64,000 bases of DNA from Deltaproteobacteria bacterium (GTDB taxonomy: Bacteria > Myxococcota > Kuafuiibacteriia > Kuafuiibacteriales > Kuafuiibacteriaceae): NCBI GenBank assembly GCA_040218735.1, contig JAVJQW010000023.1, positions 384,001-448,000 on the forward strand, in the 5' to 3' direction. The position numbers and the translations under genes were made by a program. Positions 1-64,000 of the stretch are shown here, in pieces (within the stretch, counting starts at the first letter, position 1; every line of letters starts with the position of its first letter). The notes under the pieces are model-generated. The model ran no database searches. It was given only the letters and a program-made list of their open reading frames with translations, and had not been told where the DNA came from.

Positions 1-3000
1 GGGACGACGGACACGAGCGACGCGACGATCCTCGCGCTCTACCAGCTGGAGAAGTTGGAGGGTGCGTTGGAGAACGTCGACGACGTCTTGGTCGCGAGCC
101 AGAAACAGGTCGAGAACGGGCACGCGTACGCCGAGGCGCAGATCATGAAGATCGCGCGAATGGAGATCGCAAACGCGCAGGCGCAGGTGTCTTCGGTGAT
201 CACCGGCGCGACGTGGCTGCTCACGTTCGGGCAGGTCGACATGAAGGAGGACATGGCGGACGCGGGCGAGGAGGCGGCGTCGTGGCGCGTCGCACGCTCC
301 GAGAGCGCGATGACCGAGCTCGTCGACGGGGCGGATCAGCTGCTGGGCGCGTGGGACCGCGCGACGCGCGAGGGGGAGCAGCTGGAGATGTTGCACAGCC
401 TGCGGATCCTCACCGACGACAGCACGGCGTACGACGGTGAGGCGCGCGGGTTCTTCGACGCGCGGATGGGCGACGACGATGCGTGGAAGTCGTTCGTGAA
501 CGACGCGATCGACGGCGGCCAGATCCCGGTGGCGTCCGCGTTCGAAGGGACGGTGCTCGGGTTCGAGTCGACGTTGGAGAAGCTCGGCAGCCACGACGTC
601 GCGGTCCTCACGCCGACGATGCACAGCGCGATCGAGTCGGGCGCCGCGCGGCTGGAGCAGGTGAGCGAGAACATGACGCTGATGGTGGCGTTCAACCTCA
701 CGGCCGAGTTCTTCCTCGGGCTCGTCCTCACGGGCGGGCTCGCGGCGGAGGCGACGGCGGGGCGCGCGGCGCACGCGGCGAACGCAATCGGCACCGCCAC
801 CGAGGCGGCGAACGCGGCGCGGTCGCTCACGTTGATGGGGCGCGCGGGGCAGGCGCTCGCGAACTTCAAGGCGGCGCACGGCGTGTTGTACGCGATGGGC
901 ACGACGACGCTCGTGGGCGGCGGGATGATGGGCGCGAGCTGGACCGCGAAGAAGGCGTTCGGCGCGAACACCGGTGTGGCGCGTGGGTTCGACATCGTCG
1001 CGAACATCGCGGTGCCGTTGGCGGCGCTGCGGGCGGCGAAGCCGGAGCAGGTCCTGCGGCTCGCGACGCAAACGGCGAAGGTGCAGCAGAACGTGGGGCG
1101 GATGTCGTCCTTGATGTCTTCGCTCTCGAAGGACGCGTGGAAGGCGGCGGCGATCAAGTACGGCCCCGACGCGTTGATCGGCGGGACGCAGACCTTCTCG
1201 ATCGCGATGGTCACGCCGTGGCTCGCCGAGAAGCTCGACCTGCGCACGGAAGGTGAGCAGATGTTGCTCGGCCTCGCGTTGAACACACTGTCGGCGGGGG
1301 GCCTCGCGACGGGGTACGCGGCGTTCGGCGGGAACGCGCGGGCGAAGGGCATCGCGGAGGGCTTCGAGGGCGCGAACGTGAAGGGTGTCGCGAAGGCGCT
1401 CGACGCGTTCGACAAGATCGACGGGATGCCTTCGGCGGCGCAGCTGTCGACGCTGGAGGCGCAGCTCACGAAGCACCTCGGCGCGACGGGCGATCAACGC
1501 GCCCAGGTCTCGGCGCTGGTCGAGGGGATGCGTGTCGAGCGCGCGACGGCGGAAGGGTTCTCGGGGGCTTCGATCGGCGTGGGCTCCGAGGTCACCGCGC
1601 GTGACGCGGTGGCGGCGCTGGACTCGGCGGCGGAGCAGCTGTTCGCTTCGCGGCTCGAGACGGATCCGTCCGCGTCGCGTGCGCAGGCGTACCAGGACGC
1701 GGCCGACGGCGTGACACGCGCGTTGGTGGACGGTGCGCCCGCGTTGGTCGCGGAGGTTCAGATCGCGGCGACGGATCGGGCGAACGCGATCACGATCGCG
1801 GAGGCCTACGCGACGCCGGCGCAGCGCGCGAAGGCGGAGGCGGTGCTCGCGGAGGCGCTTCCGTCGTTGCGGGAGGGGATGCAGAACGGTGCGGTCGACG
1901 CCGACGCCGTCCGTACGCGTCTCGTCGAAGAGGCGGGGCTGTCGCCGACGGCGGCGGACGAGGCGGTGTTCGCCGCGCAGTACCAGCTCGCGCTGGACGC
2001 CGTGCAACGTGACTTGCCGCTGGTGCAGGCGGAGACGGCGCCGCTCTCCAACGCGGAGATCGCCGAGGCGGTGTTCGGGGTCGCGGAGCAAGCTGGGTTG
2101 ACGCCGGAGGCGGCGCTCGCGCTGAGCGACGACCTCGTCGCGAAGGCGGGGTTCGTCGACTGGGTGCGGAGCTTGGCGCCGCAGAGCACGTGGTCGGCGT
2201 CGATGCGGAGAGACAAGTTCCTCGAAGTCGCGCAGCAGAAGGCCCCGGCGGTCCACGCGGAGATGTCGAAGCTGACGGTGGAGCAGTTCGAGGCGATCGC
2301 GATGGGCGGTGCGATTCCGAACGGCTTCTTCGCCATCGGTGACATCCCCGGCTTCGCGGCGTTGGCCGCTCAGCAGCCGTGGGCAGCCCGCGGTTTGGCG
2401 GACGCGACGACGTTGGTCGGCGTGAAGAACGGTCAGTGGGCGTTCAAGGCCGAGATCGGGAAGCTCGTCGCGGCGGAGGGGGGCAAGCGGCTCCAGCAGA
2501 ACCCGAACGGTCCGAAGATCGGGCACGACCCGAAGGATTGGTCGACGGCGGCCGACCTCGCCGCGGACTACATCCCGCACCTGACGCCGAGCTCGATCGT
2601 GAAGGACTACTGGCTCGCGACGTTCGAGAACCAGAACCTGGTGTCGATCCCGAAGTACAACCTTCGGCCGATGCCGAAACACGACGGCAGTGGCGCGTTC
2701 AACGAGGGCGTCGTGCTGCCGGGCGGGAAGCGGGGGAAGACGACGACGATCGACTTCGCGAACCTGTCGGACGTGAAGCTGCTGGATGCGAACCTGCAGC
2801 CGATCACCGACATGACGAAGGTGTTGGTGTTCAGCGGACACGGGTCGCCGCTCACCGGGACGATCAGCGGGAAGTCGCCGAAGAAGTCGGCCGCGTTGGT
2901 CGCGGAGCAGATCCACCACGCGCACCTGAAGGGGGACGCCATCGAGTTCGTGCTGCTCGACGCGTGTCACCAGCGGGACAAGCGCCTCTACTTCGGGAAG

Positions 3001-3312
3001 TCACACGCGCAGCTGTTGAAGAAACACCTCAACGCGGAGCTGAAGAAGCTGGGTTTGCCGGCGGTGGAGGTGCTCGCGGCGAAGCACTCCGGGCCGACGT
3101 ACGGCTACGGCAAGCAGAAGTCGTCGTGGTTCCACCGCGATCAGAACGGAAAGCTCAGACTGGGTGGGCGCGACATCCCGACGGACTTCCGACCGGCGGA
3201 CCACTCGAGGTTGTTCTTCGGGAAGGCGGACGCGGTCCTCGCAGCGACGGTGGGGACACTCGGCGGGCTCGGGGTGCTCACCGCGATCATCCTGGACCAG
3301 CAGAAGAAGTGA
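1..3312 (+). CDS. Large membrane protein (5'-truncated) with C-terminal clan CD (C80/caspase-like) cysteine protease domain and C-terminal TM helix
   Basis: Frame is open from base 1 to TGA 3312. Several hydrophobic Gly/Ala helices lie at ORF aa ~210-420. VLVFSGHG (His codon 2839) and FVLLDACH (Cys codon 2965) follow, then the hydrophobic tail AATVGTLGGLGVLTAIIL. Confidence 0.7.
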   Translation, partial: GTTDTSDATILALYQLEKLEGALENVDDVLVASQKQVENGHAYAEAQIMKIARMEIANAQAQVSSVITGATWLLTFGQVDMKEDMADAGEEAASWRVARSESAMTELVDGADQLLGAWDRATREGEQLEMLHSLRILTDDSTAYDGEARGFFDARMGDDDAWKSFVNDAIDGGQIPVASAFEGTVLGFESTLEKLGSHDVAVLTPTMHSAIESGAARLEQVSENMTLMVAFNLTAEFFLGLVLTGGLAAEATAGRAAHAANAIGTATEAANAARSLTLMGRAGQALANFKAAHGVLYAMGTTTLVGGGMMGASWTAKKAFGANTGVARGFDIVANIAVPLAALRAAKPEQVLRLATQTAKVQQNVGRMSSLMSSLSKDAWKAAAIKYGPDALIGGTQTFSIAMVTPWLAEKLDLRTEGEQMLLGLALNTLSAGGLATGYAAFGGNARAKGIAEGFEGANVKGVAKALDAFDKIDGMPSAAQLSTLEAQLTKHLGATGDQRAQVSALVEGMRVERATAEGFSGASIGVGSEVTARDAVAALDSAAEQLFASRLETDPSASRAQAYQDAADGVTRALVDGAPALVAEVQIAATDRANAITIAEAYATPAQRAKAEAVLAEALPSLREGMQNGAVDADAVRTRLVEEAGLSPTAADEAVFAAQYQLALDAVQRDLPLVQAETAPLSNAEIAEAVFGVAEQAGLTPEAALALSDDLVAKAGFVDWVRSLAPQSTWSASMRRDKFLEVAQQKAPAVHAEMSKLTVEQFEAIAMGGAIPNGFFAIGDIPGFAALAAQQPWAARGLADATTLVGVKNGQWAFKAEIGKLVAAEGGKRLQQNPNGPKIGHDPKDWSTAADLAADYIPHLTPSSIVKDYWLATFENQNLVSIPKYNLRPMPKHDGSGAFNEGVVLPGGKRGKTTTIDFANLSDVKLLDANLQPITDMTKVLVFSGHGSPLTGTISGKSPKKSAALVAEQIHHAHLKGDAIEFVLLDACHQRDKRLYFGKSHAQLLKKHLNAELKKLGLPAVEVLAAKHSGPTYGYGKQKSSWFHRDQNGKLRLGGRDIPTDFRPADHSRLFFGKADAVLAATVGTLGGLGVLTAIILDQQKK

Positions 3313-3313
3313 C

Positions 3314-6300
3314 TCAGAAGAAGTTGCGCGCCACGGCGACCCCCGGTTGGGGGACCGCGAGCGGTGCGAAGTGATCGACGATCAGGTTGACGACGCGGCC
3401 GGTGCGTTGGACTTCACCGTCGGCGATCAACATGACCTCGTCGCGCGCGACGTTTCGGTAGCGCGCGTAGACGTGGCTGAAGACGACGAGGTTCATGTGG
3501 CCGTCTTCGTCTTCGAGGGTCATGAAGATGACGCCCGACGCGGTGCCGGGGCGCTGACGGGTGACGGCCATACCGCCGACGCGGACTCGCCTGCCGTGCG
3601 GTGCGCGTTCGAGCTCCAGGAAGCCGAGGACCTTGCGACGTTTCATCTCGTCGCGGACGAGCTGCATCGGGTGGGTGTTCACGGAGAGCCCGACGGTCGC
3701 GTAGTCGGCGCGCATCTTCTCGGTCGGCGACATCTTCGGGAGCTTCGTCGCGCTCTCGGTTTCGTCGGGGAGCGGGACGCCGAAGAGCAGCGGTGAGCGG
3801 CGGTCCATCGAGGTGACCCGCCACAGCGCTTCGCGACGCGACAGACCGAGCTCGTCGAGCGCGCCCGACGCGGCGAGGCGGGCGGCGACGTCGCGCGGGA
3901 GGTCGGCGCGAAGGACGAGATCTTCGACGCTCTCGAACGGGCGTGACTCGCGCGCGTCGACGATGCGTTCGGCGATCGGTTCGGACATGCCGTAGACCTC
4001 GCGGAAGCCGAGCCGCACGGCGGGTTGCACGGGGAGGCCGTAGGTCGAGCGACCTTCGAGGTGGTCCGCCCACGGCGTGTGTTTCTTGATCTTGTGTTTC
4101 GACTCGCGCCACCAGCGCTCCTGGTGCGCTTCGGTGGAGGGTTCGAGCGTCGAGTCCCAGTGGCTCATCGAGATGGTGGGTGCGCGGTGTTCGACGCCGT
4201 GACGTTGGGCGTCGGCGACGAGGGTGTGCGGCGCGTAGAAGCCCATGGGTTGGCTGTTGAGGAGCGCGGCGACGAACGCGGCGGGGTGGTAGCGTTTGAG
4301 GTAACACGACGCGTATCCGATCAGCGCGAACGACGCGGCGTGGGACTCCGGGAAGCCGTAGCCGCCGAAGCCCTGGATCATGCGGAAGACGCGCTCGGCG
4401 TACTCCTGCTCGAGGCCGTTGCCGAGCATGCCGGCGATGAGTCGATCGCGGAGGCGATCGATGTGTACCTGTGAGGACCAGCCGATCGCGCGTCGCAGCT
4501 CGTCGGCTTCGCCGGGGGTGAAGCCAGCGATGGCCACCGCCATCTTCATGACCTGCTCCTGGAAGAGCGGGACGCCGTAGGTGCGGCCGAGGATCTTCTC
4601 GAGCGCGGGGTGCGGGTACTCGACCTTCTCGAGGCCGTCGCGGCGTCGTAGGTACGGGTGGATCATGTCGCCCTGGATCGGTCCGGGGCGGACGATCGCG
4701 ACGGAGACGACGAGGTCGTAGAAGGTTCGTGGTTCGAGGCGCGGGAGCATCTGCATCTGCGCGCGCGACTCGACCTGGAAGGTGCCGACGGTGTCGGCGT
4801 CGCAGATCATGTCGTAGGTCGCGGGGTCTTCGCTCGGGATGTTGGCGAGCGTGAGTTGCTTGCCTTCGGTGTCGAGGACGAAGTCGAACGCGCGGTGGAC
4901 GGCGCTCAGTATCCCGAGCGCGAGCAGATCGATCTTTACGAGGCCGAGCGTCTCGACGTCGCGTTTGTCCCACGCGACGACGGTTCGGTACTCCTTCGTC
5001 GCGTTCTCGACCGGGACGATCTCCACGAGCGGCTCCTTCGTCACGACGAAGCCGCCGGAGTGCAGACCGAGGTGACGCGGAAAGCCTTGGAGGGTCTCGG
5101 CCCACTCGACGACCTGCTGGACGATCGGGTCGTCGGGATCGAGGCCGCACTCACGGAGCTCGTCGCCGTCGAGCTCACCCGCGGCCCAGTGGCCGCGGCC
5201 GCGGGTGAGTTTGTCGATCTGGTCCAGGCCGAGGCCGAACACCTTGCCGACTTCGCGGTAGGCGAGCTTGCCGCGGTAGCAGATGAAGTTCGCGACCATC
5301 GCCGCGTGCTCGCGTCCGTACTTCTCGTAGACGTACTGGATGACCTCCTCGCGGCGGTCGTGTTCGAAGTCGACGTCGATGTCGGGGGGCTCGCCGCGCT
5401 CGACGGAGATGAAGCGCTCGAACAGCAGGTTCATGCGCACCGGGTCGATCGATGTGATGCCCAGGCAGTAGCAGACGACCGAGTTCGCGGCGGAGCCCCG
5501 GCCCTGGCACAGGATGTTGCGGCTGCGCGCGTAGCGAACGATGTCCCAGACGGTGAGGAAGTAACCCGCGAAGTCGAGCTCCTCGATGAGCTTCATCTCG
5601 TGGTCGATCTGTCGCCGCACCACCTCGGGGACTCCGTCTGGGTAGCGCTCGGTCGCGCCCTTCTCGACGAGCTTGGTCAGGTAGCTCATCCCGGTCTCCC
5701 CCGCGGGGAGCACCTCGAGGGTGAAGCTCTGGTGGAGCTCTTCGAGCCGGAACGAACAGCGGTCGGCGATGTGGACGCTCATCTCGATCGCCTCGGGGAG
5801 GTCGGCGAACAGCGCGGTCATCTCCTCCGGCGACTTGAGGTGCGCGTTGGTGTTGGGCTGGAGGCGCCGCCCGCCTTCGTCGAGGCGAACGCCGAGGCGG
5901 ACGCACGACAAGATGTCTTGCAGCGGCTTGCGGGAGCGTTCGTGCATGAGCACCCCGCCGGTCGCGACGATCGGGAGCTGGAACCGCGCGGACGCGGACT
6001 GCACGGCTTCGACGCGAAGGCGATCGAACGGCGACAGCGAACGCTCCACCGCGAGCGCGAGACGATCGCCGAAGACCTCGCGCTCGCGCGCGATGAGGAG
6101 CGCGTCGAGGGGGCCGACGTGGATCGCCTGCAAGCCCTCGGCGTTCTGCGCGACGTCGTCGAAGCGGAGCTGAAAGCCACCCTTCCCGACACGCCGACGG
6201 CCGAGGGTGAGCAAGCGCGAGAGGCGGGCGTAGCTGTCACGGTCCGTGGCGAGCAGGACCAGGCCCGGCGACTCGCGGCCGGTGCGTGCGTCGACGTCGA

Positions 6301-6511
6301 AGTGGATCTCGCTGCCGACGATCACCTCGAGGTTGTGCTCGCGCGCCGCGTTGTACGCGCGGACCACGCCGTACAGGCCGTCGTGATCCGTGATCGCGAG
6401 GCGGCGGTATCCAATTTCATTCGCGCGCGCGACGAGCTCTTCGGGGTGCGACGCCCCGCGAAGGAACGAAAAAGAGGTCGCGCATCGAAGCTCCACATAC
6501 CGCTGTCTCAT
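3314..6511 (-). CDS. dnaE2: Error-prone DNA polymerase III alpha subunit (DnaE2/ImuC)
   Basis: PHP N-terminus (SFSFLRGASHPEEL, AITDHDG), CQGRGSAANS, EPPDIDVDFE, GYGFPESHA, LLNSQPMGFYAP, OB fold RQRPGTASG, and C-terminal ARNFF (SRDFH-type tail). ATG at 6511. Confidence 0.97.
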   Translation of the reverse strand: MRQRYVELRCATSFSFLRGASHPEELVARANEIGYRRLAITDHDGLYGVVRAYNAAREHNLEVIVGSEIHFDVDARTGRESPGLVLLATDRDSYARLSRLLTLGRRRVGKGGFQLRFDDVAQNAEGLQAIHVGPLDALLIAREREVFGDRLALAVERSLSPFDRLRVEAVQSASARFQLPIVATGGVLMHERSRKPLQDILSCVRLGVRLDEGGRRLQPNTNAHLKSPEEMTALFADLPEAIEMSVHIADRCSFRLEELHQSFTLEVLPAGETGMSYLTKLVEKGATERYPDGVPEVVRRQIDHEMKLIEELDFAGYFLTVWDIVRYARSRNILCQGRGSAANSVVCYCLGITSIDPVRMNLLFERFISVERGEPPDIDVDFEHDRREEVIQYVYEKYGREHAAMVANFICYRGKLAYREVGKVFGLGLDQIDKLTRGRGHWAAGELDGDELRECGLDPDDPIVQQVVEWAETLQGFPRHLGLHSGGFVVTKEPLVEIVPVENATKEYRTVVAWDKRDVETLGLVKIDLLALGILSAVHRAFDFVLDTEGKQLTLANIPSEDPATYDMICDADTVGTFQVESRAQMQMLPRLEPRTFYDLVVSVAIVRPGPIQGDMIHPYLRRRDGLEKVEYPHPALEKILGRTYGVPLFQEQVMKMAVAIAGFTPGEADELRRAIGWSSQVHIDRLRDRLIAGMLGNGLEQEYAERVFRMIQGFGGYGFPESHAASFALIGYASCYLKRYHPAAFVAALLNSQPMGFYAPHTLVADAQRHGVEHRAPTISMSHWDSTLEPSTEAHQERWWRESKHKIKKHTPWADHLEGRSTYGLPVQPAVRLGFREVYGMSEPIAERIVDARESRPFESVEDLVLRADLPRDVAARLAASGALDELGLSRREALWRVTSMDRRSPLLFGVPLPDETESATKLPKMSPTEKMRADYATVGLSVNTHPMQLVRDEMKRRKVLGFLELERAPHGRRVRVGGMAVTRQRPGTASGVIFMTLEDEDGHMNLVVFSHVYARYRNVARDEVMLIADGEVQRTGRVVNLIVDHFAPLAVPQPGVAVARNFF

Positions 6512-6528
6512 GGTCGGATCTGCGATCA

Positions 6529-6562
6529 CGGATCAAAAGTTCAGTACCGATCAAGTGTGCAG
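6529..6562 (-). promoter_or_regulatory. Two tandem LexA-like (CTGAAC-N4-GTTCAG-type) boxes upstream of dnaE2
   Basis: Minus strand reads CTGCACACTTGATCGG-TA-CTGAACTTTTGATCCG. This resembles the Myxococcus LexA consensus, and a related site overlaps the imuB start. Confidence 0.55.
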
Positions 6563-6665
6563 ATCCCTACGATCCCTCAAGCTACGAATTTCATTCGCGC
6601 ATCTCGAAACCCCGAAGGCCCCGGGATGCGGCCGGGCGCGGGTTCGTGTACGCAGGAAGACGTCG

Positions 6666-8816
6666 ATGTCGCGCGCCTCGCGAATCCTCCCCGCCGTCGC
6701 ATCGCTCCTCGTCGCCGCACCTGCGTCGGCGCAGACGGTGTTCGGCTACCAGCTCGGTGTGGTGCAGAGCGCGGGCGGGACCTTCGGCGACCCGGTGAAC
6801 CCGTTGCTCGTCCAGCAGGACGGGCAGGACGACAACGCACCGGCCAACAACGTCCAGCAGGTCCAGGGCGTCCAGCTCAACACGACGGTCACCGCCAACG
6901 TGACGCTCGACGCCGCCACGAACCTCATCAACCACGGCCTCGTCCTCGGCGCTGCCTACACCCAGCTGCTGCCTTTCGCCGTCCCCGAGGACGCGCAAGC
7001 TACCTTGCGCGAACGTCAGTCCACCTTCAACGCCACCGCCCAGTACCTCGCGCGCGTTCAGGAAGCGCAGTGGGGCCTCCAGTTCGGCGCCGGCTACGTC
7101 TTCAGCCTGAACGGCCGACTCCCCACCGCCGCGACCGGACAGGTTGGGCAGGCCGCGGACGCCACCACACCCGCCACGAGCTTCGGGCTGTTCGCGCTCA
7201 ACGCGCAGGCGCACACGTTCAACGCGCAGCTCCAACACACCCTCAACCGCGCGCGGTGGGATCTCCTCAGCGGCGTCGGCTACACCTACGCTGTCAACGG
7301 CCTGTTCACCCTCGCCGCGGGCGGCGTCGGCGCGCAGAACCAGGCCGCCCAGAACGGGCAGATCGGGGTGGGGACGAACCTCGGCGGCTTCATCCTCCAG
7401 AACGCCCACACCATCACGCCGCAGGTCGAGTACCGGCGCCGCGTGAACGCCCGCAACACCCTCACCCTCCGCGCGAACGCCGCCGCGACGATCACCGTCG
7501 CGCCCGAGGACATCGTCACCGTCGAAGGCTTCGACACCACGATCGTCGCCGCGCAGATCGCGCTGCCCCCGACGCTCGTGAACAACGCCGAAGCGCTGTG
7601 GACCTACAACGCCAACAACGAGCGTCAGTTCGGCGGCTCGGTGTCCGGCACCTTCGGCATGCGCGTCCCCGTCGACGGCAACTTCAACGCGATCCCCGGC
7701 GCATCGCTCGGGCCCGACACCGTCATCTGGACCGTGCGCGGCTTCTACCAAGATCTCCTGCCCCTCGACACACGCCTCACGGTCGGCGCCGGCGTCGCGC
7801 AAGCCACCCTCATCCAGCCCCCCATCGGGGCCCCCGGCGATCCGGCCACGTTCGAACCGGTGCGCTCCAACCTCACGCCGCTCGTCGACGCGACGCTCCG
7901 GCGACGCTTCGAACCCGTCGACGTCGCGCTCGCCGTCGGGCGCGCGGTGGGCGTCGGTGCGTTCGGCGCATCCGCCGTCGTCACCGACACGGCGGCGCTC
8001 ACGTTCACGCACGTGACGGAGTGGGAGATGCCGCTCACCACGACGATCGGCTTCAACGCCCAACGCACCCAAGCCGTCGGCCAGGATCTCTTCCGCGGCG
8101 TCGATCCTCGTGACCCGGTCGTCGCTGCCTTCAACAACCAGGGCTTCGGCGCGATCGCCAACATCGCGTACCCGATCTTCCGCGAGGACCCCTTCGCGTT
8201 CGATCTCAACGCCTCCTACAGCTTCACGTACAACGACCTCGACCCGATGGACGTCCAGGGGCTCGAACCCATCCGCCAACACCTCGCCCTCCTCGCGCTC
8301 CGCGGCACCTTCGGACGCGGCGCCGCGCAGCAGGCGGTCGGCGCCGGTGGCCGACGCGACACGGACGAGCTCGACGCCTTCTCGTCCAACCCGCGCGACG
8401 GCTCCCCCCTCATCACCCAGCGTCTCCTCGGGCAGGGCGCGCCGATGCTCCAGCGCGGCGAGCGCCCCGGGCTCCCGCCGCGCGAAGCGGGGCGTCGCGA
8501 CTCACGGCAGCAGTACCAACAGAGCTTGAGACAAGAGCAGCTCGAGCAGGAGGCGCGCGACCGCTCGACCGCGGTGCAAGGCATCGGCTCGTACTACGAA
8601 GAGGAACAGCGCCGCCTCGAAGCCGAACGCGAAAAGCAGGAAGAAGCCGCCGACCAGCGCGACCGAGACGCCTTCAGCAACTGGCCGACCGACTCCGTCG
8701 CGCTGCCCGAGAACGCGCCGCCCCCGCCTCCACCGCCCCCCGCGGAGACGAAGGAAGAAGAGAAGCAGGAAGAGCCGCCGCCGCCGCCGAAGCGACGTCG
8801 CCGTCGTCGGCGCTGA
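6666..8816 (+). CDS. Exported protein, probable outer-membrane beta-barrel with long charged/Pro-rich C-terminal tail
   Basis: Signal peptide MSRASRILPAVASLLVAAPASA-Q. Many amphipathic beta-strands with Tyr/Phe/Trp girdles. The tail is coiled-coil, then poly-Pro, then poly-Arg. Confidence 0.65.
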   Translation: MSRASRILPAVASLLVAAPASAQTVFGYQLGVVQSAGGTFGDPVNPLLVQQDGQDDNAPANNVQQVQGVQLNTTVTANVTLDAATNLINHGLVLGAAYTQLLPFAVPEDAQATLRERQSTFNATAQYLARVQEAQWGLQFGAGYVFSLNGRLPTAATGQVGQAADATTPATSFGLFALNAQAHTFNAQLQHTLNRARWDLLSGVGYTYAVNGLFTLAAGGVGAQNQAAQNGQIGVGTNLGGFILQNAHTITPQVEYRRRVNARNTLTLRANAAATITVAPEDIVTVEGFDTTIVAAQIALPPTLVNNAEALWTYNANNERQFGGSVSGTFGMRVPVDGNFNAIPGASLGPDTVIWTVRGFYQDLLPLDTRLTVGAGVAQATLIQPPIGAPGDPATFEPVRSNLTPLVDATLRRRFEPVDVALAVGRAVGVGAFGASAVVTDTAALTFTHVTEWEMPLTTTIGFNAQRTQAVGQDLFRGVDPRDPVVAAFNNQGFGAIANIAYPIFREDPFAFDLNASYSFTYNDLDPMDVQGLEPIRQHLALLALRGTFGRGAAQQAVGAGGRRDTDELDAFSSNPRDGSPLITQRLLGQGAPMLQRGERPGLPPREAGRRDSRQQYQQSLRQEQLEQEARDRSTAVQGIGSYYEEEQRRLEAEREKQEEAADQRDRDAFSNWPTDSVALPENAPPPPPPPPAETKEEEKQEEPPPPPKRRRRRRR

Positions 8817-8822
8817 CCCAAG

Positions 8823-10265
8823 TCAGTTCCGCGTCCCGGACACCATGATCGTGAGCGTCGGCGTCACCGGATCGTTCGTCGGGACGTCGATCTCGGCCCG
8901 GTGTACACCCGCCGCCGGTGGATCGAACGTCACCTGGAACGGCAGTCCGGTCATCGGGGGCGGGTTGCAGTTCACGTCGGGCAGCATCGTTCCCGATGCG
9001 GGTGTATTCGACAACGTGAACGCCATCGGCCCCTGCGTCGTGCGCAACGTGATCGCGCCCGTCGTCATCAGCGGGAGCGTTCCGCAGTTCGACAGCGCGA
9101 CGTTGACGGTGGCCGGGGGATTCTCGCCCGTCTGCTGGAAGTTCACCTCCGCGGGGAAGGAATAGGCCGACGGCCGACCGACCTCACCGCGCACCAGCAC
9201 CGAAGACGTCGGGCGCGTCGCCGAGTTCGATCCGACGATTACCGTCTGCACGTCGAACTCGTAGTCGGCCGGCGTGTAGGTGACGTCGAACACACGTTCC
9301 TCGTTCGGCGTCAGGATGACTTGCCCCGCCATCGACGGGTCCGGGTTGAACGACAGCTCGTCCTCCATGCGCGCGAGCGACGCCTGGAACGTGAGGTCGC
9401 GGTTGCCCGCGTTGATCACGCGAATCGAACCCGTCGCCGTCGCGTTGCGATCCACGTTCAACATCTGCACCGCCGGGTTCTCGCCCGCCGCCGTGCACAG
9501 CTCCGGCTCCCCCGTCGCGCTCGCGCACACTTCGAGCTCCGGCCCGACGGCGGTGCCCGTCAGCGGCACCTCCACGGTCGGCGCCGCCATCGTCGTGGTG
9601 TCGAAGCGAACCACCCCGCTCACCGGCCCCATCGCGTTCGGCATGTACGTGACGGAGAACGTCGCGGTCCCACCAGGGTTGTAGACCTGCTCGACGCCCA
9701 TGTCGTCGGCGGTGAACGCGCCGCCGCCGTTGTCGTCGACACGGAAGTTCGACAGCGTGAACGCATCCGTCCCCGGGTTGCGCACCGTGACGTTCACCGT
9801 GACGGGCTGCGTCTGCGAGTTCCACAGCACCTCGCCGAAGTCGACCGCGGGCGGGTCCACGACGACCGCCGCTTCGATCCCCTCGCCCATCAGCGGCACC
9901 GAGATCGTCGCCGCCTCGGGATCGTTCGTCGCGAACACCAACGTCCCGCTCACCATCCCGATCTCCGTGGGGCGCAGGATGACGTCGACCTCGATCTCGT
10001 CGAACGTCGCCACCGTCGAGGTGATCGTCGGCGCCACGAACGGCGCGTCCGCCACGAAGCCGGACACGTCCGCGACGAAGGAGCCGCGGTTGATGATCTT
10101 CAGCTTCACGGTCTTCTGCGAGCTGACCGGCACGCGACCGAAGTCGATCATCGTCGGCTCCACCGTGATGGACGCGTTGAGGACGCCGAGCTCGTCACCG
10201 CAGTCGCAACCGGACACGGCGAGCGTGCCCAGCACGAGGAGGACGCGGATTCTCGAAGGGTTCAC
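8823..10265 (-). CDS. Lipoprotein with four tandem Ig-like ASH/choice-of-anchor-D domains
   Basis: Lipobox LAVSG-CDC. Repeated units of P..IDFG.V / N.G / TNDP / VPL.G. Confidence 0.8.
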   Translation of the reverse strand: MNPSRIRVLLVLGTLAVSGCDCGDELGVLNASITVEPTMIDFGRVPVSSQKTVKLKIINRGSFVADVSGFVADAPFVAPTITSTVATFDEIEVDVILRPTEIGMVSGTLVFATNDPEAATISVPLMGEGIEAAVVVDPPAVDFGEVLWNSQTQPVTVNVTVRNPGTDAFTLSNFRVDDNGGGAFTADDMGVEQVYNPGGTATFSVTYMPNAMGPVSGVVRFDTTTMAAPTVEVPLTGTAVGPELEVCASATGEPELCTAAGENPAVQMLNVDRNATATGSIRVINAGNRDLTFQASLARMEDELSFNPDPSMAGQVILTPNEERVFDVTYTPADYEFDVQTVIVGSNSATRPTSSVLVRGEVGRPSAYSFPAEVNFQQTGENPPATVNVALSNCGTLPLMTTGAITLRTTQGPMAFTLSNTPASGTMLPDVNCNPPPMTGLPFQVTFDPPAAGVHRAEIDVPTNDPVTPTLTIMVSGTRN

Positions 10266-10322
10266 GAGGGGATGAAACAACCCCCGGGCGGCGGGAGCCA
10301 TCCGCCAACGAAACGATCGGCG

Positions 10323-10727
10323 TCAGCGGGTCGCGACGGGCTCGCGATCGAGCAGCAAGCGCGCGTGCGCCCGGATCGCCTCCGACTCGGAGCGGCTGGC
10401 GGCGATCGTCTCGAGGAGCTGGTGCACCCCGTTCACGCGGCGCTCGACGAGCAACTCCAGCGCCTCTTCGCGGTGTGCGAAGTCCGGGCGCTGCGCCTCG
10501 CGCAACAGGACCGTCCACACCCGCGGGCTCGCGTCGTCGAGGCTCGCCTCGCGCTCCGCGGCCGGACCGGCGTGGTGCTCGAAGTCGTAGACGAACTTCT
10601 CGTCCGTCGGTCCAAGCGAGAATGCAAAGACCACGGCGACCGTCGGAATCAGCGCGGCGAACGGGATGACCCAGGTGCGTCCGAACCTCCCGGAGTTATT
10701 CGATCCGGCTCGTGACTTCTTCGACAT
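10323..10727 (-). CDS. Hypothetical single-TM protein with short helical (HEAT-like) C-terminus
   Basis: 134-aa ORF with an N-terminal TM helix, co-oriented 57 bp upstream of the ASH lipoprotein start used here. Confidence 0.6.
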   Translation of the reverse strand: MSKKSRAGSNNSGRFGRTWVIPFAALIPTVAVVFAFSLGPTDEKFVYDFEHHAGPAAEREASLDDASPRVWTVLLREAQRPDFAHREEALELLVERRVNGVHQLLETIAASRSESEAIRAHARLLLDREPVATR

Positions 10728-10844
10728 CGTCGCGTCGGAAGAACGAGCCGCGGTGCGCCCCGACTTCCGCTGGCTACATACGACGCAGCGGTCGATTTCA
10801 CAAGTTCTCGGATCCAGTCGGGACTTTCGACCCGGTCGACCCGT

Positions 10845-11459
10845 TCAGGCCCCTTCGCCCTCGACGTACGGGCGGAGGTAACGCACGAGGAGCAGCTTCA
10901 CCTCGGCGAGCAGCGCCCGCGCGCGACGCTCCGGCGCGGTCCGCGCCAAGAACAGGAACGACGTGGTCGTGTTGACCACCGTCGTCGCGACCACGCGTCG
11001 CTTCTGCGGCTTCATCGCGGGGATGAACGTCTTCAGCAGCGTCGCGACCTGGTCGATGATCTTCTCCATCATCGCGACGTCGTCTTTCTCGTACGCCGCG
11101 TAGAGCTGCAAATTCGAGTACAGCGCACGCACTCGGATATCGGTCCGCTCCCACTCGAAGTACGACTCCAGGTAGGCCTCCACCAGCGCCTCCCAGCCCT
11201 GGGCCATCAGCTCCGGGGTCAGGACCCGCGCGAAGACTTCGCCGGACTCGTCCAGGCACTGCTTCGCGATCGCGTGGAACAGCCCGTTCTTGTTGGAGAA
11301 GAACTGATAGATGGACCCGACGGACGTGTCCGCCCGGGCCGCGATCTCGTCGATCGTCGCCGCCTCGAATCCGACCTCCGAGAACACCTCCGCGGCCGCG
11401 TCCAGGATGGCAACGTACCGCCGCTTCGCGCGCTCTTGCGTCGGCGTGCGTCGCTCCAC
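10845..11459 (-). CDS. TetR/AcrR family transcriptional regulator
   Basis: ILDAAAEVFSEVGFEAATIDEIAARADTSVGSIYQFFSNK HTH. Probable GTG start at 11459, just downstream of the operator palindromes. Confidence 0.93.
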   Translation of the reverse strand: MERRTPTQERAKRRYVAILDAAAEVFSEVGFEAATIDEIAARADTSVGSIYQFFSNKNGLFHAIAKQCLDESGEVFARVLTPELMAQGWEALVEAYLESYFEWERTDIRVRALYSNLQLYAAYEKDDVAMMEKIIDQVATLLKTFIPAMKPQKRRVVATTVVNTTTSFLFLARTAPERRARALLAEVKLLLVRYLRPYVEGEGA

Positions 11460-11517
11460 TTGACGAAACGTGAGGGCGTCCTCATATTTTGTCAAACGTG
11501 AGGACATCCTCACATTT
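11460..11517. promoter_or_regulatory. Divergent promoter with two TetR-type operator palindromes
   Basis: AAACGTGAGG-GCGT-CCTCATATTT (11466-11489) and AAACGTGAGGA-CA-TCCTCACATTT (11494-11517). A TTGACG-N17-CATATT sigma70-like promoter (11460-11488) points toward the P450. Confidence 0.8.
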
Positions 11518-11535
11518 CGCCACCGAGAGGTCCCG

Positions 11536-12873
11536 ATGTCCGCAGTCCGCAACCGTCCGATCGCCGATGTCCTCCAGCTCCGCGCCAACCCGTTGTCGCT
11601 CTTCATCGAGGCGCTCCGCGAACCCGCCGCGATGGTGCGCTACCAGTTCGGCCCCTACCGCGCCGTCCTCGCGAAGCGCGCCGAGCACGTCGAGCACGTG
11701 CTCGTGAAGAACCACGACAACTACCTCAAGGGGCAGAACTACGAGCCGCTCAAGCTCACGCTCGGAGAGGGCCTCGTCACGAGTGAGGGTGAGCTGTGGA
11801 AGCGACAGCGCAAGCTGCTCCAACCCGCGTTCCACCACCGAAGCCTGTCGATGTTCGCGGACGTCATGTCGCGCGCGACCGAGGCGCTCGTCGACGAGTG
11901 GGAAGCCGAGCCCACCGAGACCGACCTGCACCGCGCGATGATGCAGCTGACCTTCCGCATCGTGTGCCAGACGTTGTTCTCCGCCGACGTTCAGACGGAC
12001 GGTGACTTCGGCGACGCGCTGCACGACCTCCTCGACTGGACCAACCGCCGCAGCGAGACGCTGATCCGCCCGCCGCTGTGGATGCCCACCCCCGGTAACG
12101 TTCGTTTCAAACGAAGCCGCCGCCGCTTCGACGATCTGATCTACGCGCTGATCCGCGAGCGTCGCGAGTCCGGTGAGCCCAAGGGCGACCTCCTCGACAT
12201 GCTCCTCGCCGCCTGCGACGACGGCATGCCCGAGCACCTCGTCCGCGACGAGCTCATCACGCTCGCGCTCGCCGGACACGAGACCACCGCGAACGCGTTG
12301 AGTTGGACGTTCTACCTGCTGTCGAAGCACCCCGACGTCGCGCGCCGCGTCGTCGAAGAAGTCGACGCCGTGCTCGGCGATCGCCAGCCGACGCTCGAGG
12401 ATCTCAAGGACGGCCTCGACTACACCGGCCGCGTCATCGAGGAGTCGATGCGTCTGTTCCCTCCGGTGTGGGGCTTCGAGCGCCAGGCCATCGCGGAGGA
12501 TCGCCTCGGCAACGAACGTGTGCCGCCGAAGACGAGCGTGATGATCGTGCCGTATTCGATGCACCGCGACTGGCGCTACTGGGACAACCCGGAGGGCTTC
12601 GATCCGGACCGCTTCCTGCCGGAGGCCAAGAAGGATCGCCCCCGCTTCGCGTACCTCCCCTTCGGCGGCGGCCCGCGCGTCTGCATCGGGAACGCGTTCG
12701 CGATGATGGAGGCCAAGATCATCGTGGCGTTGGTGCTGCGCCGGATCCGGCTGGAGCTGGAGCCGGGCTTCGTCGCGGAGCTGGAGCCCTCGATCACGCT
12801 GAGGCCCAAGAACGGGATTCGCGTGCGGATCGATCGCCGATTCGCGAAACAGGCGGCGGCGAGCTCACGATAA
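11536..12873 (+). CDS. Cytochrome P450
   Basis: AGHETT I-helix, ESMR (ExxR), FDPDRF and heme motif FGGGPRVCIG. GAGAGG RBS before ATG 11536. Confidence 0.97.
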   Translation: MSAVRNRPIADVLQLRANPLSLFIEALREPAAMVRYQFGPYRAVLAKRAEHVEHVLVKNHDNYLKGQNYEPLKLTLGEGLVTSEGELWKRQRKLLQPAFHHRSLSMFADVMSRATEALVDEWEAEPTETDLHRAMMQLTFRIVCQTLFSADVQTDGDFGDALHDLLDWTNRRSETLIRPPLWMPTPGNVRFKRSRRRFDDLIYALIRERRESGEPKGDLLDMLLAACDDGMPEHLVRDELITLALAGHETTANALSWTFYLLSKHPDVARRVVEEVDAVLGDRQPTLEDLKDGLDYTGRVIEESMRLFPPVWGFERQAIAEDRLGNERVPPKTSVMIVPYSMHRDWRYWDNPEGFDPDRFLPEAKKDRPRFAYLPFGGGPRVCIGNAFAMMEAKIIVALVLRRIRLELEPGFVAELEPSITLRPKNGIRVRIDRRFAKQAAASSR

Positions 12874-12879
12874 GGACAT

Positions 12880-14052
12880 GTGGTTCGTCCCGCGCGGGGG
12901 TTGTCTTGGTTCGATCGCGACCCGGCGGTCGGCGCCCCCACGGTCGACGGCGACCACGGCAAAGTCGGCGCGTTCTCCTTCTCGCGCAAGGACGTCGAGG
13001 CCGCCATGCGCCGCTTCGCGGTGGCCTCACCGGCACCGCTGCTCAGGCTCGCTCAGACCCTCGACGACGGCGACCGCCGCCTCGAGATGTCGGAGCTGAT
13101 CGCCGCCGGGCGCCTCGCGACCGCCGATCTCACGAAGGGGTTCTCGGTCGGCCCCGCCGCGCTCGCCGAGGTGATGAAGGCGCAGCGCCGCCCCGAGGAG
13201 TCGCTCCTCCTCCGCATGGCGCGCCGCTTCGACGACGGCGACCGGATCCTCGAACCCCACGAGCTGGAGCGCGCGGCGAAGCTGCTCGGCTCCGTGGTCG
13301 AACCGAACGACGTCGCCGCGATCTACCGACGCACGCGCGCGCTACCGGCGGAGGTCGAGACGATCGGCGTCGTCAGCGACGCGACCCGCTCACGTGAGAT
13401 CCTCGCGGCGCGCTTCCCCACCACCAACGGCAGCGAGCCCGAGCTGCGCGTCGTCATCACCGGCGGCGTGCACGGCGACGAGCCGGCTGGCGCTGGCGCT
13501 GCGCTCGCGTTCGCGGAGTGGCTCGCGACGAACCCCGCGATCCGCGAGCGCGTCGAGTTCGTCGTCATCCCGATGGTGAACCCGCGCGGCCTCGAAGACG
13601 GCACGCGCCGCACGCCCGAGGACGTCGACACCAACCGGAGCCTCGGCCCGGACGCAGAACACAAGACGCAGGAAGGCAAGATCGTCACGGCCTTCCTGAA
13701 GAGCAACGCGTTCGACCTCGGCATCGATCTCCACAGCGGCTCTCCCAAGCGCAACGGCTTCTGGCTCATGCACCGCGGCGCGGAGGACCTGCTCGGCCCG
13801 GTGATGAAGGCGTTCGATGTGGAGTGGCCGGTGCTCGCCGGCGACGTCCGCCCGTACATCGCGCAGCGGCCGGGTGTCTTGGTGAGCCGAAACTCGGGCA
13901 CGATGAAGGACGAGTTCGTGCGCTGCGGTGCGCGCTGGGGCGTCACCGTCGAAGCACCGCGTTCGATCAGCTACCTGGATCGGGTCTTCGGGGAGATGGA
14001 GCTGATCCAGCGGATCGTCGGCGCCGCGCTCGGGCGACAAGCCATCGCCTGA
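12880..14052 (+). CDS. M14 family metallocarboxypeptidase/deacylase with N-terminal duplicated EF-hand-like repeat
   Basis: GGVHGDE, PMVNPRG, DTNR, IDLH and TVEAP motifs. Confidence 0.85.
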   Translation: MVRPARGLSWFDRDPAVGAPTVDGDHGKVGAFSFSRKDVEAAMRRFAVASPAPLLRLAQTLDDGDRRLEMSELIAAGRLATADLTKGFSVGPAALAEVMKAQRRPEESLLLRMARRFDDGDRILEPHELERAAKLLGSVVEPNDVAAIYRRTRALPAEVETIGVVSDATRSREILAARFPTTNGSEPELRVVITGGVHGDEPAGAGAALAFAEWLATNPAIRERVEFVVIPMVNPRGLEDGTRRTPEDVDTNRSLGPDAEHKTQEGKIVTAFLKSNAFDLGIDLHSGSPKRNGFWLMHRGAEDLLGPVMKAFDVEWPVLAGDVRPYIAQRPGVLVSRNSGTMKDEFVRCGARWGVTVEAPRSISYLDRVFGEMELIQRIVGAALGRQAIA

Positions 14053-14061
14053 TACGGCAAG

Positions 14062-15846
14062 ATGCCGGCCGTGGAGCGCCCGAACCCCCTCGCCTTCGTC
14101 GTTCCGATCGTCGCGGCGGCCGTCGGACTCTTTTCCCTCCCCGTCCTGCTCGGTTTCGCGGGCAGCCTCCGCGCGCTGCAGGAGGGCGGCTGGTTCGCGT
14201 GGTTCGTGCTCGCGGCGTTCGGCTTTGGCGCCGTCTTCCAAGTCGTGATCGTCGCGGTGGGGCGCCCGCTCGGTGGGCTGGTGGCGCTCAGCGCAGTCCC
14301 GTGGCTCCTCGGCCTCGTCGGGACGCTGATGGGCCAGCGGATGGTCGCGCAGGCACTCGCCGCGGTCGACCCCAGCATGGTCGGCACGTTGTTCCTCGCG
14401 GGCACCGCCGAAACGATGGTGACCCGCGCGTTCGGTGGTTGGGCGTCGGCCTTCCTCGCGATGGGCGGCGGAATCGCGGTGCTCCTGCGAGACCGGAGCC
14501 GCTGGTCGCTCGCGACGCTCTGCGGCGCGCTCGCGATCGCCGCTCTGTTCACGGCGCTCGCCGCGATGACGTTGCGGACCGGCCTCGGCGCCATCGTGAA
14601 CGCTCCGCCCGACATGCGGATGATGTTGCTGGCGTCGGCGTTGTCCAAGCTGTGGCTCTTCGAAGTACTGCGGCTCGCCGCAATGGTGCTCGTCGGAGTC
14701 GGTGCGATGGTCGCCCTGCTCGTCAGCCTCACGAGGCCCGACGGACGCGCCGGCGCGATGCTGGCGGTCGTGGTGGCGCTCGTCGTTGGCGTTGCGGACG
14801 TCGGCGTCGTGCATCGATCCCGCGGAACCGCGGAGGCGGTGGCGTCGACGCGTGACACCAGCGGGGATGGCTTCGAGGCGTTGGTGCTACGCGGTTCATC
14901 GCACAACCGACCGCAGGCTCGGATCGCGCCGGGCAAGACGGTCGACGCGGCTCGGCTGGACGGAGCGGGCGACACGTTCACGGTCGAAGTCGATCACCGC
15001 ACCGACGGCGCGACGCTCCAAGCGTTCTTCGACGCCGCTGCGCGCGCTTCCATCGAGCGCGTCGAGATCGTCGGAAACCAACCGCCGCCCGCACCCGAGG
15101 TGATGGCCGCCGCCGGGATCCACGCGGTGTACGTCGCGCTCGCCACCCGAGGTCCGGGCGCCATCGAGGTGCAGACGTCGGCGGGGCTCCCGAAGGATGT
15201 GCTGCGCGCGACCTTGCGTCCCGGCGCTCCCCTCGCGCTCGAGTCCCGCCCCGGGGAGGTCGTCGAGACGGTCACGATGGGCGGACCGTCCGTGGAGGGC
15301 CGCGGGCGGCGCGTCCTCCTCACGCTGGAGCCGAGCGTCACGGCTTCGTATGTGGTCCAAGCCGTGGCGGCGCTACAGACCAGCGACTTCGTCGTCGCGG
15401 TGGGGCAGAGCGAGCCGCCCGAGCAAGAGACGGACGAAGACCCCGGCGAGGGCGTGGTGGGGATGGTCGGGTTGCTGAGGACGGAAGGGTCGGAGGGGAC
15501 CGCGCGACGGAAGGTCACGCCGAAGGTCGTCCCGGGGCGGTCGCAGGTCCGCGGCACACTCGACCGCGCGATCATCCAGCGCGTCATCCGCGCGCACCGC
15601 GCGAAGATCCGCTACTGCTACGAGCGCGAGCTGGTGAAGCAGCCGAAGCTCTCCGGCAAGATCGTCACGTCGTTCGTCGTGAGCGCGGAGGGTTCGGTGA
15701 GCAGCGCGACGGTGAAGAAGTCCACGCTCGGATCGAAGGGCGCCGAGCAGTGCATCGTGAGCGCGCTGAAGCGGATGAAGTTCCCGAAGCCGCAGGGCGG
15801 CGGCATCGTGATGGTCACCTACCCGTTCATCTTCAGCCCGGGTTGA
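14062..15846 (+). CDS. Polytopic membrane protein: MotA/TolQ/ExbB-like N-terminus, ExbD/TolR-like periplasmic domains, C-terminal TonB-C (AgmX/PglI) domain
   Basis: EGGWFAW, PWLLGLVGTLMG, AGTAETMVT; TVEVD...FFDAAARASIERVEIV; GTLDRAIIQRVI...YCYERELVKQPKLSGKI...FPKPQGGGIVMVTYPFIF. Confidence 0.75.
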   Translation: MPAVERPNPLAFVVPIVAAAVGLFSLPVLLGFAGSLRALQEGGWFAWFVLAAFGFGAVFQVVIVAVGRPLGGLVALSAVPWLLGLVGTLMGQRMVAQALAAVDPSMVGTLFLAGTAETMVTRAFGGWASAFLAMGGGIAVLLRDRSRWSLATLCGALAIAALFTALAAMTLRTGLGAIVNAPPDMRMMLLASALSKLWLFEVLRLAAMVLVGVGAMVALLVSLTRPDGRAGAMLAVVVALVVGVADVGVVHRSRGTAEAVASTRDTSGDGFEALVLRGSSHNRPQARIAPGKTVDAARLDGAGDTFTVEVDHRTDGATLQAFFDAAARASIERVEIVGNQPPPAPEVMAAAGIHAVYVALATRGPGAIEVQTSAGLPKDVLRATLRPGAPLALESRPGEVVETVTMGGPSVEGRGRRVLLTLEPSVTASYVVQAVAALQTSDFVVAVGQSEPPEQETDEDPGEGVVGMVGLLRTEGSEGTARRKVTPKVVPGRSQVRGTLDRAIIQRVIRAHRAKIRYCYERELVKQPKLSGKIVTSFVVSAEGSVSSATVKKSTLGSKGAEQCIVSALKRMKFPKPQGGGIVMVTYPFIFSPG

Positions 15847-16420
15847 CGAGCAGGTGCACGTCCTGGCGACCGGCGAAGCCGCAGAAGCTGAACACCACGG
15901 TGGTGCTCACGTAGAACGGTTTCTTTCGTAGGTCGACCGGCCTGAAGCCACCGTTCTTGATCACTGCGTTCGTGCGCGCCACCGGCTCCGCGGTGTTCGT
16001 CACCAACACAAAACGATAAGCCGAGGCGGCGCCGAGGAACGACTGGATGCGGCGGGTGTCGAGGTGCTGCAAGACGTCCTTCGCGATCAGGAGGTCGGCT
16101 TCGGGGAGCGCGTCGAAGGTGCCGTCGCTCAGCGCGAAGTGAACGTTCTCGGACCCGAAGCGCTCCTGGTTCGTTTCGATCACCGACGCCACGACGTCCA
16201 CCCCGGTGTAGTCGACGCCCGACCAGTCGACGAAACGCGAGAACTGCCAGTCCCCGCAGCCGACGTCGACCACGCGCTCGATCTGATTCCACAGCAGGAA
16301 CTCCTGCAGGAAACGACGGTACGCGATCGTCTCGTGCGACGCCGAGCCGGGCCCCGAGCCCTGGCCCCACACGCCGTCGTCGTAGATGCCGGTGAAGATC
16401 TTCGAAACGGAGTCCGCCAC
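15833..16420 (-). CDS. Class I SAM-dependent methyltransferase
   Basis: WGQGSGPGS, VVDVGCGDW, YTGVDVV, KDVLQHL. GTG start at 16420, 11 bp after the imuB stop. Confidence 0.88.
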   Translation of the reverse strand: MADSVSKIFTGIYDDGVWGQGSGPGSASHETIAYRRFLQEFLLWNQIERVVDVGCGDWQFSRFVDWSGVDYTGVDVVASVIETNQERFGSENVHFALSDGTFDALPEADLLIAKDVLQHLDTRRIQSFLGAASAYRFVLVTNTAEPVARTNAVIKNGGFRPVDLRKKPFYVSTTVVFSFCGFAGRQDVHLLVNPG

Positions 16421-16431
16421 GCGAAGTCTAT

Positions 16432-18318
16432 TTAATCGAAGATGCCGTGCACGAACACCGCCCCGGTCGGCTCGGCGTACAGCCACAGCCGACGCCCGTC
16501 CGCGATCTCCGCGACCCAGTAGTCCCGGGCGATCGGCTCCTGCGTCCACCACTCCGCTTCGAGGCGCTCTGTCGCGCCGAGGTGCACGACCGGATACCGA
16601 CGACCGCGCCAGCGGATCACGCCGTCCTCCGTCTTGCTCTCGCGCGACAGCTCGATGCGCTCCGGCTTCGCGAGTAGCTCCAGCGGCCGCGGCGGCAACG
16701 GCGGCAGCGGCTCGTCCTCCGGCTTGCGCTGGATCGGCTTCGGCCAGGCGGGCTTTGCGTCGAGCGTGGTCTCGCTCTCGTCGATCGTGTCGGGGATCGA
16801 CGTCACCGCGAGCCCCGCGTCGACGGACGGCAGATGCTCACGCGCGCCCCCCTGCTCCGCGAGCGGCGCGACGAGCTGCGGCCCCTCCCGCACCACCGGC
16901 TTCTCCTGCGGCGGCTCTTCGAGCGCGACCTCGATGTCGAACGGCAGCGTCTTCCACGCGGCCTCCGGGCGGTGAGTATCGGCGATCGTCGGCGAGAAGA
17001 TCGCGCCCTCCCCCAGCGCCGCCTGCAGACGCCCGACGAGCTCACTCACCTCTTCGAGCCGCTGCTGATGGTTGCGGAACAGATCGAGCTGCGCGCCGTG
17101 ATCGGTTTCGGCGGTCGCCGCCTCGACGGTCACCGCCAGCACCGCGCCCGGCAACGAGGCCCCCATCCGCTCCCGCGCGAGCGCCAGCATCGTCGACGCC
17201 CGGCGCGTCGCGCGCGCGAACTTCAGCTCGACGGTCTCGGTGTGTTTCGAGCTGCGCTTGCGGTGCGCGTCGTTCTCGATGCGCGAGAACATCGGCGGCT
17301 CGACGAGGAAGTGGACGAGCAGCGAACGCACCGCGCGCGCGCGCGCCGAGAGCCGATCCTCCAGCCGCCCGAACAACCGCTTCAGCACGAACAGGATCGG
17401 TTCGAGGTCCTCGGTCACCGCGTTCAGCTCGAACGTCTCCACGGTGCGCTCCGGCGGGTGATACGCCCGCAGCGGACGCGCACCCTCCGCACGCGCGCGC
17501 CGCGACATCTGCGCGCCCGCCTCCCCGAACCGACTGCTCACCTGCGACGCCGGCAACCCGACGAAGCGCCCGACGTCCTTCACCCCCAGCAACGCGAGCG
17601 ACGATACCGCCCCGCGCATGTGTTGCTGCAGGACGCCGTCGGGATCGACGCGGCGGTCCGTCCAGGTGATCGCTTCGAGCGGGAGCTTCGCGAGCTGCGA
17701 CGGCGCGTCATCGACGACCGCGACACGCGGCGCCTCGACGATCGCCTTGTGTTTCTTCTGCGGAGGTTTGCGTCCCGAGCGTCGGCGCAACCTAGGTTGC
17801 GAAGGCGGCGGCGCGTAACGAAGACGCGACAGGTGCTCGGCGAACGTACGCGCGGTGTCCGGGTCCTTCGCGATGGCGACCGTCACGCGGTGGCCCGCGC
17901 GCTCCATGAGCTTCTCGATCGACTCGGCGATGAAGCGGTCGGTCAGCTCCTCCGGACGACGCTTCAGCTTCTTCGCGATCGCCCGCCGGCTCCGCCCGAT
18001 CTCCACGAACAACAGATCGGGCGGCGCGATCTCGACCTCCGGTCCGTAGGCGAAGAGGAGCTGGGCCGCGTGGTCCAGGCGCGACTGCTCGAGGCTGATG
18101 TCCCGCGACTCGACCCACAGGTCCAAGTCCCGCGCCTTGCCCTCGCTCTCCTTCATGCCGGGGCGAATGCCGCGGCGCCGCGCCTCGTCGGAGACACTCA
18201 CGAGCACCCGCTGCCCGCGAACCTCCTCCCGCACCGCGACGGGCCGCTCGCGATCCTCGAAGAGGCTCTCGACCGGGAGCGACGACAGGTGCACGGCAGC
18301 GACGCGTCGGCTCGACAT
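16432..18318 (-). CDS. imuB: ImuB, catalytically inactive Y-family polymerase homologue
   Basis: Y-family-like N-terminus lacking the catalytic Asp (VAAVHLSSLP), ARRRGIRPGM, QLDLF clamp motif, and ImuB C-terminus ERLEAEWW...RDYWVAE...RRLWLY...VHGIFD. Confidence 0.92.
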   Translation of the reverse strand: MSSRRVAAVHLSSLPVESLFEDRERPVAVREEVRGQRVLVSVSDEARRRGIRPGMKESEGKARDLDLWVESRDISLEQSRLDHAAQLLFAYGPEVEIAPPDLLFVEIGRSRRAIAKKLKRRPEELTDRFIAESIEKLMERAGHRVTVAIAKDPDTARTFAEHLSRLRYAPPPSQPRLRRRSGRKPPQKKHKAIVEAPRVAVVDDAPSQLAKLPLEAITWTDRRVDPDGVLQQHMRGAVSSLALLGVKDVGRFVGLPASQVSSRFGEAGAQMSRRARAEGARPLRAYHPPERTVETFELNAVTEDLEPILFVLKRLFGRLEDRLSARARAVRSLLVHFLVEPPMFSRIENDAHRKRSSKHTETVELKFARATRRASTMLALARERMGASLPGAVLAVTVEAATAETDHGAQLDLFRNHQQRLEEVSELVGRLQAALGEGAIFSPTIADTHRPEAAWKTLPFDIEVALEEPPQEKPVVREGPQLVAPLAEQGGAREHLPSVDAGLAVTSIPDTIDESETTLDAKPAWPKPIQRKPEDEPLPPLPPRPLELLAKPERIELSRESKTEDGVIRWRGRRYPVVHLGATERLEAEWWTQEPIARDYWVAEIADGRRLWLYAEPTGAVFVHGIFD

Positions 18319-18331
18319 CACAGGTGTTCAG
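18316..18331 (-). promoter_or_regulatory. LexA-like box overlapping the imuB start
   Basis: Minus strand CTGAAC-ACCT-GTGATG has a perfect CTGAAC half-site. A weaker CTGACC-GACG-GTCGCT lies at 18359-18374. Confidence 0.5.
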
Positions 18332-18437
18332 TATCCGAGATCCGTGCGCGCGATCGCAAGCGACCGTCGGTCAGTCCAACGGACGCGTAACCGCCCGGAC
18401 TGCAAAGGGCAAAGTCCAGAGTGCTACTACAGACAGT

Positions 18438-21400
18438 GTGCCCACCCCGCGTACGTTTCTGCTCACCGCTACCCTGACGAGCCTCGCCGTCGCCGCCTGG
18501 GCCGACGGCACTCGGCCGGACCGCCCCGCGTGGGAGCGCCCGAAGAACGGCGTCCGCCTCGCGGCCCGCGACGTGTTCCTCGACCGCGGCAAACCCGTCC
18601 CCGACGTGGGCGCCGCGTTCTACGTGTTCGCGGAGCGCGCGCTCACCCGCGCGGACGTCGCCGCCGCGAAGCAAGTTGGCTTGCGCTACCTCGGCACCGT
18701 CACGGCGTACGTCTACGTCTTCCAGCGCGCCGCCGCGCACGCCGACGCCGACGCCTACCTCGAAGCGTCGTGGATCCGCGGCACCGCGAAGGCGCTACCG
18801 ATCGATCGTGTCGACGAAGAAGTGCTCCCCTACTTCGCGAAGGACGAGCCGCTCCCCCACCCGCTCGTCGTCGCCGCGTGGAGCGAGACCACCGCCGGTG
18901 AGATCGCCGCGCTGATCCCCGGCGCGGAAGAGCTGCGCCGCCTCCCCACCGATCCGAACGAAGCCATCCGCGAGGAGTGCCACTTCCACGTCGCCGACCG
19001 CGATCTACTGAAACGACTCGCCACCTCCCCCTTCGTCGCGTCCATCGGGTTCGACTGGCCGAACAAGTCCCACAACACCGCGTCGCGCCGCATCTCCCAC
19101 GCCGACGCGCTCGTGAACGCGCCCTACAACCTCGACGGCACCGGCGTCGTCGTCGGGCACTGGGACGGCGGCAGCGTGTCGAGCTCGCACCAGGACTTCG
19201 GCGGGCGCGTCACCAACTACGAGAGCCGCGGCGTCTCCTCTCACGCCACCCACACCGCCGGGACGATCCTCGGCTCCGGCGCCGGCGACCGCGACGCGCA
19301 GGGCTTCGCGCCCGGTGCCACCATGGTCGCCTACGACTTCTACGGCGACGCCGCCGCCGAGCGCCGCGAAGCAAAACACGACCACTACCACGAACACGAC
19401 AACCACTCGTGGGGCTCGACCTCGACCAACTTCGGCTCGTACGCCGGCTCCGCGCAGGAGTGGGACCTCGACTCGCGCGACCTCTTCCTCCTCGGCATGA
19501 AGGCGGCCGGCAACGAAGGGCGCAGCAGCCAGGTCAACGACAACAACTACGGCTTCGACTCGCTCCCGCCCGACTCCACCGCGAAGAACCTCCTCGTCGT
19601 GGGCGCGACCGACGACGACGGCGACCTCACGAGCTTCTCCAGCCGCGGACCGACCAACGACGGCCGCATCAAACCCGACATCTCCGCGAACGGTCAGAAC
19701 CTCTACTCGGTGATGCCGTCGGGTCGCTACGGATCGATGAGCGGCACGTCGATGTCGACGCCGTCCGTCACCGGCATGGTCACGCTCCTCGCCGAGCTCT
19801 ACAAACGTGAGTTCGCCGGCGAGCGCCTCACGCCCGACCTCGTCCGCGTCATCATGATCCACACCGTCACCGACGTGTTCCACCGCGGACCCGACTACCG
19901 CCACGGCTGGGGCAACGCCGACGCGCAAGCCGCCGCCAACCTGATCCTCGCCGACGCGGCCGCCCCCGGCACTCGCCTCGTCCGCGCCGCGGTCCGCGAC
20001 GGCGAGACCTACGAGTACGAGATGGACGTGACGCCCGGCAGCAACGAGGTCCGCGTGACGCTCTCCTGGCTCGACGCCTACGCGAACAGCACCGCGCAGC
20101 GCCGCCTGATCAACGACCTCGACCTCGAGCTGATCTCCCCGAGCGGACAGACCTACTACCCGTGGACGCTCGACGCCGCGAACCCGTTCGACGACGCGGT
20201 CCAGAACCAGCGCAACGACCTCGACAACGTCGAGCAGGTGCTCGTCGAGTCGCCCGAGGACGGCGTGTGGACCGTGCGCATCGCGGGCACGAACATCCCG
20301 GACCCGAGCTTCGACATCCAGGGCTTCACGCTCGCGACGAGTCACTCCGTCGCGCGCACGTTCGAGAAGGTCCGCCCCGACCTCGGACCGAACGGCGCCG
20401 CGATCCCGGACAACGACACCAGCGGCCTGGTCGTCGACCTCGACGTGCAGGACGCGCGCGACGTGAAGTCCCTCCGCGTGCGCGTCGAGATTCGCCACCC
20501 GGCGCGCGGCAACCTCGAGATCAACCTCGTGCACCCCGACGGCACGCGCTCCAACCTGGAGAAGGCCGACACCTCCACGCGCCGCGACATCTTCGCGATC
20601 TACCCCGACACCCGCAGCTACGACGAAGACGTCACGATGTTCTACGGCCGCTCCGGCCAAGGCACCTGGAAGCTCGAGGTCATCGACGGCAACGCGGGCC
20701 AGACCGGATCCCTCGTCGATGTCTCCCTCGAGCTCGACCTCGAAGGTCCGCCGCCTCCGCCGCCGAACGTCCCGCCCACGGCCGACGCGGGTGACGACCA
20801 GACCGTCAACGCCGGCGACCCCGTCGCGCTCGACGGCAGCGGCAGCAACGACGCCGACGGCGACACGCTCGTGTACCTGTGGCAGCAGCAGTCGGGCGTC
20901 GCGGTGTCACTTGGGGACGCTTCGACCGTCGCGCCGTCGTTCACCGCGCCGAGTGTGAAGGAGACGACGACGCTGGTGTTCCGTTTGAACGTCGACGACG
21001 GGAACGGCGGAATGGCGTCCGACGACGTCGCGATCACGATCATCGGCGAGAAGCCGGAGGGCTCGAACCGCGCGCCCATCGCACGCGTGGCGGACGACTT
21101 CACGGTGGGCCCGGGGTTCGAGGTCGGCCTCGACGCAACGCAGTCCGAGGATCCGGACGGCGACCCGATCACGTTCAACTGGACCCAGACGGCGGGCGCC
21201 GACGTGGAGATCCTGCGCGCCTCGGAGGCCTACGCTTCGTTCGTCTCACCGAACGTCGACGAAGCCACGACGCTCACCTTCCAGGTCGAGGTCACCGACG
21301 ACAGCGGCGAAGTCGACCTCGCGACGATCAACGTCACCGTCGAACCCGGCGCCCCGCCGCCGCCGATGGTGCGCGTGCCGCTCGAAGGGCTCGTGGGCGG

Positions 21401-21482
21401 GAGCTGCCGCTGCGTCGAACGTGGTGGGTCGCCGTGGTGGCTACTGTTCGGGCTGGTGCTCTTCCTGCGCCGTCGCTCATAG
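18438..21482 (+). CDS. Secreted S8 (subtilisin-like) serine protease with P-domain, PKD/Ig-like domains and MYXO-CTERM-like tail
   Basis: Catalytic triad GHWDGG / HATHTAGTI / GTSMSTP. IPDND...GTWKLEV P-domain. PTADAGDDQ PKD repeats. GGSCRC...WWLLFGLVLFLRRR tail. Confidence 0.93.
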   Translation: MPTPRTFLLTATLTSLAVAAWADGTRPDRPAWERPKNGVRLAARDVFLDRGKPVPDVGAAFYVFAERALTRADVAAAKQVGLRYLGTVTAYVYVFQRAAAHADADAYLEASWIRGTAKALPIDRVDEEVLPYFAKDEPLPHPLVVAAWSETTAGEIAALIPGAEELRRLPTDPNEAIREECHFHVADRDLLKRLATSPFVASIGFDWPNKSHNTASRRISHADALVNAPYNLDGTGVVVGHWDGGSVSSSHQDFGGRVTNYESRGVSSHATHTAGTILGSGAGDRDAQGFAPGATMVAYDFYGDAAAERREAKHDHYHEHDNHSWGSTSTNFGSYAGSAQEWDLDSRDLFLLGMKAAGNEGRSSQVNDNNYGFDSLPPDSTAKNLLVVGATDDDGDLTSFSSRGPTNDGRIKPDISANGQNLYSVMPSGRYGSMSGTSMSTPSVTGMVTLLAELYKREFAGERLTPDLVRVIMIHTVTDVFHRGPDYRHGWGNADAQAAANLILADAAAPGTRLVRAAVRDGETYEYEMDVTPGSNEVRVTLSWLDAYANSTAQRRLINDLDLELISPSGQTYYPWTLDAANPFDDAVQNQRNDLDNVEQVLVESPEDGVWTVRIAGTNIPDPSFDIQGFTLATSHSVARTFEKVRPDLGPNGAAIPDNDTSGLVVDLDVQDARDVKSLRVRVEIRHPARGNLEINLVHPDGTRSNLEKADTSTRRDIFAIYPDTRSYDEDVTMFYGRSGQGTWKLEVIDGNAGQTGSLVDVSLELDLEGPPPPPPNVPPTADAGDDQTVNAGDPVALDGSGSNDADGDTLVYLWQQQSGVAVSLGDASTVAPSFTAPSVKETTTLVFRLNVDDGNGGMASDDVAITIIGEKPEGSNRAPIARVADDFTVGPGFEVGLDATQSEDPDGDPITFNWTQTAGADVEILRASEAYASFVSPNVDEATTLTFQVEVTDDSGEVDLATINVTVEPGAPPPPMVRVPLEGLVGGSCRCVERGGSPWWLLFGLVLFLRRRS

Positions 21483-22532
21483 CCGCATCAGCGCGGCGCC
21501 CCAGTGCAGGCCCGAGCCGAGCGCGAGGAAACATACGAGCTGCCCAGGCTTCGCGCGGCCGTCTCGGTACATCTCGTCCACGAGGATCGGGATCGTCGCG
21601 CCGGACGTGTTGCCGTACTTCGCAATGTTCGACGGGACGCGCTCGGGGTCGACGCCGAGCGACTGCACGACGACGCGGTTGATGCGGTCGTTGGCTTGGT
21701 GCGCGACGAACCAGTCCACGTCGTCGAGCGCGACGTCGTTGCGTTCGCACAGCGAGCGCACCACCTCGGGCAGTCGCGTGACCGCGCACTTGAAGAGGTC
21801 GCGCCCCTCCATGCTCGGGATGTGTTCCTCGTTGGTGATCTGCTCGGGTGTTACGTACGGCCGGCGCCGAAAGCCCGAGCCCTCGATGAAGATGTGCTCG
21901 GCGTCGTCGCCGTCGGTGTGGACCTCGACGTCGATCAGCCCGCGCTCCGCGGTTTCCGAAGCGCGCACGACCATCGCGCCTGCGCCGTCACCGAAGAGCA
22001 CGGCGAGCGCGCGGTGTCGCGTCGCGCGCTGGTAGTCCTCGGACGCCACCTTCACTTCGGGGTCCAACAGCGCTTCCCACTTCTGCCAGGGCATGAACCC
22101 GGCGTGCGCTTCGGCGCCGACGATCAGGACGTTCTTCGCGGCACGCGACGCGACCAACCCGTTCGCGACCTGCAACGCAAACGGCATCGCGCAGCACTGC
22201 TGCCGGATGTCGAGCGCCGGCACGCCGCGGATACCGAGCTTCGCGCCGAGCAGTCCGCCGGATCCTGGGAACAGGAAGTCCGGCGTCATCGTGCAGAACA
22301 GGATGTAGTCGATGTCCTTCGTCGTCAGGCCGGCCGCCTCGATCGCGCGCTGCGCCGCGGGCACGGCGATGTCACTCGCGCCCATCCCGTCCTCGGCGAA
22401 GTGCCGCTGCTCGATCCCCGTGCGCCGCCGGATCCACTCGTCGCTGGTGTCCATCACCCGCGCGAGCATCTCGTTCGTCACCGGCGCCCCGGGCGCGTGC
22501 CGCCCCGTCCCGACGATCGTGATTCCACCCAT
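21477..22532 (-). CDS. fabH: 3-oxoacyl-ACP synthase III
   Basis: DTSDEWIRRRTGI, catalytic Cys in QQCC, LFGDGAGA, HQANDRI, YGNTSGA. Confidence 0.93.
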   Translation of the reverse strand: MGGITIVGTGRHAPGAPVTNEMLARVMDTSDEWIRRRTGIEQRHFAEDGMGASDIAVPAAQRAIEAAGLTTKDIDYILFCTMTPDFLFPGSGGLLGAKLGIRGVPALDIRQQCCAMPFALQVANGLVASRAAKNVLIVGAEAHAGFMPWQKWEALLDPEVKVASEDYQRATRHRALAVLFGDGAGAMVVRASETAERGLIDVEVHTDGDDAEHIFIEGSGFRRRPYVTPEQITNEEHIPSMEGRDLFKCAVTRLPEVVRSLCERNDVALDDVDWFVAHQANDRINRVVVQSLGVDPERVPSNIAKYGNTSGATIPILVDEMYRDGRAKPGQLVCFLALGSGLHWGAALMRL

Positions 22533-22629
22533 GCCCGCGCGAGCCTAGCCCGCGGCACGTCAGCGCCTTGTCACGGTTCTGCGAGGAACTGCTGACGGAT
22601 TCCAACCGAACCGTCAGATGGTCGGGACT

Positions 22630-23583
22630 CTACTCGTCGTCCGGCGTCACCATGCAAAGCCGCGCGCTGACCCGTTCGGGCTTTCCGCTCGGCGTGCACG
22701 GCCACGCGCTCTCGGCCATGACCTTCGCGACGCACTGCGCAATCCGGCGCGCCGTCACGTCGTCTGGCGCGATCCGAGGCCCGACCTCGATCGCACCCGC
22801 GTGGCCATCCGGTGCGATCGTCCAACGCAGATCCAGGCTGGCGACGTCCGCACCCAACCGGCACTTCCCGAGCGGCTCCCGCAGGTCACGGAGCGTCGAC
22901 CGAATGCGGAGCTGCGCGTCGTACGCTTCGTAGCCCGAGACCCGGAGGGCGTAACTCCTGGTCATCAAGCCCGACAGGGCGAGCCCCGGCTCGAGCACAC
23001 GCGCCGCTTCGACCCAGGTGGCGTAGTCGTCGGCGTTGCCTTCGATCTTGGCGGCGAGCGCGGCGGGCAGATCGGTGCGGTCGTCCGAACCGACGCGGTC
23101 GAAGTGAACCATGAGGCTGCACGCCTCCTGAATCAGCTCCCCATCCTCCTCTCGATAGCGGCACATCGACGAGATCGTCCCCGTCACCAGGTTCGGGTGG
23201 CGATCCGCGAGCAGACTCACGACGGGTCGCGCCTGCGCGCAGGCGGGGCCACCCGGCTTCCACCGGTGCTCGGCGTGGAGCTGCTCCGCCCCCGCGACCT
23301 CCGCCGCGGAGATCAGCCGGAGCTCGACGTCACGCGCTACGCGTTCGCGAACCGCCGCGAGCACCGCGGCCTTGCCGTCGGCGGACAGCTTGTTCCCGCG
23401 AAAGAACCCCAGCGCGATCACCTGCGGCCGCGAGATGTCGGGCGGCGGGGGATCGGGCTGCTCGACCACCGGCCCATCGCGACACTCCTCGGCGATCGAC
23501 ACGGTTTCGGGCGCGGGTGCCTTCGCCGGCGCTGCGGCACACGCGGCGACGAACACGAACGGTGCGACTCGAAGCCCCCTCAT
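22630..23583 (-). CDS. Cys-rich lipoprotein with TonB-C/AgmX-like C-terminal domain
   Basis: Lipobox VAA-C. C-terminal LRWTIAPDG...AQCVAKVM...WP pattern. Confidence 0.6.
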   Translation of the reverse strand: MRGLRVAPFVFVAACAAAPAKAPAPETVSIAEECRDGPVVEQPDPPPPDISRPQVIALGFFRGNKLSADGKAAVLAAVRERVARDVELRLISAAEVAGAEQLHAEHRWKPGGPACAQARPVVSLLADRHPNLVTGTISSMCRYREEDGELIQEACSLMVHFDRVGSDDRTDLPAALAAKIEGNADDYATWVEAARVLEPGLALSGLMTRSYALRVSGYEAYDAQLRIRSTLRDLREPLGKCRLGADVASLDLRWTIAPDGHAGAIEVGPRIAPDDVTARRIAQCVAKVMAESAWPCTPSGKPERVSARLCMVTPDDE

Positions 23584-23673
23584 GTCCCGCCTCCTCGCAC
23601 AGCCGCGCTCAAAGGTCGAACGCGAGGACCTCTCGCCTTGTCCCCCGCTTCACCATCGACTACCGGGTACGAC

Positions 23674-24189
23674 GTGTCGCGCGCCGCTCCGCTCCTCCTC
23701 CTCTTGGTCTGCGCGTGTGTCGCGCGCCCCAACCGTACCGAGCCCAAGTGGGCCATGACCCCGGCGACGCGCGCGGAAACGACCGTCAAGATGCACGACA
23801 TCACCGTCCCCGAGACGGGCGTCGAGTGCGGCAAGCGCGAGCTGCTCCGGGTGCGCAACTTCAACGCGACCGTGGAACGCGAGCTGTGGGAGTCGGGCTT
23901 CGAGATCCTGAAGGCGGAGGACGACCCGGTCGACGGACACCACGTCGATGCACACGTCGAGATCGCGAAGCTCGACTGTCGCGACGCGCTGCGCGGCGAT
24001 CTCACGCTGACCATCGAGCGCGACCGAACGGAGCTCGCCAAGGCGCACCGCGAGGGCGTGATCTTCTCGAACTTCCGCGTCGCCGCGAATCAGCTGGTGG
24101 ACGACATCCTGATGTCCGAGTCGTTCGTCGCAAAGCTGACGTCCCCGGTCGCGACGTCGTCGACGAGCACCGTCACCCCCGGCGGCTGA
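23674..24189 (+). CDS. Hypothetical lipoprotein
   Basis: GTG start and signal RAAPLLLLLVCA-C. Globular alpha/beta sequence, divergent from the 22630-23583 gene. Confidence 0.65.
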   Translation: MSRAAPLLLLLVCACVARPNRTEPKWAMTPATRAETTVKMHDITVPETGVECGKRELLRVRNFNATVERELWESGFEILKAEDDPVDGHHVDAHVEIAKLDCRDALRGDLTLTIERDRTELAKAHREGVIFSNFRVAANQLVDDILMSESFVAKLTSPVATSSTSTVTPGG

Positions 24190-25036
24190 GCCCGCGCGGA
24201 TCGATCTCGAGGTCCACGAGCTTCATCCCCGTCTCCTCGGCGACACGCGCACCGACGTCCGGGTCCTCCGCGAACACCACCACCACGTCGCCGCCGCCGG
24301 CGCCGCTCGGCTTTGCGGCGCCGCCGTGCTGGGAGGCGATACGGATCGCGGCGTCGATCTCGTCGGTGACGATCGGCGTCCCGGCGTCCCGGCCTAGTCC
24401 GCCCATCGCCCGCCCGTACCGGTCGACGATCGAGAGGAAGCGCCGCACCTCGCCGCGGCTCCACGCATCGATCCCCTGCTCGGCCAACGGCACGAGCACG
24501 TTCATCCAGTGCGACCACTTCGACGAGGCCTGGGCCTTCGCGACCATCTCGGAGGTGTTCGCGCTCTGGTTCGCAAAGAGCACCGACAGCGTCAGCCCGG
24601 GCAGGCGCGACGGTAGCGGCTGCACGGTCCCGGGCTGACGGTCCGCCGCGATCACCCCACCGAAGTAGCTCGACGCGACGTCGATCCCGCTGCCTCCGCC
24701 GTTCGCCGCGCGGTGGGCCGACACCGCGAGCTGCAGGACATCCTCGGCGCCGGAGTCCAACACGAGCGCCGCCGTCGTCACGGCGACCGCCGCCGAGGAG
24801 CCGATGCCGAGCTTCTTCCCGTTCCACTGAAACGAAGACGTGTCGATCTTGATCGAACCGCGGACATCCCGTCCGCCCTCCTCGAGCACGGCGCGCACGA
24901 TCGGCGAAGCGTCGACGACCTCCTCCACCACGTCCCCGACCGCGCGGCGGTTCACGGCGCCGACCATCGCCATCGCGCCGTCGAGCACGGCGTAGTCGCC
25001 GAGCAGGACGAGCTTCCCGGGTGCGGAGACCGTCAA
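24173..25036 (-). CDS. mvaK2: Phosphomevalonate kinase (GHMP kinase)
   Basis: APGKLVLLGDYAVL, KLGIGSSAA, GSGIDVASSYFGG, KPSGAGGGD. TTG start overlaps the mvaD stop (TTGA). Confidence 0.8.
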   Translation of the reverse strand: MTVSAPGKLVLLGDYAVLDGAMAMVGAVNRRAVGDVVEEVVDASPIVRAVLEEGGRDVRGSIKIDTSSFQWNGKKLGIGSSAAVAVTTAALVLDSGAEDVLQLAVSAHRAANGGGSGIDVASSYFGGVIAADRQPGTVQPLPSRLPGLTLSVLFANQSANTSEMVAKAQASSKWSHWMNVLVPLAEQGIDAWSRGEVRRFLSIVDRYGRAMGGLGRDAGTPIVTDEIDAAIRIASQHGGAAKPSGAGGGDVVVVFAEDPDVGARVAEETGMKLVDLEIDPRGLSRRG

Positions 25037-25995
25037 GGCATCGCCTCGATCGAGTGCGCCCCTTCGCCGATCTTCGACACGAGCACGGTGGCCACCTCCG
25101 GGTGCTCGATCAGCGTCGCCGCCACGGTGTCCACGTGGTCGGGCGTCGTGAACGCGACGACGTGCGGCCCTGCGTCGATCGTGAAGAAGACCGGTGTCCC
25201 CTCCGCGCGCATCGTACGCACCTGGTCGATCGCCCACAACGTCGACGGCCCGAAGTAGATGATGCCGGGCCGCGCCGCCATCGCGTCGGCGTGCATCGCG
25301 AGGCAGTTGCCCTCCACGATCTCCGCGAGCCGCTCGATGTCCCCGGAGCGTGCAACCTCGATTGCGGCGCCTAGGTCTCGCTCCACCGTCGCGAGCCAAG
25401 CCTCGTGGTACGGGCTCGTGGTGCGCGTGCGCTCCATCCCCTCGGTGGAGCCGATCTTCTTCTCCCCGGCGTTGGCCACCGCAATCGCCGCGCACAGCTC
25501 GAGGTCGATCGCGACCGGCTCGGCCGCGGCGTCGTGGCCGTCCTCCGCGACCCCGGCGTTCATCTTCGCCCAACCGTCGAAGATGCTCCGCGCCGCGCTC
25601 CCCGAACCGCGCCGCGCGAGCACCGACAGCTCGGTCGGTGAAAGCGCCTTGTCGAACGCCTCCGCGGTCGCCACCGCGAGCGCCGCGAAGGCCGACGCGG
25701 AAGACGCGAGCCCCGCTGCGGTCGGGAACGTGTTCAGGCTCGTCACGCGCACCGCGCCGGTGTCGCGCACGAGATCCACGAACTTGGAGATCCGCGCGAG
25801 CGCCTTGCCGTCGACCTGGACCCCGTCGAGCACGAGTTCGTCCGTGTCGCCGTCGATGCGTTCGACCTGCGTGTACGTGCGGAGTCGGTCCAACGTGAGG
25901 GAGAGGCTACCGGCGGCGGGGAGGTTCAGCGCGGCGTCCCGCTTGCCCCAGTATTTGACGAGCGCGATGTTCGCGCAGGCGGTCGCGACGGCCAC
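25033..25995 (-). CDS. mvaD: Diphosphomevalonate decarboxylase
   Basis: NIALVKYWGKRD, FPTAAGLASSASAFAAL, RRGSGSAARS, TIDAGPH. Confidence 0.96.
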   Translation of the reverse strand: MAVATACANIALVKYWGKRDAALNLPAAGSLSLTLDRLRTYTQVERIDGDTDELVLDGVQVDGKALARISKFVDLVRDTGAVRVTSLNTFPTAAGLASSASAFAALAVATAEAFDKALSPTELSVLARRGSGSAARSIFDGWAKMNAGVAEDGHDAAAEPVAIDLELCAAIAVANAGEKKIGSTEGMERTRTTSPYHEAWLATVERDLGAAIEVARSGDIERLAEIVEGNCLAMHADAMAARPGIIYFGPSTLWAIDQVRTMRAEGTPVFFTIDAGPHVVAFTTPDHVDTVAATLIEHPEVATVLVSKIGEGAHSIEAMP

Positions 25996-26043
25996 GGGGT
26001 TCGGTTAGCGCCCGTGGCCGCCACGAGCAAGTGGCGCAAACGC

Positions 26044-28272
26044 TCAGCGGGCGACCAGCCCCACGGCGGTCTCCGGGAGGTCCTGGAGCGAAGGGCGCTG
26101 CAGGAGCACGCCCTCGTCACCGATGGCGTAGATGCTGATCGTGTCGTCGCGACCGTTGAGCACGTACAGGTACGCATCCTCGGTCGTGGCGGCGTCGAGC
26201 GGCCCGTCGCCGGCCTGCGCGCTCCACAGCAACGTCAGCGCGCCGTTCGCGCCGATCGCGTAGGCGGTCACGTTGTCGGAGCGTGTGTTGGTCACGTACG
26301 CGTAGTCGCCGTAGATCGCGACCCAGCAGGGCGCGCTCTGACCGCTCTCGACCGAGGCAGCCATCGTCTCCAGCGAACCCGCCGAGGAGACGCGGTAGCT
26401 GCTCGCCGTGCCCTCCCCCGCGTCGCCGCCGGCCGCCTCGGAGACCACGATTGCGCCGTCGTCGGTGATTGCGAAGCCGAACGGCGTACGGCCGTGCGAC
26501 GTGTGCACCACCGGCGTCCCGGCGAGGCCGTCGGTCACCGCGTACGTCGTGATGTGGTCGGTGCCCTTCTCGGTGAGCACGAGCAACGCGCCTTCGTCGG
26601 CGAAGGAGATCTGCCCCGGGCCGGGGTTCTCGGCGCTCATCGGACGGCTCGAGCCGGGGATGGGCGTGAGCGAGTCACCGTCGATCCGAAGGCCGCTGAT
26701 GTTGGCCCCGTTGTCGTCGTCGCCTGCGTTCGCCACGTAGACCAGGTCGCCGTCCACCGCGACGGACCGCGGCGACACACCACCCGCGCTCGCGGTGTCG
26801 AGGAGCGTGAGGGAGCCGTCCGTCTCGACACGGAGCATCGACACGGTGTGGTCGCCCGCGTTTACCGCGAAGACGAGCCCGTCTGCGTGAACGATCGCGT
26901 TCTGCGAACCGAGGCCACGGCCGCGCCCCACGCCGCCCGACGCGGTCGAGCCGAGGAAGGTGAGACCGCCGTCGATCGCACGGACGTAAGCGAGGATGTC
27001 GTTGCCGGTGTCCGCGTTGGACATCGTGTAGATGGCGCGCGGGCCAGCGGCGACGCCCACCGCGTCCGCGGGGAGGCCGGTGACGGTCGGCAGCGTCTGC
27101 AGCGTCCCGTTCGAGGTGTTGACCGCGTAGATGCTGAACGAGTCGTCGGCCGCGTTGAGGATGTAGAGGAAGTCGTCGGCGACGATCGCGTCGATCGGCG
27201 CGTCGCCCGTGGGCGCCGACCACGTGTACGTCAGCGAACCGTCGGCGCCGATGTCGTAGCCGCTCACGTTGTCGCTCGCGGTGTTCGTCACGTACGCGAA
27301 GCTCCCGGCGAGGACGACCCAGCAAGGGGCGCTCTGCTCGGTGCGCACCGCGGCGGAGACCGCGCTGAGCGTGCCGTCGAGGGTGCCGAGCGCGTAGGTG
27401 CTGGTGGCGCCCGCGTTGTCCGCGCCGCCGAAGGCCTCCGAGACGATGAGGTGACCGTCATCGCTGAACGCGAAGCCGAAGGGCGTCATACCGACGGAGG
27501 CGTGCGTGATGGCGGGGTCCGCGACGCCGTTCACGACCGGGAAGATGTCGATCGAGTCAGTGCCCTTCTCGGTGACGATCAGGCTGCTGCCGTCCGGCGA
27601 GAATTCGATCTGGCCAGGGCCGACGGCCGCCATGCTCAGCGCGCGCGAGGAGCCTTCGATCGGCGCGAGCGCGTCGTTGGTGATCGAGAAGCCAGCGATG
27701 TTCGCGGGGACGGCTTCGTCGCCCGCGTTGACGACGTAGACGAGGTCGCCGCGCGCCGTGATGCTGACGGGCGCGACGCCCTGCGCGTCGACGGTGGAGA
27801 GGGACTCGAGCGTCCCGTCTTCGTGGAGCGCGAGCATCGACACGGTGTCGTCGCCCGCGTTGACGGCGAAGAATCGATCCGTCGCGTCATCGAACACGAG
27901 TCCGCCCTGGCTGCCGAGGCCCATCCCCGAGCCCATGCCGCCGGTGGGGAACGAATCGAGGAACGTGAGCGCGCCGTCTTCGGTCGAGCGTGCGTAGACG
28001 AGGACGGCGTTGCCGGTGGGATCGTTCGAGAGGGTGTAGACGGCGGCGGGTGCGTCCGGTGCTTCGATCACGCCGGCGTCCGTCGTCGTGCCGGCGTCGA
28101 CGATCTCACCTCCGTCACGAACGACACCGCCGTCGCGTGGTGTCTCGATGGTGCGGCGCATGCCGCCGTCGCGCGGCGGGGTGGTGTCGGCGGGCTCCTC
28201 CTCGGCGGCGTTACAGCCGACGAAGGCGAGCGTGAGACAGAGGGAGGTCGAGAGAAGACGTACGGGTGCCAT
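26044..28272 (-). CDS. Lipoprotein with two tandem lactonase-family (6-phosphogluconolactonase-like) beta-propellers
   Basis: Lipobox FVG-C. Two ~330-aa copies, each starting A(V/I)YT(L/M)SN and containing GLGSQ, AVNAGD, PGQI.F, PFGFA and APCWV. Confidence 0.85.
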   Translation of the reverse strand: MAPVRLLSTSLCLTLAFVGCNAAEEEPADTTPPRDGGMRRTIETPRDGGVVRDGGEIVDAGTTTDAGVIEAPDAPAAVYTLSNDPTGNAVLVYARSTEDGALTFLDSFPTGGMGSGMGLGSQGGLVFDDATDRFFAVNAGDDTVSMLALHEDGTLESLSTVDAQGVAPVSITARGDLVYVVNAGDEAVPANIAGFSITNDALAPIEGSSRALSMAAVGPGQIEFSPDGSSLIVTEKGTDSIDIFPVVNGVADPAITHASVGMTPFGFAFSDDGHLIVSEAFGGADNAGATSTYALGTLDGTLSAVSAAVRTEQSAPCWVVLAGSFAYVTNTASDNVSGYDIGADGSLTYTWSAPTGDAPIDAIVADDFLYILNAADDSFSIYAVNTSNGTLQTLPTVTGLPADAVGVAAGPRAIYTMSNADTGNDILAYVRAIDGGLTFLGSTASGGVGRGRGLGSQNAIVHADGLVFAVNAGDHTVSMLRVETDGSLTLLDTASAGGVSPRSVAVDGDLVYVANAGDDDNGANISGLRIDGDSLTPIPGSSRPMSAENPGPGQISFADEGALLVLTEKGTDHITTYAVTDGLAGTPVVHTSHGRTPFGFAITDDGAIVVSEAAGGDAGEGTASSYRVSSAGSLETMAASVESGQSAPCWVAIYGDYAYVTNTRSDNVTAYAIGANGALTLLWSAQAGDGPLDAATTEDAYLYVLNGRDDTISIYAIGDEGVLLQRPSLQDLPETAVGLVAR

Positions 28273-28429
28273 GGGGGCCTTTCTGCGTCCGTCCGCGAGC
28301 GAACGGGTTCGAGGGGGACGGCCGGCGTCGCCGGCGTCGGGGGGTGTACGCGGCCCTAGGCGGGATCGTTACGGTCGCACGAAAAGTGCGTAAGCGTTTT
28401 GTAATCCGGACGGACGTCCGGGGTGCGGA

Positions 28430-30271
28430 TCACACTTCGTCTTCTTCGAGGCGGGCGGTGCGCTTCGGACGCATGTTCGTGCGCAGCTCTTTCTTGCGCA
28501 GCCGAATCGCCTTCGGCGTGACTTCGATCAACTCGTCCTCGTCGATCCATTCAATGGAAGCCTCGAGCCCCATCTTCTTCGGCGTGCTGAGGACGGTGTT
28601 CTCGTCCTTACCCGCCGCGCGGATGTTCGTGAGCTTCTTCTCGCGGCAGGCGTTCACCGGGAGGTCCGCCTCGCGCGAGTGCTCGCCGAGGATCTGCCCC
28701 TCGTAGACGTCGAGGCCGGAGCCGAGGAAGAGCTTGCCGCGCGGCTGCAGGTTGAACAGCGCGTACGGCGTCGTCTTGCCGGCGCGGTCCGAGACGATCG
28801 CGCCGTTCGGACGGCGCGCGACCTTGCCCTGGTACGGCGCCCAGCCGTCGACGAGGCTGTTGAGGATGCCGGTGCCGCGCGTCTCCGTGAGGAACTCCGA
28901 GCGGAAGCCGATCAGCCCGCGCGACGGGATGCGGTACTCCATCTTCACGCGCCCGCCGCCGGCCTGCTTCATCTCCAGCATCTGTCCGCGACGCGGTGCG
29001 AGGCGCTCCGTGACCGTGCCGATGTACGCCTCGGGGACGTCGATCGTGACGCGCTCCATCGGCTCCGACAGCACGCCATCGATCTCCTGCGTCACGACCT
29101 CCGGCTTCGAAAGCTGCAGCTCGTAACCCTCGCGGCGCATCGTCTCGACGAGCACCGAGAGCTGCAGCTCACCGCGGCCCGCGACCTCGAAGACGTCCGG
29201 CGTGTCGCCGTCCTTCACGCGGATCGACACGTTCTGCTGCGCGGCCTTGTACAGGCGCTCGCGCACCTGACGCGACGTCACGTACTTGCCGTCGAGCCCG
29301 GCGAACGGCGAGTCGTTGATGCGGAAGTTCATGCGCAGCGTCGGCGGGTCGACCTCGATGCGCTCCAGCGGCGGCGTCTCGGGATCCGACACGACGGTGT
29401 CGCCGATCTCCACGTCCTCGATCCCCGCCAGCGCGATGATGTCCCCCGCGCCGACCTCGGCGACCTCGGTGCGGCCGAGGCCCTCGAACGCGTACAGCTT
29501 CATCGCCTTCGCGTTCCGCGCCTTGCCATCGCGACCGATGTAGTAGAGCGGCTCGTTCTTCTTGAGGCGCCCCGCGATGACTCGACCGATCGCGATGCGA
29601 CCGACGTAGTCGTCGTACTCGGTGTTCGCGATGAGGATCTGCGTCGGCTCGTCGCGACGATCGATCGGGCCGGGGAGGCGCGCGACGATCTCGTCGAACA
29701 GCGGCTTCAGGTTCTCGGAGGTGTCCTCGAGCTTCTTGCGCGCGACACCGTCGCGGCCGATCGCGTACACGACCGGGAAGTCGAGGATGTCCTCGTGGAC
29801 GTCGAGCTCGATGAAGAGATCGTAGATCTCGTCGAGGACCTCGGCGGGGCGAGCGTCGCCGCGGTCGATCTTGTTGACCACGACGATCGGTTTCAGCCCG
29901 GCCTCGAGCGCCTTCGACAGGACGAAGCGCGTCTGCGGCAGCGGGCCCTCCGCGGCGTCGACGAGCAGCAGCACACCGTCGGCGAGCGTGAGCACACGCT
30001 CGACCTCGCCACCGAAGTCCGCGTGGCCGGGGGTGTCGAGGATGTTCAGCTTGATGTCGCCGTAGTGGATCGCGGTGTTCTTCGCGAGGATGGTGATCCC
30101 GCGTTCGCGCTCCTGGTCGTTGCTGTCCATGACGCGATCCGGGCGCGCCTGGTTGTCGCGGAAGATGCCCGCCTGCGCGAGCATGGCGTCGACGAGCGTC
30201 GTCTTCCCGTGGTCGATGTGGGCGACGATCGCGAAGTTCCGCAGATCGGCGCGGCGATTCTCCTGAGCCAA
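28430..30271 (-). CDS. typA: Translational GTPase TypA/BipA
   Basis: [56 protein letters not shown] start at 30271 with GAGGAG RBS. Confidence 0.97.
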
Positions 30272-30351
30272 AGCGCGCTCCTCATGACGGGGCGCGTCGA
30301 GAGGGTCAAACAAAAACGCTGCGACAGCCCCGAAACCACCCGAGAACAACC

Positions 30352-31119
30352 CTAGAACGGGGAATCTGGAGCGGCTTCATCAGGGTCCGACCGCAGGAAG
30401 AAGGTCGCGTCGATGAGGACGGTCCAGTCGCTCGTGAACGGCCGGAACAGCGCGGCGTCGTCGCCGAGGACCAGGCTGGACGCCAGGACGGTCGCCCGCA
30501 GCTCGCCGAATGCGGCTTTGTGGCGCTCGAGCGTGTACGCGATTCGGCCGCCGAACTGGAGGAGCGCCGCACTCGAGGTCCTCAGGTTCGGGACGCTGAA
30601 CTTCGCGAGCGCGTCGATGGTCAGGTGATCCGTCGTCTGGATCCGAACCTCGGCCGGGACGCGCACGCCGTACTGTGCCGGGGACGCGATGGCGCCGAAG
30701 ACCCCCGGCTCCAGATTCACGGCGAGGAGGGAACCCACGTGCAGCCGCATGGGTACGGACGCCGCGAAGTCGATCGCGTCGTTCACCGGCACCTCGACCT
30801 CGCCCTTCACCGCGAGCTCGAGCTGACTGTCGAGGAGGCGGTAGGTGATGTACCCGCTCGGCGCGTCGATCCCCGAGCTGGGGTCCTCCGAGAGCGTGAG
30901 GCGGATGAGGTTGAGCCCGACCTCCATGTCGTTCGACACGCCGTACCCCGCGCCGAGGAAGATGCCGACGACGGCGGTTTCACCCGCGCGCGTCACGTAG
31001 AGATCGGGTTCGAGGCCGAAGTGATCCTCCAGCAGCGTCACCGGTCGATCGACGGCGCGCACCGGCATCGTGGACGGCGGCGTGCGGTCCGACGCGAGCG
31101 CGGGGCTCGCCAGGAACAA
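30352..31119 (-). CDS. Hypothetical exported beta-strand-rich (probable outer membrane) protein
   Basis: SPALA signal-like end and alternating beta strands. The start position is uncertain. Confidence 0.6.
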   Translation of the reverse strand: MFLASPALASDRTPPSTMPVRAVDRPVTLLEDHFGLEPDLYVTRAGETAVVGIFLGAGYGVSNDMEVGLNLIRLTLSEDPSSGIDAPSGYITYRLLDSQLELAVKGEVEVPVNDAIDFAASVPMRLHVGSLLAVNLEPGVFGAIASPAQYGVRVPAEVRIQTTDHLTIDALAKFSVPNLRTSSAALLQFGGRIAYTLERHKAAFGELRATVLASSLVLGDDAALFRPFTSDWTVLIDATFFLRSDPDEAAPDSPF

Positions 31120-31209
31120 ACCGAGAGCGACGACAGCGAAGCGGATGCCTCCAGCCGACCACCAACCGATCCGCCGCGCAAGTAAACGGCGGTGTTACGC
31201 TGCCGCGCG

Positions 31210-32370
31210 ATGGTCGAACGCCTCCTCTTCTTCGCCGAGCGCTACGCGCCGGACATCGGCGGCCTCGCGGTCAGCGGCACTCGGACGGCACGCGCCCTCG
31301 CGCGCCTCGGCGTACAGGTCGACGTGCTCGCATGGACGAAGACCCTCCCCCCCGGCGCGCTCGAGACCACCGAGACCCCGGACGGACCGACGCTGCACCG
31401 GCTCGGGCTGTTCGCGAGCTGGGACCTGTCGATGCAGCACACGACGAACGTGCTGACCTGGCTCCACGGCGAACGACACTACGACGCCGCGTGGGGGCAC
31501 TACCTTCAGCCGGCTGGGTTCGCCGCCACGATGTTTGCGAAGACCCACCGGCTCCCCGTCGCGGTGAGCGCGCGCGGCAACGACGTCGACCAGATGATGT
31601 TCCCGCCCGGCGACTTCGCGCGGCTGATGTGGACCCTCGAACGCGCCGATGTCCGCACCGCGCCGTCCCGCGATCTCGGTGACAAGATCGACGTGCTCCT
31701 CGGCCGGGACGCGGAGGTGATCGTCGTGCCGAACGCGGTGGACGGCGAGGTCTTCGCACCCGCGTCGCGCGACGACACCCTCGCGGCCGAGCTCGGCGTC
31801 GAACCCGGCGAGCTCGTCCTCGGCTTCTCGGGCGAGCTGCGCCACAAGAAGGGCTTCCCGTTCCTGCTCTCCACACTCGTCGAGGTGCGCACGCAGCGGC
31901 CCGCGTGCCTGCTCGTGGTCGGCGAGGTGCGCGCGCGCGAGCAGCAACACTTGGTCGCCTTCGCGGGCGAGCACCCGGAGGCGGCGGCGCGGATCCTCGT
32001 GACGGGGCACGTGGAAGATCCGGCCGAGGTGTGTCGTCGCGTAAACCTCTTCGACGTGTTCCTGCAGCCCTCGGTCTGGGATGGGCTACCGAACGCGTTG
32101 TTGGAGGCGATGGCCTGCGAGCGGCTCGTCATCGCGAGCGACGCGGGCGGCATCCCGGAGGTGCTGACGAACGAGCAGGACGGCTTCGTCATCCCGCGGC
32201 ACCAGCTGCATCGGCTCGGCGAAGCGGTGCTCGACGTCGTCGCGCTGGACGACGAGCGCAAGACCGCCGTACGCCGCCGAGCGCGCGAACGTGTCCTCGC
32301 GGAGCAGTCGGCGGCGAAGGAGGCGGCGGCGCTGCGGCGCGTGCTCGCGGCGCTGGGTGCTCGGCCGTGA
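31210..32370 (+). CDS. Glycosyltransferase family 4
   Basis: PDIGG, ARGND, PNAVD, KKG, PSVWDGLPNALLEAMAC, SDAGGIPE. Confidence 0.93.
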   Translation: MVERLLFFAERYAPDIGGLAVSGTRTARALARLGVQVDVLAWTKTLPPGALETTETPDGPTLHRLGLFASWDLSMQHTTNVLTWLHGERHYDAAWGHYLQPAGFAATMFAKTHRLPVAVSARGNDVDQMMFPPGDFARLMWTLERADVRTAPSRDLGDKIDVLLGRDAEVIVVPNAVDGEVFAPASRDDTLAAELGVEPGELVLGFSGELRHKKGFPFLLSTLVEVRTQRPACLLVVGEVRAREQQHLVAFAGEHPEAAARILVTGHVEDPAEVCRRVNLFDVFLQPSVWDGLPNALLEAMACERLVIASDAGGIPEVLTNEQDGFVIPRHQLHRLGEAVLDVVALDDERKTAVRRRARERVLAEQSAAKEAAALRRVLAALGARP

Positions 32371-32813
32371 AACCAAAGTTCGCGAGCGCGGAGGTCGCGC
32401 AGGTCTTCGCGGCCGTCCCCGAGGAGGCACGAAAGCGGCTCCTCGAAGTCCGCGCGTTGATCTTCGACGTGGCGGCGCAGACGCCGCAGGTCGGCCCGCT
32501 CGAAGAGGCGCTGCGCTGGGGCGAGCCGAGCTATCTCACGAAGAAGACCAAGTCCGGCACGACGGTGCGCATCCACTGGAAGGCCAAACGTCCGGACGAC
32601 TGCGCCCTTTACGTGAGCTGCCAGACCGACCTCGTCGAAGGGTTCCGGCTACGGCACGCCGGCGCGCTGCGCTTCGAAGGGCAGCGCGCCGTGCTGTTTG
32701 GTGTGGCGGGTCCCCTGCCGGAAGCGGCGCTGCGCGATTGCATTCGGGAGGCGCTGACCTACCACGTCAACCGCGCGCGCGCCGCGAACCGGGTCAGGGG
32801 CAAGTTGCGTTGA
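32367..32813 (+). CDS. DUF1801 (YdhG-like) domain protein
   Basis: LRWGEPSY, GTTVRI, CQTDLV, FEGQRA, CIREALTYH. GTGA overlap with the upstream GT4. Confidence 0.8.
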   Translation: MKPKFASAEVAQVFAAVPEEARKRLLEVRALIFDVAAQTPQVGPLEEALRWGEPSYLTKKTKSGTTVRIHWKAKRPDDCALYVSCQTDLVEGFRLRHAGALRFEGQRAVLFGVAGPLPEAALRDCIREALTYHVNRARAANRVRGKLR

Positions 32814-33327
32814 CGGTCACGGCGTTGGAGGCGTTGTTGCCCTCGTTGCTCTCCGCGACGAGGTCGCCGCCGTCGTCGAACAACCGGAAGTTGATCGTGT
32901 ACGACGTCGGCGGGCAGTCACACGGACCGTTGTAGAACGTGAACGACCCCTGGAGGTTCCGCGTCGCCCCCGCGGCGAGCGCGCCGAGCTGGTTGGACGA
33001 GGTGGGGATCCACGCTCCATTCAGTGGATTCTGCCGCTGAAGGTGGAGGAAGTGCCGACCCGCGTTGCCGTTTCCGATGTTCCGTTCGATCGCCGTGTAG
33101 AAGACGGTCTGGGTCCCGCAACCGAGCGACGCGGGGCCCGTGACGTTGAAGTTCGTGACGATGAGATCCGGGTCGCCGACCGGCTGAGGCTGCGCGACCG
33201 CTTGTGGGGGCGCGGGCTGCGCGGTGAACGAGATGGCCTCCGACGACTCCTGTTGCTCTTCTTCGGGGCCGCCGCAGGCGACCGCGAACACGAGGAGGAA
33301 GACGGACGAATGAATGAGACGGGACAT
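32794..33327 (-). CDS. CARDB/Ig-like domain lipoprotein
   Basis: Lipobox FAVA-C. PDLIV...N.G...LAAG...VAESNEGNN. Confidence 0.85.
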   Translation of the reverse strand: MSRLIHSSVFLLVFAVACGGPEEEQQESSEAISFTAQPAPPQAVAQPQPVGDPDLIVTNFNVTGPASLGCGTQTVFYTAIERNIGNGNAGRHFLHLQRQNPLNGAWIPTSSNQLGALAAGATRNLQGSFTFYNGPCDCPPTSYTINFRLFDDGGDLVAESNEGNNASNAVTVNATCP

Positions 33328-33503
33328 ACTCTTGGACTCCTATCGATGAGTGAAAATCGCGCTTCGTTGCGCGGACCGATGAAGAGCAAGGTGCGCGCCA
33401 GCGACGGACGGCGTGTTCTCGCGTCCGCGCGACCGCGAGTGTCTGGCGAACCTGTCGATGGTGGCGGGCAGACCTGTCGATCCCGTCGGGTCAGAGCGTC
33501 GGT

Positions 33504-34709
33504 TCAGTGCGTCGGGTCGCGGGCGAGTGTTCGTTCGTACGCGGCGACGAGCTGCGCGCCAGCCTTCGGCCAAGTGTAGTGCTGCTCGACGCGTCGCCTC
33601 GCGTTCGCCGCGAGGCGCGGACCGAGCTCGGCGTCCTCCTGAAGTCGAAGCACACCGTCTTTGATCGCCTTCGGCGATCCCGGCCGTACGATGAGCGCTT
33701 CCTTGTCCGGTTCGGCGAGCTGCGTGACGACGGGGAGGTCGGATGCGATGACCGGCGTCCCGCACGCCATCGCCTCGATCAGCTTGAGGGGGCAGCACCC
33801 CTGCTCGAGGTTGCGGTCGTTGGGGAGGAGCGGCACCAGCGCAACGTCGTGCTCGTGGTGGAGCGCGGCGAGCTCGGGCTGATCGACGGGTTCGAGGAGA
33901 TCGACATGGTCGGTCAGCCCGTACGCAGCGCAGGTGGCTTCGATCTTTCTGCGCACGGACTTACGGACCGGACCTACGAGCGTGAGCCGCGCGTCGTCGT
34001 CACGGCGATGGAGACGCAGCGCTTCGATCGCCGCGAAGACCCCCTGCCACGCGGTCATCGTGCCGGTGTAGAGCCAGCGCTTCGGGGCCCCGCGGCGCGC
34101 GCGGAAGGTGAAGCAGTCGAGATCGACGCCATTGGGCACGACTTCGATCCGCGACTCGGGTGCGCCGCGCGCGACGAGGTGCTCCGCGGTGACGGCGCTC
34201 GGCGTCACGAGGAGATCCGCCGCAGCGATGCAGGTCTGCTCTTGCGCGCGCAGCTTGCCGAGGAGCTCGTGGTCGTCGGCGACGTCGGGGTAGTGGTACT
34301 TGAGCTCGATGGACGGGAGGCCGTTCACCTCGTAGACGACGCGACGCGCGAGGGTGCGGCGCTCCTTCGCGATCGGGTAGCCCTCGAAGATGGAGCGGAA
34401 GTGCGCGACGTCGAACGGTCCGTGTTCGCGCCACCAACGCCACAGCTGCGCGCGGAAGTGCTCGACGCGGGCGATGAGGTTCTTGCCGCGGATGTCGAAG
34501 GACCAGTGCACGACGCCACAGGCGCGCTCTCGGGGCTGCGTGGGTCCCGGGATCGCGTTGGGGCCCGCGGCGGGATCGAACGGGGCGATGGTGAGGAGAT
34601 CGACGCGACCGTAGGCGGCGGCAAGCGCGCGCGTGAACGCGTCGATGTGAATCGATGCGCCCTTCGGCGCCCAGAAGCGATCGAAGCTCGCGTACGCGAT
34701 CGACGGCAC
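33504..34709 (-). CDS. Glycosyltransferase family 4
   Basis: YEVNG, VPNGVD, WQG, CPLKLIEAMACGTPVIASD. Confidence 0.93.
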   Translation of the reverse strand: MPSIAYASFDRFWAPKGASIHIDAFTRALAAAYGRVDLLTIAPFDPAAGPNAIPGPTQPRERACGVVHWSFDIRGKNLIARVEHFRAQLWRWWREHGPFDVAHFRSIFEGYPIAKERRTLARRVVYEVNGLPSIELKYHYPDVADDHELLGKLRAQEQTCIAAADLLVTPSAVTAEHLVARGAPESRIEVVPNGVDLDCFTFRARRGAPKRWLYTGTMTAWQGVFAAIEALRLHRRDDDARLTLVGPVRKSVRRKIEATCAAYGLTDHVDLLEPVDQPELAALHHEHDVALVPLLPNDRNLEQGCCPLKLIEAMACGTPVIASDLPVVTQLAEPDKEALIVRPGSPKAIKDGVLRLQEDAELGPRLAANARRRVEQHYTWPKAGAQLVAAYERTLARDPTH

Positions 34710-34772
34710 ACGAGGAGCCTGCCACGAGTGCGTCTTTGACGTGGGTCCAGCGCGCGACTACCCTCCGAGCAC

Positions 34773-35684
34773 GTGGCGTTCGACCCAGCGGAGTTCAAGA
34801 AGACGCTGAAGTACGAGGGGTTGATGTCCCCCGACGAGATGCTCGGCGACATCGCCGCCATCCAGCAGCTCGACAAGGACGCGGAGGCGCGTCGGTCGAC
34901 GTCCGGCAAGGTCGGTGGCTGGAGCCTCGCGCTGGGTTTCATCGGCCTGCTCATCACCGGCGCCACCCTCGACTCCAACGCCGACAACGCTCCGATGATG
35001 TTCCTCGGCTGCTTCGTGCTCCTGGGCATCGGCGCGGCAGCGCTGATCTATCGCGCGACACAAGGCAAGTTCGACACCCAAGACCGGCGCTACCTCCTGC
35101 TCGAGCGAATCCTCCCGCTCCTCTCCACGGACCTCCCCTCGAACGCCAAGTTGCAGGTGCGGATGGATCTGTCGGCGCCGTCGCTGGGCAACAAGGCCGC
35201 CGGCGAAGGCGAGGCGCGCGGCTGGAAGGTGAAGTACTTCGAGGATCCGTGGCTCGCGCTGAGTGGGCAGTTCCTCGACGACACCAAGTTCACGCTCGAG
35301 GCGATGGAGAAGTTCCAGAAGCGCTCGAAGTGGAAGACGTCCGCGTCCGGCAAGATGAAACACAAGACGAAGACGAAGAGCGCGACGCTCCTGTCGCTTC
35401 GGCTCGGCGTCAAGACGAAGCGCTACCCGGCGCTCGCGCGCGTGAGCGACAAACTCGAGAGCGCGGTCCAGCTTCCGAAACAGGCGATGCTCAAACGTGT
35501 CGATGCGAGCGCAAACGGGTTGGCGCTGAAGGTCTTGATCAAGTCGGACTGGGACTGCCCGGCGCACGGGGAGCCGCCGAACGGCGTCGACGGGCGGCAG
35601 CTCGTCGCAAGTCTGTTCATGAGCGCGTACCAGGTGCTCAACCTGGCGAAGGCGGTCGCGAAGGGCCGACCGAGGGTGGTGTGA
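34773..35684 (+). CDS. Hypothetical two-TM membrane protein with basic cytoplasmic domain
   Basis: Two adjacent TM helices. Lys-rich motif KTSASGKMKHKTKTK. First gene of a coupled operon. Confidence 0.75.
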   Translation: MAFDPAEFKKTLKYEGLMSPDEMLGDIAAIQQLDKDAEARRSTSGKVGGWSLALGFIGLLITGATLDSNADNAPMMFLGCFVLLGIGAAALIYRATQGKFDTQDRRYLLLERILPLLSTDLPSNAKLQVRMDLSAPSLGNKAAGEGEARGWKVKYFEDPWLALSGQFLDDTKFTLEAMEKFQKRSKWKTSASGKMKHKTKTKSATLLSLRLGVKTKRYPALARVSDKLESAVQLPKQAMLKRVDASANGLALKVLIKSDWDCPAHGEPPNGVDGRQLVASLFMSAYQVLNLAKAVAKGRPRVV

Positions 35685-36292
35685 TGCGACGTCTGGGGTT
35701 GCTGTCGTTGTGCGCGACGCTGTGCGCGTGTCCTTCCGAGTCGAAGTCCGAAGCACCCGCGCCCGCGGCGTCCGCGTCGGGCGACGTGAAGATCAAGTTC
35801 GAGGACGGCAAGGAGCAACGCGCGTTCTCGCTGAAGATGAAGCCGGACGGCGCGAAGCTCGTGGACGCGAGCGAGAACGAGATCGCGCGCCTGAAGGACA
35901 AGGGCGACAAGACGCTGGTCCGAACACCCGACGACACCGTCGTCGCGATCGTCAAAGACGGCGGCGACAAGGTGAAGGTCGAGTCGCCGGAGGGCGAAGA
36001 GCGCTTTGCGCTGAAGCGCTACGACGACGGGGACTACAAGCTCAAGACCGCGGCGGGCGAGACACTCTTCGTCCTGAAGGTGAAGGACTACGGCTTCAAG
36101 ATCCGCGACGGCGCCGGCAACGACGTCGCGAAGGTGAAGAAGTCCGCCGACAAGGTGAAGCTGAAGAACGCGGCCGGCGAGACGCTGTACGAGACGAAGG
36201 CGGATCTGCCCGCCGTCGCCGTGGCGTGTCTCGCGTTCGAGGGCATGGCGTTGCCGACGCGCGTCGCGTTGATGCACCGCCTGGCGAAGTGA
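35684..36292 (+). CDS. Hypothetical Lys-rich beta-repeat lipoprotein
   Basis: TGATG coupling, lipobox LCA-C, and repeated K(V/L)K...G...(F/Y) hairpin units. Confidence 0.75.
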   Translation: MRRLGLLSLCATLCACPSESKSEAPAPAASASGDVKIKFEDGKEQRAFSLKMKPDGAKLVDASENEIARLKDKGDKTLVRTPDDTVVAIVKDGGDKVKVESPEGEERFALKRYDDGDYKLKTAAGETLFVLKVKDYGFKIRDGAGNDVAKVKKSADKVKLKNAAGETLYETKADLPAVAVACLAFEGMALPTRVALMHRLAK

Positions 36293-36298
36293 CCGACG

Positions 36299-36682
36299 AT
36301 GCGATGTGACGAGAAGGCCGGGTTCCTGTTCTCCCACGACTGCGCGCAGCCCGCGCAGTTCGCGTGCGGGAGCTGCAACAAAAACGTCTGCGAGAAACAC
36401 GCGCACCGGCGAAGCGCGCAGACGTTGTGCACCTCGTGTGTGAAGAAGGCCGAGCGCCACGCGGACCGACACGCCGGCAAGGGCCGCGGGACTCACGTCG
36501 ACGACGATCCGTTCCTCTACACGACCTACTACTACTACGGGTACGGCTACTACGGTCGCGGGAGCTGGGGCTGGGACTCGTACAACGAACACTCGGATGC
36601 GAGTGACTTCACCGAGGCCGACGGCATGAGCCTGATGGCCGCGGGCGACGAAGCCTGGGAACAGGACATGGGCGCGAGTTGA
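36299..36682 (+). CDS. Small protein: B-box-like Zn finger plus Tyr/Gly-rich and acidic tail
   Basis: C..C.K.VC.KH...LC..C pattern; YTTYYYYGYGYYG; DFTEADG...WEQDMGAS. Confidence 0.75.
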   Translation: MRCDEKAGFLFSHDCAQPAQFACGSCNKNVCEKHAHRRSAQTLCTSCVKKAERHADRHAGKGRGTHVDDDPFLYTTYYYYGYGYYGRGSWGWDSYNEHSDASDFTEADGMSLMAAGDEAWEQDMGAS

Positions 36683-37647
36683 GCCGCTGGCTCTACTACG
36701 CGCTCGGCGGCGGCCTCGGACACCTGACCCGCGCGGTCGCGCTCGCACGCCAAGCGGCGCGGCGCGGCGTCGAGATCGAGATCCTCACGAACTCTCCGTA
36801 TGTTTCCGCGGTCGCGGCGTCCGGCTCTGCGAACCTGCGGCGTTTTCCGATCGACGTCGCGCCCGAACGCGTCCGCGACGCAGTGCGGACGACGCCGTGT
36901 GATGCGCTGATCGTCGATACGTTTCCACGTGGGCTCGGCGGAGAGCTCGCGACGCTCCTCGACGAGCTCACCATCCCGAAGGTACTCGTCCACCGCGATC
37001 TCGATCCGCGGTACGTCCGTGACGTACGCCTCGCCGACCACGTCGCGCGATACGCGCTGGTGCTCGTCCCCGGCGAGGACGCTCCGTTGGCGGCGGCGCC
37101 GAACGCCGTTCGCACCGCGCCGTGGTTGACGCTCGACGCTTCCGAGCTGCTGGCGCCCGACGCGGCGCGACGTGCCCTCGACGCGAACGGCAAGATCGTC
37201 GCGGTCCTCGCGAGCGGGCGTGAAGAGGAAGGCCCGATGTACGCACGCGTCGCGGCGCGAATCGACGCGGCACTCGACGTCGATGTGCGCCTCCTCGTAC
37301 CAACACCGCGCGACGATCTGCCGGAGGCCCGAGCGCTGTGGCCGTTCCTCGCCTACGTTCGTGGGGTCGACGTCGTCGTCGGCGGCGGTGGGTACAACAC
37401 GGTTCAAGAAGCCCGCGCGACGCGGACGCCTTTCGTCGGTATCGCCATGCCGCGCAAGTACGACCGACAGCACGTGCGACTTCGCGGCGACGAGCGCAGC
37501 ACGGAGGAAGGCGTCGTCGAACGCGTCGCGCAGCGACTTCGGAAATCACGACACGATGTCCCGCAGTACGACAACGGCGCGACGCACGCGGTCGAGTTGA
37601 TTGCGGCGCGGCTCGCCGCGTGTCCACTGCGCGACTGCGGTACCTGA
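36679..37647 (+). CDS. GT-B glycosyltransferase (MurG/GT28-like)
   Basis: GGGLGHLTR, VDTFP.G, GGGGYNTVQE, DRQ. TTGA overlap with the upstream gene. Confidence 0.85.
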   Translation: MSRWLYYALGGGLGHLTRAVALARQAARRGVEIEILTNSPYVSAVAASGSANLRRFPIDVAPERVRDAVRTTPCDALIVDTFPRGLGGELATLLDELTIPKVLVHRDLDPRYVRDVRLADHVARYALVLVPGEDAPLAAAPNAVRTAPWLTLDASELLAPDAARRALDANGKIVAVLASGREEEGPMYARVAARIDAALDVDVRLLVPTPRDDLPEARALWPFLAYVRGVDVVVGGGGYNTVQEARATRTPFVGIAMPRKYDRQHVRLRGDERSTEEGVVERVAQRLRKSRHDVPQYDNGATHAVELIAARLAACPLRDCGT

Positions 37648-37684
37648 CGCGGCCGGACTTGGCCACGCGCGCCGTGCGCGTACG

Positions 37685-38344
37685 ATGGACGGAATGGGGC
37701 TCTTCGGTCCTAAGCCGTACCGTCGGCGTGACTCGCTCACGACCGCGACGGAAGCGCAGCGCCGCGGGAAGCCGAAGAAGGCGATCGCCGCTTACCAGCG
37801 AATCCTCGACCACGACGGCGAAGATCCGATGATCCTCCACAAACTCGCCGTGTGCCTCGCGCAGGTTCGACGCGTCGACGAGGCACGCCCCAAGTTCCTC
37901 GCCGCGGCCGCGGGCTACGAAGCGGGTGGGTTCGCGGACAAAGCGCTGGCCGTCTACACCGCGGCCGCGCACCACATCCCGGGTGAGGTCGAGTTCTGGG
38001 AGCGCATCGCGCAAGGCCACTTGCTTCGCGAGCGTCGCGCCGACGCGATCCGCGTCCTCATCGACGCAACGAAGAACTTCGTCGGACGCGCCCGCCGCGG
38101 CGAGCGCATCCAGCTCCTCGAACACGTCCGTACGATCGACACGTGGCACGTCGAAGGCGGCCTCGCCCTCGCGCGCGACCTCGTCGCCGACGGGCAGTCG
38201 GATGAGGCCCGAACGCTCCTCGACGGCCTCGCGGAACGCAACGAAGGCGCGACGCTGAAGAAGGTGCGGTGGGCGGCGTTTGCGCTGCAACCCTCGTTCG
38301 GATCCGCGTGGCGCTGGCTGCGCGCCGCGGTCCTCGGTCGCTGA
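37685..38344 (+). CDS. Tetratricopeptide repeat protein
   Basis: KAIAAYQRIL...LAVCLAQ...EA, ADKALAVY TPR-like helices. Confidence 0.75.
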   Translation: MDGMGLFGPKPYRRRDSLTTATEAQRRGKPKKAIAAYQRILDHDGEDPMILHKLAVCLAQVRRVDEARPKFLAAAAGYEAGGFADKALAVYTAAAHHIPGEVEFWERIAQGHLLRERRADAIRVLIDATKNFVGRARRGERIQLLEHVRTIDTWHVEGGLALARDLVADGQSDEARTLLDGLAERNEGATLKKVRWAAFALQPSFGSAWRWLRAAVLGR

Positions 38345-38417
38345 TCCGGGCGGGCCTTCTCGGACGATGACACGTTGATTGGTCGCATAACCAATTTATC
38401 CCGGCGACGCTCGTCGC

Positions 38418-38999
38418 ATGAACTGGGACGTCCTGTGGTCAGGCCTGTACTGGGCCGGTTGCGTGCTCTGGTTGGCGCCGTTCCTGGAGTTGATACCGGT
38501 CCTCACGCTGTGCCTGTCGTACGCGAGCTTGCGCGTTCGTCGGCGGATCGAGCGCGTCGACCTCGTCGGCTTCGACGGCTACGCAGCGCTGATCCTCATC
38601 GTGGCGAGCCCGCTCGTCGCGATCGGCCTCGGCCTCGTCGGAGCCATCCTCGGGTGGCGCGACGCCCCCTTCGCGTGGGTCCTGCTGGGGTGGTTCGCGG
38701 TCGCGGCGAGCTGCCGGGTCCGCATCCGGGTGATGCCGTACGGCACGTACCACGAGCGCTTCGTCGCGTTCGTCCGGTGGCGCCACCGGCGCCTGCGAAC
38801 GTGCACCGCGTTCTACGACGGCTGGGGTGACTTCATGGATCCCGAAGCGCTCCACGTCGACGACGTCGAGCTGGGATGGGTGGGCCGCAACGGCGACACC
38901 ACGCTCGCGGATCATTTCAACGACGCCGTCGCGCAGATCAGAGGAGACCCGCGCGTCGGCGGAGCCACCACTCCAGGCCCGCCACGACCAGCAACGTGA
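38418..38999 (+). CDS. Hypothetical membrane protein
   Basis: ATG after an AT-rich intergenic region, with 3 hydrophobic segments. Overlaps the convergent gene by 62 bp. Confidence 0.55.
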   Translation: MNWDVLWSGLYWAGCVLWLAPFLELIPVLTLCLSYASLRVRRRIERVDLVGFDGYAALILIVASPLVAIGLGLVGAILGWRDAPFAWVLLGWFAVAASCRVRIRVMPYGTYHERFVAFVRWRHRRLRTCTAFYDGWGDFMDPEALHVDDVELGWVGRNGDTTLADHFNDAVAQIRGDPRVGGATTPGPPRPAT

Positions 39000-41226
39000 G
39001 CAGCGCGAAGAACGTGTCCCAGATCGGAATGCGCCGCGTGCGATCCACCTCGACGCGACGTGCGTCGCGGATCTCGATGTCGCCGAGGCTCTCCGACACG
39101 TCGATGTACCGACCGCCGCTCGACTCCGCGAGCGCACGCATGATCTCCGGCTGCGGGAACGGCGCCGCGAGCTCCACGTCGGCGCTCTCCACGATCACCG
39201 GCTCCGTCGCCCGCCCGACGCGCTCTCCGTTCGCGCGCGCATCGACGCGGATCGCGTACGTCCCCGGCTCGACGTCGCGGAACACCAGCACCGCGCTCCC
39301 CTCCGGCCCCGTGACGACATCCCGCGCGGCCGCGGTGCCGTTCTTCGACTCGACCGGGATCAGCTCCGCGTGCACCTTCGCGCCGGCGACGCCGCGGTAG
39401 TCGGGGCCGAGCACCTTCACTTCGGCGCCCACGGGATCCCCGAGCATCACCACCGAGCGATCCGCCGTCAGGCGCACCCGCGACAGCTCCGGGTCCCGGA
39501 TCAGCCAGCGCAGAGAGTTGCTCCAGAACCGATCGAACTCACGCCCGGCGCTCCCGTCCGCGACCGCGAGGAACCGCCAGAACCACATGCTGTCCGTCGT
39601 CACCGCCATCGTCCGGCCCTGCCCGACCTCGCGGATCGCGACGAGCGGCGGGTTGCCCGGCAGCCCAGGGTGGACGAGCAGCGACTGAGAGCTCGGCATC
39701 AGGCCGAGCGAAGCGTTGAACCCCGCGAGCGGCGGCAGCCGACGATAAGCGGCCTCCGGCGGCTCACCCGGCTCGCCGATTCGGGTGATCGGGTGACGAC
39801 GCCCCTGCCGCGTCAGCCGCGGCGAGAACTCGGCGTTGTCCCACGGGAGCGTCCCGCCGAGACGCACGGGCAGGATGTCCTCGATCGGCGTGCCCGCGTA
39901 GAAGCCGTCCTCGAACGCGAAGTCGCCGCCGATCATCAGGAAGCTCCCGCCCTGCAGCACGTAGTCGCGGATGTTCCGCAGGTAGTGGCGCATCCGGTAC
40001 GGGCGGTAGCTGAAGTTCTGGTAGATGACGACGTCGAACGAGTTGAGCTCCGTCGTGAACAGGTCGTTCACCGGGAAGGGGATCAGCGCGAGCTCCTCCT
40101 GCGGCGCCTTCTGCAGGTCCGTCGTCGAACGCAGGATGAAGAACGAGATGAGGTCGACGTTCGGGTTGCGCTTCAGCAGCTCACGCAGGAAGCGCTCGTC
40201 CCACGACGGGCGCCCCGCGACCTGCAACACGCGGATGCGATCGCGGATGACCTTCAACACCACGCTCTTGGTGTTGTTCGAGTCGACGACCTCACCCGAC
40301 TGCACCGGCACCGAGACCTGATAGACCTGCTTGCCGATCTTCCGCGGCTTGAACTCGAAGGACACCCGCGCGCTGCCGTCGACGATCTTCGCCTCGGTCG
40401 TCTTGATGATCGTGCCGTCCTGCTTGAGCGTCACGGTGACCTGGTCGACGTCGAGGCCACGCTCCTCGAGCTCGACATCCAACGTCACCGTGTTGTGCAC
40501 GAACGCGAAGTCGTCGGAGAGGACCCGCCGAATCGCGAGGTCCGGCGCCGAGGCCTCCTTCGAGAACCCCACCGCGTAGATCGGCGCACCGAGCTTCGCC
40601 GCCTTGCGGCGCGCCGCCTCGACTGTGAGCCCCTGCGTGTCGGCGCCGTCGGAGTACAGGAGGACCGCGCCGAGCTCCCGCCCGGACGACTGCCAGGAGA
40701 TCTCGTTCAACGCCCGCAGCAGATCCGTGCGCCCCTCGTCGGTGGGCAGCGGCGTCGGGAGGCGCTCGACGGGGTGCGTGCGCTCGCCGAAGGTCATCGG
40801 CTCGATCACCGCCTGCTCGGCGAGGGCCTCCAGCCGTCCCCGGTTGTCCTCCAGGTGCTCGGCGACCACCTCCGCGCGGGTCCCGTCGGGCGTCGCGATC
40901 CCCATCGACCGCGAGGCGTCCGCGAGCAACGCGACGCGCGTACGCACGCGCGACACCGCCCGCAGCTCGATGGCCGGCTGCAGCACCACGATCATCACCC
41001 AGACCGCGGCGAGGACGCGCAGCCCGATCAGGATCCACCGCCGCGTCCCGGTGACACGACGCAGCCCGAAGATCGACCCGGCGAGCCCCACCGCGAGCAG
41101 GAGCGCGATCGTGGTCAGCATCCACGGGGCGAGCGTCGTCGTCGCGACGATCTGCCAATCGTTGTAGGCGCCGCTCGTGGCGTCGGGCGCGAGCCACCCG
41201 ACCAACAGATCGACGGGCCCGCTCAC
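38938..41226 (-). CDS. Membrane protein with VWA-like and class I glutamine amidotransferase-like (DUF1355-type) domains
   Basis: LADASRSM, YSDG, GRPSWDERFLRELLK, GGSFLMIGG, GQGR...W.W; N- and C-terminal TMs ending LEWWLRRRAGL. Confidence 0.8.
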   Translation of the reverse strand: MSGPVDLLVGWLAPDATSGAYNDWQIVATTTLAPWMLTTIALLLAVGLAGSIFGLRRVTGTRRWILIGLRVLAAVWVMIVVLQPAIELRAVSRVRTRVALLADASRSMGIATPDGTRAEVVAEHLEDNRGRLEALAEQAVIEPMTFGERTHPVERLPTPLPTDEGRTDLLRALNEISWQSSGRELGAVLLYSDGADTQGLTVEAARRKAAKLGAPIYAVGFSKEASAPDLAIRRVLSDDFAFVHNTVTLDVELEERGLDVDQVTVTLKQDGTIIKTTEAKIVDGSARVSFEFKPRKIGKQVYQVSVPVQSGEVVDSNNTKSVVLKVIRDRIRVLQVAGRPSWDERFLRELLKRNPNVDLISFFILRSTTDLQKAPQEELALIPFPVNDLFTTELNSFDVVIYQNFSYRPYRMRHYLRNIRDYVLQGGSFLMIGGDFAFEDGFYAGTPIEDILPVRLGGTLPWDNAEFSPRLTRQGRRHPITRIGEPGEPPEAAYRRLPPLAGFNASLGLMPSSQSLLVHPGLPGNPPLVAIREVGQGRTMAVTTDSMWFWRFLAVADGSAGREFDRFWSNSLRWLIRDPELSRVRLTADRSVVMLGDPVGAEVKVLGPDYRGVAGAKVHAELIPVESKNGTAAARDVVTGPEGSAVLVFRDVEPGTYAIRVDARANGERVGRATEPVIVESADVELAAPFPQPEIMRALAESSGGRYIDVSESLGDIEIRDARRVEVDRTRRIPIWDTFFALLTLLVVAGLEWWLRRRAGLL

Positions 41227-41254
41227 GGCTGCTCTTCACGCCGACGACGAAGCA

Positions 41255-41995
41255 TCAGCGCCTCCGCTTCAGGATGAACGGCGCGTGCACGAGGTCGTCC
41301 TTGTAGTCGAGGCAGAGCGCGTACATCAGGATGTTGATGCCGGTGCGAAACGCCATCTCCCGCTGCCGCTCACCGCCGGGCGTGACCTCGTACTCCCAGC
41401 GCCCAAACGCGTCGCGCGCCCACGCGCCGGCGAGATCGTTCTGCGAGTAGACCACCGCGTAGCGATCCTCGAGCTTGATCCCCTCCGTGTACGGCAACCG
41501 GATGGTGCGCCCCGCCTGCGTCTCGACGAGGTAGAACGACTTGTAGATGACGTGCGTCGGCGGGATACGCTCCAGCGAAGCGCGCGGGAGGATCCGGTCG
41601 AGCTCACGCCGCACCGACGTGTCGAACGCGCCGCCCGGGTCGGCGTCCGCGCTGTCGATCAGGAGCGTCCCGCCGTACGTAAGGTGACGGCGGAGCAGCT
41701 TCACCTCCGTCTCGGAGAACGCGGGCATCGCGCCCGACCCGCTCCAGTACAGGAACGGGTAGCCGAACATCGCCTTGGCGGCCGGCTTCACGACGCCGAC
41801 CTCCAAGTCCACCTCGATGCTGGTCCGCTGCGTGACCTCCCACAGGAGGCGCCGCATCGCGTTCGGCCGGGTGTTCCAGGTGCCGCGGGTCTCGAGCTGA
41901 CCGACACGGAGGTCGGAGGGTCCGGCGGCGCCGATCAGGAGCGGGGATCCGAGGGATGCGATCGCGCCGCCGAGGAGCTGCCTGCGGGTGAGCAT
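41255..41995 (-). CDS. DUF4159 domain protein (Tat-like signal)
   Basis: TRRQLL, YPFLYWSG, LRRHLTYGG, NDLAGAW, AFRTGINILMYALCLDYKDD.VH. Confidence 0.85.
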   Translation of the reverse strand: MLTRRQLLGGAIASLGSPLLIGAAGPSDLRVGQLETRGTWNTRPNAMRRLLWEVTQRTSIEVDLEVGVVKPAAKAMFGYPFLYWSGSGAMPAFSETEVKLLRRHLTYGGTLLIDSADADPGGAFDTSVRRELDRILPRASLERIPPTHVIYKSFYLVETQAGRTIRLPYTEGIKLEDRYAVVYSQNDLAGAWARDAFGRWEYEVTPGGERQREMAFRTGINILMYALCLDYKDDLVHAPFILKRRR

Positions 41996-42072
41996 GGACT
42001 AGAGGAGGAAACGACCAACGCGGGTCAGATCTTCCGAAGACGGGATCAGCCCGAAGAGGTGAACGCCCCTTC

Positions 42073-43455
42073 TCACCCCGAAGGGGTGAACACGATCGGA
42101 TAGGCGACGAACACACTGCCGCCCTCGGGCCGCGGGAACCGCCAAGACTTGGCGCGCGTCCGAATGCAGCTGACGACCTGGCTGCTGCCCATCTTGTCGT
42201 CGAACTCGATGTTCGAGGTCCGCCCGTTCTCCAGGATCTCGAAGCGGATGGTGATCTTGCCCTTCAGCGAACGGTCACGCTTCAGCGCGCTCTCGTAGCA
42301 GGAGCGGAGCGCCTTGAGGTTACGCCGCATGACGCTGGCGATCTGCGCCTCGGACAGCTCACCGTCGACCTCCGGGGCCTCCGTCTTCGCCGTACCCGTC
42401 ACCGCCGCCTCGGTCTTGCCGCCGGTCTTCACGCTGCCGCCGCCCTCGGTGCCGAGGTCGCCGATGCCGACGCCCTCACCGGAGCCGCCACCACGCGTGC
42501 CCGACGCGCCACCGCTGTCCGCGATGTCGACGCCCTGGATCCCGGAGAACGCGTCCCCGAGACCACCGACCGCGCCGCCGCCCTCTTCGAAGACGTCCGC
42601 GAGCGCGTCGCCTTCGCCACCTTCACGGTTGGCGCCGAGGACTCGGAGCAGGCCCTTGCCCGCGACCTTCTTCGAGATCGCGTCCTTGCGCGCACGTGCC
42701 GCCGCTTCCTTGTCGACGGGCTCGTTCGACTTGCCCGCGTTCTTCTTGCCGGTGTCCGCCTTCTTCTTCGGCTCTTCCTTCTTCTTCGGCTCCTCGGTCT
42801 TCTCCTCGCCGCCCGTCGCGTCCGCGATGACGTCCTTCGGAGGCTCGGGGGGCCGGTCCGGCATGATGAGCCGCTGGTAGCTCTGGTCGATCTGCTCGAT
42901 GGAGGTCGGCTCGATGTACGGCAGGCTCCGCGCGTACGTGACGATCGAGATCTGCAGCAACGCCACCACCACGAAGATCGCGGTGAACTGTGCGTCGATG
43001 TTCTGCAGCAGCGAGCCGCGAATCTCCGGCGGGAGCCCCGGCCGCACCGGCGCCGCCACGGCGGTCTTGAACTGGAAGAGGACCGTGACGTCCCCGATGA
43101 TCACCTTGCCGCGCGACGAGTCGTTCAGCTTGACGGCGTCGCCCTTGCGGTTGACGGCGCGACCCTCGCGCTTGAGCTCGTCGAAGCTCTTCACCTTGTC
43201 GCCGGTGATCTGGATCCGCCCTTCCATCTCGGGCGTGTAGCGGAGGAAGTAGTCCTTCCCGTCGTAGTCGAACAGGTCGAACGTCTTGGGCATCGCGTCC
43301 GACGCCACCGAGAAGGTCACCTTCTCGGACGTGCCGACGGAGACCGTCTCGCGCTTCTTCATCTCGCGCTCGTCGACGATCTTGCCCTTTTGGACGATGC
43401 CGATGCGGAGCACCTTCGGCCCGCTGGGCCCACCGCTCTTCTTGGACGTGCTCAT
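42073..43455 (-). CDS. GltG/PglI-like protein: cytoplasmic FHA-like domain, TM, linker, TonB-C (AgmX/PglI)
   Basis: IGDVTVLFQF, a single TM, a Lys/Glu/Gly-rich linker, and SCYESALKRDRSLKGKI...FPRPEGGSVFVAYPIVF. Confidence 0.85.
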   Translation of the reverse strand: MSTSKKSGGPSGPKVLRIGIVQKGKIVDEREMKKRETVSVGTSEKVTFSVASDAMPKTFDLFDYDGKDYFLRYTPEMEGRIQITGDKVKSFDELKREGRAVNRKGDAVKLNDSSRGKVIIGDVTVLFQFKTAVAAPVRPGLPPEIRGSLLQNIDAQFTAIFVVVALLQISIVTYARSLPYIEPTSIEQIDQSYQRLIMPDRPPEPPKDVIADATGGEEKTEEPKKKEEPKKKADTGKKNAGKSNEPVDKEAAARARKDAISKKVAGKGLLRVLGANREGGEGDALADVFEEGGGAVGGLGDAFSGIQGVDIADSGGASGTRGGGSGEGVGIGDLGTEGGGSVKTGGKTEAAVTGTAKTEAPEVDGELSEAQIASVMRRNLKALRSCYESALKRDRSLKGKITIRFEILENGRTSNIEFDDKMGSSQVVSCIRTRAKSWRFPRPEGGSVFVAYPIVFTPSG

Positions 43456-43504
43456 GACTGTTCCGTCACCCCAACCAACCCGCAGGTTCCCTCGAATCGC
43501 ACCC

Positions 43505-43765
43505 CTAGAAGGGGGCCTTCTCCACGGATTTGATGATCTTCGGCACGAAGCTGTTCTTCAGCTCCAGGCCCTCGAAGTTCAGGTTCGAACGCTGCAGGAT
43601 GTAGAAGGCCTGCGGCTTTTGGATGCGGCCCTCGATCCGAACCTCGCGGATCCGGACCACCCGACGCCCCGACTGGGCGTAGGCCTCGACACTGCCGAGC
43701 AGAGCCCCGCCCAGCACCGTCGCCATCAGCATCCCTTTCAACACTCGAACCATGGGGTACCTCAC
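43505..43765 (-). CDS. GltF/CglF-like small exported protein
   Basis: Signal peptide, then IEGRIQKP...L.R...SFVPKIIKSV. Sits between the GltE-like and GltG-like genes. Confidence 0.8.
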   Translation of the reverse strand: MRYPMVRVLKGMLMATVLGGALLGSVEAYAQSGRRVVRIREVRIEGRIQKPQAFYILQRSNLNFEGLELKNSFVPKIIKSVEKAPF

Positions 43766-45252
43766 TTCGCCTCGCCAGGCGAGTCAGCCTCGTCGGTCTT
43801 TGCACCGCCGGGGGCCGATTCCGCCTCCTTGGCCGCGGCTTCTGCCGCCTCCGCCGCCTTCTTCGCTTCACGCAGCTTGCGGCGCTCCTCCGACTTGATG
43901 CGGCGCTCCTCGTTCGAGTAGCCGCGCTCCGCTTCGGAGATGAAACCCTCCACCCGCTGCTTGCCCTCGGCGTCCAGATCTCCGGAGGCCTTGTCGAGGT
44001 ACTGCGTCAGGTAGTCCTTCGCGGTCGTCCAGCGCACCAGCCGGTCCACCTTGGGGAGGTGGTTGTCGAGGTGGAGGATGCCGAGGTTGTAGAGGACCGC
44101 GTACGCGCTCGGGTCCAACGACTGCGCCTTCTTGTACGCCGTCTCCGCCGCCTCGTACTGCTTGTTCCCCTTATAGGCGTTGCCGAGGTTCAGGTACGCC
44201 TTCGCGAAGTCCGGGAACAGCGCGATCGCGCGGTTCAGCGACGCGATCGCCGCCTCGTAGTCGTGCGCCTCCACGAAGAGCGCGCCGAGGTTGTTGTGCA
44301 CCTCGGGCAGGTCGTCGCGCAGCTCGCTCGCCTTCTTGAACGCCTCGACCGCCTCCGTCTTCTTGCCGGCCGACAGGTACACGAACCCGAGGTTCGAGAA
44401 GATCTTCGCCTCGTTCGGATCGATCTCCCGCGCCCGCTTCAACACGGTCGTCGCCAGCTCGTGCTGACCGCGCCGGAAGAACACCGTCGCCAGGTTGAGC
44501 AACGCGCCGACGTTCCGCTCGTCGACCTTCAGGATCTTCTTCGCTTCCTTCTCGGCCGCCGGCAGCTTCGCACCCGCGAGCCACACCGACGTCAGCCGGT
44601 TGCGCAGCCCGAGGTCCCCGGGGAACTGGCGGATCGCCTGCAGGAGGATCTGCTCGGCTTCGTCGAGCTTCTCCTGGCGCACCATCAGGTTCGCGAGGTT
44701 CTCGTACGCGGCGAAGTACTGGGCGTTGGCGCGAATCGCCGCGCGGTACTGCTCCTCGGCCTCCGCATAGTTGCCCATCCGCTCGTGGATGATCGCCGCG
44801 TTGTAGTGCGCGGCCGCGAACTGCGGATCCGTGTTCGCCGCCTTCAGGAACTTGTCGAGCGCAGCGCGCGGACTCGAGCTCGCGACGCGGATGCCCTCGA
44901 GGACATCGCTCTTCGCGGCCGGCGCCGGCTGGTGGGTCGGCGGAGCGCGCTTCGTGAACGCCGGCTTCGGCGGCGGCGCGGGCGGCGGCGGCGGTGCGGC
45001 CGCCTCCGTGCTGGCCTCCTCCGCCCCCTCACCCGCCGGCGTGGCGGGCGCCTCGGCGGGCGTCTCTGCCGGCGCTTCGGCGGGCGCCTCGGCCGTCGAC
45101 TCGGTGTCACCGCCGATCGCGGGCGTCTCCGCCGCACCTTCGGCCGGCGGAGGCGTCGCCTCGATCGCCGGGGTCTCGTCGGTCTTCTGCTGGCTCGCAC
45201 ACGCTGCCGGCATCAGCAGCGCGGCGGACATGAGAATGCGCTTCAGCATCAT
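43762..45252 (-). CDS. GltE/AglT-like TPR lipoprotein
   Basis: Lipobox PAA-C, an Ala/Pro linker, and multiple TPRs (HNNLG, YLNLGNAYKG, YNLGIL). Confidence 0.85.
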   Translation of the reverse strand: MMLKRILMSAALLMPAACASQQKTDETPAIEATPPPAEGAAETPAIGGDTESTAEAPAEAPAETPAEAPATPAGEGAEEASTEAAAPPPPPAPPPKPAFTKRAPPTHQPAPAAKSDVLEGIRVASSSPRAALDKFLKAANTDPQFAAAHYNAAIIHERMGNYAEAEEQYRAAIRANAQYFAAYENLANLMVRQEKLDEAEQILLQAIRQFPGDLGLRNRLTSVWLAGAKLPAAEKEAKKILKVDERNVGALLNLATVFFRRGQHELATTVLKRAREIDPNEAKIFSNLGFVYLSAGKKTEAVEAFKKASELRDDLPEVHNNLGALFVEAHDYEAAIASLNRAIALFPDFAKAYLNLGNAYKGNKQYEAAETAYKKAQSLDPSAYAVLYNLGILHLDNHLPKVDRLVRWTTAKDYLTQYLDKASGDLDAEGKQRVEGFISEAERGYSNEERRIKSEERRKLREAKKAAEAAEAAAKEAESAPGGAKTDEADSPGEAK

Positions 45253-48200
45253 CGGCCCTCCCCGGCTTCCGCGGTGCGCGCGCCGCCGGGCGACGTCGTC
45301 GACGCGTCCGGCGCCGTCGACGGAGGCGTCGCCGTCCCGAGGTCGTCCAGCCCGTTACCCGAGATGTCGCTCTCCTGCATGAGCGCCTTGCCGCGCTTCT
45401 GCACCGGGAACTCCTGCGGCGCGTACTTGTTGAGGCCCTCGAGGATCCGCTGCGTCCACTCGTTCGTGACGCGCGTCTTCTTCGCCTCCTCGTACGCCTT
45501 GCGGTACGCGGCCTCCGCCTTGCGCTCCAGCACGGCGGCGCGGTCTTCGAGCTGCATCTTGTACTCCATCGCCAGCTCTTCGTCCTTCTCGAACTCCTTC
45601 GGGATGGGCGCCGTGAACAACGACTCCGCGAAGCGCTCGTACGAGTGACCGATCCGGTACGACGCGGCGAGCGTCTGCTCGGCGCGCTTGTACTTGAACA
45701 CGTCGCTGTACAGACCTTCGACGACACGCTGCGCCTTCGCCTTGTCCGTGAGCGCCTTCACCTGCGCCTTGCCGGTCCCGACGATCTTGATCGCGTCGTA
45801 CTTGCGGAACTCGTCCTCCGCGATCTCGAACTGGCACCGCGCCGCGAAGCCACCCGCGCGGCCGGTGATCGCCAGCCCGCGACGGCTGAACTCGGAGACG
45901 CAGCTCTTGTAGGCGGCGAGCGCGGACTTGTTGCGCTCACGCTTTGCCTCGGCGTCGCCGATCTTCATGTGTGCTTCGATGATCCGCTCCTTCTGCGCCG
46001 ACGTCCGCGTGTACCGCTTGATGAAGTCCTGGAGCGTCGTGATCATGTCCGGCCAGGCCTTCATCTTTTCGTAAACGAGCGCCGACCGGAAAAAGATCTG
46101 ACCGGCGTCCTCGCGGCTCGGGAACGTCTGCGCGTAGCGCTTGTAGGCCGCCGCGGCCTTCCCGTACTCCTGCTGGTTCTCGAGGACGACGGCGACGTTG
46201 TAGAGCGCGTCCGCGCGGTCCTCGGATTTCGGGTAACGCTCGACCAGCTGCGTGTACGCCGTCACGGCCGCCGGGAAGTCGAAGCCCTTCTCCGCGTTGA
46301 TGCCGGTGCGGAACAGAGCGCGCGGCGCCAGGTCCGACCTCGGATACTTCTCGTAGATGCGCCGGTAGATCTGCGAAGCGGAGTCGAAGCGCTTCACCTT
46401 CTCGTACGCGACCGCCGCGTTGAAGAGCGCCTTGTCGGCGAACTCGTGCGTGGGGTTGTCGTCGACCAGGCGCACGTACGTGTCGGCGGCCTGCTCGAAC
46501 TTGCCCTCGGCGTCGTAGCGCTCGGCCTGCTTGAACTGCGCGCCGACCTTGAAACCCTTCAGGTTGTCGATGAAGTCGGCCTTCGTCTCGCCGTCCGCCT
46601 TCGTGTTCGCCTGCGCGATCTCGATGAGGCGCTGCGACCACTGCTCGACCTTCTCGTAGTCCTCGGCCGCCAGGTAACTCTCGATGATGAGGTTGGACGC
46701 GTACCGCGCGACCTCGTTCGACGGGTAGTCCGCGACGATCCCCTCGAAGCGCTTCCGCGCCTCCTCGAACTGATCGTGTTTGTAGAAGATCTCCGCCGCG
46801 CGATACCGAATCGCCGGCGCCCGCTCGCTGCGCGGGAGCATCGTCGTGTAGCGGTCGGACGACTCGATCAACTTCTGGCGCGTCGCATCGATCGGCTTCG
46901 GCTCGATCGCCTGGCCCTTGCGCTCCGTCGCCGTGAGCAGCGCCGGGTCGGGGATCTTGCCGGACTTGATCGCCTCCTCGACGACCTTCTCGTACGTGAT
47001 GACACTCGACAGCGCCGCGGCCTCGAGGTGTTTGTTGTCGAGCTTGCTGTCGCGAACCTTGTCGTACTGGATCGCCGCGCGGTCGTAGTCCGCCGAGTAG
47101 TACAGACACTCCGCGAGGAAGAACTCGAAGTCGTAGGAGTTCTTCGAATCCGGGAAGCGACCGAGGTACGTCTCGTACGCGCTCGCGGCCGCGACGTACG
47201 AGTCACGCGCCGAAGCGAGCCGGTTCGCCGCCTTGTGCGCCTGCGCCTGCTGGTGCCGGAAGATCGCCGCCGTATAGAGCGAGCGCTCCGTGAGCGACTC
47301 GGCCTTGTTGATCGCGGTCGTGTCGTCCTGGTTGGCGACGTACCACTTCGAGCCCTCCGAGTAGTCCTTGACCAGCTCCTCGCGCGCGGCCGTCGCGCTC
47401 TCGAAGTCACGCAGCTGCTCGTGCGCACGCACGATCTTCTCCTGCGCCTCCGGGTTGTACGGCGCGTTCGGGTACTTGCCGATCGTGTAGCGGAGCACGT
47501 CGATCGCGAGCGCGTAGCGCGTCTGGTCGAACAGCACCTCGCCGTAGCGCTTCCACAGCTCACCCGTGAAGTCGCGGTTCTCGAGCGGCGCGAGCACCTG
47601 CTTCGCGCGGTCGAGGCCACCCCACTCCTCGTCGGCCAGGGAGATGGCGATGTACTGAATGGCTTCAGCACGCAGCTCCGAGCCGGAGACGCCCGTCGCC
47701 TTCTTCTGCTGGTCGGCGTAGTTGACGAGCGCGATGAACGAGTCGACCGCCTCGTCGAAGCGGTCGAGGCGGTAGTACGTCCAAGCGATCTTGTAGAGCG
47801 CCTTGTCGTAGTACGGGCTGTCCGGGTACGCGCGGACCTTGTCGTACGCCGCGATCGCCTTCTGCAGCGAGTCCTCGTCGTTGCCGTCGAAGTAGATCTC
47901 GCCGATGCGCGTCCACACCTCGGCGAGCAACTTGCTGTCGGGGTGCTGCGACGTCAGGTCGAGGTAGGCCGCGAGCGCCTCCTCCATCTGCAGCTGCTCG
48001 GAGTAGCAGTAGCCGAGGAGGTAGCGCGCGTGGTCCGCGAGGCGGTAGTCCGGGAAACGGGCGAGCAGGTCGCGGTGCAGCCCGATCGTCTTCTCGTAGC
48101 TCGGCTCCGGCGCGGGCGGCTCGGTCTCGCGCTTGCCGTTCTCCCACGCGACGAGCTCCTTTTCGTAGCTCTTGCTCGCGAGGAGGTACTCGTCGCTCGA

Positions 48201-48755
48201 CTTCTCGAAGTACAGCTCCGCGAGGCGGAACATCGCGTCCGGCGTGTACGTCGGGTCGTTCGGGTACTTGCGGAGGAACTCTTCGAAGCGCGCGATCGCC
48301 TCCAACCGGCGCGCGCGCTCTTCCTTCTCCAGCTCCTCGATCGCGCGGTCGTACTGCGCCGAGAGGAGGGCCTTTTGGTCCTCGTACTTCAGGCGGATGA
48401 GATCGCGCATGTCGTCCGAGAACGTCTGCGCGCCGTCCGCGTAGTAGCTCATCGCCTTCTCGAAGAGCGCGAGCTTGGCTTCGTACGCATCGCCGGCGTC
48501 GACCTCCGCCGCCGTCGGCGGACGCGCAGGCTCGTGCTCGGCCTGAGAGATCGCCGAGCCGGGTCCGGTCTCGGGGCGCTCGAGGTCTTCGTCGAAGGCC
48601 GTCGTCGAGGTCGTCGTCTCCTCGACCTGCGGCGCGTCGGTCTCCGCCGGCGCCTCGGACTGGGCCCAGGCCGGCATCCCCATCAAGCAGGAAACGCCCA
48701 GGACCAAGGCCTGAGCGCGAAGAAGCTGCTGCGTTTCGGTCCGCCGCATGGTCAC
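45249..48755 (-). CDS. GltD/AgmU-like large TPR protein
   Basis: Signal peptide; PDAMFRLAELYFE, KALYKIAWTYY, ELRAEA, ADKALFNAA, KAYEEA...NEWT. Confidence 0.85.
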   Translation of the reverse strand: MTMRRTETQQLLRAQALVLGVSCLMGMPAWAQSEAPAETDAPQVEETTTSTTAFDEDLERPETGPGSAISQAEHEPARPPTAAEVDAGDAYEAKLALFEKAMSYYADGAQTFSDDMRDLIRLKYEDQKALLSAQYDRAIEELEKEERARRLEAIARFEEFLRKYPNDPTYTPDAMFRLAELYFEKSSDEYLLASKSYEKELVAWENGKRETEPPAPEPSYEKTIGLHRDLLARFPDYRLADHARYLLGYCYSEQLQMEEALAAYLDLTSQHPDSKLLAEVWTRIGEIYFDGNDEDSLQKAIAAYDKVRAYPDSPYYDKALYKIAWTYYRLDRFDEAVDSFIALVNYADQQKKATGVSGSELRAEAIQYIAISLADEEWGGLDRAKQVLAPLENRDFTGELWKRYGEVLFDQTRYALAIDVLRYTIGKYPNAPYNPEAQEKIVRAHEQLRDFESATAAREELVKDYSEGSKWYVANQDDTTAINKAESLTERSLYTAAIFRHQQAQAHKAANRLASARDSYVAAASAYETYLGRFPDSKNSYDFEFFLAECLYYSADYDRAAIQYDKVRDSKLDNKHLEAAALSSVITYEKVVEEAIKSGKIPDPALLTATERKGQAIEPKPIDATRQKLIESSDRYTTMLPRSERAPAIRYRAAEIFYKHDQFEEARKRFEGIVADYPSNEVARYASNLIIESYLAAEDYEKVEQWSQRLIEIAQANTKADGETKADFIDNLKGFKVGAQFKQAERYDAEGKFEQAADTYVRLVDDNPTHEFADKALFNAAVAYEKVKRFDSASQIYRRIYEKYPRSDLAPRALFRTGINAEKGFDFPAAVTAYTQLVERYPKSEDRADALYNVAVVLENQQEYGKAAAAYKRYAQTFPSREDAGQIFFRSALVYEKMKAWPDMITTLQDFIKRYTRTSAQKERIIEAHMKIGDAEAKRERNKSALAAYKSCVSEFSRRGLAITGRAGGFAARCQFEIAEDEFRKYDAIKIVGTGKAQVKALTDKAKAQRVVEGLYSDVFKYKRAEQTLAASYRIGHSYERFAESLFTAPIPKEFEKDEELAMEYKMQLEDRAAVLERKAEAAYRKAYEEAKKTRVTNEWTQRILEGLNKYAPQEFPVQKRGKALMQESDISGNGLDDLGTATPPSTAPDASTTSPGGARTAEAGEGR

Positions 48756-51097
48756 TCTCTCAGAACGTCTTCGAACTCGGTGTCGAGCTCGCTCTGACGC
48801 TCCTGTTGTTCACGAATCAACTTGTTGACCCGCTCCGTCTCCGCCTGTTTCCGCGCCCAGGCGACGTCGATGATCCCGACGTCCGCCTTCAACACCAGGT
48901 CGTTGAACTGCTCGCCCACCGCGACCAACGTCCGCGAGGCCACCGGCCCCAACAGCCGGTCCGTCTCACTCGCGAGGAGCGAATGCTCCCGTTCGTACTT
49001 CGTGAGGTTGGCCACCTCGACCGCGATCGACTTCTTCACGGACGCCACCTCGTCGGCGACGGTCTGCTCGAGCCCGTTCTGAAGCGTCTCGAGATCACGC
49101 TCGACCTTCACCACCGCGGAGCGCTGCTGATCGATGCGCGCCAGCGCACCCTGCAGCTCGCCGCTCACCTGCGGACGCACCGTCCGCATCGCCGAGACCT
49201 CTTCCTGCACCGCGGCGTCGTACTGCCGGTTGAGCGCCTGCGCGCGCGTGCGTCCGGCGTCGCCCTCGCCGAGCTCCGTCGCGCGACGAATGTCGGCGTC
49301 GAGCGCAGCGAGCTCCTTTTCGTAGCCGTCGAGGAGCTGCCGCGTCTTCTTCACGCGCTGCTCCATCAGCTCGATCTCCTCTGCGCCGAGCTGCGGACGG
49401 TTGTCGCGGAGCCAAACGTCGACCGCCACGAGCTGCGCGCGCATCGACGACACGCGGAAACGCAGCCGGTACGCCCGACGACCCGCGGCCTGATAGGCCT
49501 CCTTCAGCTCGGTGCGCGTCTTGTCGACCTGCGCCTCGTTCTGCGGGAGCGCTTCGATCTCGCCCTCGATCTTGCGAGCCTTCGCGCGCGCGCCCTCGAG
49601 CCGCGCCTGCGTCGCCGCGTTGGCGTACGGGTCGACGATGCGCCGCTCGAGCGACAGCAGACGCCGTCGCGTGTTGATGACGCGGTTCTCGATCGCGATC
49701 GCCTTCGAGCGCGCCGCCTTGAGGCCCGGCACCATGTTGAAGCGCTGCTCGCCCTGCAGCGCGAGGTCGAGCGTCTTCACGAGCTCGCGCGCTTCGGCGA
49801 GGAACTTCTCGCTCTCGCCGAGGTCCTGCTGCATGCCGACCGCGCGCTCCATCTCGTCCTCTTCGAGCGCCCACGACAGCGCGAGCGGCGGGAGGATGTT
49901 CGTCGACGAGACCTCCTCGAGGTCCGCCGCGACGAGCTGGTCGAAGAACGCCGCCGGGTCGTTGTCGCGCATCAGGTTGCCGATGCGATCCCGCGCGCCG
50001 CCGTAGCGATCGACGATCGTCTGGAACGTGTCGTACGCCGTCTCGGGCGCGCCGAGTCGGATCTGCAGGTTGCCCTGGAGAATGCGCGCCTGCGGGTACA
50101 GCCGCGAATCGGGCGACGTCGCCATGAGCAACTCCGTCGCACGCAGCGCGCGCGTGTACTCTTCGTTCTTCTCGGCTTCGCCTTCGGAGAGGTTCGCCGC
50201 GGCGACGTGCGCCCACGCGACCTCGTAGAGCATGTCCGGGAAGTACGGCGAGTCGCGCGCGATGTTCTGGTACGCGTCCGCGCTCGCACCGACGTTACCC
50301 AGCTCCTGATGCAGACGACCGAGCGACAACGCGGTGAGGTCCCTCAGCTGCGCGGACTCGTTGCTCGTGCCGACCTTCGGGAAGGTCTGCTCGAACTGCG
50401 TGACGGCCTCCTCGTAGCGCCCCATCTTCACGAGCACGACGCCCGCGTAATACGAAGCCTGCCCGGAGATGCTCGAGCCGCCCGGCACGCCGCGGAACAC
50501 CTCGAGCGCGCGCCCGAGCTGCTGCGGATCCGAGGTCCCGCTCTTGTAGAGCATCTTGCCGTAGATGTAGTCGACGTCCGGCCGCGACAGCGAGCCGGCC
50601 TGACGCAGGCGCGCGATGTAGCGATCGACGTCGTCGTAACGATCGGTGTCGCCCGCGATCTGCAGGAGGCCGAGCACCACGTCCTTGAGGCGGTCGCCGG
50701 ACGAACGCGGCAGGACGTCCTCGTAGTAGCGCCGCGCGCCCGAATAGTTCTTCGACTTGCGGAGCGACTCCGCGAGGAGGAACACGCAGTCGTCGTAGCG
50801 CGGGTGGTTCTTGCTCTCGGGGTCGTCGACGACGTCGAGCAACACGATCGACGCGCGCAGGTAGTCGTTCAGCAGGAAGTGGATCTCACCCTCCCGCAGA
50901 CGACGATCGACGCGCCCGACCTCGGGCTGGACCTGAACGTCGTAGCCCCGGCGAACCTCGTCGAGATCGCTGTTCATCTTGGCGATCTCGGCGTCGATCT
51001 CGCCTTGGATCTCCGACGCACGCGAAGCGGAAGGGGCCTCGGCCCACGCTGGCGCAGCGGCCAGCATCGCGAGGAGCGATGGAAAGAAGGATCGCAT
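48752..51097 (-). CDS. Exported TPR/coiled-coil protein (GltC-like)
   Basis: Signal MRSFFPSLLAMLAAAPAWA; LSLGRL...AYQNI.RDSPYFPDMLYEVAW; KADVGIIDVAW. Confidence 0.75.
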   Translation of the reverse strand: MRSFFPSLLAMLAAAPAWAEAPSASRASEIQGEIDAEIAKMNSDLDEVRRGYDVQVQPEVGRVDRRLREGEIHFLLNDYLRASIVLLDVVDDPESKNHPRYDDCVFLLAESLRKSKNYSGARRYYEDVLPRSSGDRLKDVVLGLLQIAGDTDRYDDVDRYIARLRQAGSLSRPDVDYIYGKMLYKSGTSDPQQLGRALEVFRGVPGGSSISGQASYYAGVVLVKMGRYEEAVTQFEQTFPKVGTSNESAQLRDLTALSLGRLHQELGNVGASADAYQNIARDSPYFPDMLYEVAWAHVAAANLSEGEAEKNEEYTRALRATELLMATSPDSRLYPQARILQGNLQIRLGAPETAYDTFQTIVDRYGGARDRIGNLMRDNDPAAFFDQLVAADLEEVSSTNILPPLALSWALEEDEMERAVGMQQDLGESEKFLAEARELVKTLDLALQGEQRFNMVPGLKAARSKAIAIENRVINTRRRLLSLERRIVDPYANAATQARLEGARAKARKIEGEIEALPQNEAQVDKTRTELKEAYQAAGRRAYRLRFRVSSMRAQLVAVDVWLRDNRPQLGAEEIELMEQRVKKTRQLLDGYEKELAALDADIRRATELGEGDAGRTRAQALNRQYDAAVQEEVSAMRTVRPQVSGELQGALARIDQQRSAVVKVERDLETLQNGLEQTVADEVASVKKSIAVEVANLTKYEREHSLLASETDRLLGPVASRTLVAVGEQFNDLVLKADVGIIDVAWARKQAETERVNKLIREQQERQSELDTEFEDVLRE

Positions 51098-51107
51098 CAC
51101 ACTTCTC

Positions 51108-51842
51108 TCACTCGGCCGCCGGCTCGGCGTTTCCACCCGTCGGGGCCGCATTCACGTCCTGTTTGATCTCGACGTCGTAGCGGATGTCAGGGCGATCCTT
51201 GAGGTCGGTCGTGAAGCCGCCGCGCTCGTACGCGACCGCCTTCACCGAAGTGACCTTCCCTTCCTCGGCGGTGAACGCGTGGCTCGACTTCACCTTGAAG
51301 GTGTAGCCCTTGAGGTACGAGAACACGCCATACCCGTTGCCGCGGAACAGGAGGTACACGGACAGGTTGTGGTTGCCGGGGACGATGCTGCCGTTGAACA
51401 GCTCGATCTCGGTCTGCTCGTCGAGGCCGCCCTCGGTGTCCGTCTTGTTGAACAGCGGCGCGCCGTCGAGCGAGTAGCTCACCTGCTCGAGCGTGAACGA
51501 CGAGCCCATCTCGTTGCGGTGAACGATCTGAGCCTTCGCTCCGCTGATGACGCCGTTGAGCACCGTCTCGCGGAGGAGGATCAGTCGAGCCTTGCTGCGG
51601 AAGATGCGCTCCTTGAGATCGTTCACCCGCTCTTCGAGGCTGCGCAACCGAATCGCGTAGTCCGTGTCCTCGATCGTCTTCTCGCGCGCTTCCATCGACG
51701 CTTCCGGAGCGCCGGTCGGTGCGGCGGTTTCCGTCGTCGCTTCGGAGTCGGTGGTGCCTTCGGAGTCTTGGGCCCACGCCGGTGCGGCGAAGAGCGAGAG
51801 CGCGAAGATGCAGGAGAAGCTGATGGTGCTCGCGTGGGTCAT
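51108..51842 (-). CDS. Conserved-looking exported protein (coiled coil plus Ig-like domain), first gene of the Glt-like operon
   Basis: Signal ...AAPAWAQ; LEERVNDLKERIFRSKARL; YSLDG; PGNH; GNGYGVFSYLKGY. Confidence 0.75.
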   Translation of the reverse strand: MTHASTISFSCIFALSLFAAPAWAQDSEGTTDSEATTETAAPTGAPEASMEAREKTIEDTDYAIRLRSLEERVNDLKERIFRSKARLILLRETVLNGVISGAKAQIVHRNEMGSSFTLEQVSYSLDGAPLFNKTDTEGGLDEQTEIELFNGSIVPGNHNLSVYLLFRGNGYGVFSYLKGYTFKVKSSHAFTAEEGKVTSVKAVAYERGGFTTDLKDRPDIRYDVEIKQDVNAAPTGGNAEPAAE

Positions 51843-51866
51843 CGATTTCCTCGAAAGCTGAGTCGT

Positions 51867-51921
51867 GGGGGCCATACCCCCCAACCGGGAGCCGTTCGGT
51901 GCCCGGGTGTATGCGGCCCCC
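51867..51921 (-). promoter_or_regulatory. Long GC-rich hairpin in the 5' leader of the Glt-like operon
   Basis: mRNA strand GGGGGCC-G-CATAC...GTATG-GCCCCC, with a TAACAT -10-like hexamer just upstream (51934-51939). Confidence 0.35.
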
Positions 51922-52003
51922 GTCGCGGGGTCAATGTTAGGTGCCTCGGGTGTCCCCAAACATTCTCTTGTCGCGTGCCGTCGGCCATTTTGATCGCAGA
52001 ACC

Positions 52004-53173
52004 CTAACACCCTTCGTCCCCCACTTTCACGTCGACCGCAGCCAAGATCTGCGCGCCGATCGCCTCCATCCGCCAACGGTTCATCCCCGGGACCGCGGCC
52101 AAGGTCCCTTCGTCCTCGGGCGCGCGTTTCGCGATCGCCTCGAGCACGGCGCTCGACACCAAGAAGCCCGGGTCCATGCCGAGCGCCGCGGCCCACTCGA
52201 CGCGCCCCTTCCGGAGGGCGTCGAGGGCGGCCTTCGAGCGCGGAGTGTGCGGAATTCCTGGCTTTCCGCGCTTCCGCGGCCCGCGCGCATCCGGCACGGG
52301 GCCTTCGAGGCCTTCGGCGATGGCTTCGAGCACACGGGCACGGTCGATCCAATTCGGCACTGTCTTCGTGGCCTTGAGCCGCTTCTCCGACAACATCCCC
52401 TGTCGGTCGATCTGCGTCGCGAGGCGCACCATGGCTTCGGAGCGGAGGATGCGGAACGGAGGTTTGTCGGCCTCCTGTGCCTCGCCCTCCCGCCATCGAT
52501 ACAGCGCAGCGAGGGCCTGTCGGCCGCGTTTTTGTAACGATTTTGAGCCTTTGATCTTCCGCCACCCGTCGGGGTCGAAGACCTTCTCCGCCGGCGCCTT
52601 CTCGAGGAGCGCCGCGCACTCCTCCTCGAGCCAGTGACGTCGGCCGAGCGCGTCGAGGTGGCCGAGGAGGCGATCGGCGAGCGGGAGGAGGTGCATCGTG
52701 TCCTGCCGCGCGTAGCGGAGCTGTTTGTCGGTGAGCGGACGTCGGCCCCAGTCCGACCTCTGCTCCCCCTTGTCGATCACGATGGAGAGCTCCTCTTCGA
52801 GGAGTGCCTTCAGGCCCGTATTGGTTCGACCGAGGAACTGCGCGGCGAGCCCGGTGTCGATGAGCCGCACGAGCGGGAGGTCGAACGACTGCTTGAGCGC
52901 ACGGACGTCGTAGTCCGCGCCGTGCAGGAGCATGAGTTTGTTCGGGTCGGTGAGGAGCGCGCGGAGGCGATCGGGCATCCCGTGCTCGAGCGGGTCGAAG
53001 AAGAAGTCACGCTCTTCCGTGGAGATCTGCAGCAGGCAGATCTTTTCGTAGTAGCGGTGAAACGGATCCGACTCGGTGTCGAGGGCGATGCGCGGCGCCG
53101 CTTCGAGGATGGCGAGGTCGGCGTCGACGCCGGCCGCTTGGAAGTCCAAGAATCGCGCTTCGCCTCGCTCCAC
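52004..53173 (-). CDS. rnd: Ribonuclease D (DEDD 3'-5' exonuclease with HRDC domains)
   Basis: IALDTE, CLLQIS, HGADYD, DT, QRSDWGRRPL...YARQD, and HRDC (WRE..A...DKPPF). GTG start at 53173. Confidence 0.9.
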   Translation of the reverse strand: MERGEARFLDFQAAGVDADLAILEAAPRIALDTESDPFHRYYEKICLLQISTEERDFFFDPLEHGMPDRLRALLTDPNKLMLLHGADYDVRALKQSFDLPLVRLIDTGLAAQFLGRTNTGLKALLEEELSIVIDKGEQRSDWGRRPLTDKQLRYARQDTMHLLPLADRLLGHLDALGRRHWLEEECAALLEKAPAEKVFDPDGWRKIKGSKSLQKRGRQALAALYRWREGEAQEADKPPFRILRSEAMVRLATQIDRQGMLSEKRLKATKTVPNWIDRARVLEAIAEGLEGPVPDARGPRKRGKPGIPHTPRSKAALDALRKGRVEWAAALGMDPGFLVSSAVLEAIAKRAPEDEGTLAAVPGMNRWRMEAIGAQILAAVDVKVGDEGC

Positions 53174-53264
53174 CTTTCGCCGCCGCGACGTGTCATCCCG
53201 TCGGCCGGCGCGCGGGTCAAGGGGCACACTGCATCTTGGAGCCGGATGTGCGTATACCTGGGGG

Positions 53265-54725
53265 GTGCGTCGGCTTGCGATGGTGATGGTGACGCTCGCG
53301 GCCCTGATGGGTTGCAGCGGCGATGAAGAAACGCCCGACACGCGCGTGTGCCGTCCGGGTGTGCAGCGCGACTGCTTCTGCAACGGCGCGCCCGGGGTGG
53401 TGACCTGCAAGAACGACGGCAGCGGATTCCACGCCTGTCACTGCCCCGAGTGCGTCGACACGTGTGACGGCCGCGAGTGCGGAATGGACCCCAACAACTG
53501 CGGCATGTCCTGCGGGACCTGCTCGGGGGGCGAGACCTGCGACGACGGGACCTGCGTCGCGATGACGATGCGCGACGCGGGCGTCCGCGACGCGGGTGAA
53601 GCGGCGCGCGACGGCGGGTCACCGGACGCGGGCGCGCGCGACGGCGGACCGCGCGACGGCGGACCGCGCGACGGCGGCTTCGTGTGTGGGGACGGCACGG
53701 TCGACCCGGGCGAGGACTGCGACGACGGCAACAACACCGACGACGGCAACGGCTGCTCCGCCACCTGCACCCGCGTCGGCGCCTGCGGCGACGGCGCGGT
53801 GCAGAGCCTCTTCGAGATCTGCGACGGCGATCCTTGCTGCGACGCGGGCTGCGCCATGGCGGCGCCGCCTTCGACGATCTGTCGCGCGGCGGCCTTCGAC
53901 TGCGACGTCGACGAGGTCTGCGACGGCGCGGCTTTTACGTGCCCGGCGGATGCGCTCGCGATGGACGGTGTGGTGTGTAACGACTGCACGGCGGGGGCGG
54001 GTCGGTGCGACGCGTGCCTCGACGGCGCCTGCGCGGACCGCCCGTTCTTCTGCGCGGACCTGCTGACGGAGACCCCGACGGCCACCGACGGCGTCTACGC
54101 GATCAACCCGGCCGTCACCCCTACCACCGGCACGACGCTGGAGTCGGTGTACTGCGACATGACGGGCGGCGGCTGGATGATGGTGCACAAGAAGTCGCGC
54201 ACCGCGCCGGGCGACGCTTCGGATCTCTGGGTGTCGGGCTCGACCAACGCCGGCAACCTCGCGCTCCTCGACCAGGCGATGAGCACGGAGAACTACGTGA
54301 GCAGCGTCGTGGGTTCGAGGTGGTCCGAGTTCTCTCAGGTCCGACTCGAAGTCCGCACCGGAACGGTCGTAGCGAAGTTCATCGAGTTCGACGCGGTAGG
54401 TTCGGACTACCTGAGTTGGTTCGCGCCCGACCGCCACACCTCATCGAGTTGGCTCGACCTCCCGACCGACCCGAACTGGCAGAACAACAACGGCCGCTTC
54501 TTCACGATCGTCCAGGGCTCGCGCGACTGGTACATCAACCTGCAGTGGGGCGGCTGCCCGTCCGACCGCGGCTGGCTCATGCTCACCCGCGGCAACTTCT
54601 GCTACTGGGAAGCCAACTCGGGCGACCCGGTGGAGATCATCTACTCGGTCGGCACGAGCCACGGCAGCGCGCCGTCTGCGACGCAGACGGCGTACGGGGA
54701 TAGTTTGATCGTGTGGGTGCGGTAG
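53265..54725 (+). CDS. Cys-rich lipoprotein: myxobacterial disulfide repeats, disintegrin-like segment, fibrinogen-related domain
   Basis: Lipobox LMG-C; CGDG..DPGEDCDDGN..GCS..C; ICRAAAFDCDVDEVCDG...CPAD; DGVYAI...VYCDMTGGGW. Confidence 0.8.
   Translation: MRRLAMVMVTLAALMGCSGDEETPDTRVCRPGVQRDCFCNGAPGVVTCKNDGSGFHACHCPECVDTCDGRECGMDPNNCGMSCGTCSGGETCDDGTCVAMTMRDAGVRDAGEAARDGGSPDAGARDGGPRDGGPRDGGFVCGDGTVDPGEDCDDGNNTDDGNGCSATCTRVGACGDGAVQSLFEICDGDPCCDAGCAMAAPPSTICRAAAFDCDVDEVCDGAAFTCPADALAMDGVVCNDCTAGAGRCDACLDGACADRPFFCADLLTETPTATDGVYAINPAVTPTTGTTLESVYCDMTGGGWMMVHKKSRTAPGDASDLWVSGSTNAGNLALLDQAMSTENYVSSVVGSRWSEFSQVRLEVRTGTVVAKFIEFDAVGSDYLSWFAPDRHTSSSWLDLPTDPNWQNNNGRFFTIVQGSRDWYINLQWGGCPSDRGWLMLTRGNFCYWEANSGDPVEIIYSVGTSHGSAPSATQTAYGDSLIVWVR
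53636..53677 (+). repeat. 15-bp coding tandem repeat (RDGGP linker)
   Basis: GCGCGACGGCGGACC x2.8. Confidence 0.8.
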
Positions 54726-54744
54726 CGGACCGCGGCCGAAGGAT

Positions 54745-55380
54745 TCAAGCCCCCTCTAGATCACTCATCCGCTCATCAGCAGGGCGAAGACCGCTAGGGA
54801 AGAGCGCACGCGGAATGCGCCGCGCGCCAAAACAGATGCAGCGGGCAACCGCGAGCTCGACGCGATCCGGGCCGCCCTCAGACCACTTCGCTCGACGCGC
54901 GCGATAGGCCCGTTCTTCAACCTCACCCCAGGCCATACACAGCGGACACGAAGGCCCATCGATCGAGTCACCCACCTCGGGTCGCGACGTGACTCCGAGG
55001 GCCCTACACGAGCGACACGGTCGGTCGCTTCGATACCCCAGTCCGGTGCAGACCTCACACGTGAACTGCGGATCCAAACCCGGGAGCAGCCCTAACAGGA
55101 GATCCGACGTTGTCGAAGCGAGGCGCAACCCATCGGCGCATGTCCCCGGATCGATGGGCGATCGAACGAGATCGTCGTGAGAGAAGGAAGAGATCACCCC
55201 ATCGATGTCGAGAAGCAGCACCCCTCCCATATCTGCGATGAGCAGCAGCGACTTCTCCCGCATCTCGGCCGGGATGGATTTGGTTCGTGCGGTCGGTGTC
55301 GGCTCACGCCAACTTCGCCTCACCAGCGAGGCGAAGTCCGAGCGAAACGCATCCGAATAATCGAGCCGAGCAGTCCACAT
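54745..55380 (-). CDS. Putative cognate immunity protein with CxxCxGxG-type Zn fingers
   Basis: ATG 8 bp after the Rhs stop with a GAGGTG RBS. CEVCTGLG, CRSCRALG, CPLC, CIC. GC is lower than in flanking genes. Confidence 0.65.
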   Translation of the reverse strand: MWTARLDYSDAFRSDFASLVRRSWREPTPTARTKSIPAEMREKSLLLIADMGGVLLLDIDGVISSFSHDDLVRSPIDPGTCADGLRLASTTSDLLLGLLPGLDPQFTCEVCTGLGYRSDRPCRSCRALGVTSRPEVGDSIDGPSCPLCMAWGEVEERAYRARRAKWSEGGPDRVELAVARCICFGARRIPRALFPSGLRPADERMSDLEGA

Positions 55381-55388
55381 TGCGCACC

Positions 55389-58300
55389 TCAATCAGGGAG
55401 GATGTGAAGGATAATTTCATCCTGCTTTCGGATCAAGATCTCCCCCGTGTCTCCAATAAACGTCTTCGTGTATCCAAGCATGTCATAGAGCACTCCATTG
55501 CTCAGTTGCTGAACGTTGTCGCCATAGTCGAGCCTCCAGTTGTTGTCGAGCTCTCGCAGCGCGTCGAGCACGACATCCGTCGCCTCCTCTCCAGTTCGCG
55601 GCGCCGTATTGACGTAGGTATCTTCGATGATCGTCAGGAGATCGTGCAGCTCCGAACCTTGCTCGACCAGGCCGGACCGAACCGCATCATCGGCGCCAAC
55701 GGGACAATCCATGTTGTGGGCCCGCAACCGCAAGTCTCCGACCAGAAACTCGTGATCGCCCTCGACCTCGATATTGAAGACACGATGCGACCCGGGCTCG
55801 TGCTGAATCGACTCGATTCGAGCCACACCATCCGACGTCTGAAGCCTCTCGCCAACGAAGAGCCGCGCGACCCGCACCCAATCGCCGCGATCCAACGAGA
55901 ACAAACGATGTCGCCCCGTAGGGTACAAGCGCGACATCCCAGCACCGAAGCTCAACCTATAGAGATCGTCGTTGTAGTGCGTAATCGTCGCCAGCACGAC
56001 TCGACCGCTCCCCCCAACTGGCGGCGGGGCCGGAGAAATGTCGACGATAGTCGCCCACCCCGAAACGCCCGCGTCGTCGGCCTCGATCCGCACCAACTCA
56101 CCCACGCCCTCGACGCCTCTGTCGAGCAACCACGCCTGTGGGCGAAGCAGCGTAATCTCGTAGACGTCCCTCGGGTCGAGCCGATCGCGAAGAATCAAAT
56201 CAATGACACGCCACGTCTCATCAACTCGACTCTCTCTCCCCCCCTGGAACGTCGAAACCCTGTCGCCCACTCGAAGGTCTTCAATTCTCCGCGACCCGCT
56301 GGGGGTAGCAACGAGGGTCCCAGCCAAGAAACAAACCGCCGGCGTGCCACATCCTCGGCACCCGCCAGGAGGTGACCCGGCGCGCGCGCTGGCATCCGCG
56401 GTGTCGGCGCCGGCCTCTGCCGCTCGGCCGGTGCCCTTGTACGCCTTGACCTCGAACTCGACCGCATCACCCGCGACGTCAACGGCGAGATCGAAACCAA
56501 ACGAACGAAAAGCGAGCTTGATCAACCCACTACTCACGACGGGGATTGCGATGGACGCGAGCGTGATCCAGCGGTTCGCGTCGTTCCCAAAGATCGTCTT
56601 CCCTCGGTAGAGCTCGACGAGATCGAACACGATGTCATAGCCACCGAGCACCCCGGCCGCCAGCGGGATCACGGCGTCGAAGTGCTCGTCCAACAGACCT
56701 CGCTGGTAGAGGTGGTAGTACATCAGCGCGAGGAAAATCGTGCCCGGCTCGAATCCCGTGGGATCCTCATACTTCGCGGGGTTGTTGAGCACGTAGGCGT
56801 AGCGGTTCAGGCTCTGGCTGTTGAAGGACCCCGTGACGTAGGGGTCCGGGCTCAGGAACCGGCCGAGGTGCGGTGCGTAGATTCGGCCGTTCATGTCCAC
56901 GAGGCCGAGCTCCGTGTCCGAGTCGTGGTTGGTGTAGCCGCGGAAGCCGGGGTGGATCCTCACGCGCTCCGCGCCGTCGGGATCGAGGGAGACCGGGACC
57001 TCGGCGCCGAACGGATCGTAGCGGTGCTCCTCGATGAGCTCTCCCGCTTCCGTGACGACGAGGGCCGGTGACTGGCTGACGCCGCGGATGAAGTAGCGGA
57101 GCGTTCGTTTGTTCGCGAGCGCCCGGAGGTCGACGTTGCCGATGGCGTTGGCGAGCTCGTCACTCGCGTCGACGAGGCCTTGCGAAGGCGACTGGCCGAG
57201 CGCCGAGGCCTGCGCCTCTCCGGTGTCGCCGACGGTAGGCTCGTCTTCGTAGTGGATCACGTGGGCGACCGCGCGACCGTCGACGGTGATGAAGTAGTGA
57301 CTCGTCGCGTGCTCGGCCGCGATCCCGGTGAGCCCATCGCCTTGGAAGCTCGTCGTCGTTCGGTGCTCGTACTCACCGACGGAGACGACCCGCTCCGTGC
57401 TGTACCCTCCGGGAGAAGAGGCGGGAATCCCGCCCACGAGCGTCGACCGCTCCTTGAGCACACGGAGCCCGTCGGCGTCATACGCGTAGCTCGTGTCCCA
57501 CTTCGAGGACATGATGCGGCGAGGGCGCGCCCAAGGGGTCCACGTGATGTCGTAGTCGGGGCTCGAGATCAGCCGGCCACCCGCGTCGTAGACGTAGTTC
57601 TCGGGGTTCGGAATGCCGATTCCGGTCAGCGCATCCGGGATATGCCGCCACGGCGGAGCGGAGCTGTCGCCCGGGAACGTCGGTGCGCTCCCCTGGGTCA
57701 CCAACGCCCCGTATCCGTAGACGCCGACGCCCGACTTCTGAAGGATGTTGCCCCGCGCGTCGTAGCCGATCTCGACGCAGCTCGCGTACCCACCGCCCGC
57801 GCAGAAGACATGCGGCATCGTGCCGATGGGTTCACCGTCGTCGTCGATCGGAACCGCCAGGCTCGCGGTCGCACGCATGTCCTCGGCGACCAGCGGCGAC
57901 CAAGGATCCGCCGGCGGATCGGAGAGCGTCAGCGGTAAGTAGGAAGGCCCACACGTCGTGGGTCCGCTGCTGTCCATCGTCGTCATTCGCGACTGGGCCT
58001 GCAGGCGAGTCGCGGTCGTCCAGTTCGTCAGCGTCGTGCCGGGCGGGGCGGGCGAGGTCGGGAGGACCGGCGCCATCCCGGGCTGGCTCGCCCAAAGCGT
58101 CAGGCGATCGAGGTCATCGTACCCGTACACTTCCTGCCAGCCCTGGAGCGCGTCGGTGCGGCCGATGAGGTTTCGCTGCTGGTCGTAGTCGAACGTGCGC
58201 GACAACAACATCCCGCCGCCCGGCTCGGTCGCGCTGCGCCCCTGGAGCCCTCCCCAGAACCCATAGTCCGAGACGACCTCGAGCCCTTGCTCCCCCAAAC

Positions 58301-61300
58301 GCTCGGACGTCGTACGGCCGTCGAGATCGGTCGCTTCCCTCCGCCAGAAAGTGCGCTTCGGCGTCGTGTCGTCCAGTGCGTCGTGAATCGACTCGATCTG
58401 TCCGTTCGCTGCGTACGCGAGCTCGATCGCGAAGGGCGTCCCATCCAACGCATCCGGAAAGACGTGGGCGGCGAGCAAGCCGTCGCTTCGATAGATGTAC
58501 CGGTGCGGATACGCCGTGCCGTCGACCTCCAGCGTCTCCGTCTGAACGCGCTGGATCGGGTCATACGTGAAGGTCCGCGTGTGACCGTCGGCGCCCCGCG
58601 CCGAGTGGAGGAGCCCCTTCCCGTTCGTCGCGGGATCGTCATACGTCCAGGTCGAAGCGGCCGACAGGACACTATCGCTTCGAGACGTCACCCGCCCCAG
58701 GGCGTCGTACGTGAACGTCACGACGTTCCCCGTCGCGTCCGTGACCGTCTCGATCTCGCCGAACGCCGTATAGGTGTAACGTTCGATACCCGTCGAAGGG
58801 TCATCGATCGCGATCCGCCGCCCCAGATCGTCGAAGGCGATCCGCGTGACCGTCCCCAGTGAGTCCTCCACGCGCGTCAGGTCGCCGGTCGGGCCGTAGG
58901 CGTAGTGGGTGACGTTGCCGAGCGCGTCTCGCATCCGGGCGACCCGCCCCATGCGATCGATGAACTGGTGCGTGGCCTTGCCGCGCGGGTTGACCTCGAT
59001 GACCCGGGTCCCCATGACCGCACCGTTTTCGATCCAGAGGCTGTGATTCGTCGTGCCTTGCGCGTCGTCCGCCGTGGAGGCCGTGTTCTCGTCCGGCGCC
59101 CGCCGGGCGATGGGCCGCCCGAGCAAGTCATAGGCGAAGGACCAACCGTTGAGATCCGCGTACGCCGGCGCCTGTCCATCGGGGTAGGTGACCGACTCGA
59201 GGAGAACGCGCCCGCGGTTGTCGTACGCTTTGACGCGTTCGACCCACGCGCAATCGAAGGACTCCTTCTGCACGAGGACCTCACGACCCAGCCGATCCAC
59301 GAGTGATCGACGCGCGGGCTTTCCGACCTCCGTGCTCGAAGTGAAGTAAGGGTGGGCACCGTCGATCTGCCCGCCCACGACGTTCCATTCGTAGCCCTGC
59401 GTCGCTCGGTTCTGCGAAGGGTCCTCGACCTCACGGAGCCGCCCGAGACGATCGAAGGTGCGTCTGGCAATCTGACCGGAGAGCCCCTGCTCCCAACAAA
59501 CCTCGCCGAAGGCCGGGTGATAACCTTGGCGACGCTCGTGATTCATGGGGTCCGTGAGGACCGTCGGGTACATGTGCTCGGGGTCCGAGTGCACCGCCAA
59601 GGAAGCTCGCGATGAGGGCGAGCTACTCCCGGGGTTACTCACGACCGACGACGTCAGGTTGCCGTACGCGTCGTAGCCGAGGTCGGTCCGAAGGCGGAGC
59701 GGATCCACCGTCGCGGGAACGAGGTTGGTCGCCGCATCCACGACGAGGCCGCCCATCCCGACCTCGCTCCAGAGCGGGTCGCCCGTGGTGTAGTCGTACC
59801 CCCGAAGCTCGTAATTGACTCGACTCCCGGTCGTCCCTGCCCAGCGATTCTCCTGAGCCACGTGCAAGCCGATCAGCCACACGTTGTGGGCGGGCACCGG
59901 GGAGCTCGACGGCACACGCTTGTGGAAATGCCTCGACGTGAGCTCGAGCGTGTTGCCGTCCGGGTACATGGTACGGACGAGCCGCGGAAAGCCCAGGTCG
60001 TCGAAGTCCGTGTACTCCGTACCCGTCTCCAGGATGAGCTCGGCGACGAAGGGCTCCGTGATCTTTCTCTGAACCGACTCCGTCGCCATGACCGGTCGGT
60101 GGATTCTTCCGAAGCCGGGGACGGTCGGGATCGACGCGTGGGTTCGTACCGTGACGTTGTCGTGCCGGGTCACCTGACCGAGCGTGTCCTGGACGGTGAC
60201 CGTCGTGGATTCCATGCGAACGCGATCCGAATAGGGAAAGCGGTCGTGCGACACATCGTAGCCCGTGTAATCGTAGATCGTCTCGCGCTCGATGGGCGTA
60301 ATTCCGTCGCTGACCTCGACCACCTCGAAACCCATGAACCCTCGGCCCGTCACGCCAAACCGGCCGTTTCGATAGCGGTACTTGATCACCCCCATCGGAT
60401 AGTCGCTCTGGTCATCGCGACGCCCGACGTCCCGCCGCATCTTGCGAACGACGTACATGTTCCCGCCGCGCAGACAGTGCACCGGAAACGTAGCCATCGG
60501 CGAGCAGTTGACCTCGTAGACGTCGTTGTCGACGTGCCCGGTGATCGACTGCGAGAGCGCCAGGTACTCGAAGGCATAGGTCAGGCTGTCCGACGGTTGC
60601 TCGACGATCGTGGACAACAGATGAGGGCGCGTCGTTTGGAAGAACGCATCCCAAGTGTCCGACCCCGTGTTGATCTGCACCGGGTCCGGCGTGCCGTCGC
60701 CCGTGAAGTCTCCCACGACGAAGACCTCTTCGTGGTAGCCGGTCAGGCCGGGAGGGGTCACAGGGGCGGTGAACTGATTGCTGAGCCAGATATCGCTCTT
60801 GGAGAAGTAGGTCGTCGGCCCGGACGTCGTAAACGTCAGGAGGTCCGAACGACCATCATTGTTGAGGTCGACGGCTCGTGTCGGATCCACCAATCCTCCC
60901 GGCCGTGGATGCACGAGGGCGTCGCTCAAGCCCGTCTCTTGCCAACTCGTCGCGATGAAGCCGTAGGCCCCGGTGGAGAACCTCATCTCGACGTTCCCGT
61001 TCTTCTCGTAGATGGCGTCCATCAGGCCGTCGCCGTTGAAGTCCCCGACCTTGGGGTGACGCCGGGTGTCCGGTCCGTCCGTCACGACGATCGCACCGGC
61101 AGCATCGAACTCGTATTGCGTCGGACGGTTCGCGAAGTCATAGGCCAAGGTGGTCCCGCTGCCGTTGGTGTGCATCAGCTCGACGGCGCCGTCGCCGTCG
61201 AGGTCCATCAACAGGACGTCCGACGGCACACCGTTTTCGAGGCAGGGGACGTCCGTGGCGATCGCTCCGCCGCCCTGGAAGATGATCTGGTAGGTGCCCT

Positions 61301-62933
61301 CGAATTCGTCGTCGTCGACCGCGTCACAGTGGAAGAGGTCCGGAAGTGAGTCACCGTCCGCGTCTTGGAAGTGATCGTTGTTTCTGCTCTCGGCGAACCA
61401 GTTGCTGCTCGGCCACCCCTGCCCCTGCGGGTAACCGGGATAGGAGTAGAGCACCCAACCTCGGTGGTGTTTGTGAATCTTGGGTTTGCGGGGTGCCCGC
61501 CAGAACCGCACCGCGAGCTCCGCGACGCCGTCGCGGTTGGCGTCGACGGGTCGGGCTTCGATCGGCTTGGGGTCTTCGCAATCCTCGCAGGGCGGCTGGT
61601 CCGTCATGATCCGAATGGGCTCGGACCAGAAGGTGTTCGTCGGATCGATGGGGTCGACCTGGGTGTACCGAACGAACAACCCATAGCGCCCGAAGTCCGC
61701 GTCCCAGGCGGGCGTACCGTTGGGTTCGACGTCTCGGTCCTTCTGAAGCCCCGCGACGAACACGAGATCATCCCGGCCGTCACCGTCGAGATCGCTGAGG
61801 AAGTAGTTCTTGTACCAGATCGGAATGTTGTCGGTGCCGATGGGCGTGGGCGCGCCAAGGCCTCCATCGTCCGGGGTGTACGTGAACTCCGTCCCCATCA
61901 GGCACGCGCCGATGCCTGGCCCCATGCCATCTCCCTCGCAGACGGTCACGCGGTCGAGGAGCGTCGGAGCCATTCCGCTCCCGGCCGGAGTCTGGTCCAG
62001 CTGGTAGCGCTTCACGAGCTTGTTGCTGCCGAGGAAGACGTCGATCCGAGAGAGACGCCGGCTCTGCGTCATCCGGTGACCGGCCACGAAGTAGTCGCTG
62101 GGTTCTGCGAGCGGCTGGGTGTAGTCGAACGCGATCGTCTTTCCGGGTGTGGACTGCTGGGGATGGTGCGCGTACGTGATCTGGTTCGGCACGACCTCCT
62201 GAGCCTGCGAACCGACACCCAGATGATCGTAGGTCACCCGGTACGAGTTTTGGTGCCGATCGAAGACCTCCTCGACGAACCACGCGTAGACCACGCCTCC
62301 GAGAATCTGCTGCCCCTGAGACGTCGCGCCGTAGACGGCGTACTCACCCGACGGCTGGTACACGACGAACTGGGCGTAGTCACTTCCGACGCGACGGCCG
62401 ATGACCCGCACTAGTGAGTCCTCCTCGAAGCGGAACTCGACGTTACTGCCGAACGCGGCGACTTCGATCAGGCGCTGGCCGTTGAGGCAGATCCGATCGT
62501 CGCCGTCCAAGCGGACCGCGCGCACTTCGCCGTCGATGGCCATCGTCGCGGCGCAGCGATGGATCTTCGGGAGCCCCGCGAGGCTCCACCCCTTGCCGAC
62601 GTGGCTGTAGCCCGCGTGACTGGAGTAGACGAGCGCCAGGCTGGGCGCGATCCGCCCGGGCGGGATCTCGATCGGGACCGTGACCTGGGCGTCGCCCGAC
62701 CGGCCGACACTGGGTTGCACGCGAAGGAACCCAGCGATGTCCTCCCCCGGGGCCGCGGCGTCCAAGTCGGACTCGCAGGCTTCGGTGGCCGGGTCCAGTG
62801 GCCCGGCGACGTTGTACTCGAGGGGTGGGTCCTCGAGCGCACCTCCTTGGCCCTGGGTTCGGGCCGGGACGGTCAGGAGGAGAGTGAGAACCGCGCTCGA
62901 AACGAGCGACTCGACCACGCGACGAGGATGCAT
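55389..62933 (-). CDS. Polymorphic Rhs/YD toxin: signal peptide, SpvB-like, FG-GAP/VCBS repeats, Rhs core, pre-toxin TM region, HINT domain, C-terminal tip
   Basis: IEIPPGRIAPSLALVYSS..G..VGKGWSL; DxDGDG repeats; YD repeats; GRFLSPDP...NRYAYVLNNP...DPTG (56754-56765); CFLAGT (56333)...VFNIEVEGDHEFLVG..RAHN (55713). Confidence 0.93.
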   Translation of the reverse strand: MHPRRVVESLVSSAVLTLLLTVPARTQGQGGALEDPPLEYNVAGPLDPATEACESDLDAAAPGEDIAGFLRVQPSVGRSGDAQVTVPIEIPPGRIAPSLALVYSSHAGYSHVGKGWSLAGLPKIHRCAATMAIDGEVRAVRLDGDDRICLNGQRLIEVAAFGSNVEFRFEEDSLVRVIGRRVGSDYAQFVVYQPSGEYAVYGATSQGQQILGGVVYAWFVEEVFDRHQNSYRVTYDHLGVGSQAQEVVPNQITYAHHPQQSTPGKTIAFDYTQPLAEPSDYFVAGHRMTQSRRLSRIDVFLGSNKLVKRYQLDQTPAGSGMAPTLLDRVTVCEGDGMGPGIGACLMGTEFTYTPDDGGLGAPTPIGTDNIPIWYKNYFLSDLDGDGRDDLVFVAGLQKDRDVEPNGTPAWDADFGRYGLFVRYTQVDPIDPTNTFWSEPIRIMTDQPPCEDCEDPKPIEARPVDANRDGVAELAVRFWRAPRKPKIHKHHRGWVLYSYPGYPQGQGWPSSNWFAESRNNDHFQDADGDSLPDLFHCDAVDDDEFEGTYQIIFQGGGAIATDVPCLENGVPSDVLLMDLDGDGAVELMHTNGSGTTLAYDFANRPTQYEFDAAGAIVVTDGPDTRRHPKVGDFNGDGLMDAIYEKNGNVEMRFSTGAYGFIATSWQETGLSDALVHPRPGGLVDPTRAVDLNNDGRSDLLTFTTSGPTTYFSKSDIWLSNQFTAPVTPPGLTGYHEEVFVVGDFTGDGTPDPVQINTGSDTWDAFFQTTRPHLLSTIVEQPSDSLTYAFEYLALSQSITGHVDNDVYEVNCSPMATFPVHCLRGGNMYVVRKMRRDVGRRDDQSDYPMGVIKYRYRNGRFGVTGRGFMGFEVVEVSDGITPIERETIYDYTGYDVSHDRFPYSDRVRMESTTVTVQDTLGQVTRHDNVTVRTHASIPTVPGFGRIHRPVMATESVQRKITEPFVAELILETGTEYTDFDDLGFPRLVRTMYPDGNTLELTSRHFHKRVPSSSPVPAHNVWLIGLHVAQENRWAGTTGSRVNYELRGYDYTTGDPLWSEVGMGGLVVDAATNLVPATVDPLRLRTDLGYDAYGNLTSSVVSNPGSSSPSSRASLAVHSDPEHMYPTVLTDPMNHERRQGYHPAFGEVCWEQGLSGQIARRTFDRLGRLREVEDPSQNRATQGYEWNVVGGQIDGAHPYFTSSTEVGKPARRSLVDRLGREVLVQKESFDCAWVERVKAYDNRGRVLLESVTYPDGQAPAYADLNGWSFAYDLLGRPIARRAPDENTASTADDAQGTTNHSLWIENGAVMGTRVIEVNPRGKATHQFIDRMGRVARMRDALGNVTHYAYGPTGDLTRVEDSLGTVTRIAFDDLGRRIAIDDPSTGIERYTYTAFGEIETVTDATGNVVTFTYDALGRVTSRSDSVLSAASTWTYDDPATNGKGLLHSARGADGHTRTFTYDPIQRVQTETLEVDGTAYPHRYIYRSDGLLAAHVFPDALDGTPFAIELAYAANGQIESIHDALDDTTPKRTFWRREATDLDGRTTSERLGEQGLEVVSDYGFWGGLQGRSATEPGGGMLLSRTFDYDQQRNLIGRTDALQGWQEVYGYDDLDRLTLWASQPGMAPVLPTSPAPPGTTLTNWTTATRLQAQSRMTTMDSSGPTTCGPSYLPLTLSDPPADPWSPLVAEDMRATASLAVPIDDDGEPIGTMPHVFCAGGGYASCVEIGYDARGNILQKSGVGVYGYGALVTQGSAPTFPGDSSAPPWRHIPDALTGIGIPNPENYVYDAGGRLISSPDYDITWTPWARPRRIMSSKWDTSYAYDADGLRVLKERSTLVGGIPASSPGGYSTERVVSVGEYEHRTTTSFQGDGLTGIAAEHATSHYFITVDGRAVAHVIHYEDEPTVGDTGEAQASALGQSPSQGLVDASDELANAIGNVDLRALANKRTLRYFIRGVSQSPALVVTEAGELIEEHRYDPFGAEVPVSLDPDGAERVRIHPGFRGYTNHDSDTELGLVDMNGRIYAPHLGRFLSPDPYVTGSFNSQSLNRYAYVLNNPAKYEDPTGFEPGTIFLALMYYHLYQRGLLDEHFDAVIPLAAGVLGGYDIVFDLVELYRGKTIFGNDANRWITLASIAIPVVSSGLIKLAFRSFGFDLAVDVAGDAVEFEVKAYKGTGRAAEAGADTADASARAGSPPGGCRGCGTPAVCFLAGTLVATPSGSRRIEDLRVGDRVSTFQGGRESRVDETWRVIDLILRDRLDPRDVYEITLLRPQAWLLDRGVEGVGELVRIEADDAGVSGWATIVDISPAPPPVGGSGRVVLATITHYNDDLYRLSFGAGMSRLYPTGRHRLFSLDRGDWVRVARLFVGERLQTSDGVARIESIQHEPGSHRVFNIEVEGDHEFLVGDLRLRAHNMDCPVGADDAVRSGLVEQGSELHDLLTIIEDTYVNTAPRTGEEATDVVLDALRELDNNWRLDYGDNVQQLSNGVLYDMLGYTKTFIGDTGEILIRKQDEIILHILPD

Positions 62934-63169
62934 CGTGATCGCAGGTAGCAAGTTCTCGCGGCACCGGAAAGCACGAATTTATCGGCATTCCCCAATGAAA
63001 TCCGAAGCCTAGCACTCCCGATTCGGGACTGAATTTCTGAGTCTCGATAAGTATCGAGGGACGGAGATGAAAGCGTCCCGAATGAAATTCAGAGAGGAGA
63101 TTCGAGGTCCGTCAGTCGCGCCCGCGGCGCGGCGAGATTTTTTTTCGCCGCGCGACCCGGGCGGGGGGA

Positions 63170-64000
63170 TCAGAGCGACGCGAGCGCCAAACAGATCTGC
63201 GCGTAGATGCGCGCCGCCGCGTCCGAGATCACCCAATCCGGAGGCGAGCCATCGCCGTCGGTCCGCTTCGCGACCTGGTTCAGCCGCACCCCTGCAAGCA
63301 CGGTCTTCCCGGCCGCATAGGCCGCCTCGGCCCTGGAGATACGGAACGCCAGGATGGCCTGGTGCACCGCGTTCACGAACGCGTTGCCGCTCATGTCACC
63401 CGCGGGCGCGGCGGCGGTGTCGAGCGCGGCGACGTCGGCGGCGGCGCCGGCGAGCATCGTGTTCACACACGTCGCGGCGTAGGCGTCGCAGGGGCGCAGC
63501 AGGTACAGGCGATCCGCGCCGTCGGGCGGCGGGAGGTCGGGCAAGTCGGCGCCGCCGGAGTTGGCGATCGCGACGTCCACGTAGCCGTCGCCGTCGACGT
63601 CACCGAACTCCGCGTTCGTGCTGCGTCCGAGGCGCTCGTCGCCGCTCGGGAAGGTCGCGTCCACGAAGAAGCCGTTGCCGTCGTTGATGAGGATCCGGTT
63701 CGAGTCGCCCAGGAAGCCGTGCCCGAACACGAAGTCACCGACGTTGGTCACGTACAGGTCGAGGTCGCCGTCGCTATCGAGGTCGACGAGGTCGACGTCG
63801 GTCGTCGTGTCGAGGCGCGGGGGCAACGCGCCGCCCGACTCGGTGAACACGCCGAGGCCGTCGTTGAGGAAGACCTAGTTCTGCTCGTTGCGGCTGTTGC
63901 CGACGACGAGGTCGAGGTCGCCGTCGCCGTCGATGTCGCCGAGGACGCCCTTGCGCGAGGAGAAGTTGCCACCACCGGCGAGCCGCGCCGCGGTCTCGTC
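63170..64000 (-). pseudogene. FG-GAP/VCBS-repeat protein (5' end beyond window) interrupted by an in-frame TAG
   Basis: GDIDGDGDLDLVVGNSRNEQN*VFLNDG: the TAG at 63875-63877 lies within a repeat, and the repeats continue in frame on both sides. Confidence 0.6.

Follow-up and report, generated by a model that had tools for sequence, protein, structure and literature searches.

Within the 64,000-nucleotide window (the whole stretch of DNA that was analyzed), a single gene encodes a protein, P0001, that is predicted to reside in the inner membrane with seven transmembrane (TM) helices (Table 1). Its reading frame is open and translates to 594 amino acids, in agreement with the original prediction, and the stretches on which that prediction was built are present at aa 39-48, 80-91, 113-125, 307-337, and 418-447, as are Thr88, Glu117, and Asp246. 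The predicted topology places the N terminus inside the cell and the C terminus in the periplasm, and the charges of the loops obey the positive-inside rule. By setting this topology, an extra N-terminal helix would make the next helix enter the membrane from the periplasm, like TM1 of ExbB. The AF2 model of the full-length chain has a mean pLDDT of 90.6 and a pTM of 0.73; a homodimer prediction for aa 1-460 (two copies, own alignment) scored 0.00 in both runs, which speaks neither for nor against a dimer. In the full-length model, the cytoplasmic side consists of a 9-residue N terminus and loops of at most 8 residues, and with no cytoplasmic domain whatever, the protein is unlikely to be the repurposed sensor that had been offered as one reading of its sequence.

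Table 1. Coordinates of the gene and of the protein features discussed in the text
Feature	Residues	Position in window	Strand	Basis or remarks
Whole gene	1-594	14062..15846	+	Open ORF, 594 aa (P0001); predicted 7-TM inner-membrane protein
Extra N-terminal TM helix	10-30	14089..14151	+	AF2 helix H10-30; absent from ExbB
ExbB/TolQ-like unit	32-143 (to ~149)	14155..14490	+	hhalign, family profile, superposition
Glu117 codon	117	14410..14412	+	Invariant, 35/35; aligned with ExbB/TolQ TM3 glutamate (hhalign register)
Second, degenerate ExbB-like hairpin	145-224	14494..14733	+	Internal repeat by hhalign
TM7	226-262	14737..14847	+	AF2 helix H226-262; carries Asp246; leads chain into periplasm
ExbD/TolR-like module 1	283-340	14908..15081	+	hhalign; AF2 strands and helices, pLDDT >90
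Connecting helix between modules	345-361	15094..15144	+	AF2 helix H345-361
ExbD/TolR-like module 2	365-447	15154..15402	+	Structure matches to TolR/ExbD
Disordered acidic/Gly/Pro-containing linker	450-499	15409..15558	+	pLDDT <50 for aa 461-494
AgmX/PglI-type TonB C-terminal domain	500-592	15559..15837	+	NF033768, TIGR01352, structure

Residues 32-149 are an ExbB/TolQ-derived membrane domain that has no cytoplasmic domain and whose TM2-TM3 hairpin has been duplicated, bringing the total to seven TM helices. In order, the ExbB/TolQ-like unit comprises a short periplasmic helix, a TM1-like helix, a cytoplasmic loop of four residues, and a TM2-TM3-like hairpin that includes Thr88, Glu117, and Arg122. 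When the family alignment (n = 35, aa 1-262) was compared by hhalign with 30 canonical ExbB/TolQ proteins, the match reached a probability of 95.8% (E = 8.3e-9) and a score of 65.7, against no more than 14.1 for 30 column-shuffled controls and 14.5 for a reversed one, so that the proposed likeness of the TM1, TM2, and TM3 motifs to ExbB/TolQ goes beyond chance. The TM1 stretch alone (aa 28-70 against the ExbB TM1 region) matched with a probability of 69.7% (E = 4.2e-5, score 29.1; controls ≤12.8), and profile and superposition give moderate support to a TM1 packed with TM2-TM3 as in ExbB. The family profile also matches canonical ExbB ORFs through model positions 88-136, with E values of 1e-8 to 1e-10 per genome, a result that recurs in many genomes, and both of the two such ORFs that were checked have two ExbD genes downstream.

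Structure comparison of the same region gave more modest values. Residues 33-148 of the model superpose on residues 10-207 of Acinetobacter baumannii TolQ (9avi_A; Z 6.4, rmsd 3.5, 115 aligned residues, 23% identity) and on Escherichia coli ExbB (6tyi_A; Z 6.4, 109 aligned residues). TolQ/ExbB structures appeared only in a second-look comparison, at ranks 27-28; an unbiased VIA search with the full model matched the N-terminal domain to nothing but generic or designed helical bundles, and when Foldseek compared the full model with the PDB, only TonB C-terminal domains received high probability, with no ExbB among the matches listed. The Pfam model PF01618 (MotA_ExbB) does not match P0001 even at E values up to 10, its genome-wide matches at E up to 1 list 20 other loci and not the 594-aa gene, and 1 of the 35 family members is matched (E = 4.4e-4).

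The long cytoplasmic loop is missing, just as had been claimed, with only aa 67-70 between the TM1-like and TM2-like helices of the AF2 model and the large ExbB cytoplasmic domain absent. In PMC12905483, Thr148 and Thr181 of E. coli ExbB are described as a pore-lining pair and called essential. No conserved counterpart of this pair was found in the family: position 88 is Thr in 15 of 35 members and Ser in 3 more, and in the hhalign register the second pore position is Arg122, which is Arg in 19 of 35. In that register, Glu117 corresponds to the TM3 glutamate, which we take to be Glu176 in E. coli ExbB, and it is the only invariant residue in the family alignment (n = 35). Conservation of three polar residues had been set beforehand as a test of the prediction, and it held for Glu117 (35/35) but for neither Thr88 (15/35) nor Asp246 (17/35).

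The second, degenerate hairpin described at the outset proved to be an internal repeat of the first (hhalign probability 95.5%, E = 1.4e-8). Lys196 occupies the position equivalent to Glu117, in a column that across the family (n = 35) holds Glu in 16, Asp in 3, Arg in 5, and Lys in 4 members. A TM6-TM7 loop of 8 residues in the AF2 model connects this hairpin to the last TM helix, which does carry Asp246. The residue lies near the periplasmic end of TM7, not near its cytoplasmic end, and is Asp in 17 of 35 family members. When TM7 (aa 222-270) was compared with the ExbD/TolR alignment, the score was 5.6 and no alignment resulted; the helix is unlike the ExbD membrane helix, and an ExbD-type N-terminal membrane helix with an aspartate near its cytoplasmic end was not found in the 594-aa protein.

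On the periplasmic side, aa 283-447 fold confidently in the AF2 model into two ExbD/TolR-like modules, and we assign the ExbD/TolR fold to both with moderate confidence. Module 1, whose first helix is shorter than in other family members, matched 16 ExbD/TolR proteins by hhalign (probability 69.5%, E = 4.2e-5, score 31.5; controls ≤11.0), with the strand-helix-strand core of ExbD aligned in register. By sequence, module 2 gives a weak match (score 18.5, E = 0.011, probability 4%; controls ≤8.1). By structure, E. coli TolR (5by4_A, Z 6.7) was the best VIA-align match among ~48,000 PDB representatives, and the top five matches were all TolR/ExbD (5by4, 6.7; 8p9r_B, 6.3; 8pek, 6.3; 8vgc, 6.2; 8vgd, 6.1), values that fall below the Z of 8 under which the tool warns of a merely common arrangement; the best unrelated fold came next, at Z 5.7. 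Module 2 superposes on ExbD 8p9r_B with an rmsd of 2.6 over 64 of 73 residues, and sequence identity of the ExbD-like modules in the structural alignments is 6-10%. A Foldseek search with the middle-region model returned nothing at E <0.1, with ExbD 8vgc_A at rank 39, and the best ESM Atlas score, 0.76 to an ExbD-domain cluster, is under the level that the tool regards as meaningful. The Pfam ExbD model, PF02472, does not match P0001, which is absent from the 18 PF02472 matches listed for the genome; 2 of 35 family members are matched, with a best E of 0.23. Of the two ExbD-like segments proposed earlier, the first is supported by its profile match (E = 4.2e-5) and the second by AF2 structure matches, with weak agreement by sequence.

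A disordered linker (5 P, 9 D/E, 7 K/R, and 8 G in aa 450-500) precedes the C-terminal domain, whose assignment as TonB-C/AgmX was confirmed. NF033768 matches it with 110 bits against a cutoff of 40 (E = 4.7e-32) and TIGR01352 with 33.3 bits against 27.1 (E = 4.5e-8); Pfam TonB_C alone stays below threshold (18.1 versus 24.6 bits). Foldseek assigns a probability of 1.00 to TonB C-terminal domains, on which the tail superposes with Z 8.0-8.8 and rmsd 2.0-2.6 Å, the closest structure being Neisseria meningitidis TonB (9ddz; Z 8.8, rmsd 2.0 Å, 81 of 83 residues). Tails of the same AgmX/PglI type are matched 12 times in this genome and, in 40 relatives, 1-19 times per genome, in ORFs that differ widely in length.

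These data support the conclusion that all three Ton/Tol/Agl components have diverged homologues in a single chain, arranged as in the usual operon. The four-module description was borne out, as was the fusion of one ExbB-like, two ExbD-like, and one TonB-C-like module, for which support is strongest in the TonB-C domain, followed by the ExbB hairpin and then the ExbD-like modules. Judged by title and the start of the abstract, none of the papers listed by full-text literature searches is about an ExbB-ExbD-TonB single chain; ExbB-ExbD or TolQ-TolR fusions are not mentioned by name in the papers listed by one such search, and none of the passages on fusions in PMC12204202 concerns ExbB-TonB. 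In the nearest canonical paralogue operon of the same genome, genes for TolQ/ExbB (221 aa), TolR/ExbD (159 aa), and TolR/ExbD (190 aa) follow one another in the order of the modules in the fusion protein.

The current understanding of Ton, Tol, Agl, and flagellar stators is that they are 5:2 rotary machines made of separate subunits. The fusion protein resembles ExbB/TolQ/AglR in a TM1 that enters from the periplasm, a glycine-rich TM2-TM3 hairpin with a short periplasmic turn, the TM3 glutamate, and orientation in the membrane, but it differs in its 4-residue loop, extra N-terminal helix, duplicated hairpin, unconserved pore threonines (with Arg at the second site), attached periplasmic domains, lack of an exbD neighbor, and sub-Pfam score. 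Its two periplasmic alpha/beta modules resemble ExbD/TolR/AglQ-AglS, and as a tandem they mirror the pair of exbD genes in the local canonical operons, yet it has neither the ExbD-type membrane helix nor the conserved aspartate near its cytoplasmic end; and whereas ExbD/TolR forms a homodimer, here both modules, of very low identity, lie in one chain. The AgmX/PglI tail type, the TonB C-terminal fold, and the flexible linker before it are common to TonB, GltG (PglI), and GltJ (AgmX), which are anchored by a single helix instead of a 7-TM ExbB-derived anchor. The FHA domain, cytoplasmic in GltG, has no match in the 594-aa protein, and the equivalog models for GltG (137 bits versus a cutoff of 650) and GltJ (39.9 versus 450) match the tail only. 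The gene also lies outside glt or agl clusters. For GltG, the named carrier of the same tail type, two-hybrid binding to AglR, a TolQ-like protein, is reported (PMC3169522), which makes a fusion of such partners plausible.

Among the genomes searched, the family was seen only in Myxococcota, and it is not recognized by the Pfam or NCBIfam models for MotA_ExbB and ExbD. The 35 aligned members are 15-48% identical to the query, save one relative at 85%; word-indexed protein searches found only the protein itself, an 84% relative, and one alignment member, and a single-protein search of genome contigs found no relative. The TonB-like tail is lacking in 22 of 35 members, and some, ~320-aa forms, have no periplasmic domain at all; the membrane domain thus has a role of its own, independent of the head. 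No exbD, exbB, tonB, tolR, or motB neighbor was found at any of 14 family loci when the three genes to each side were scanned (77 neighboring ORFs), no gene neighbor is common to all 14, and exbD, exbB, and tonB are absent from the eight scanned ORFs that surround the gene in the window. Synteny was seen only in sub-clades, one with a hybrid kinase and ATP-grasp genes and another with an ABC transporter and DnaJ. Above curated cutoffs, the same genome has 20 MotA_ExbB loci and 17 ExbD loci.

We propose that this fusion of diverged Ton/Tol/Agl homologues is most likely a non-rotary, membrane-embedded, glutamate-dependent coupler, or tether, of the envelope, a functional reading that we infer and whose chances we judge to be evenly balanced. 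The buried, invariant Glu117 would take up and give off a proton, or else keep an ion lock in place, and Lys196 in the second hairpin may act as its pseudo-symmetric partner site. The helices would shift as a result, and TM7 together with the ExbD-like modules would relay this movement to the tethered TonB-like head; the head would in turn bind a partner in the outer membrane or periplasm. We do not expect the protein to run as a canonical 5:2 rotary motor, because it has no ExbB cytoplasmic domain, no pair of pore threonines, and no membrane aspartate of the ExbD type, and because short loops tie its parts together. The invariant glutamate could be structural instead of proton-binding.

One alternative, which we consider unlikely, is that the ExbB-derived domain has no energy function and serves as a passive anchor, holding a periplasmic scaffold that bridges the inner membrane and a partner in the outer membrane or cell wall. 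Such a tether would fit the loss of motor hallmarks, the promiscuity of the AgmX/PglI tail across this genome and its 40 relatives, and a gene neighborhood that is not conserved. It would leave unexpected a buried glutamate that is invariant across 35 members at ~15-30% identity and an ExbB hairpin signature retained in two copies. A more ambitious form of the glutamate-dependent coupler, a putative single-chain Ton-type transducer in which proton binding at Glu117 would drive a non-rotary stroke passed to the outer membrane, is quite unlikely.

The self-contained, one-polypeptide proton motor put forward in the original prediction is decidedly unlikely, even though its fusion component stands. 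In such a motor, ExbB-like hairpins from several chains would ring TM7 axles, and proton flow would drive the TonB-like head. Every Ton module type is present in one chain, Glu117 is invariant, and with no exbD, exbB, or tonB nearby (14 loci; eight window ORFs) there is no visible dependence on neighbors. However, TM7 shows no likeness to the membrane helix of ExbD, Asp246 is found in only 17/35 members and sits at the periplasmic end of TM7, neither pore threonine is conserved, with Thr88 variable and Arg122 at the second site, and the ExbB cytoplasmic domain is absent. Two hairpins per chain also make a five-fold ring impossible, and judging from the AF2 model, TM7 is joined to TM6 by a loop of 8 residues and would be unable to rotate continuously against its own chain, so that a TM7 axle could not turn freely.

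Distinctly improbable as well is an accessory subunit, whose hairpins would become part of, or attach to, an ordinary ExbB/ExbD complex and add a TonB-like head to it. The 20 MotA_ExbB and 17 ExbD loci of the genome could supply partners, and TonB and GltG normally contact the ExbB/AglR subunit via their membrane helix (PMC3169522, PMC12905483), but 0 of 14 family loci adjoin a canonical motor and none is found among the eight window ORFs. Chance resemblance, in which an unrelated Gly/Ala-rich polytopic N-terminal region and an unrelated alpha/beta middle would leave only the TonB-like tail real, is already disfavored and very improbable. In its favor, neither region is matched by curated Pfam or NCBIfam models, and the structure matches of both have modest Z values. 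Against it, the profile scores exceed those of shuffled and reversed controls by a factor of 4-5, the alignments are in register at signature positions, canonical ExbB matches of the family profile recur across many genomes, and TolR or ExbD structures account for all of the top five PDB matches to the middle module.

In this protein, evolution has welded a channel, a plug, and a force-transmitting head together, while deleting the cytoplasmic domain, duplicating the hairpin, and keeping one membrane glutamate invariant. The fusion offers a natural test of the need for rotation in proton-driven Ton/Tol envelope machines. If it responds to the proton gradient, it would provide a minimal, genetically simple system for asking which motor parts energy coupling needs, and if the non-rotary transducer is correct, the motor superfamily can transduce a proton gradient without continuous rotation or a 5:2 stoichiometry. 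If there is no such response, the protein would be an example of a motor subunit recycled into an anchor. Either way, it belongs to a membrane-domain family that is common in the Myxococcota searched and that Pfam and NCBIfam leave unannotated.

The gene for P0001, the single-chain ExbB-ExbD-ExbD-TonB-like protein, is an uninterrupted reading frame, 594 codons long, that begins 10 bases past the stop codon of an AstE/AspA-M14-type peptidase gene and overlaps a convergent methyltransferase gene at its 3' end. Checked by coordinates, the stretches and residues quoted in the original prediction all lay where it had placed them. Neighbors scanned in the window, which comes from an 11.6-Mb genome in 70 contigs, encode the peptidase, the methyltransferase, a P450, a TetR regulator, an ImuB-like protein, and an S8 peptidase. 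The ImuB-like gene and a putative DnaE2-type ORF may both belong to a mutasome that is interrupted by unrelated genes, among them the P0001 gene. Apart from the likely source sample, four metagenome runs belonging to three studies (labeled sponge, biofloc, and aquaculture) have contigs that contain 56-74% of the sampled words of the P0001 gene.

Features in the window (nt), in P0001 (aa), and at locus L105 of one Myxococcota genome (locus nt)
Feature	Position	Strand	Remark
1071-aa ORF	3314-6529	-	error-prone DnaE2-type polymerase by eye; ~10 kb from ImuB-like gene
808-aa ORF	6390-8816	+	no Pfam match (E up to 0.001); long Glu/Arg/Pro-rich C-terminal tail
492-aa protein	8823-10301	-	HYDIN/ASH-type Ig-like domains
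AstE/AspA-M14-type peptidase	12880..14052		immediately 5' of P0001 gene
P0001	14062..15846	+
Methyltransferase	15833..16552	-	convergent with P0001 gene
ImuB-like	16432-18321	-	Pfam IMS family
1052-aa S8 subtilase	18324-21482	+	proprotein-convertase P domain, PKD/Ig domains
P0001 N-terminal helices	aa 10-30, 32-42, 44-66, 71-99, 104-143, 145-180, 183-224, 226-262		AF2 model
L105 tandem family member	7104-9014	-	636 aa
L105 tandem family member	9470-11380	-	636 aa

Neither Pfam, NCBIfam, nor a PDB sequence search reported anything in aa 1-480. At the C terminus, NCBIfam placed NF033768, the AgmX/PglI C-terminal domain, at aa 500-592 (E 4.7e-32), Pfam gave TonB_C alone at a sub-threshold E of 0.0037, and the PDB sequence search returned weak TonB matches only. 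In the AF2 model aa 461-494 are disordered, and aa 500-592 match TonB C-terminal domains with a Foldseek probability of 1.00 and with Z 8.0-8.8 and rmsd 2.0-2.6 A in PDB structure comparison, bearing out the TonB-C/AgmX domain claimed for this end. Tails of the Myxococcota type occur in several copies in each relative searched (40/40), and whole P0001 as query matched 41/41 genomes through the tail only. The named carriers of this tail type are GltG (PglI) and GltJ (AgmX). According to PMC3169522, GltG is a bitopic protein that has an FHA domain on the cytoplasmic side as well as a TonB domain, and it bound the TolQ-like AglR when assayed by two-hybrid. The NCBIfam equivalog models for GltG and GltJ matched the tail alone, with scores far under their cut-offs; P0001 is a genuine carrier of the tail, yet no orthologue of either protein.

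With aa 1-480 as query, relatives' genomes yielded one orthologue (613 aa, sister genus, 31% identity) and, for aa 73-126, repeated weak matches to ORFs 215-300 aa long. Two of these ORFs were inspected and proved to be typical ExbB/TolQ genes with a pair of ExbD-like genes after each. When aa 1-490 were searched exhaustively with HMMER against 1.84 billion representatives, 15 proteins matched at E up to 1e-3. A first alignment (A2, 15 sequences) left out P0002 (99% identical) and P0009 (2522 aa, with a match confined to aa 446-477) and added P0003, an 84% relative. A tail-less profile, A3, matched 283 of 401 Myxococcota genomes at E up to 1e-5. Among the 150 matches listed, with 289 further matches beyond them, 103 in about 90 genomes by hand count spanned at least 150 model positions and were family members encoded by ORFs of about 320-830 aa; most others listed were canonical ExbB/TolQ genes covering model positions 88-136 only (E 1e-8 to 1e-10). 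Twenty-one of 29 recovered family ORFs were used (8 were dropped: one identical to P0008, one off the locus end, and six near-duplicates or over-long start calls) and, with 14 database proteins and leaving out the 116-aa fragment P0013, make up the 35 rows of A4. The tail is present in 13/35 members; in the rest, the chain stops after the ExbD-like region or, in roughly 320-aa forms, after the membrane domain. Three family members (P0015, P0016, and P0018) have an insertion of roughly 60-70 hydrophobic residues between the two hairpins (A2 columns about 170-240) that may form an extra pair of helices, and a 108-aa ORF separates the tandem members at L105.

Against a reference alignment of 30 canonical ExbB/TolQ proteins, 20 from the source genome and 10 from relatives, aa 1-262 aligned across the TM2-TM3 hairpin with an hhalign probability of 95.8% using A4 (E 8.3e-9, score 65.7; controls at most 14.1 shuffled and 14.5 reversed), compared with 93.4% for the earlier 15-row alignment. 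The ExbB TM1 region matched aa 28-70 (69.7%, E 4.2e-5, score 29.1; controls at most 12.8), in moderate support of the TM1-like helix of the original prediction. The degenerate second hairpin proved to be an internal repeat: aa 67-145 matched aa 145-262 (95.5%, E 1.4e-8, score 46.7), which shows that one chain contains two copies of the hairpin. Helices in the AF2 model built on A4 (mean pLDDT 90.6, pTM 0.73), together with loop charges, point to seven membrane passes with the N terminus in and the C terminus out, which would orient the ExbB-like helices as in ExbB. As predicted, the long cytoplasmic loop is missing: four residues join TM1 to TM2, which leaves no ExbB cytoplasmic domain, and no cytoplasmic segment exceeds 9 residues. 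In a second-look comparison, model aa 33-148 fitted Acinetobacter baumannii TolQ 9avi_A (Z 6.4, rmsd 3.5, 115 aligned, 23% identity) and Escherichia coli ExbB 6tyi_A (Z 6.4, 109 aligned) with values no higher than those of generic bundles, and an unbiased PDB structure search listed, for the N-terminal domain, generic bundles only and no TolQ/ExbB. The structural comparison is consistent with what the sequences show but lends it no further weight; P0001 belongs to the MotA/TolQ/ExbB superfamily by homology, outside the curated family.

Of the two ExbD/TolR-like segments proposed, the first had profile support: against 16 reference proteins (12 from the source genome, 4 from relatives), aa 265-345 aligned in register with the ExbD strand-helix-strand core (69.5%, E 4.2e-5, score 31.5; controls at most 11.0). 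The second, aa 362-455, was weaker by sequence (score 18.5, E 0.011; controls at most 8.1), and the two halves weakly resemble each other (E 3.2e-4). A second AF2 model, restricted to aa 256-478 (pLDDT 87.3), had E. coli TolR 5by4_A as its best match among about 48,000 PDB representatives (Z 6.7, rmsd 4.7, 93 aligned), with Haemophilus influenzae TolR at Z 5.1 and E. coli ExbD at Z 4.0. A second-look comparison of the middle region ranked TolR 5by4 and the ExbD entries 8p9r_B (Z 6.3, rmsd 2.6, 64/73 residues), 8pek (6.3), 8vgc (6.2), and 8vgd (6.1) as its top five, followed by ribosomal uS11-type chains at Z 5.7 and below. Because the TolR/ExbD values are under the tool's level for more than a common arrangement, an ExbD-like fold is only probable. 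The last membrane helix, TM7, did not resemble that of ExbD (hhalign score 5.6).

Only one of the three polar membrane residues singled out beforehand is conserved. Glu117, aligned with the ExbB TM3 glutamate, is the sole invariant column of A4 (35/35), with Gly43 and Ala98 at 34/35 each. Thr88, at the first pore-threonine position, is kept in 15/35 (plus 3 Ser), Asp246, near the periplasmic end of TM7, in 17/35, and Arg122, at the second pore-threonine position of ExbB, in 19/35. Position 196, the Glu117 equivalent in hairpin 2 and Lys in P0001, is E in 16, D in 3, R in 5, and K in 4 of 35. ExbD Asp25 and ExbB Thr148/Thr181 are named as essential in PMC12905483.

At 14 family loci, where genes were called by third-position GC, none of 77 neighbors scanned (three per side) was an ExbB, ExbD, TonB, or TonB-dependent receptor, and no neighbor was common to the whole family. 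Sub-clades each retain their own: an ABC exporter with DnaJ (L101, L103, L104), an ATP-grasp gene, adjoined at two of three loci by a hybrid histidine kinase (L094, L097, L106), or a propeller-type hybrid kinase of roughly 1260-1300 aa (L095, L099).

We consider P0001 best read as a non-rotary coupler or energized tether, a reading to which we give about an even chance. Protonation or ion pairing of Glu117 would set helix positions, and the shift, passed through TM7 and the ExbD-like modules, would set how far the TonB-like head reaches or how tightly it binds. A passive anchor is an unlikely alternative. The self-contained oligomeric motor favored by the original prediction is doubtful, since the cytoplasmic domain, threonine ring, and ExbD-type aspartate helix are all missing. 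Two hairpins per chain would rule out a five-fold ring of hairpins, in line with the earlier view that the canonical stoichiometry could not be used, and a stretch of eight residues links TM7 to hairpin 2; a rotary 5:2 motor is therefore unlikely. The lack of any cytoplasmic domain likewise argues against a signaling receptor, the sensor role also suggested. That P0001 is an accessory subunit of a canonical motor is equally doubtful given the absence of motor genes beside the 14 family loci scanned, and chance resemblance to ExbB/ExbD is highly improbable when the score for aa 1-262 so exceeds its controls.

The coupler or tether reading concerns an architecture that, with its invariant glutamate, is shown here, and no paper listed in the literature searches describes, by its title or abstract opening, a single-chain ExbB-ExbD-TonB protein. 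In the source genome, 20 loci for canonical MotA_ExbB and 17 for ExbD score above cut-offs, and the best-matching paralogue of P0001 lies in a row TolQ/ExbB - TolR/ExbD - TolR/ExbD. This gene order is the order of the fused modules, which suggests that the fusion arose from an operon of that kind.
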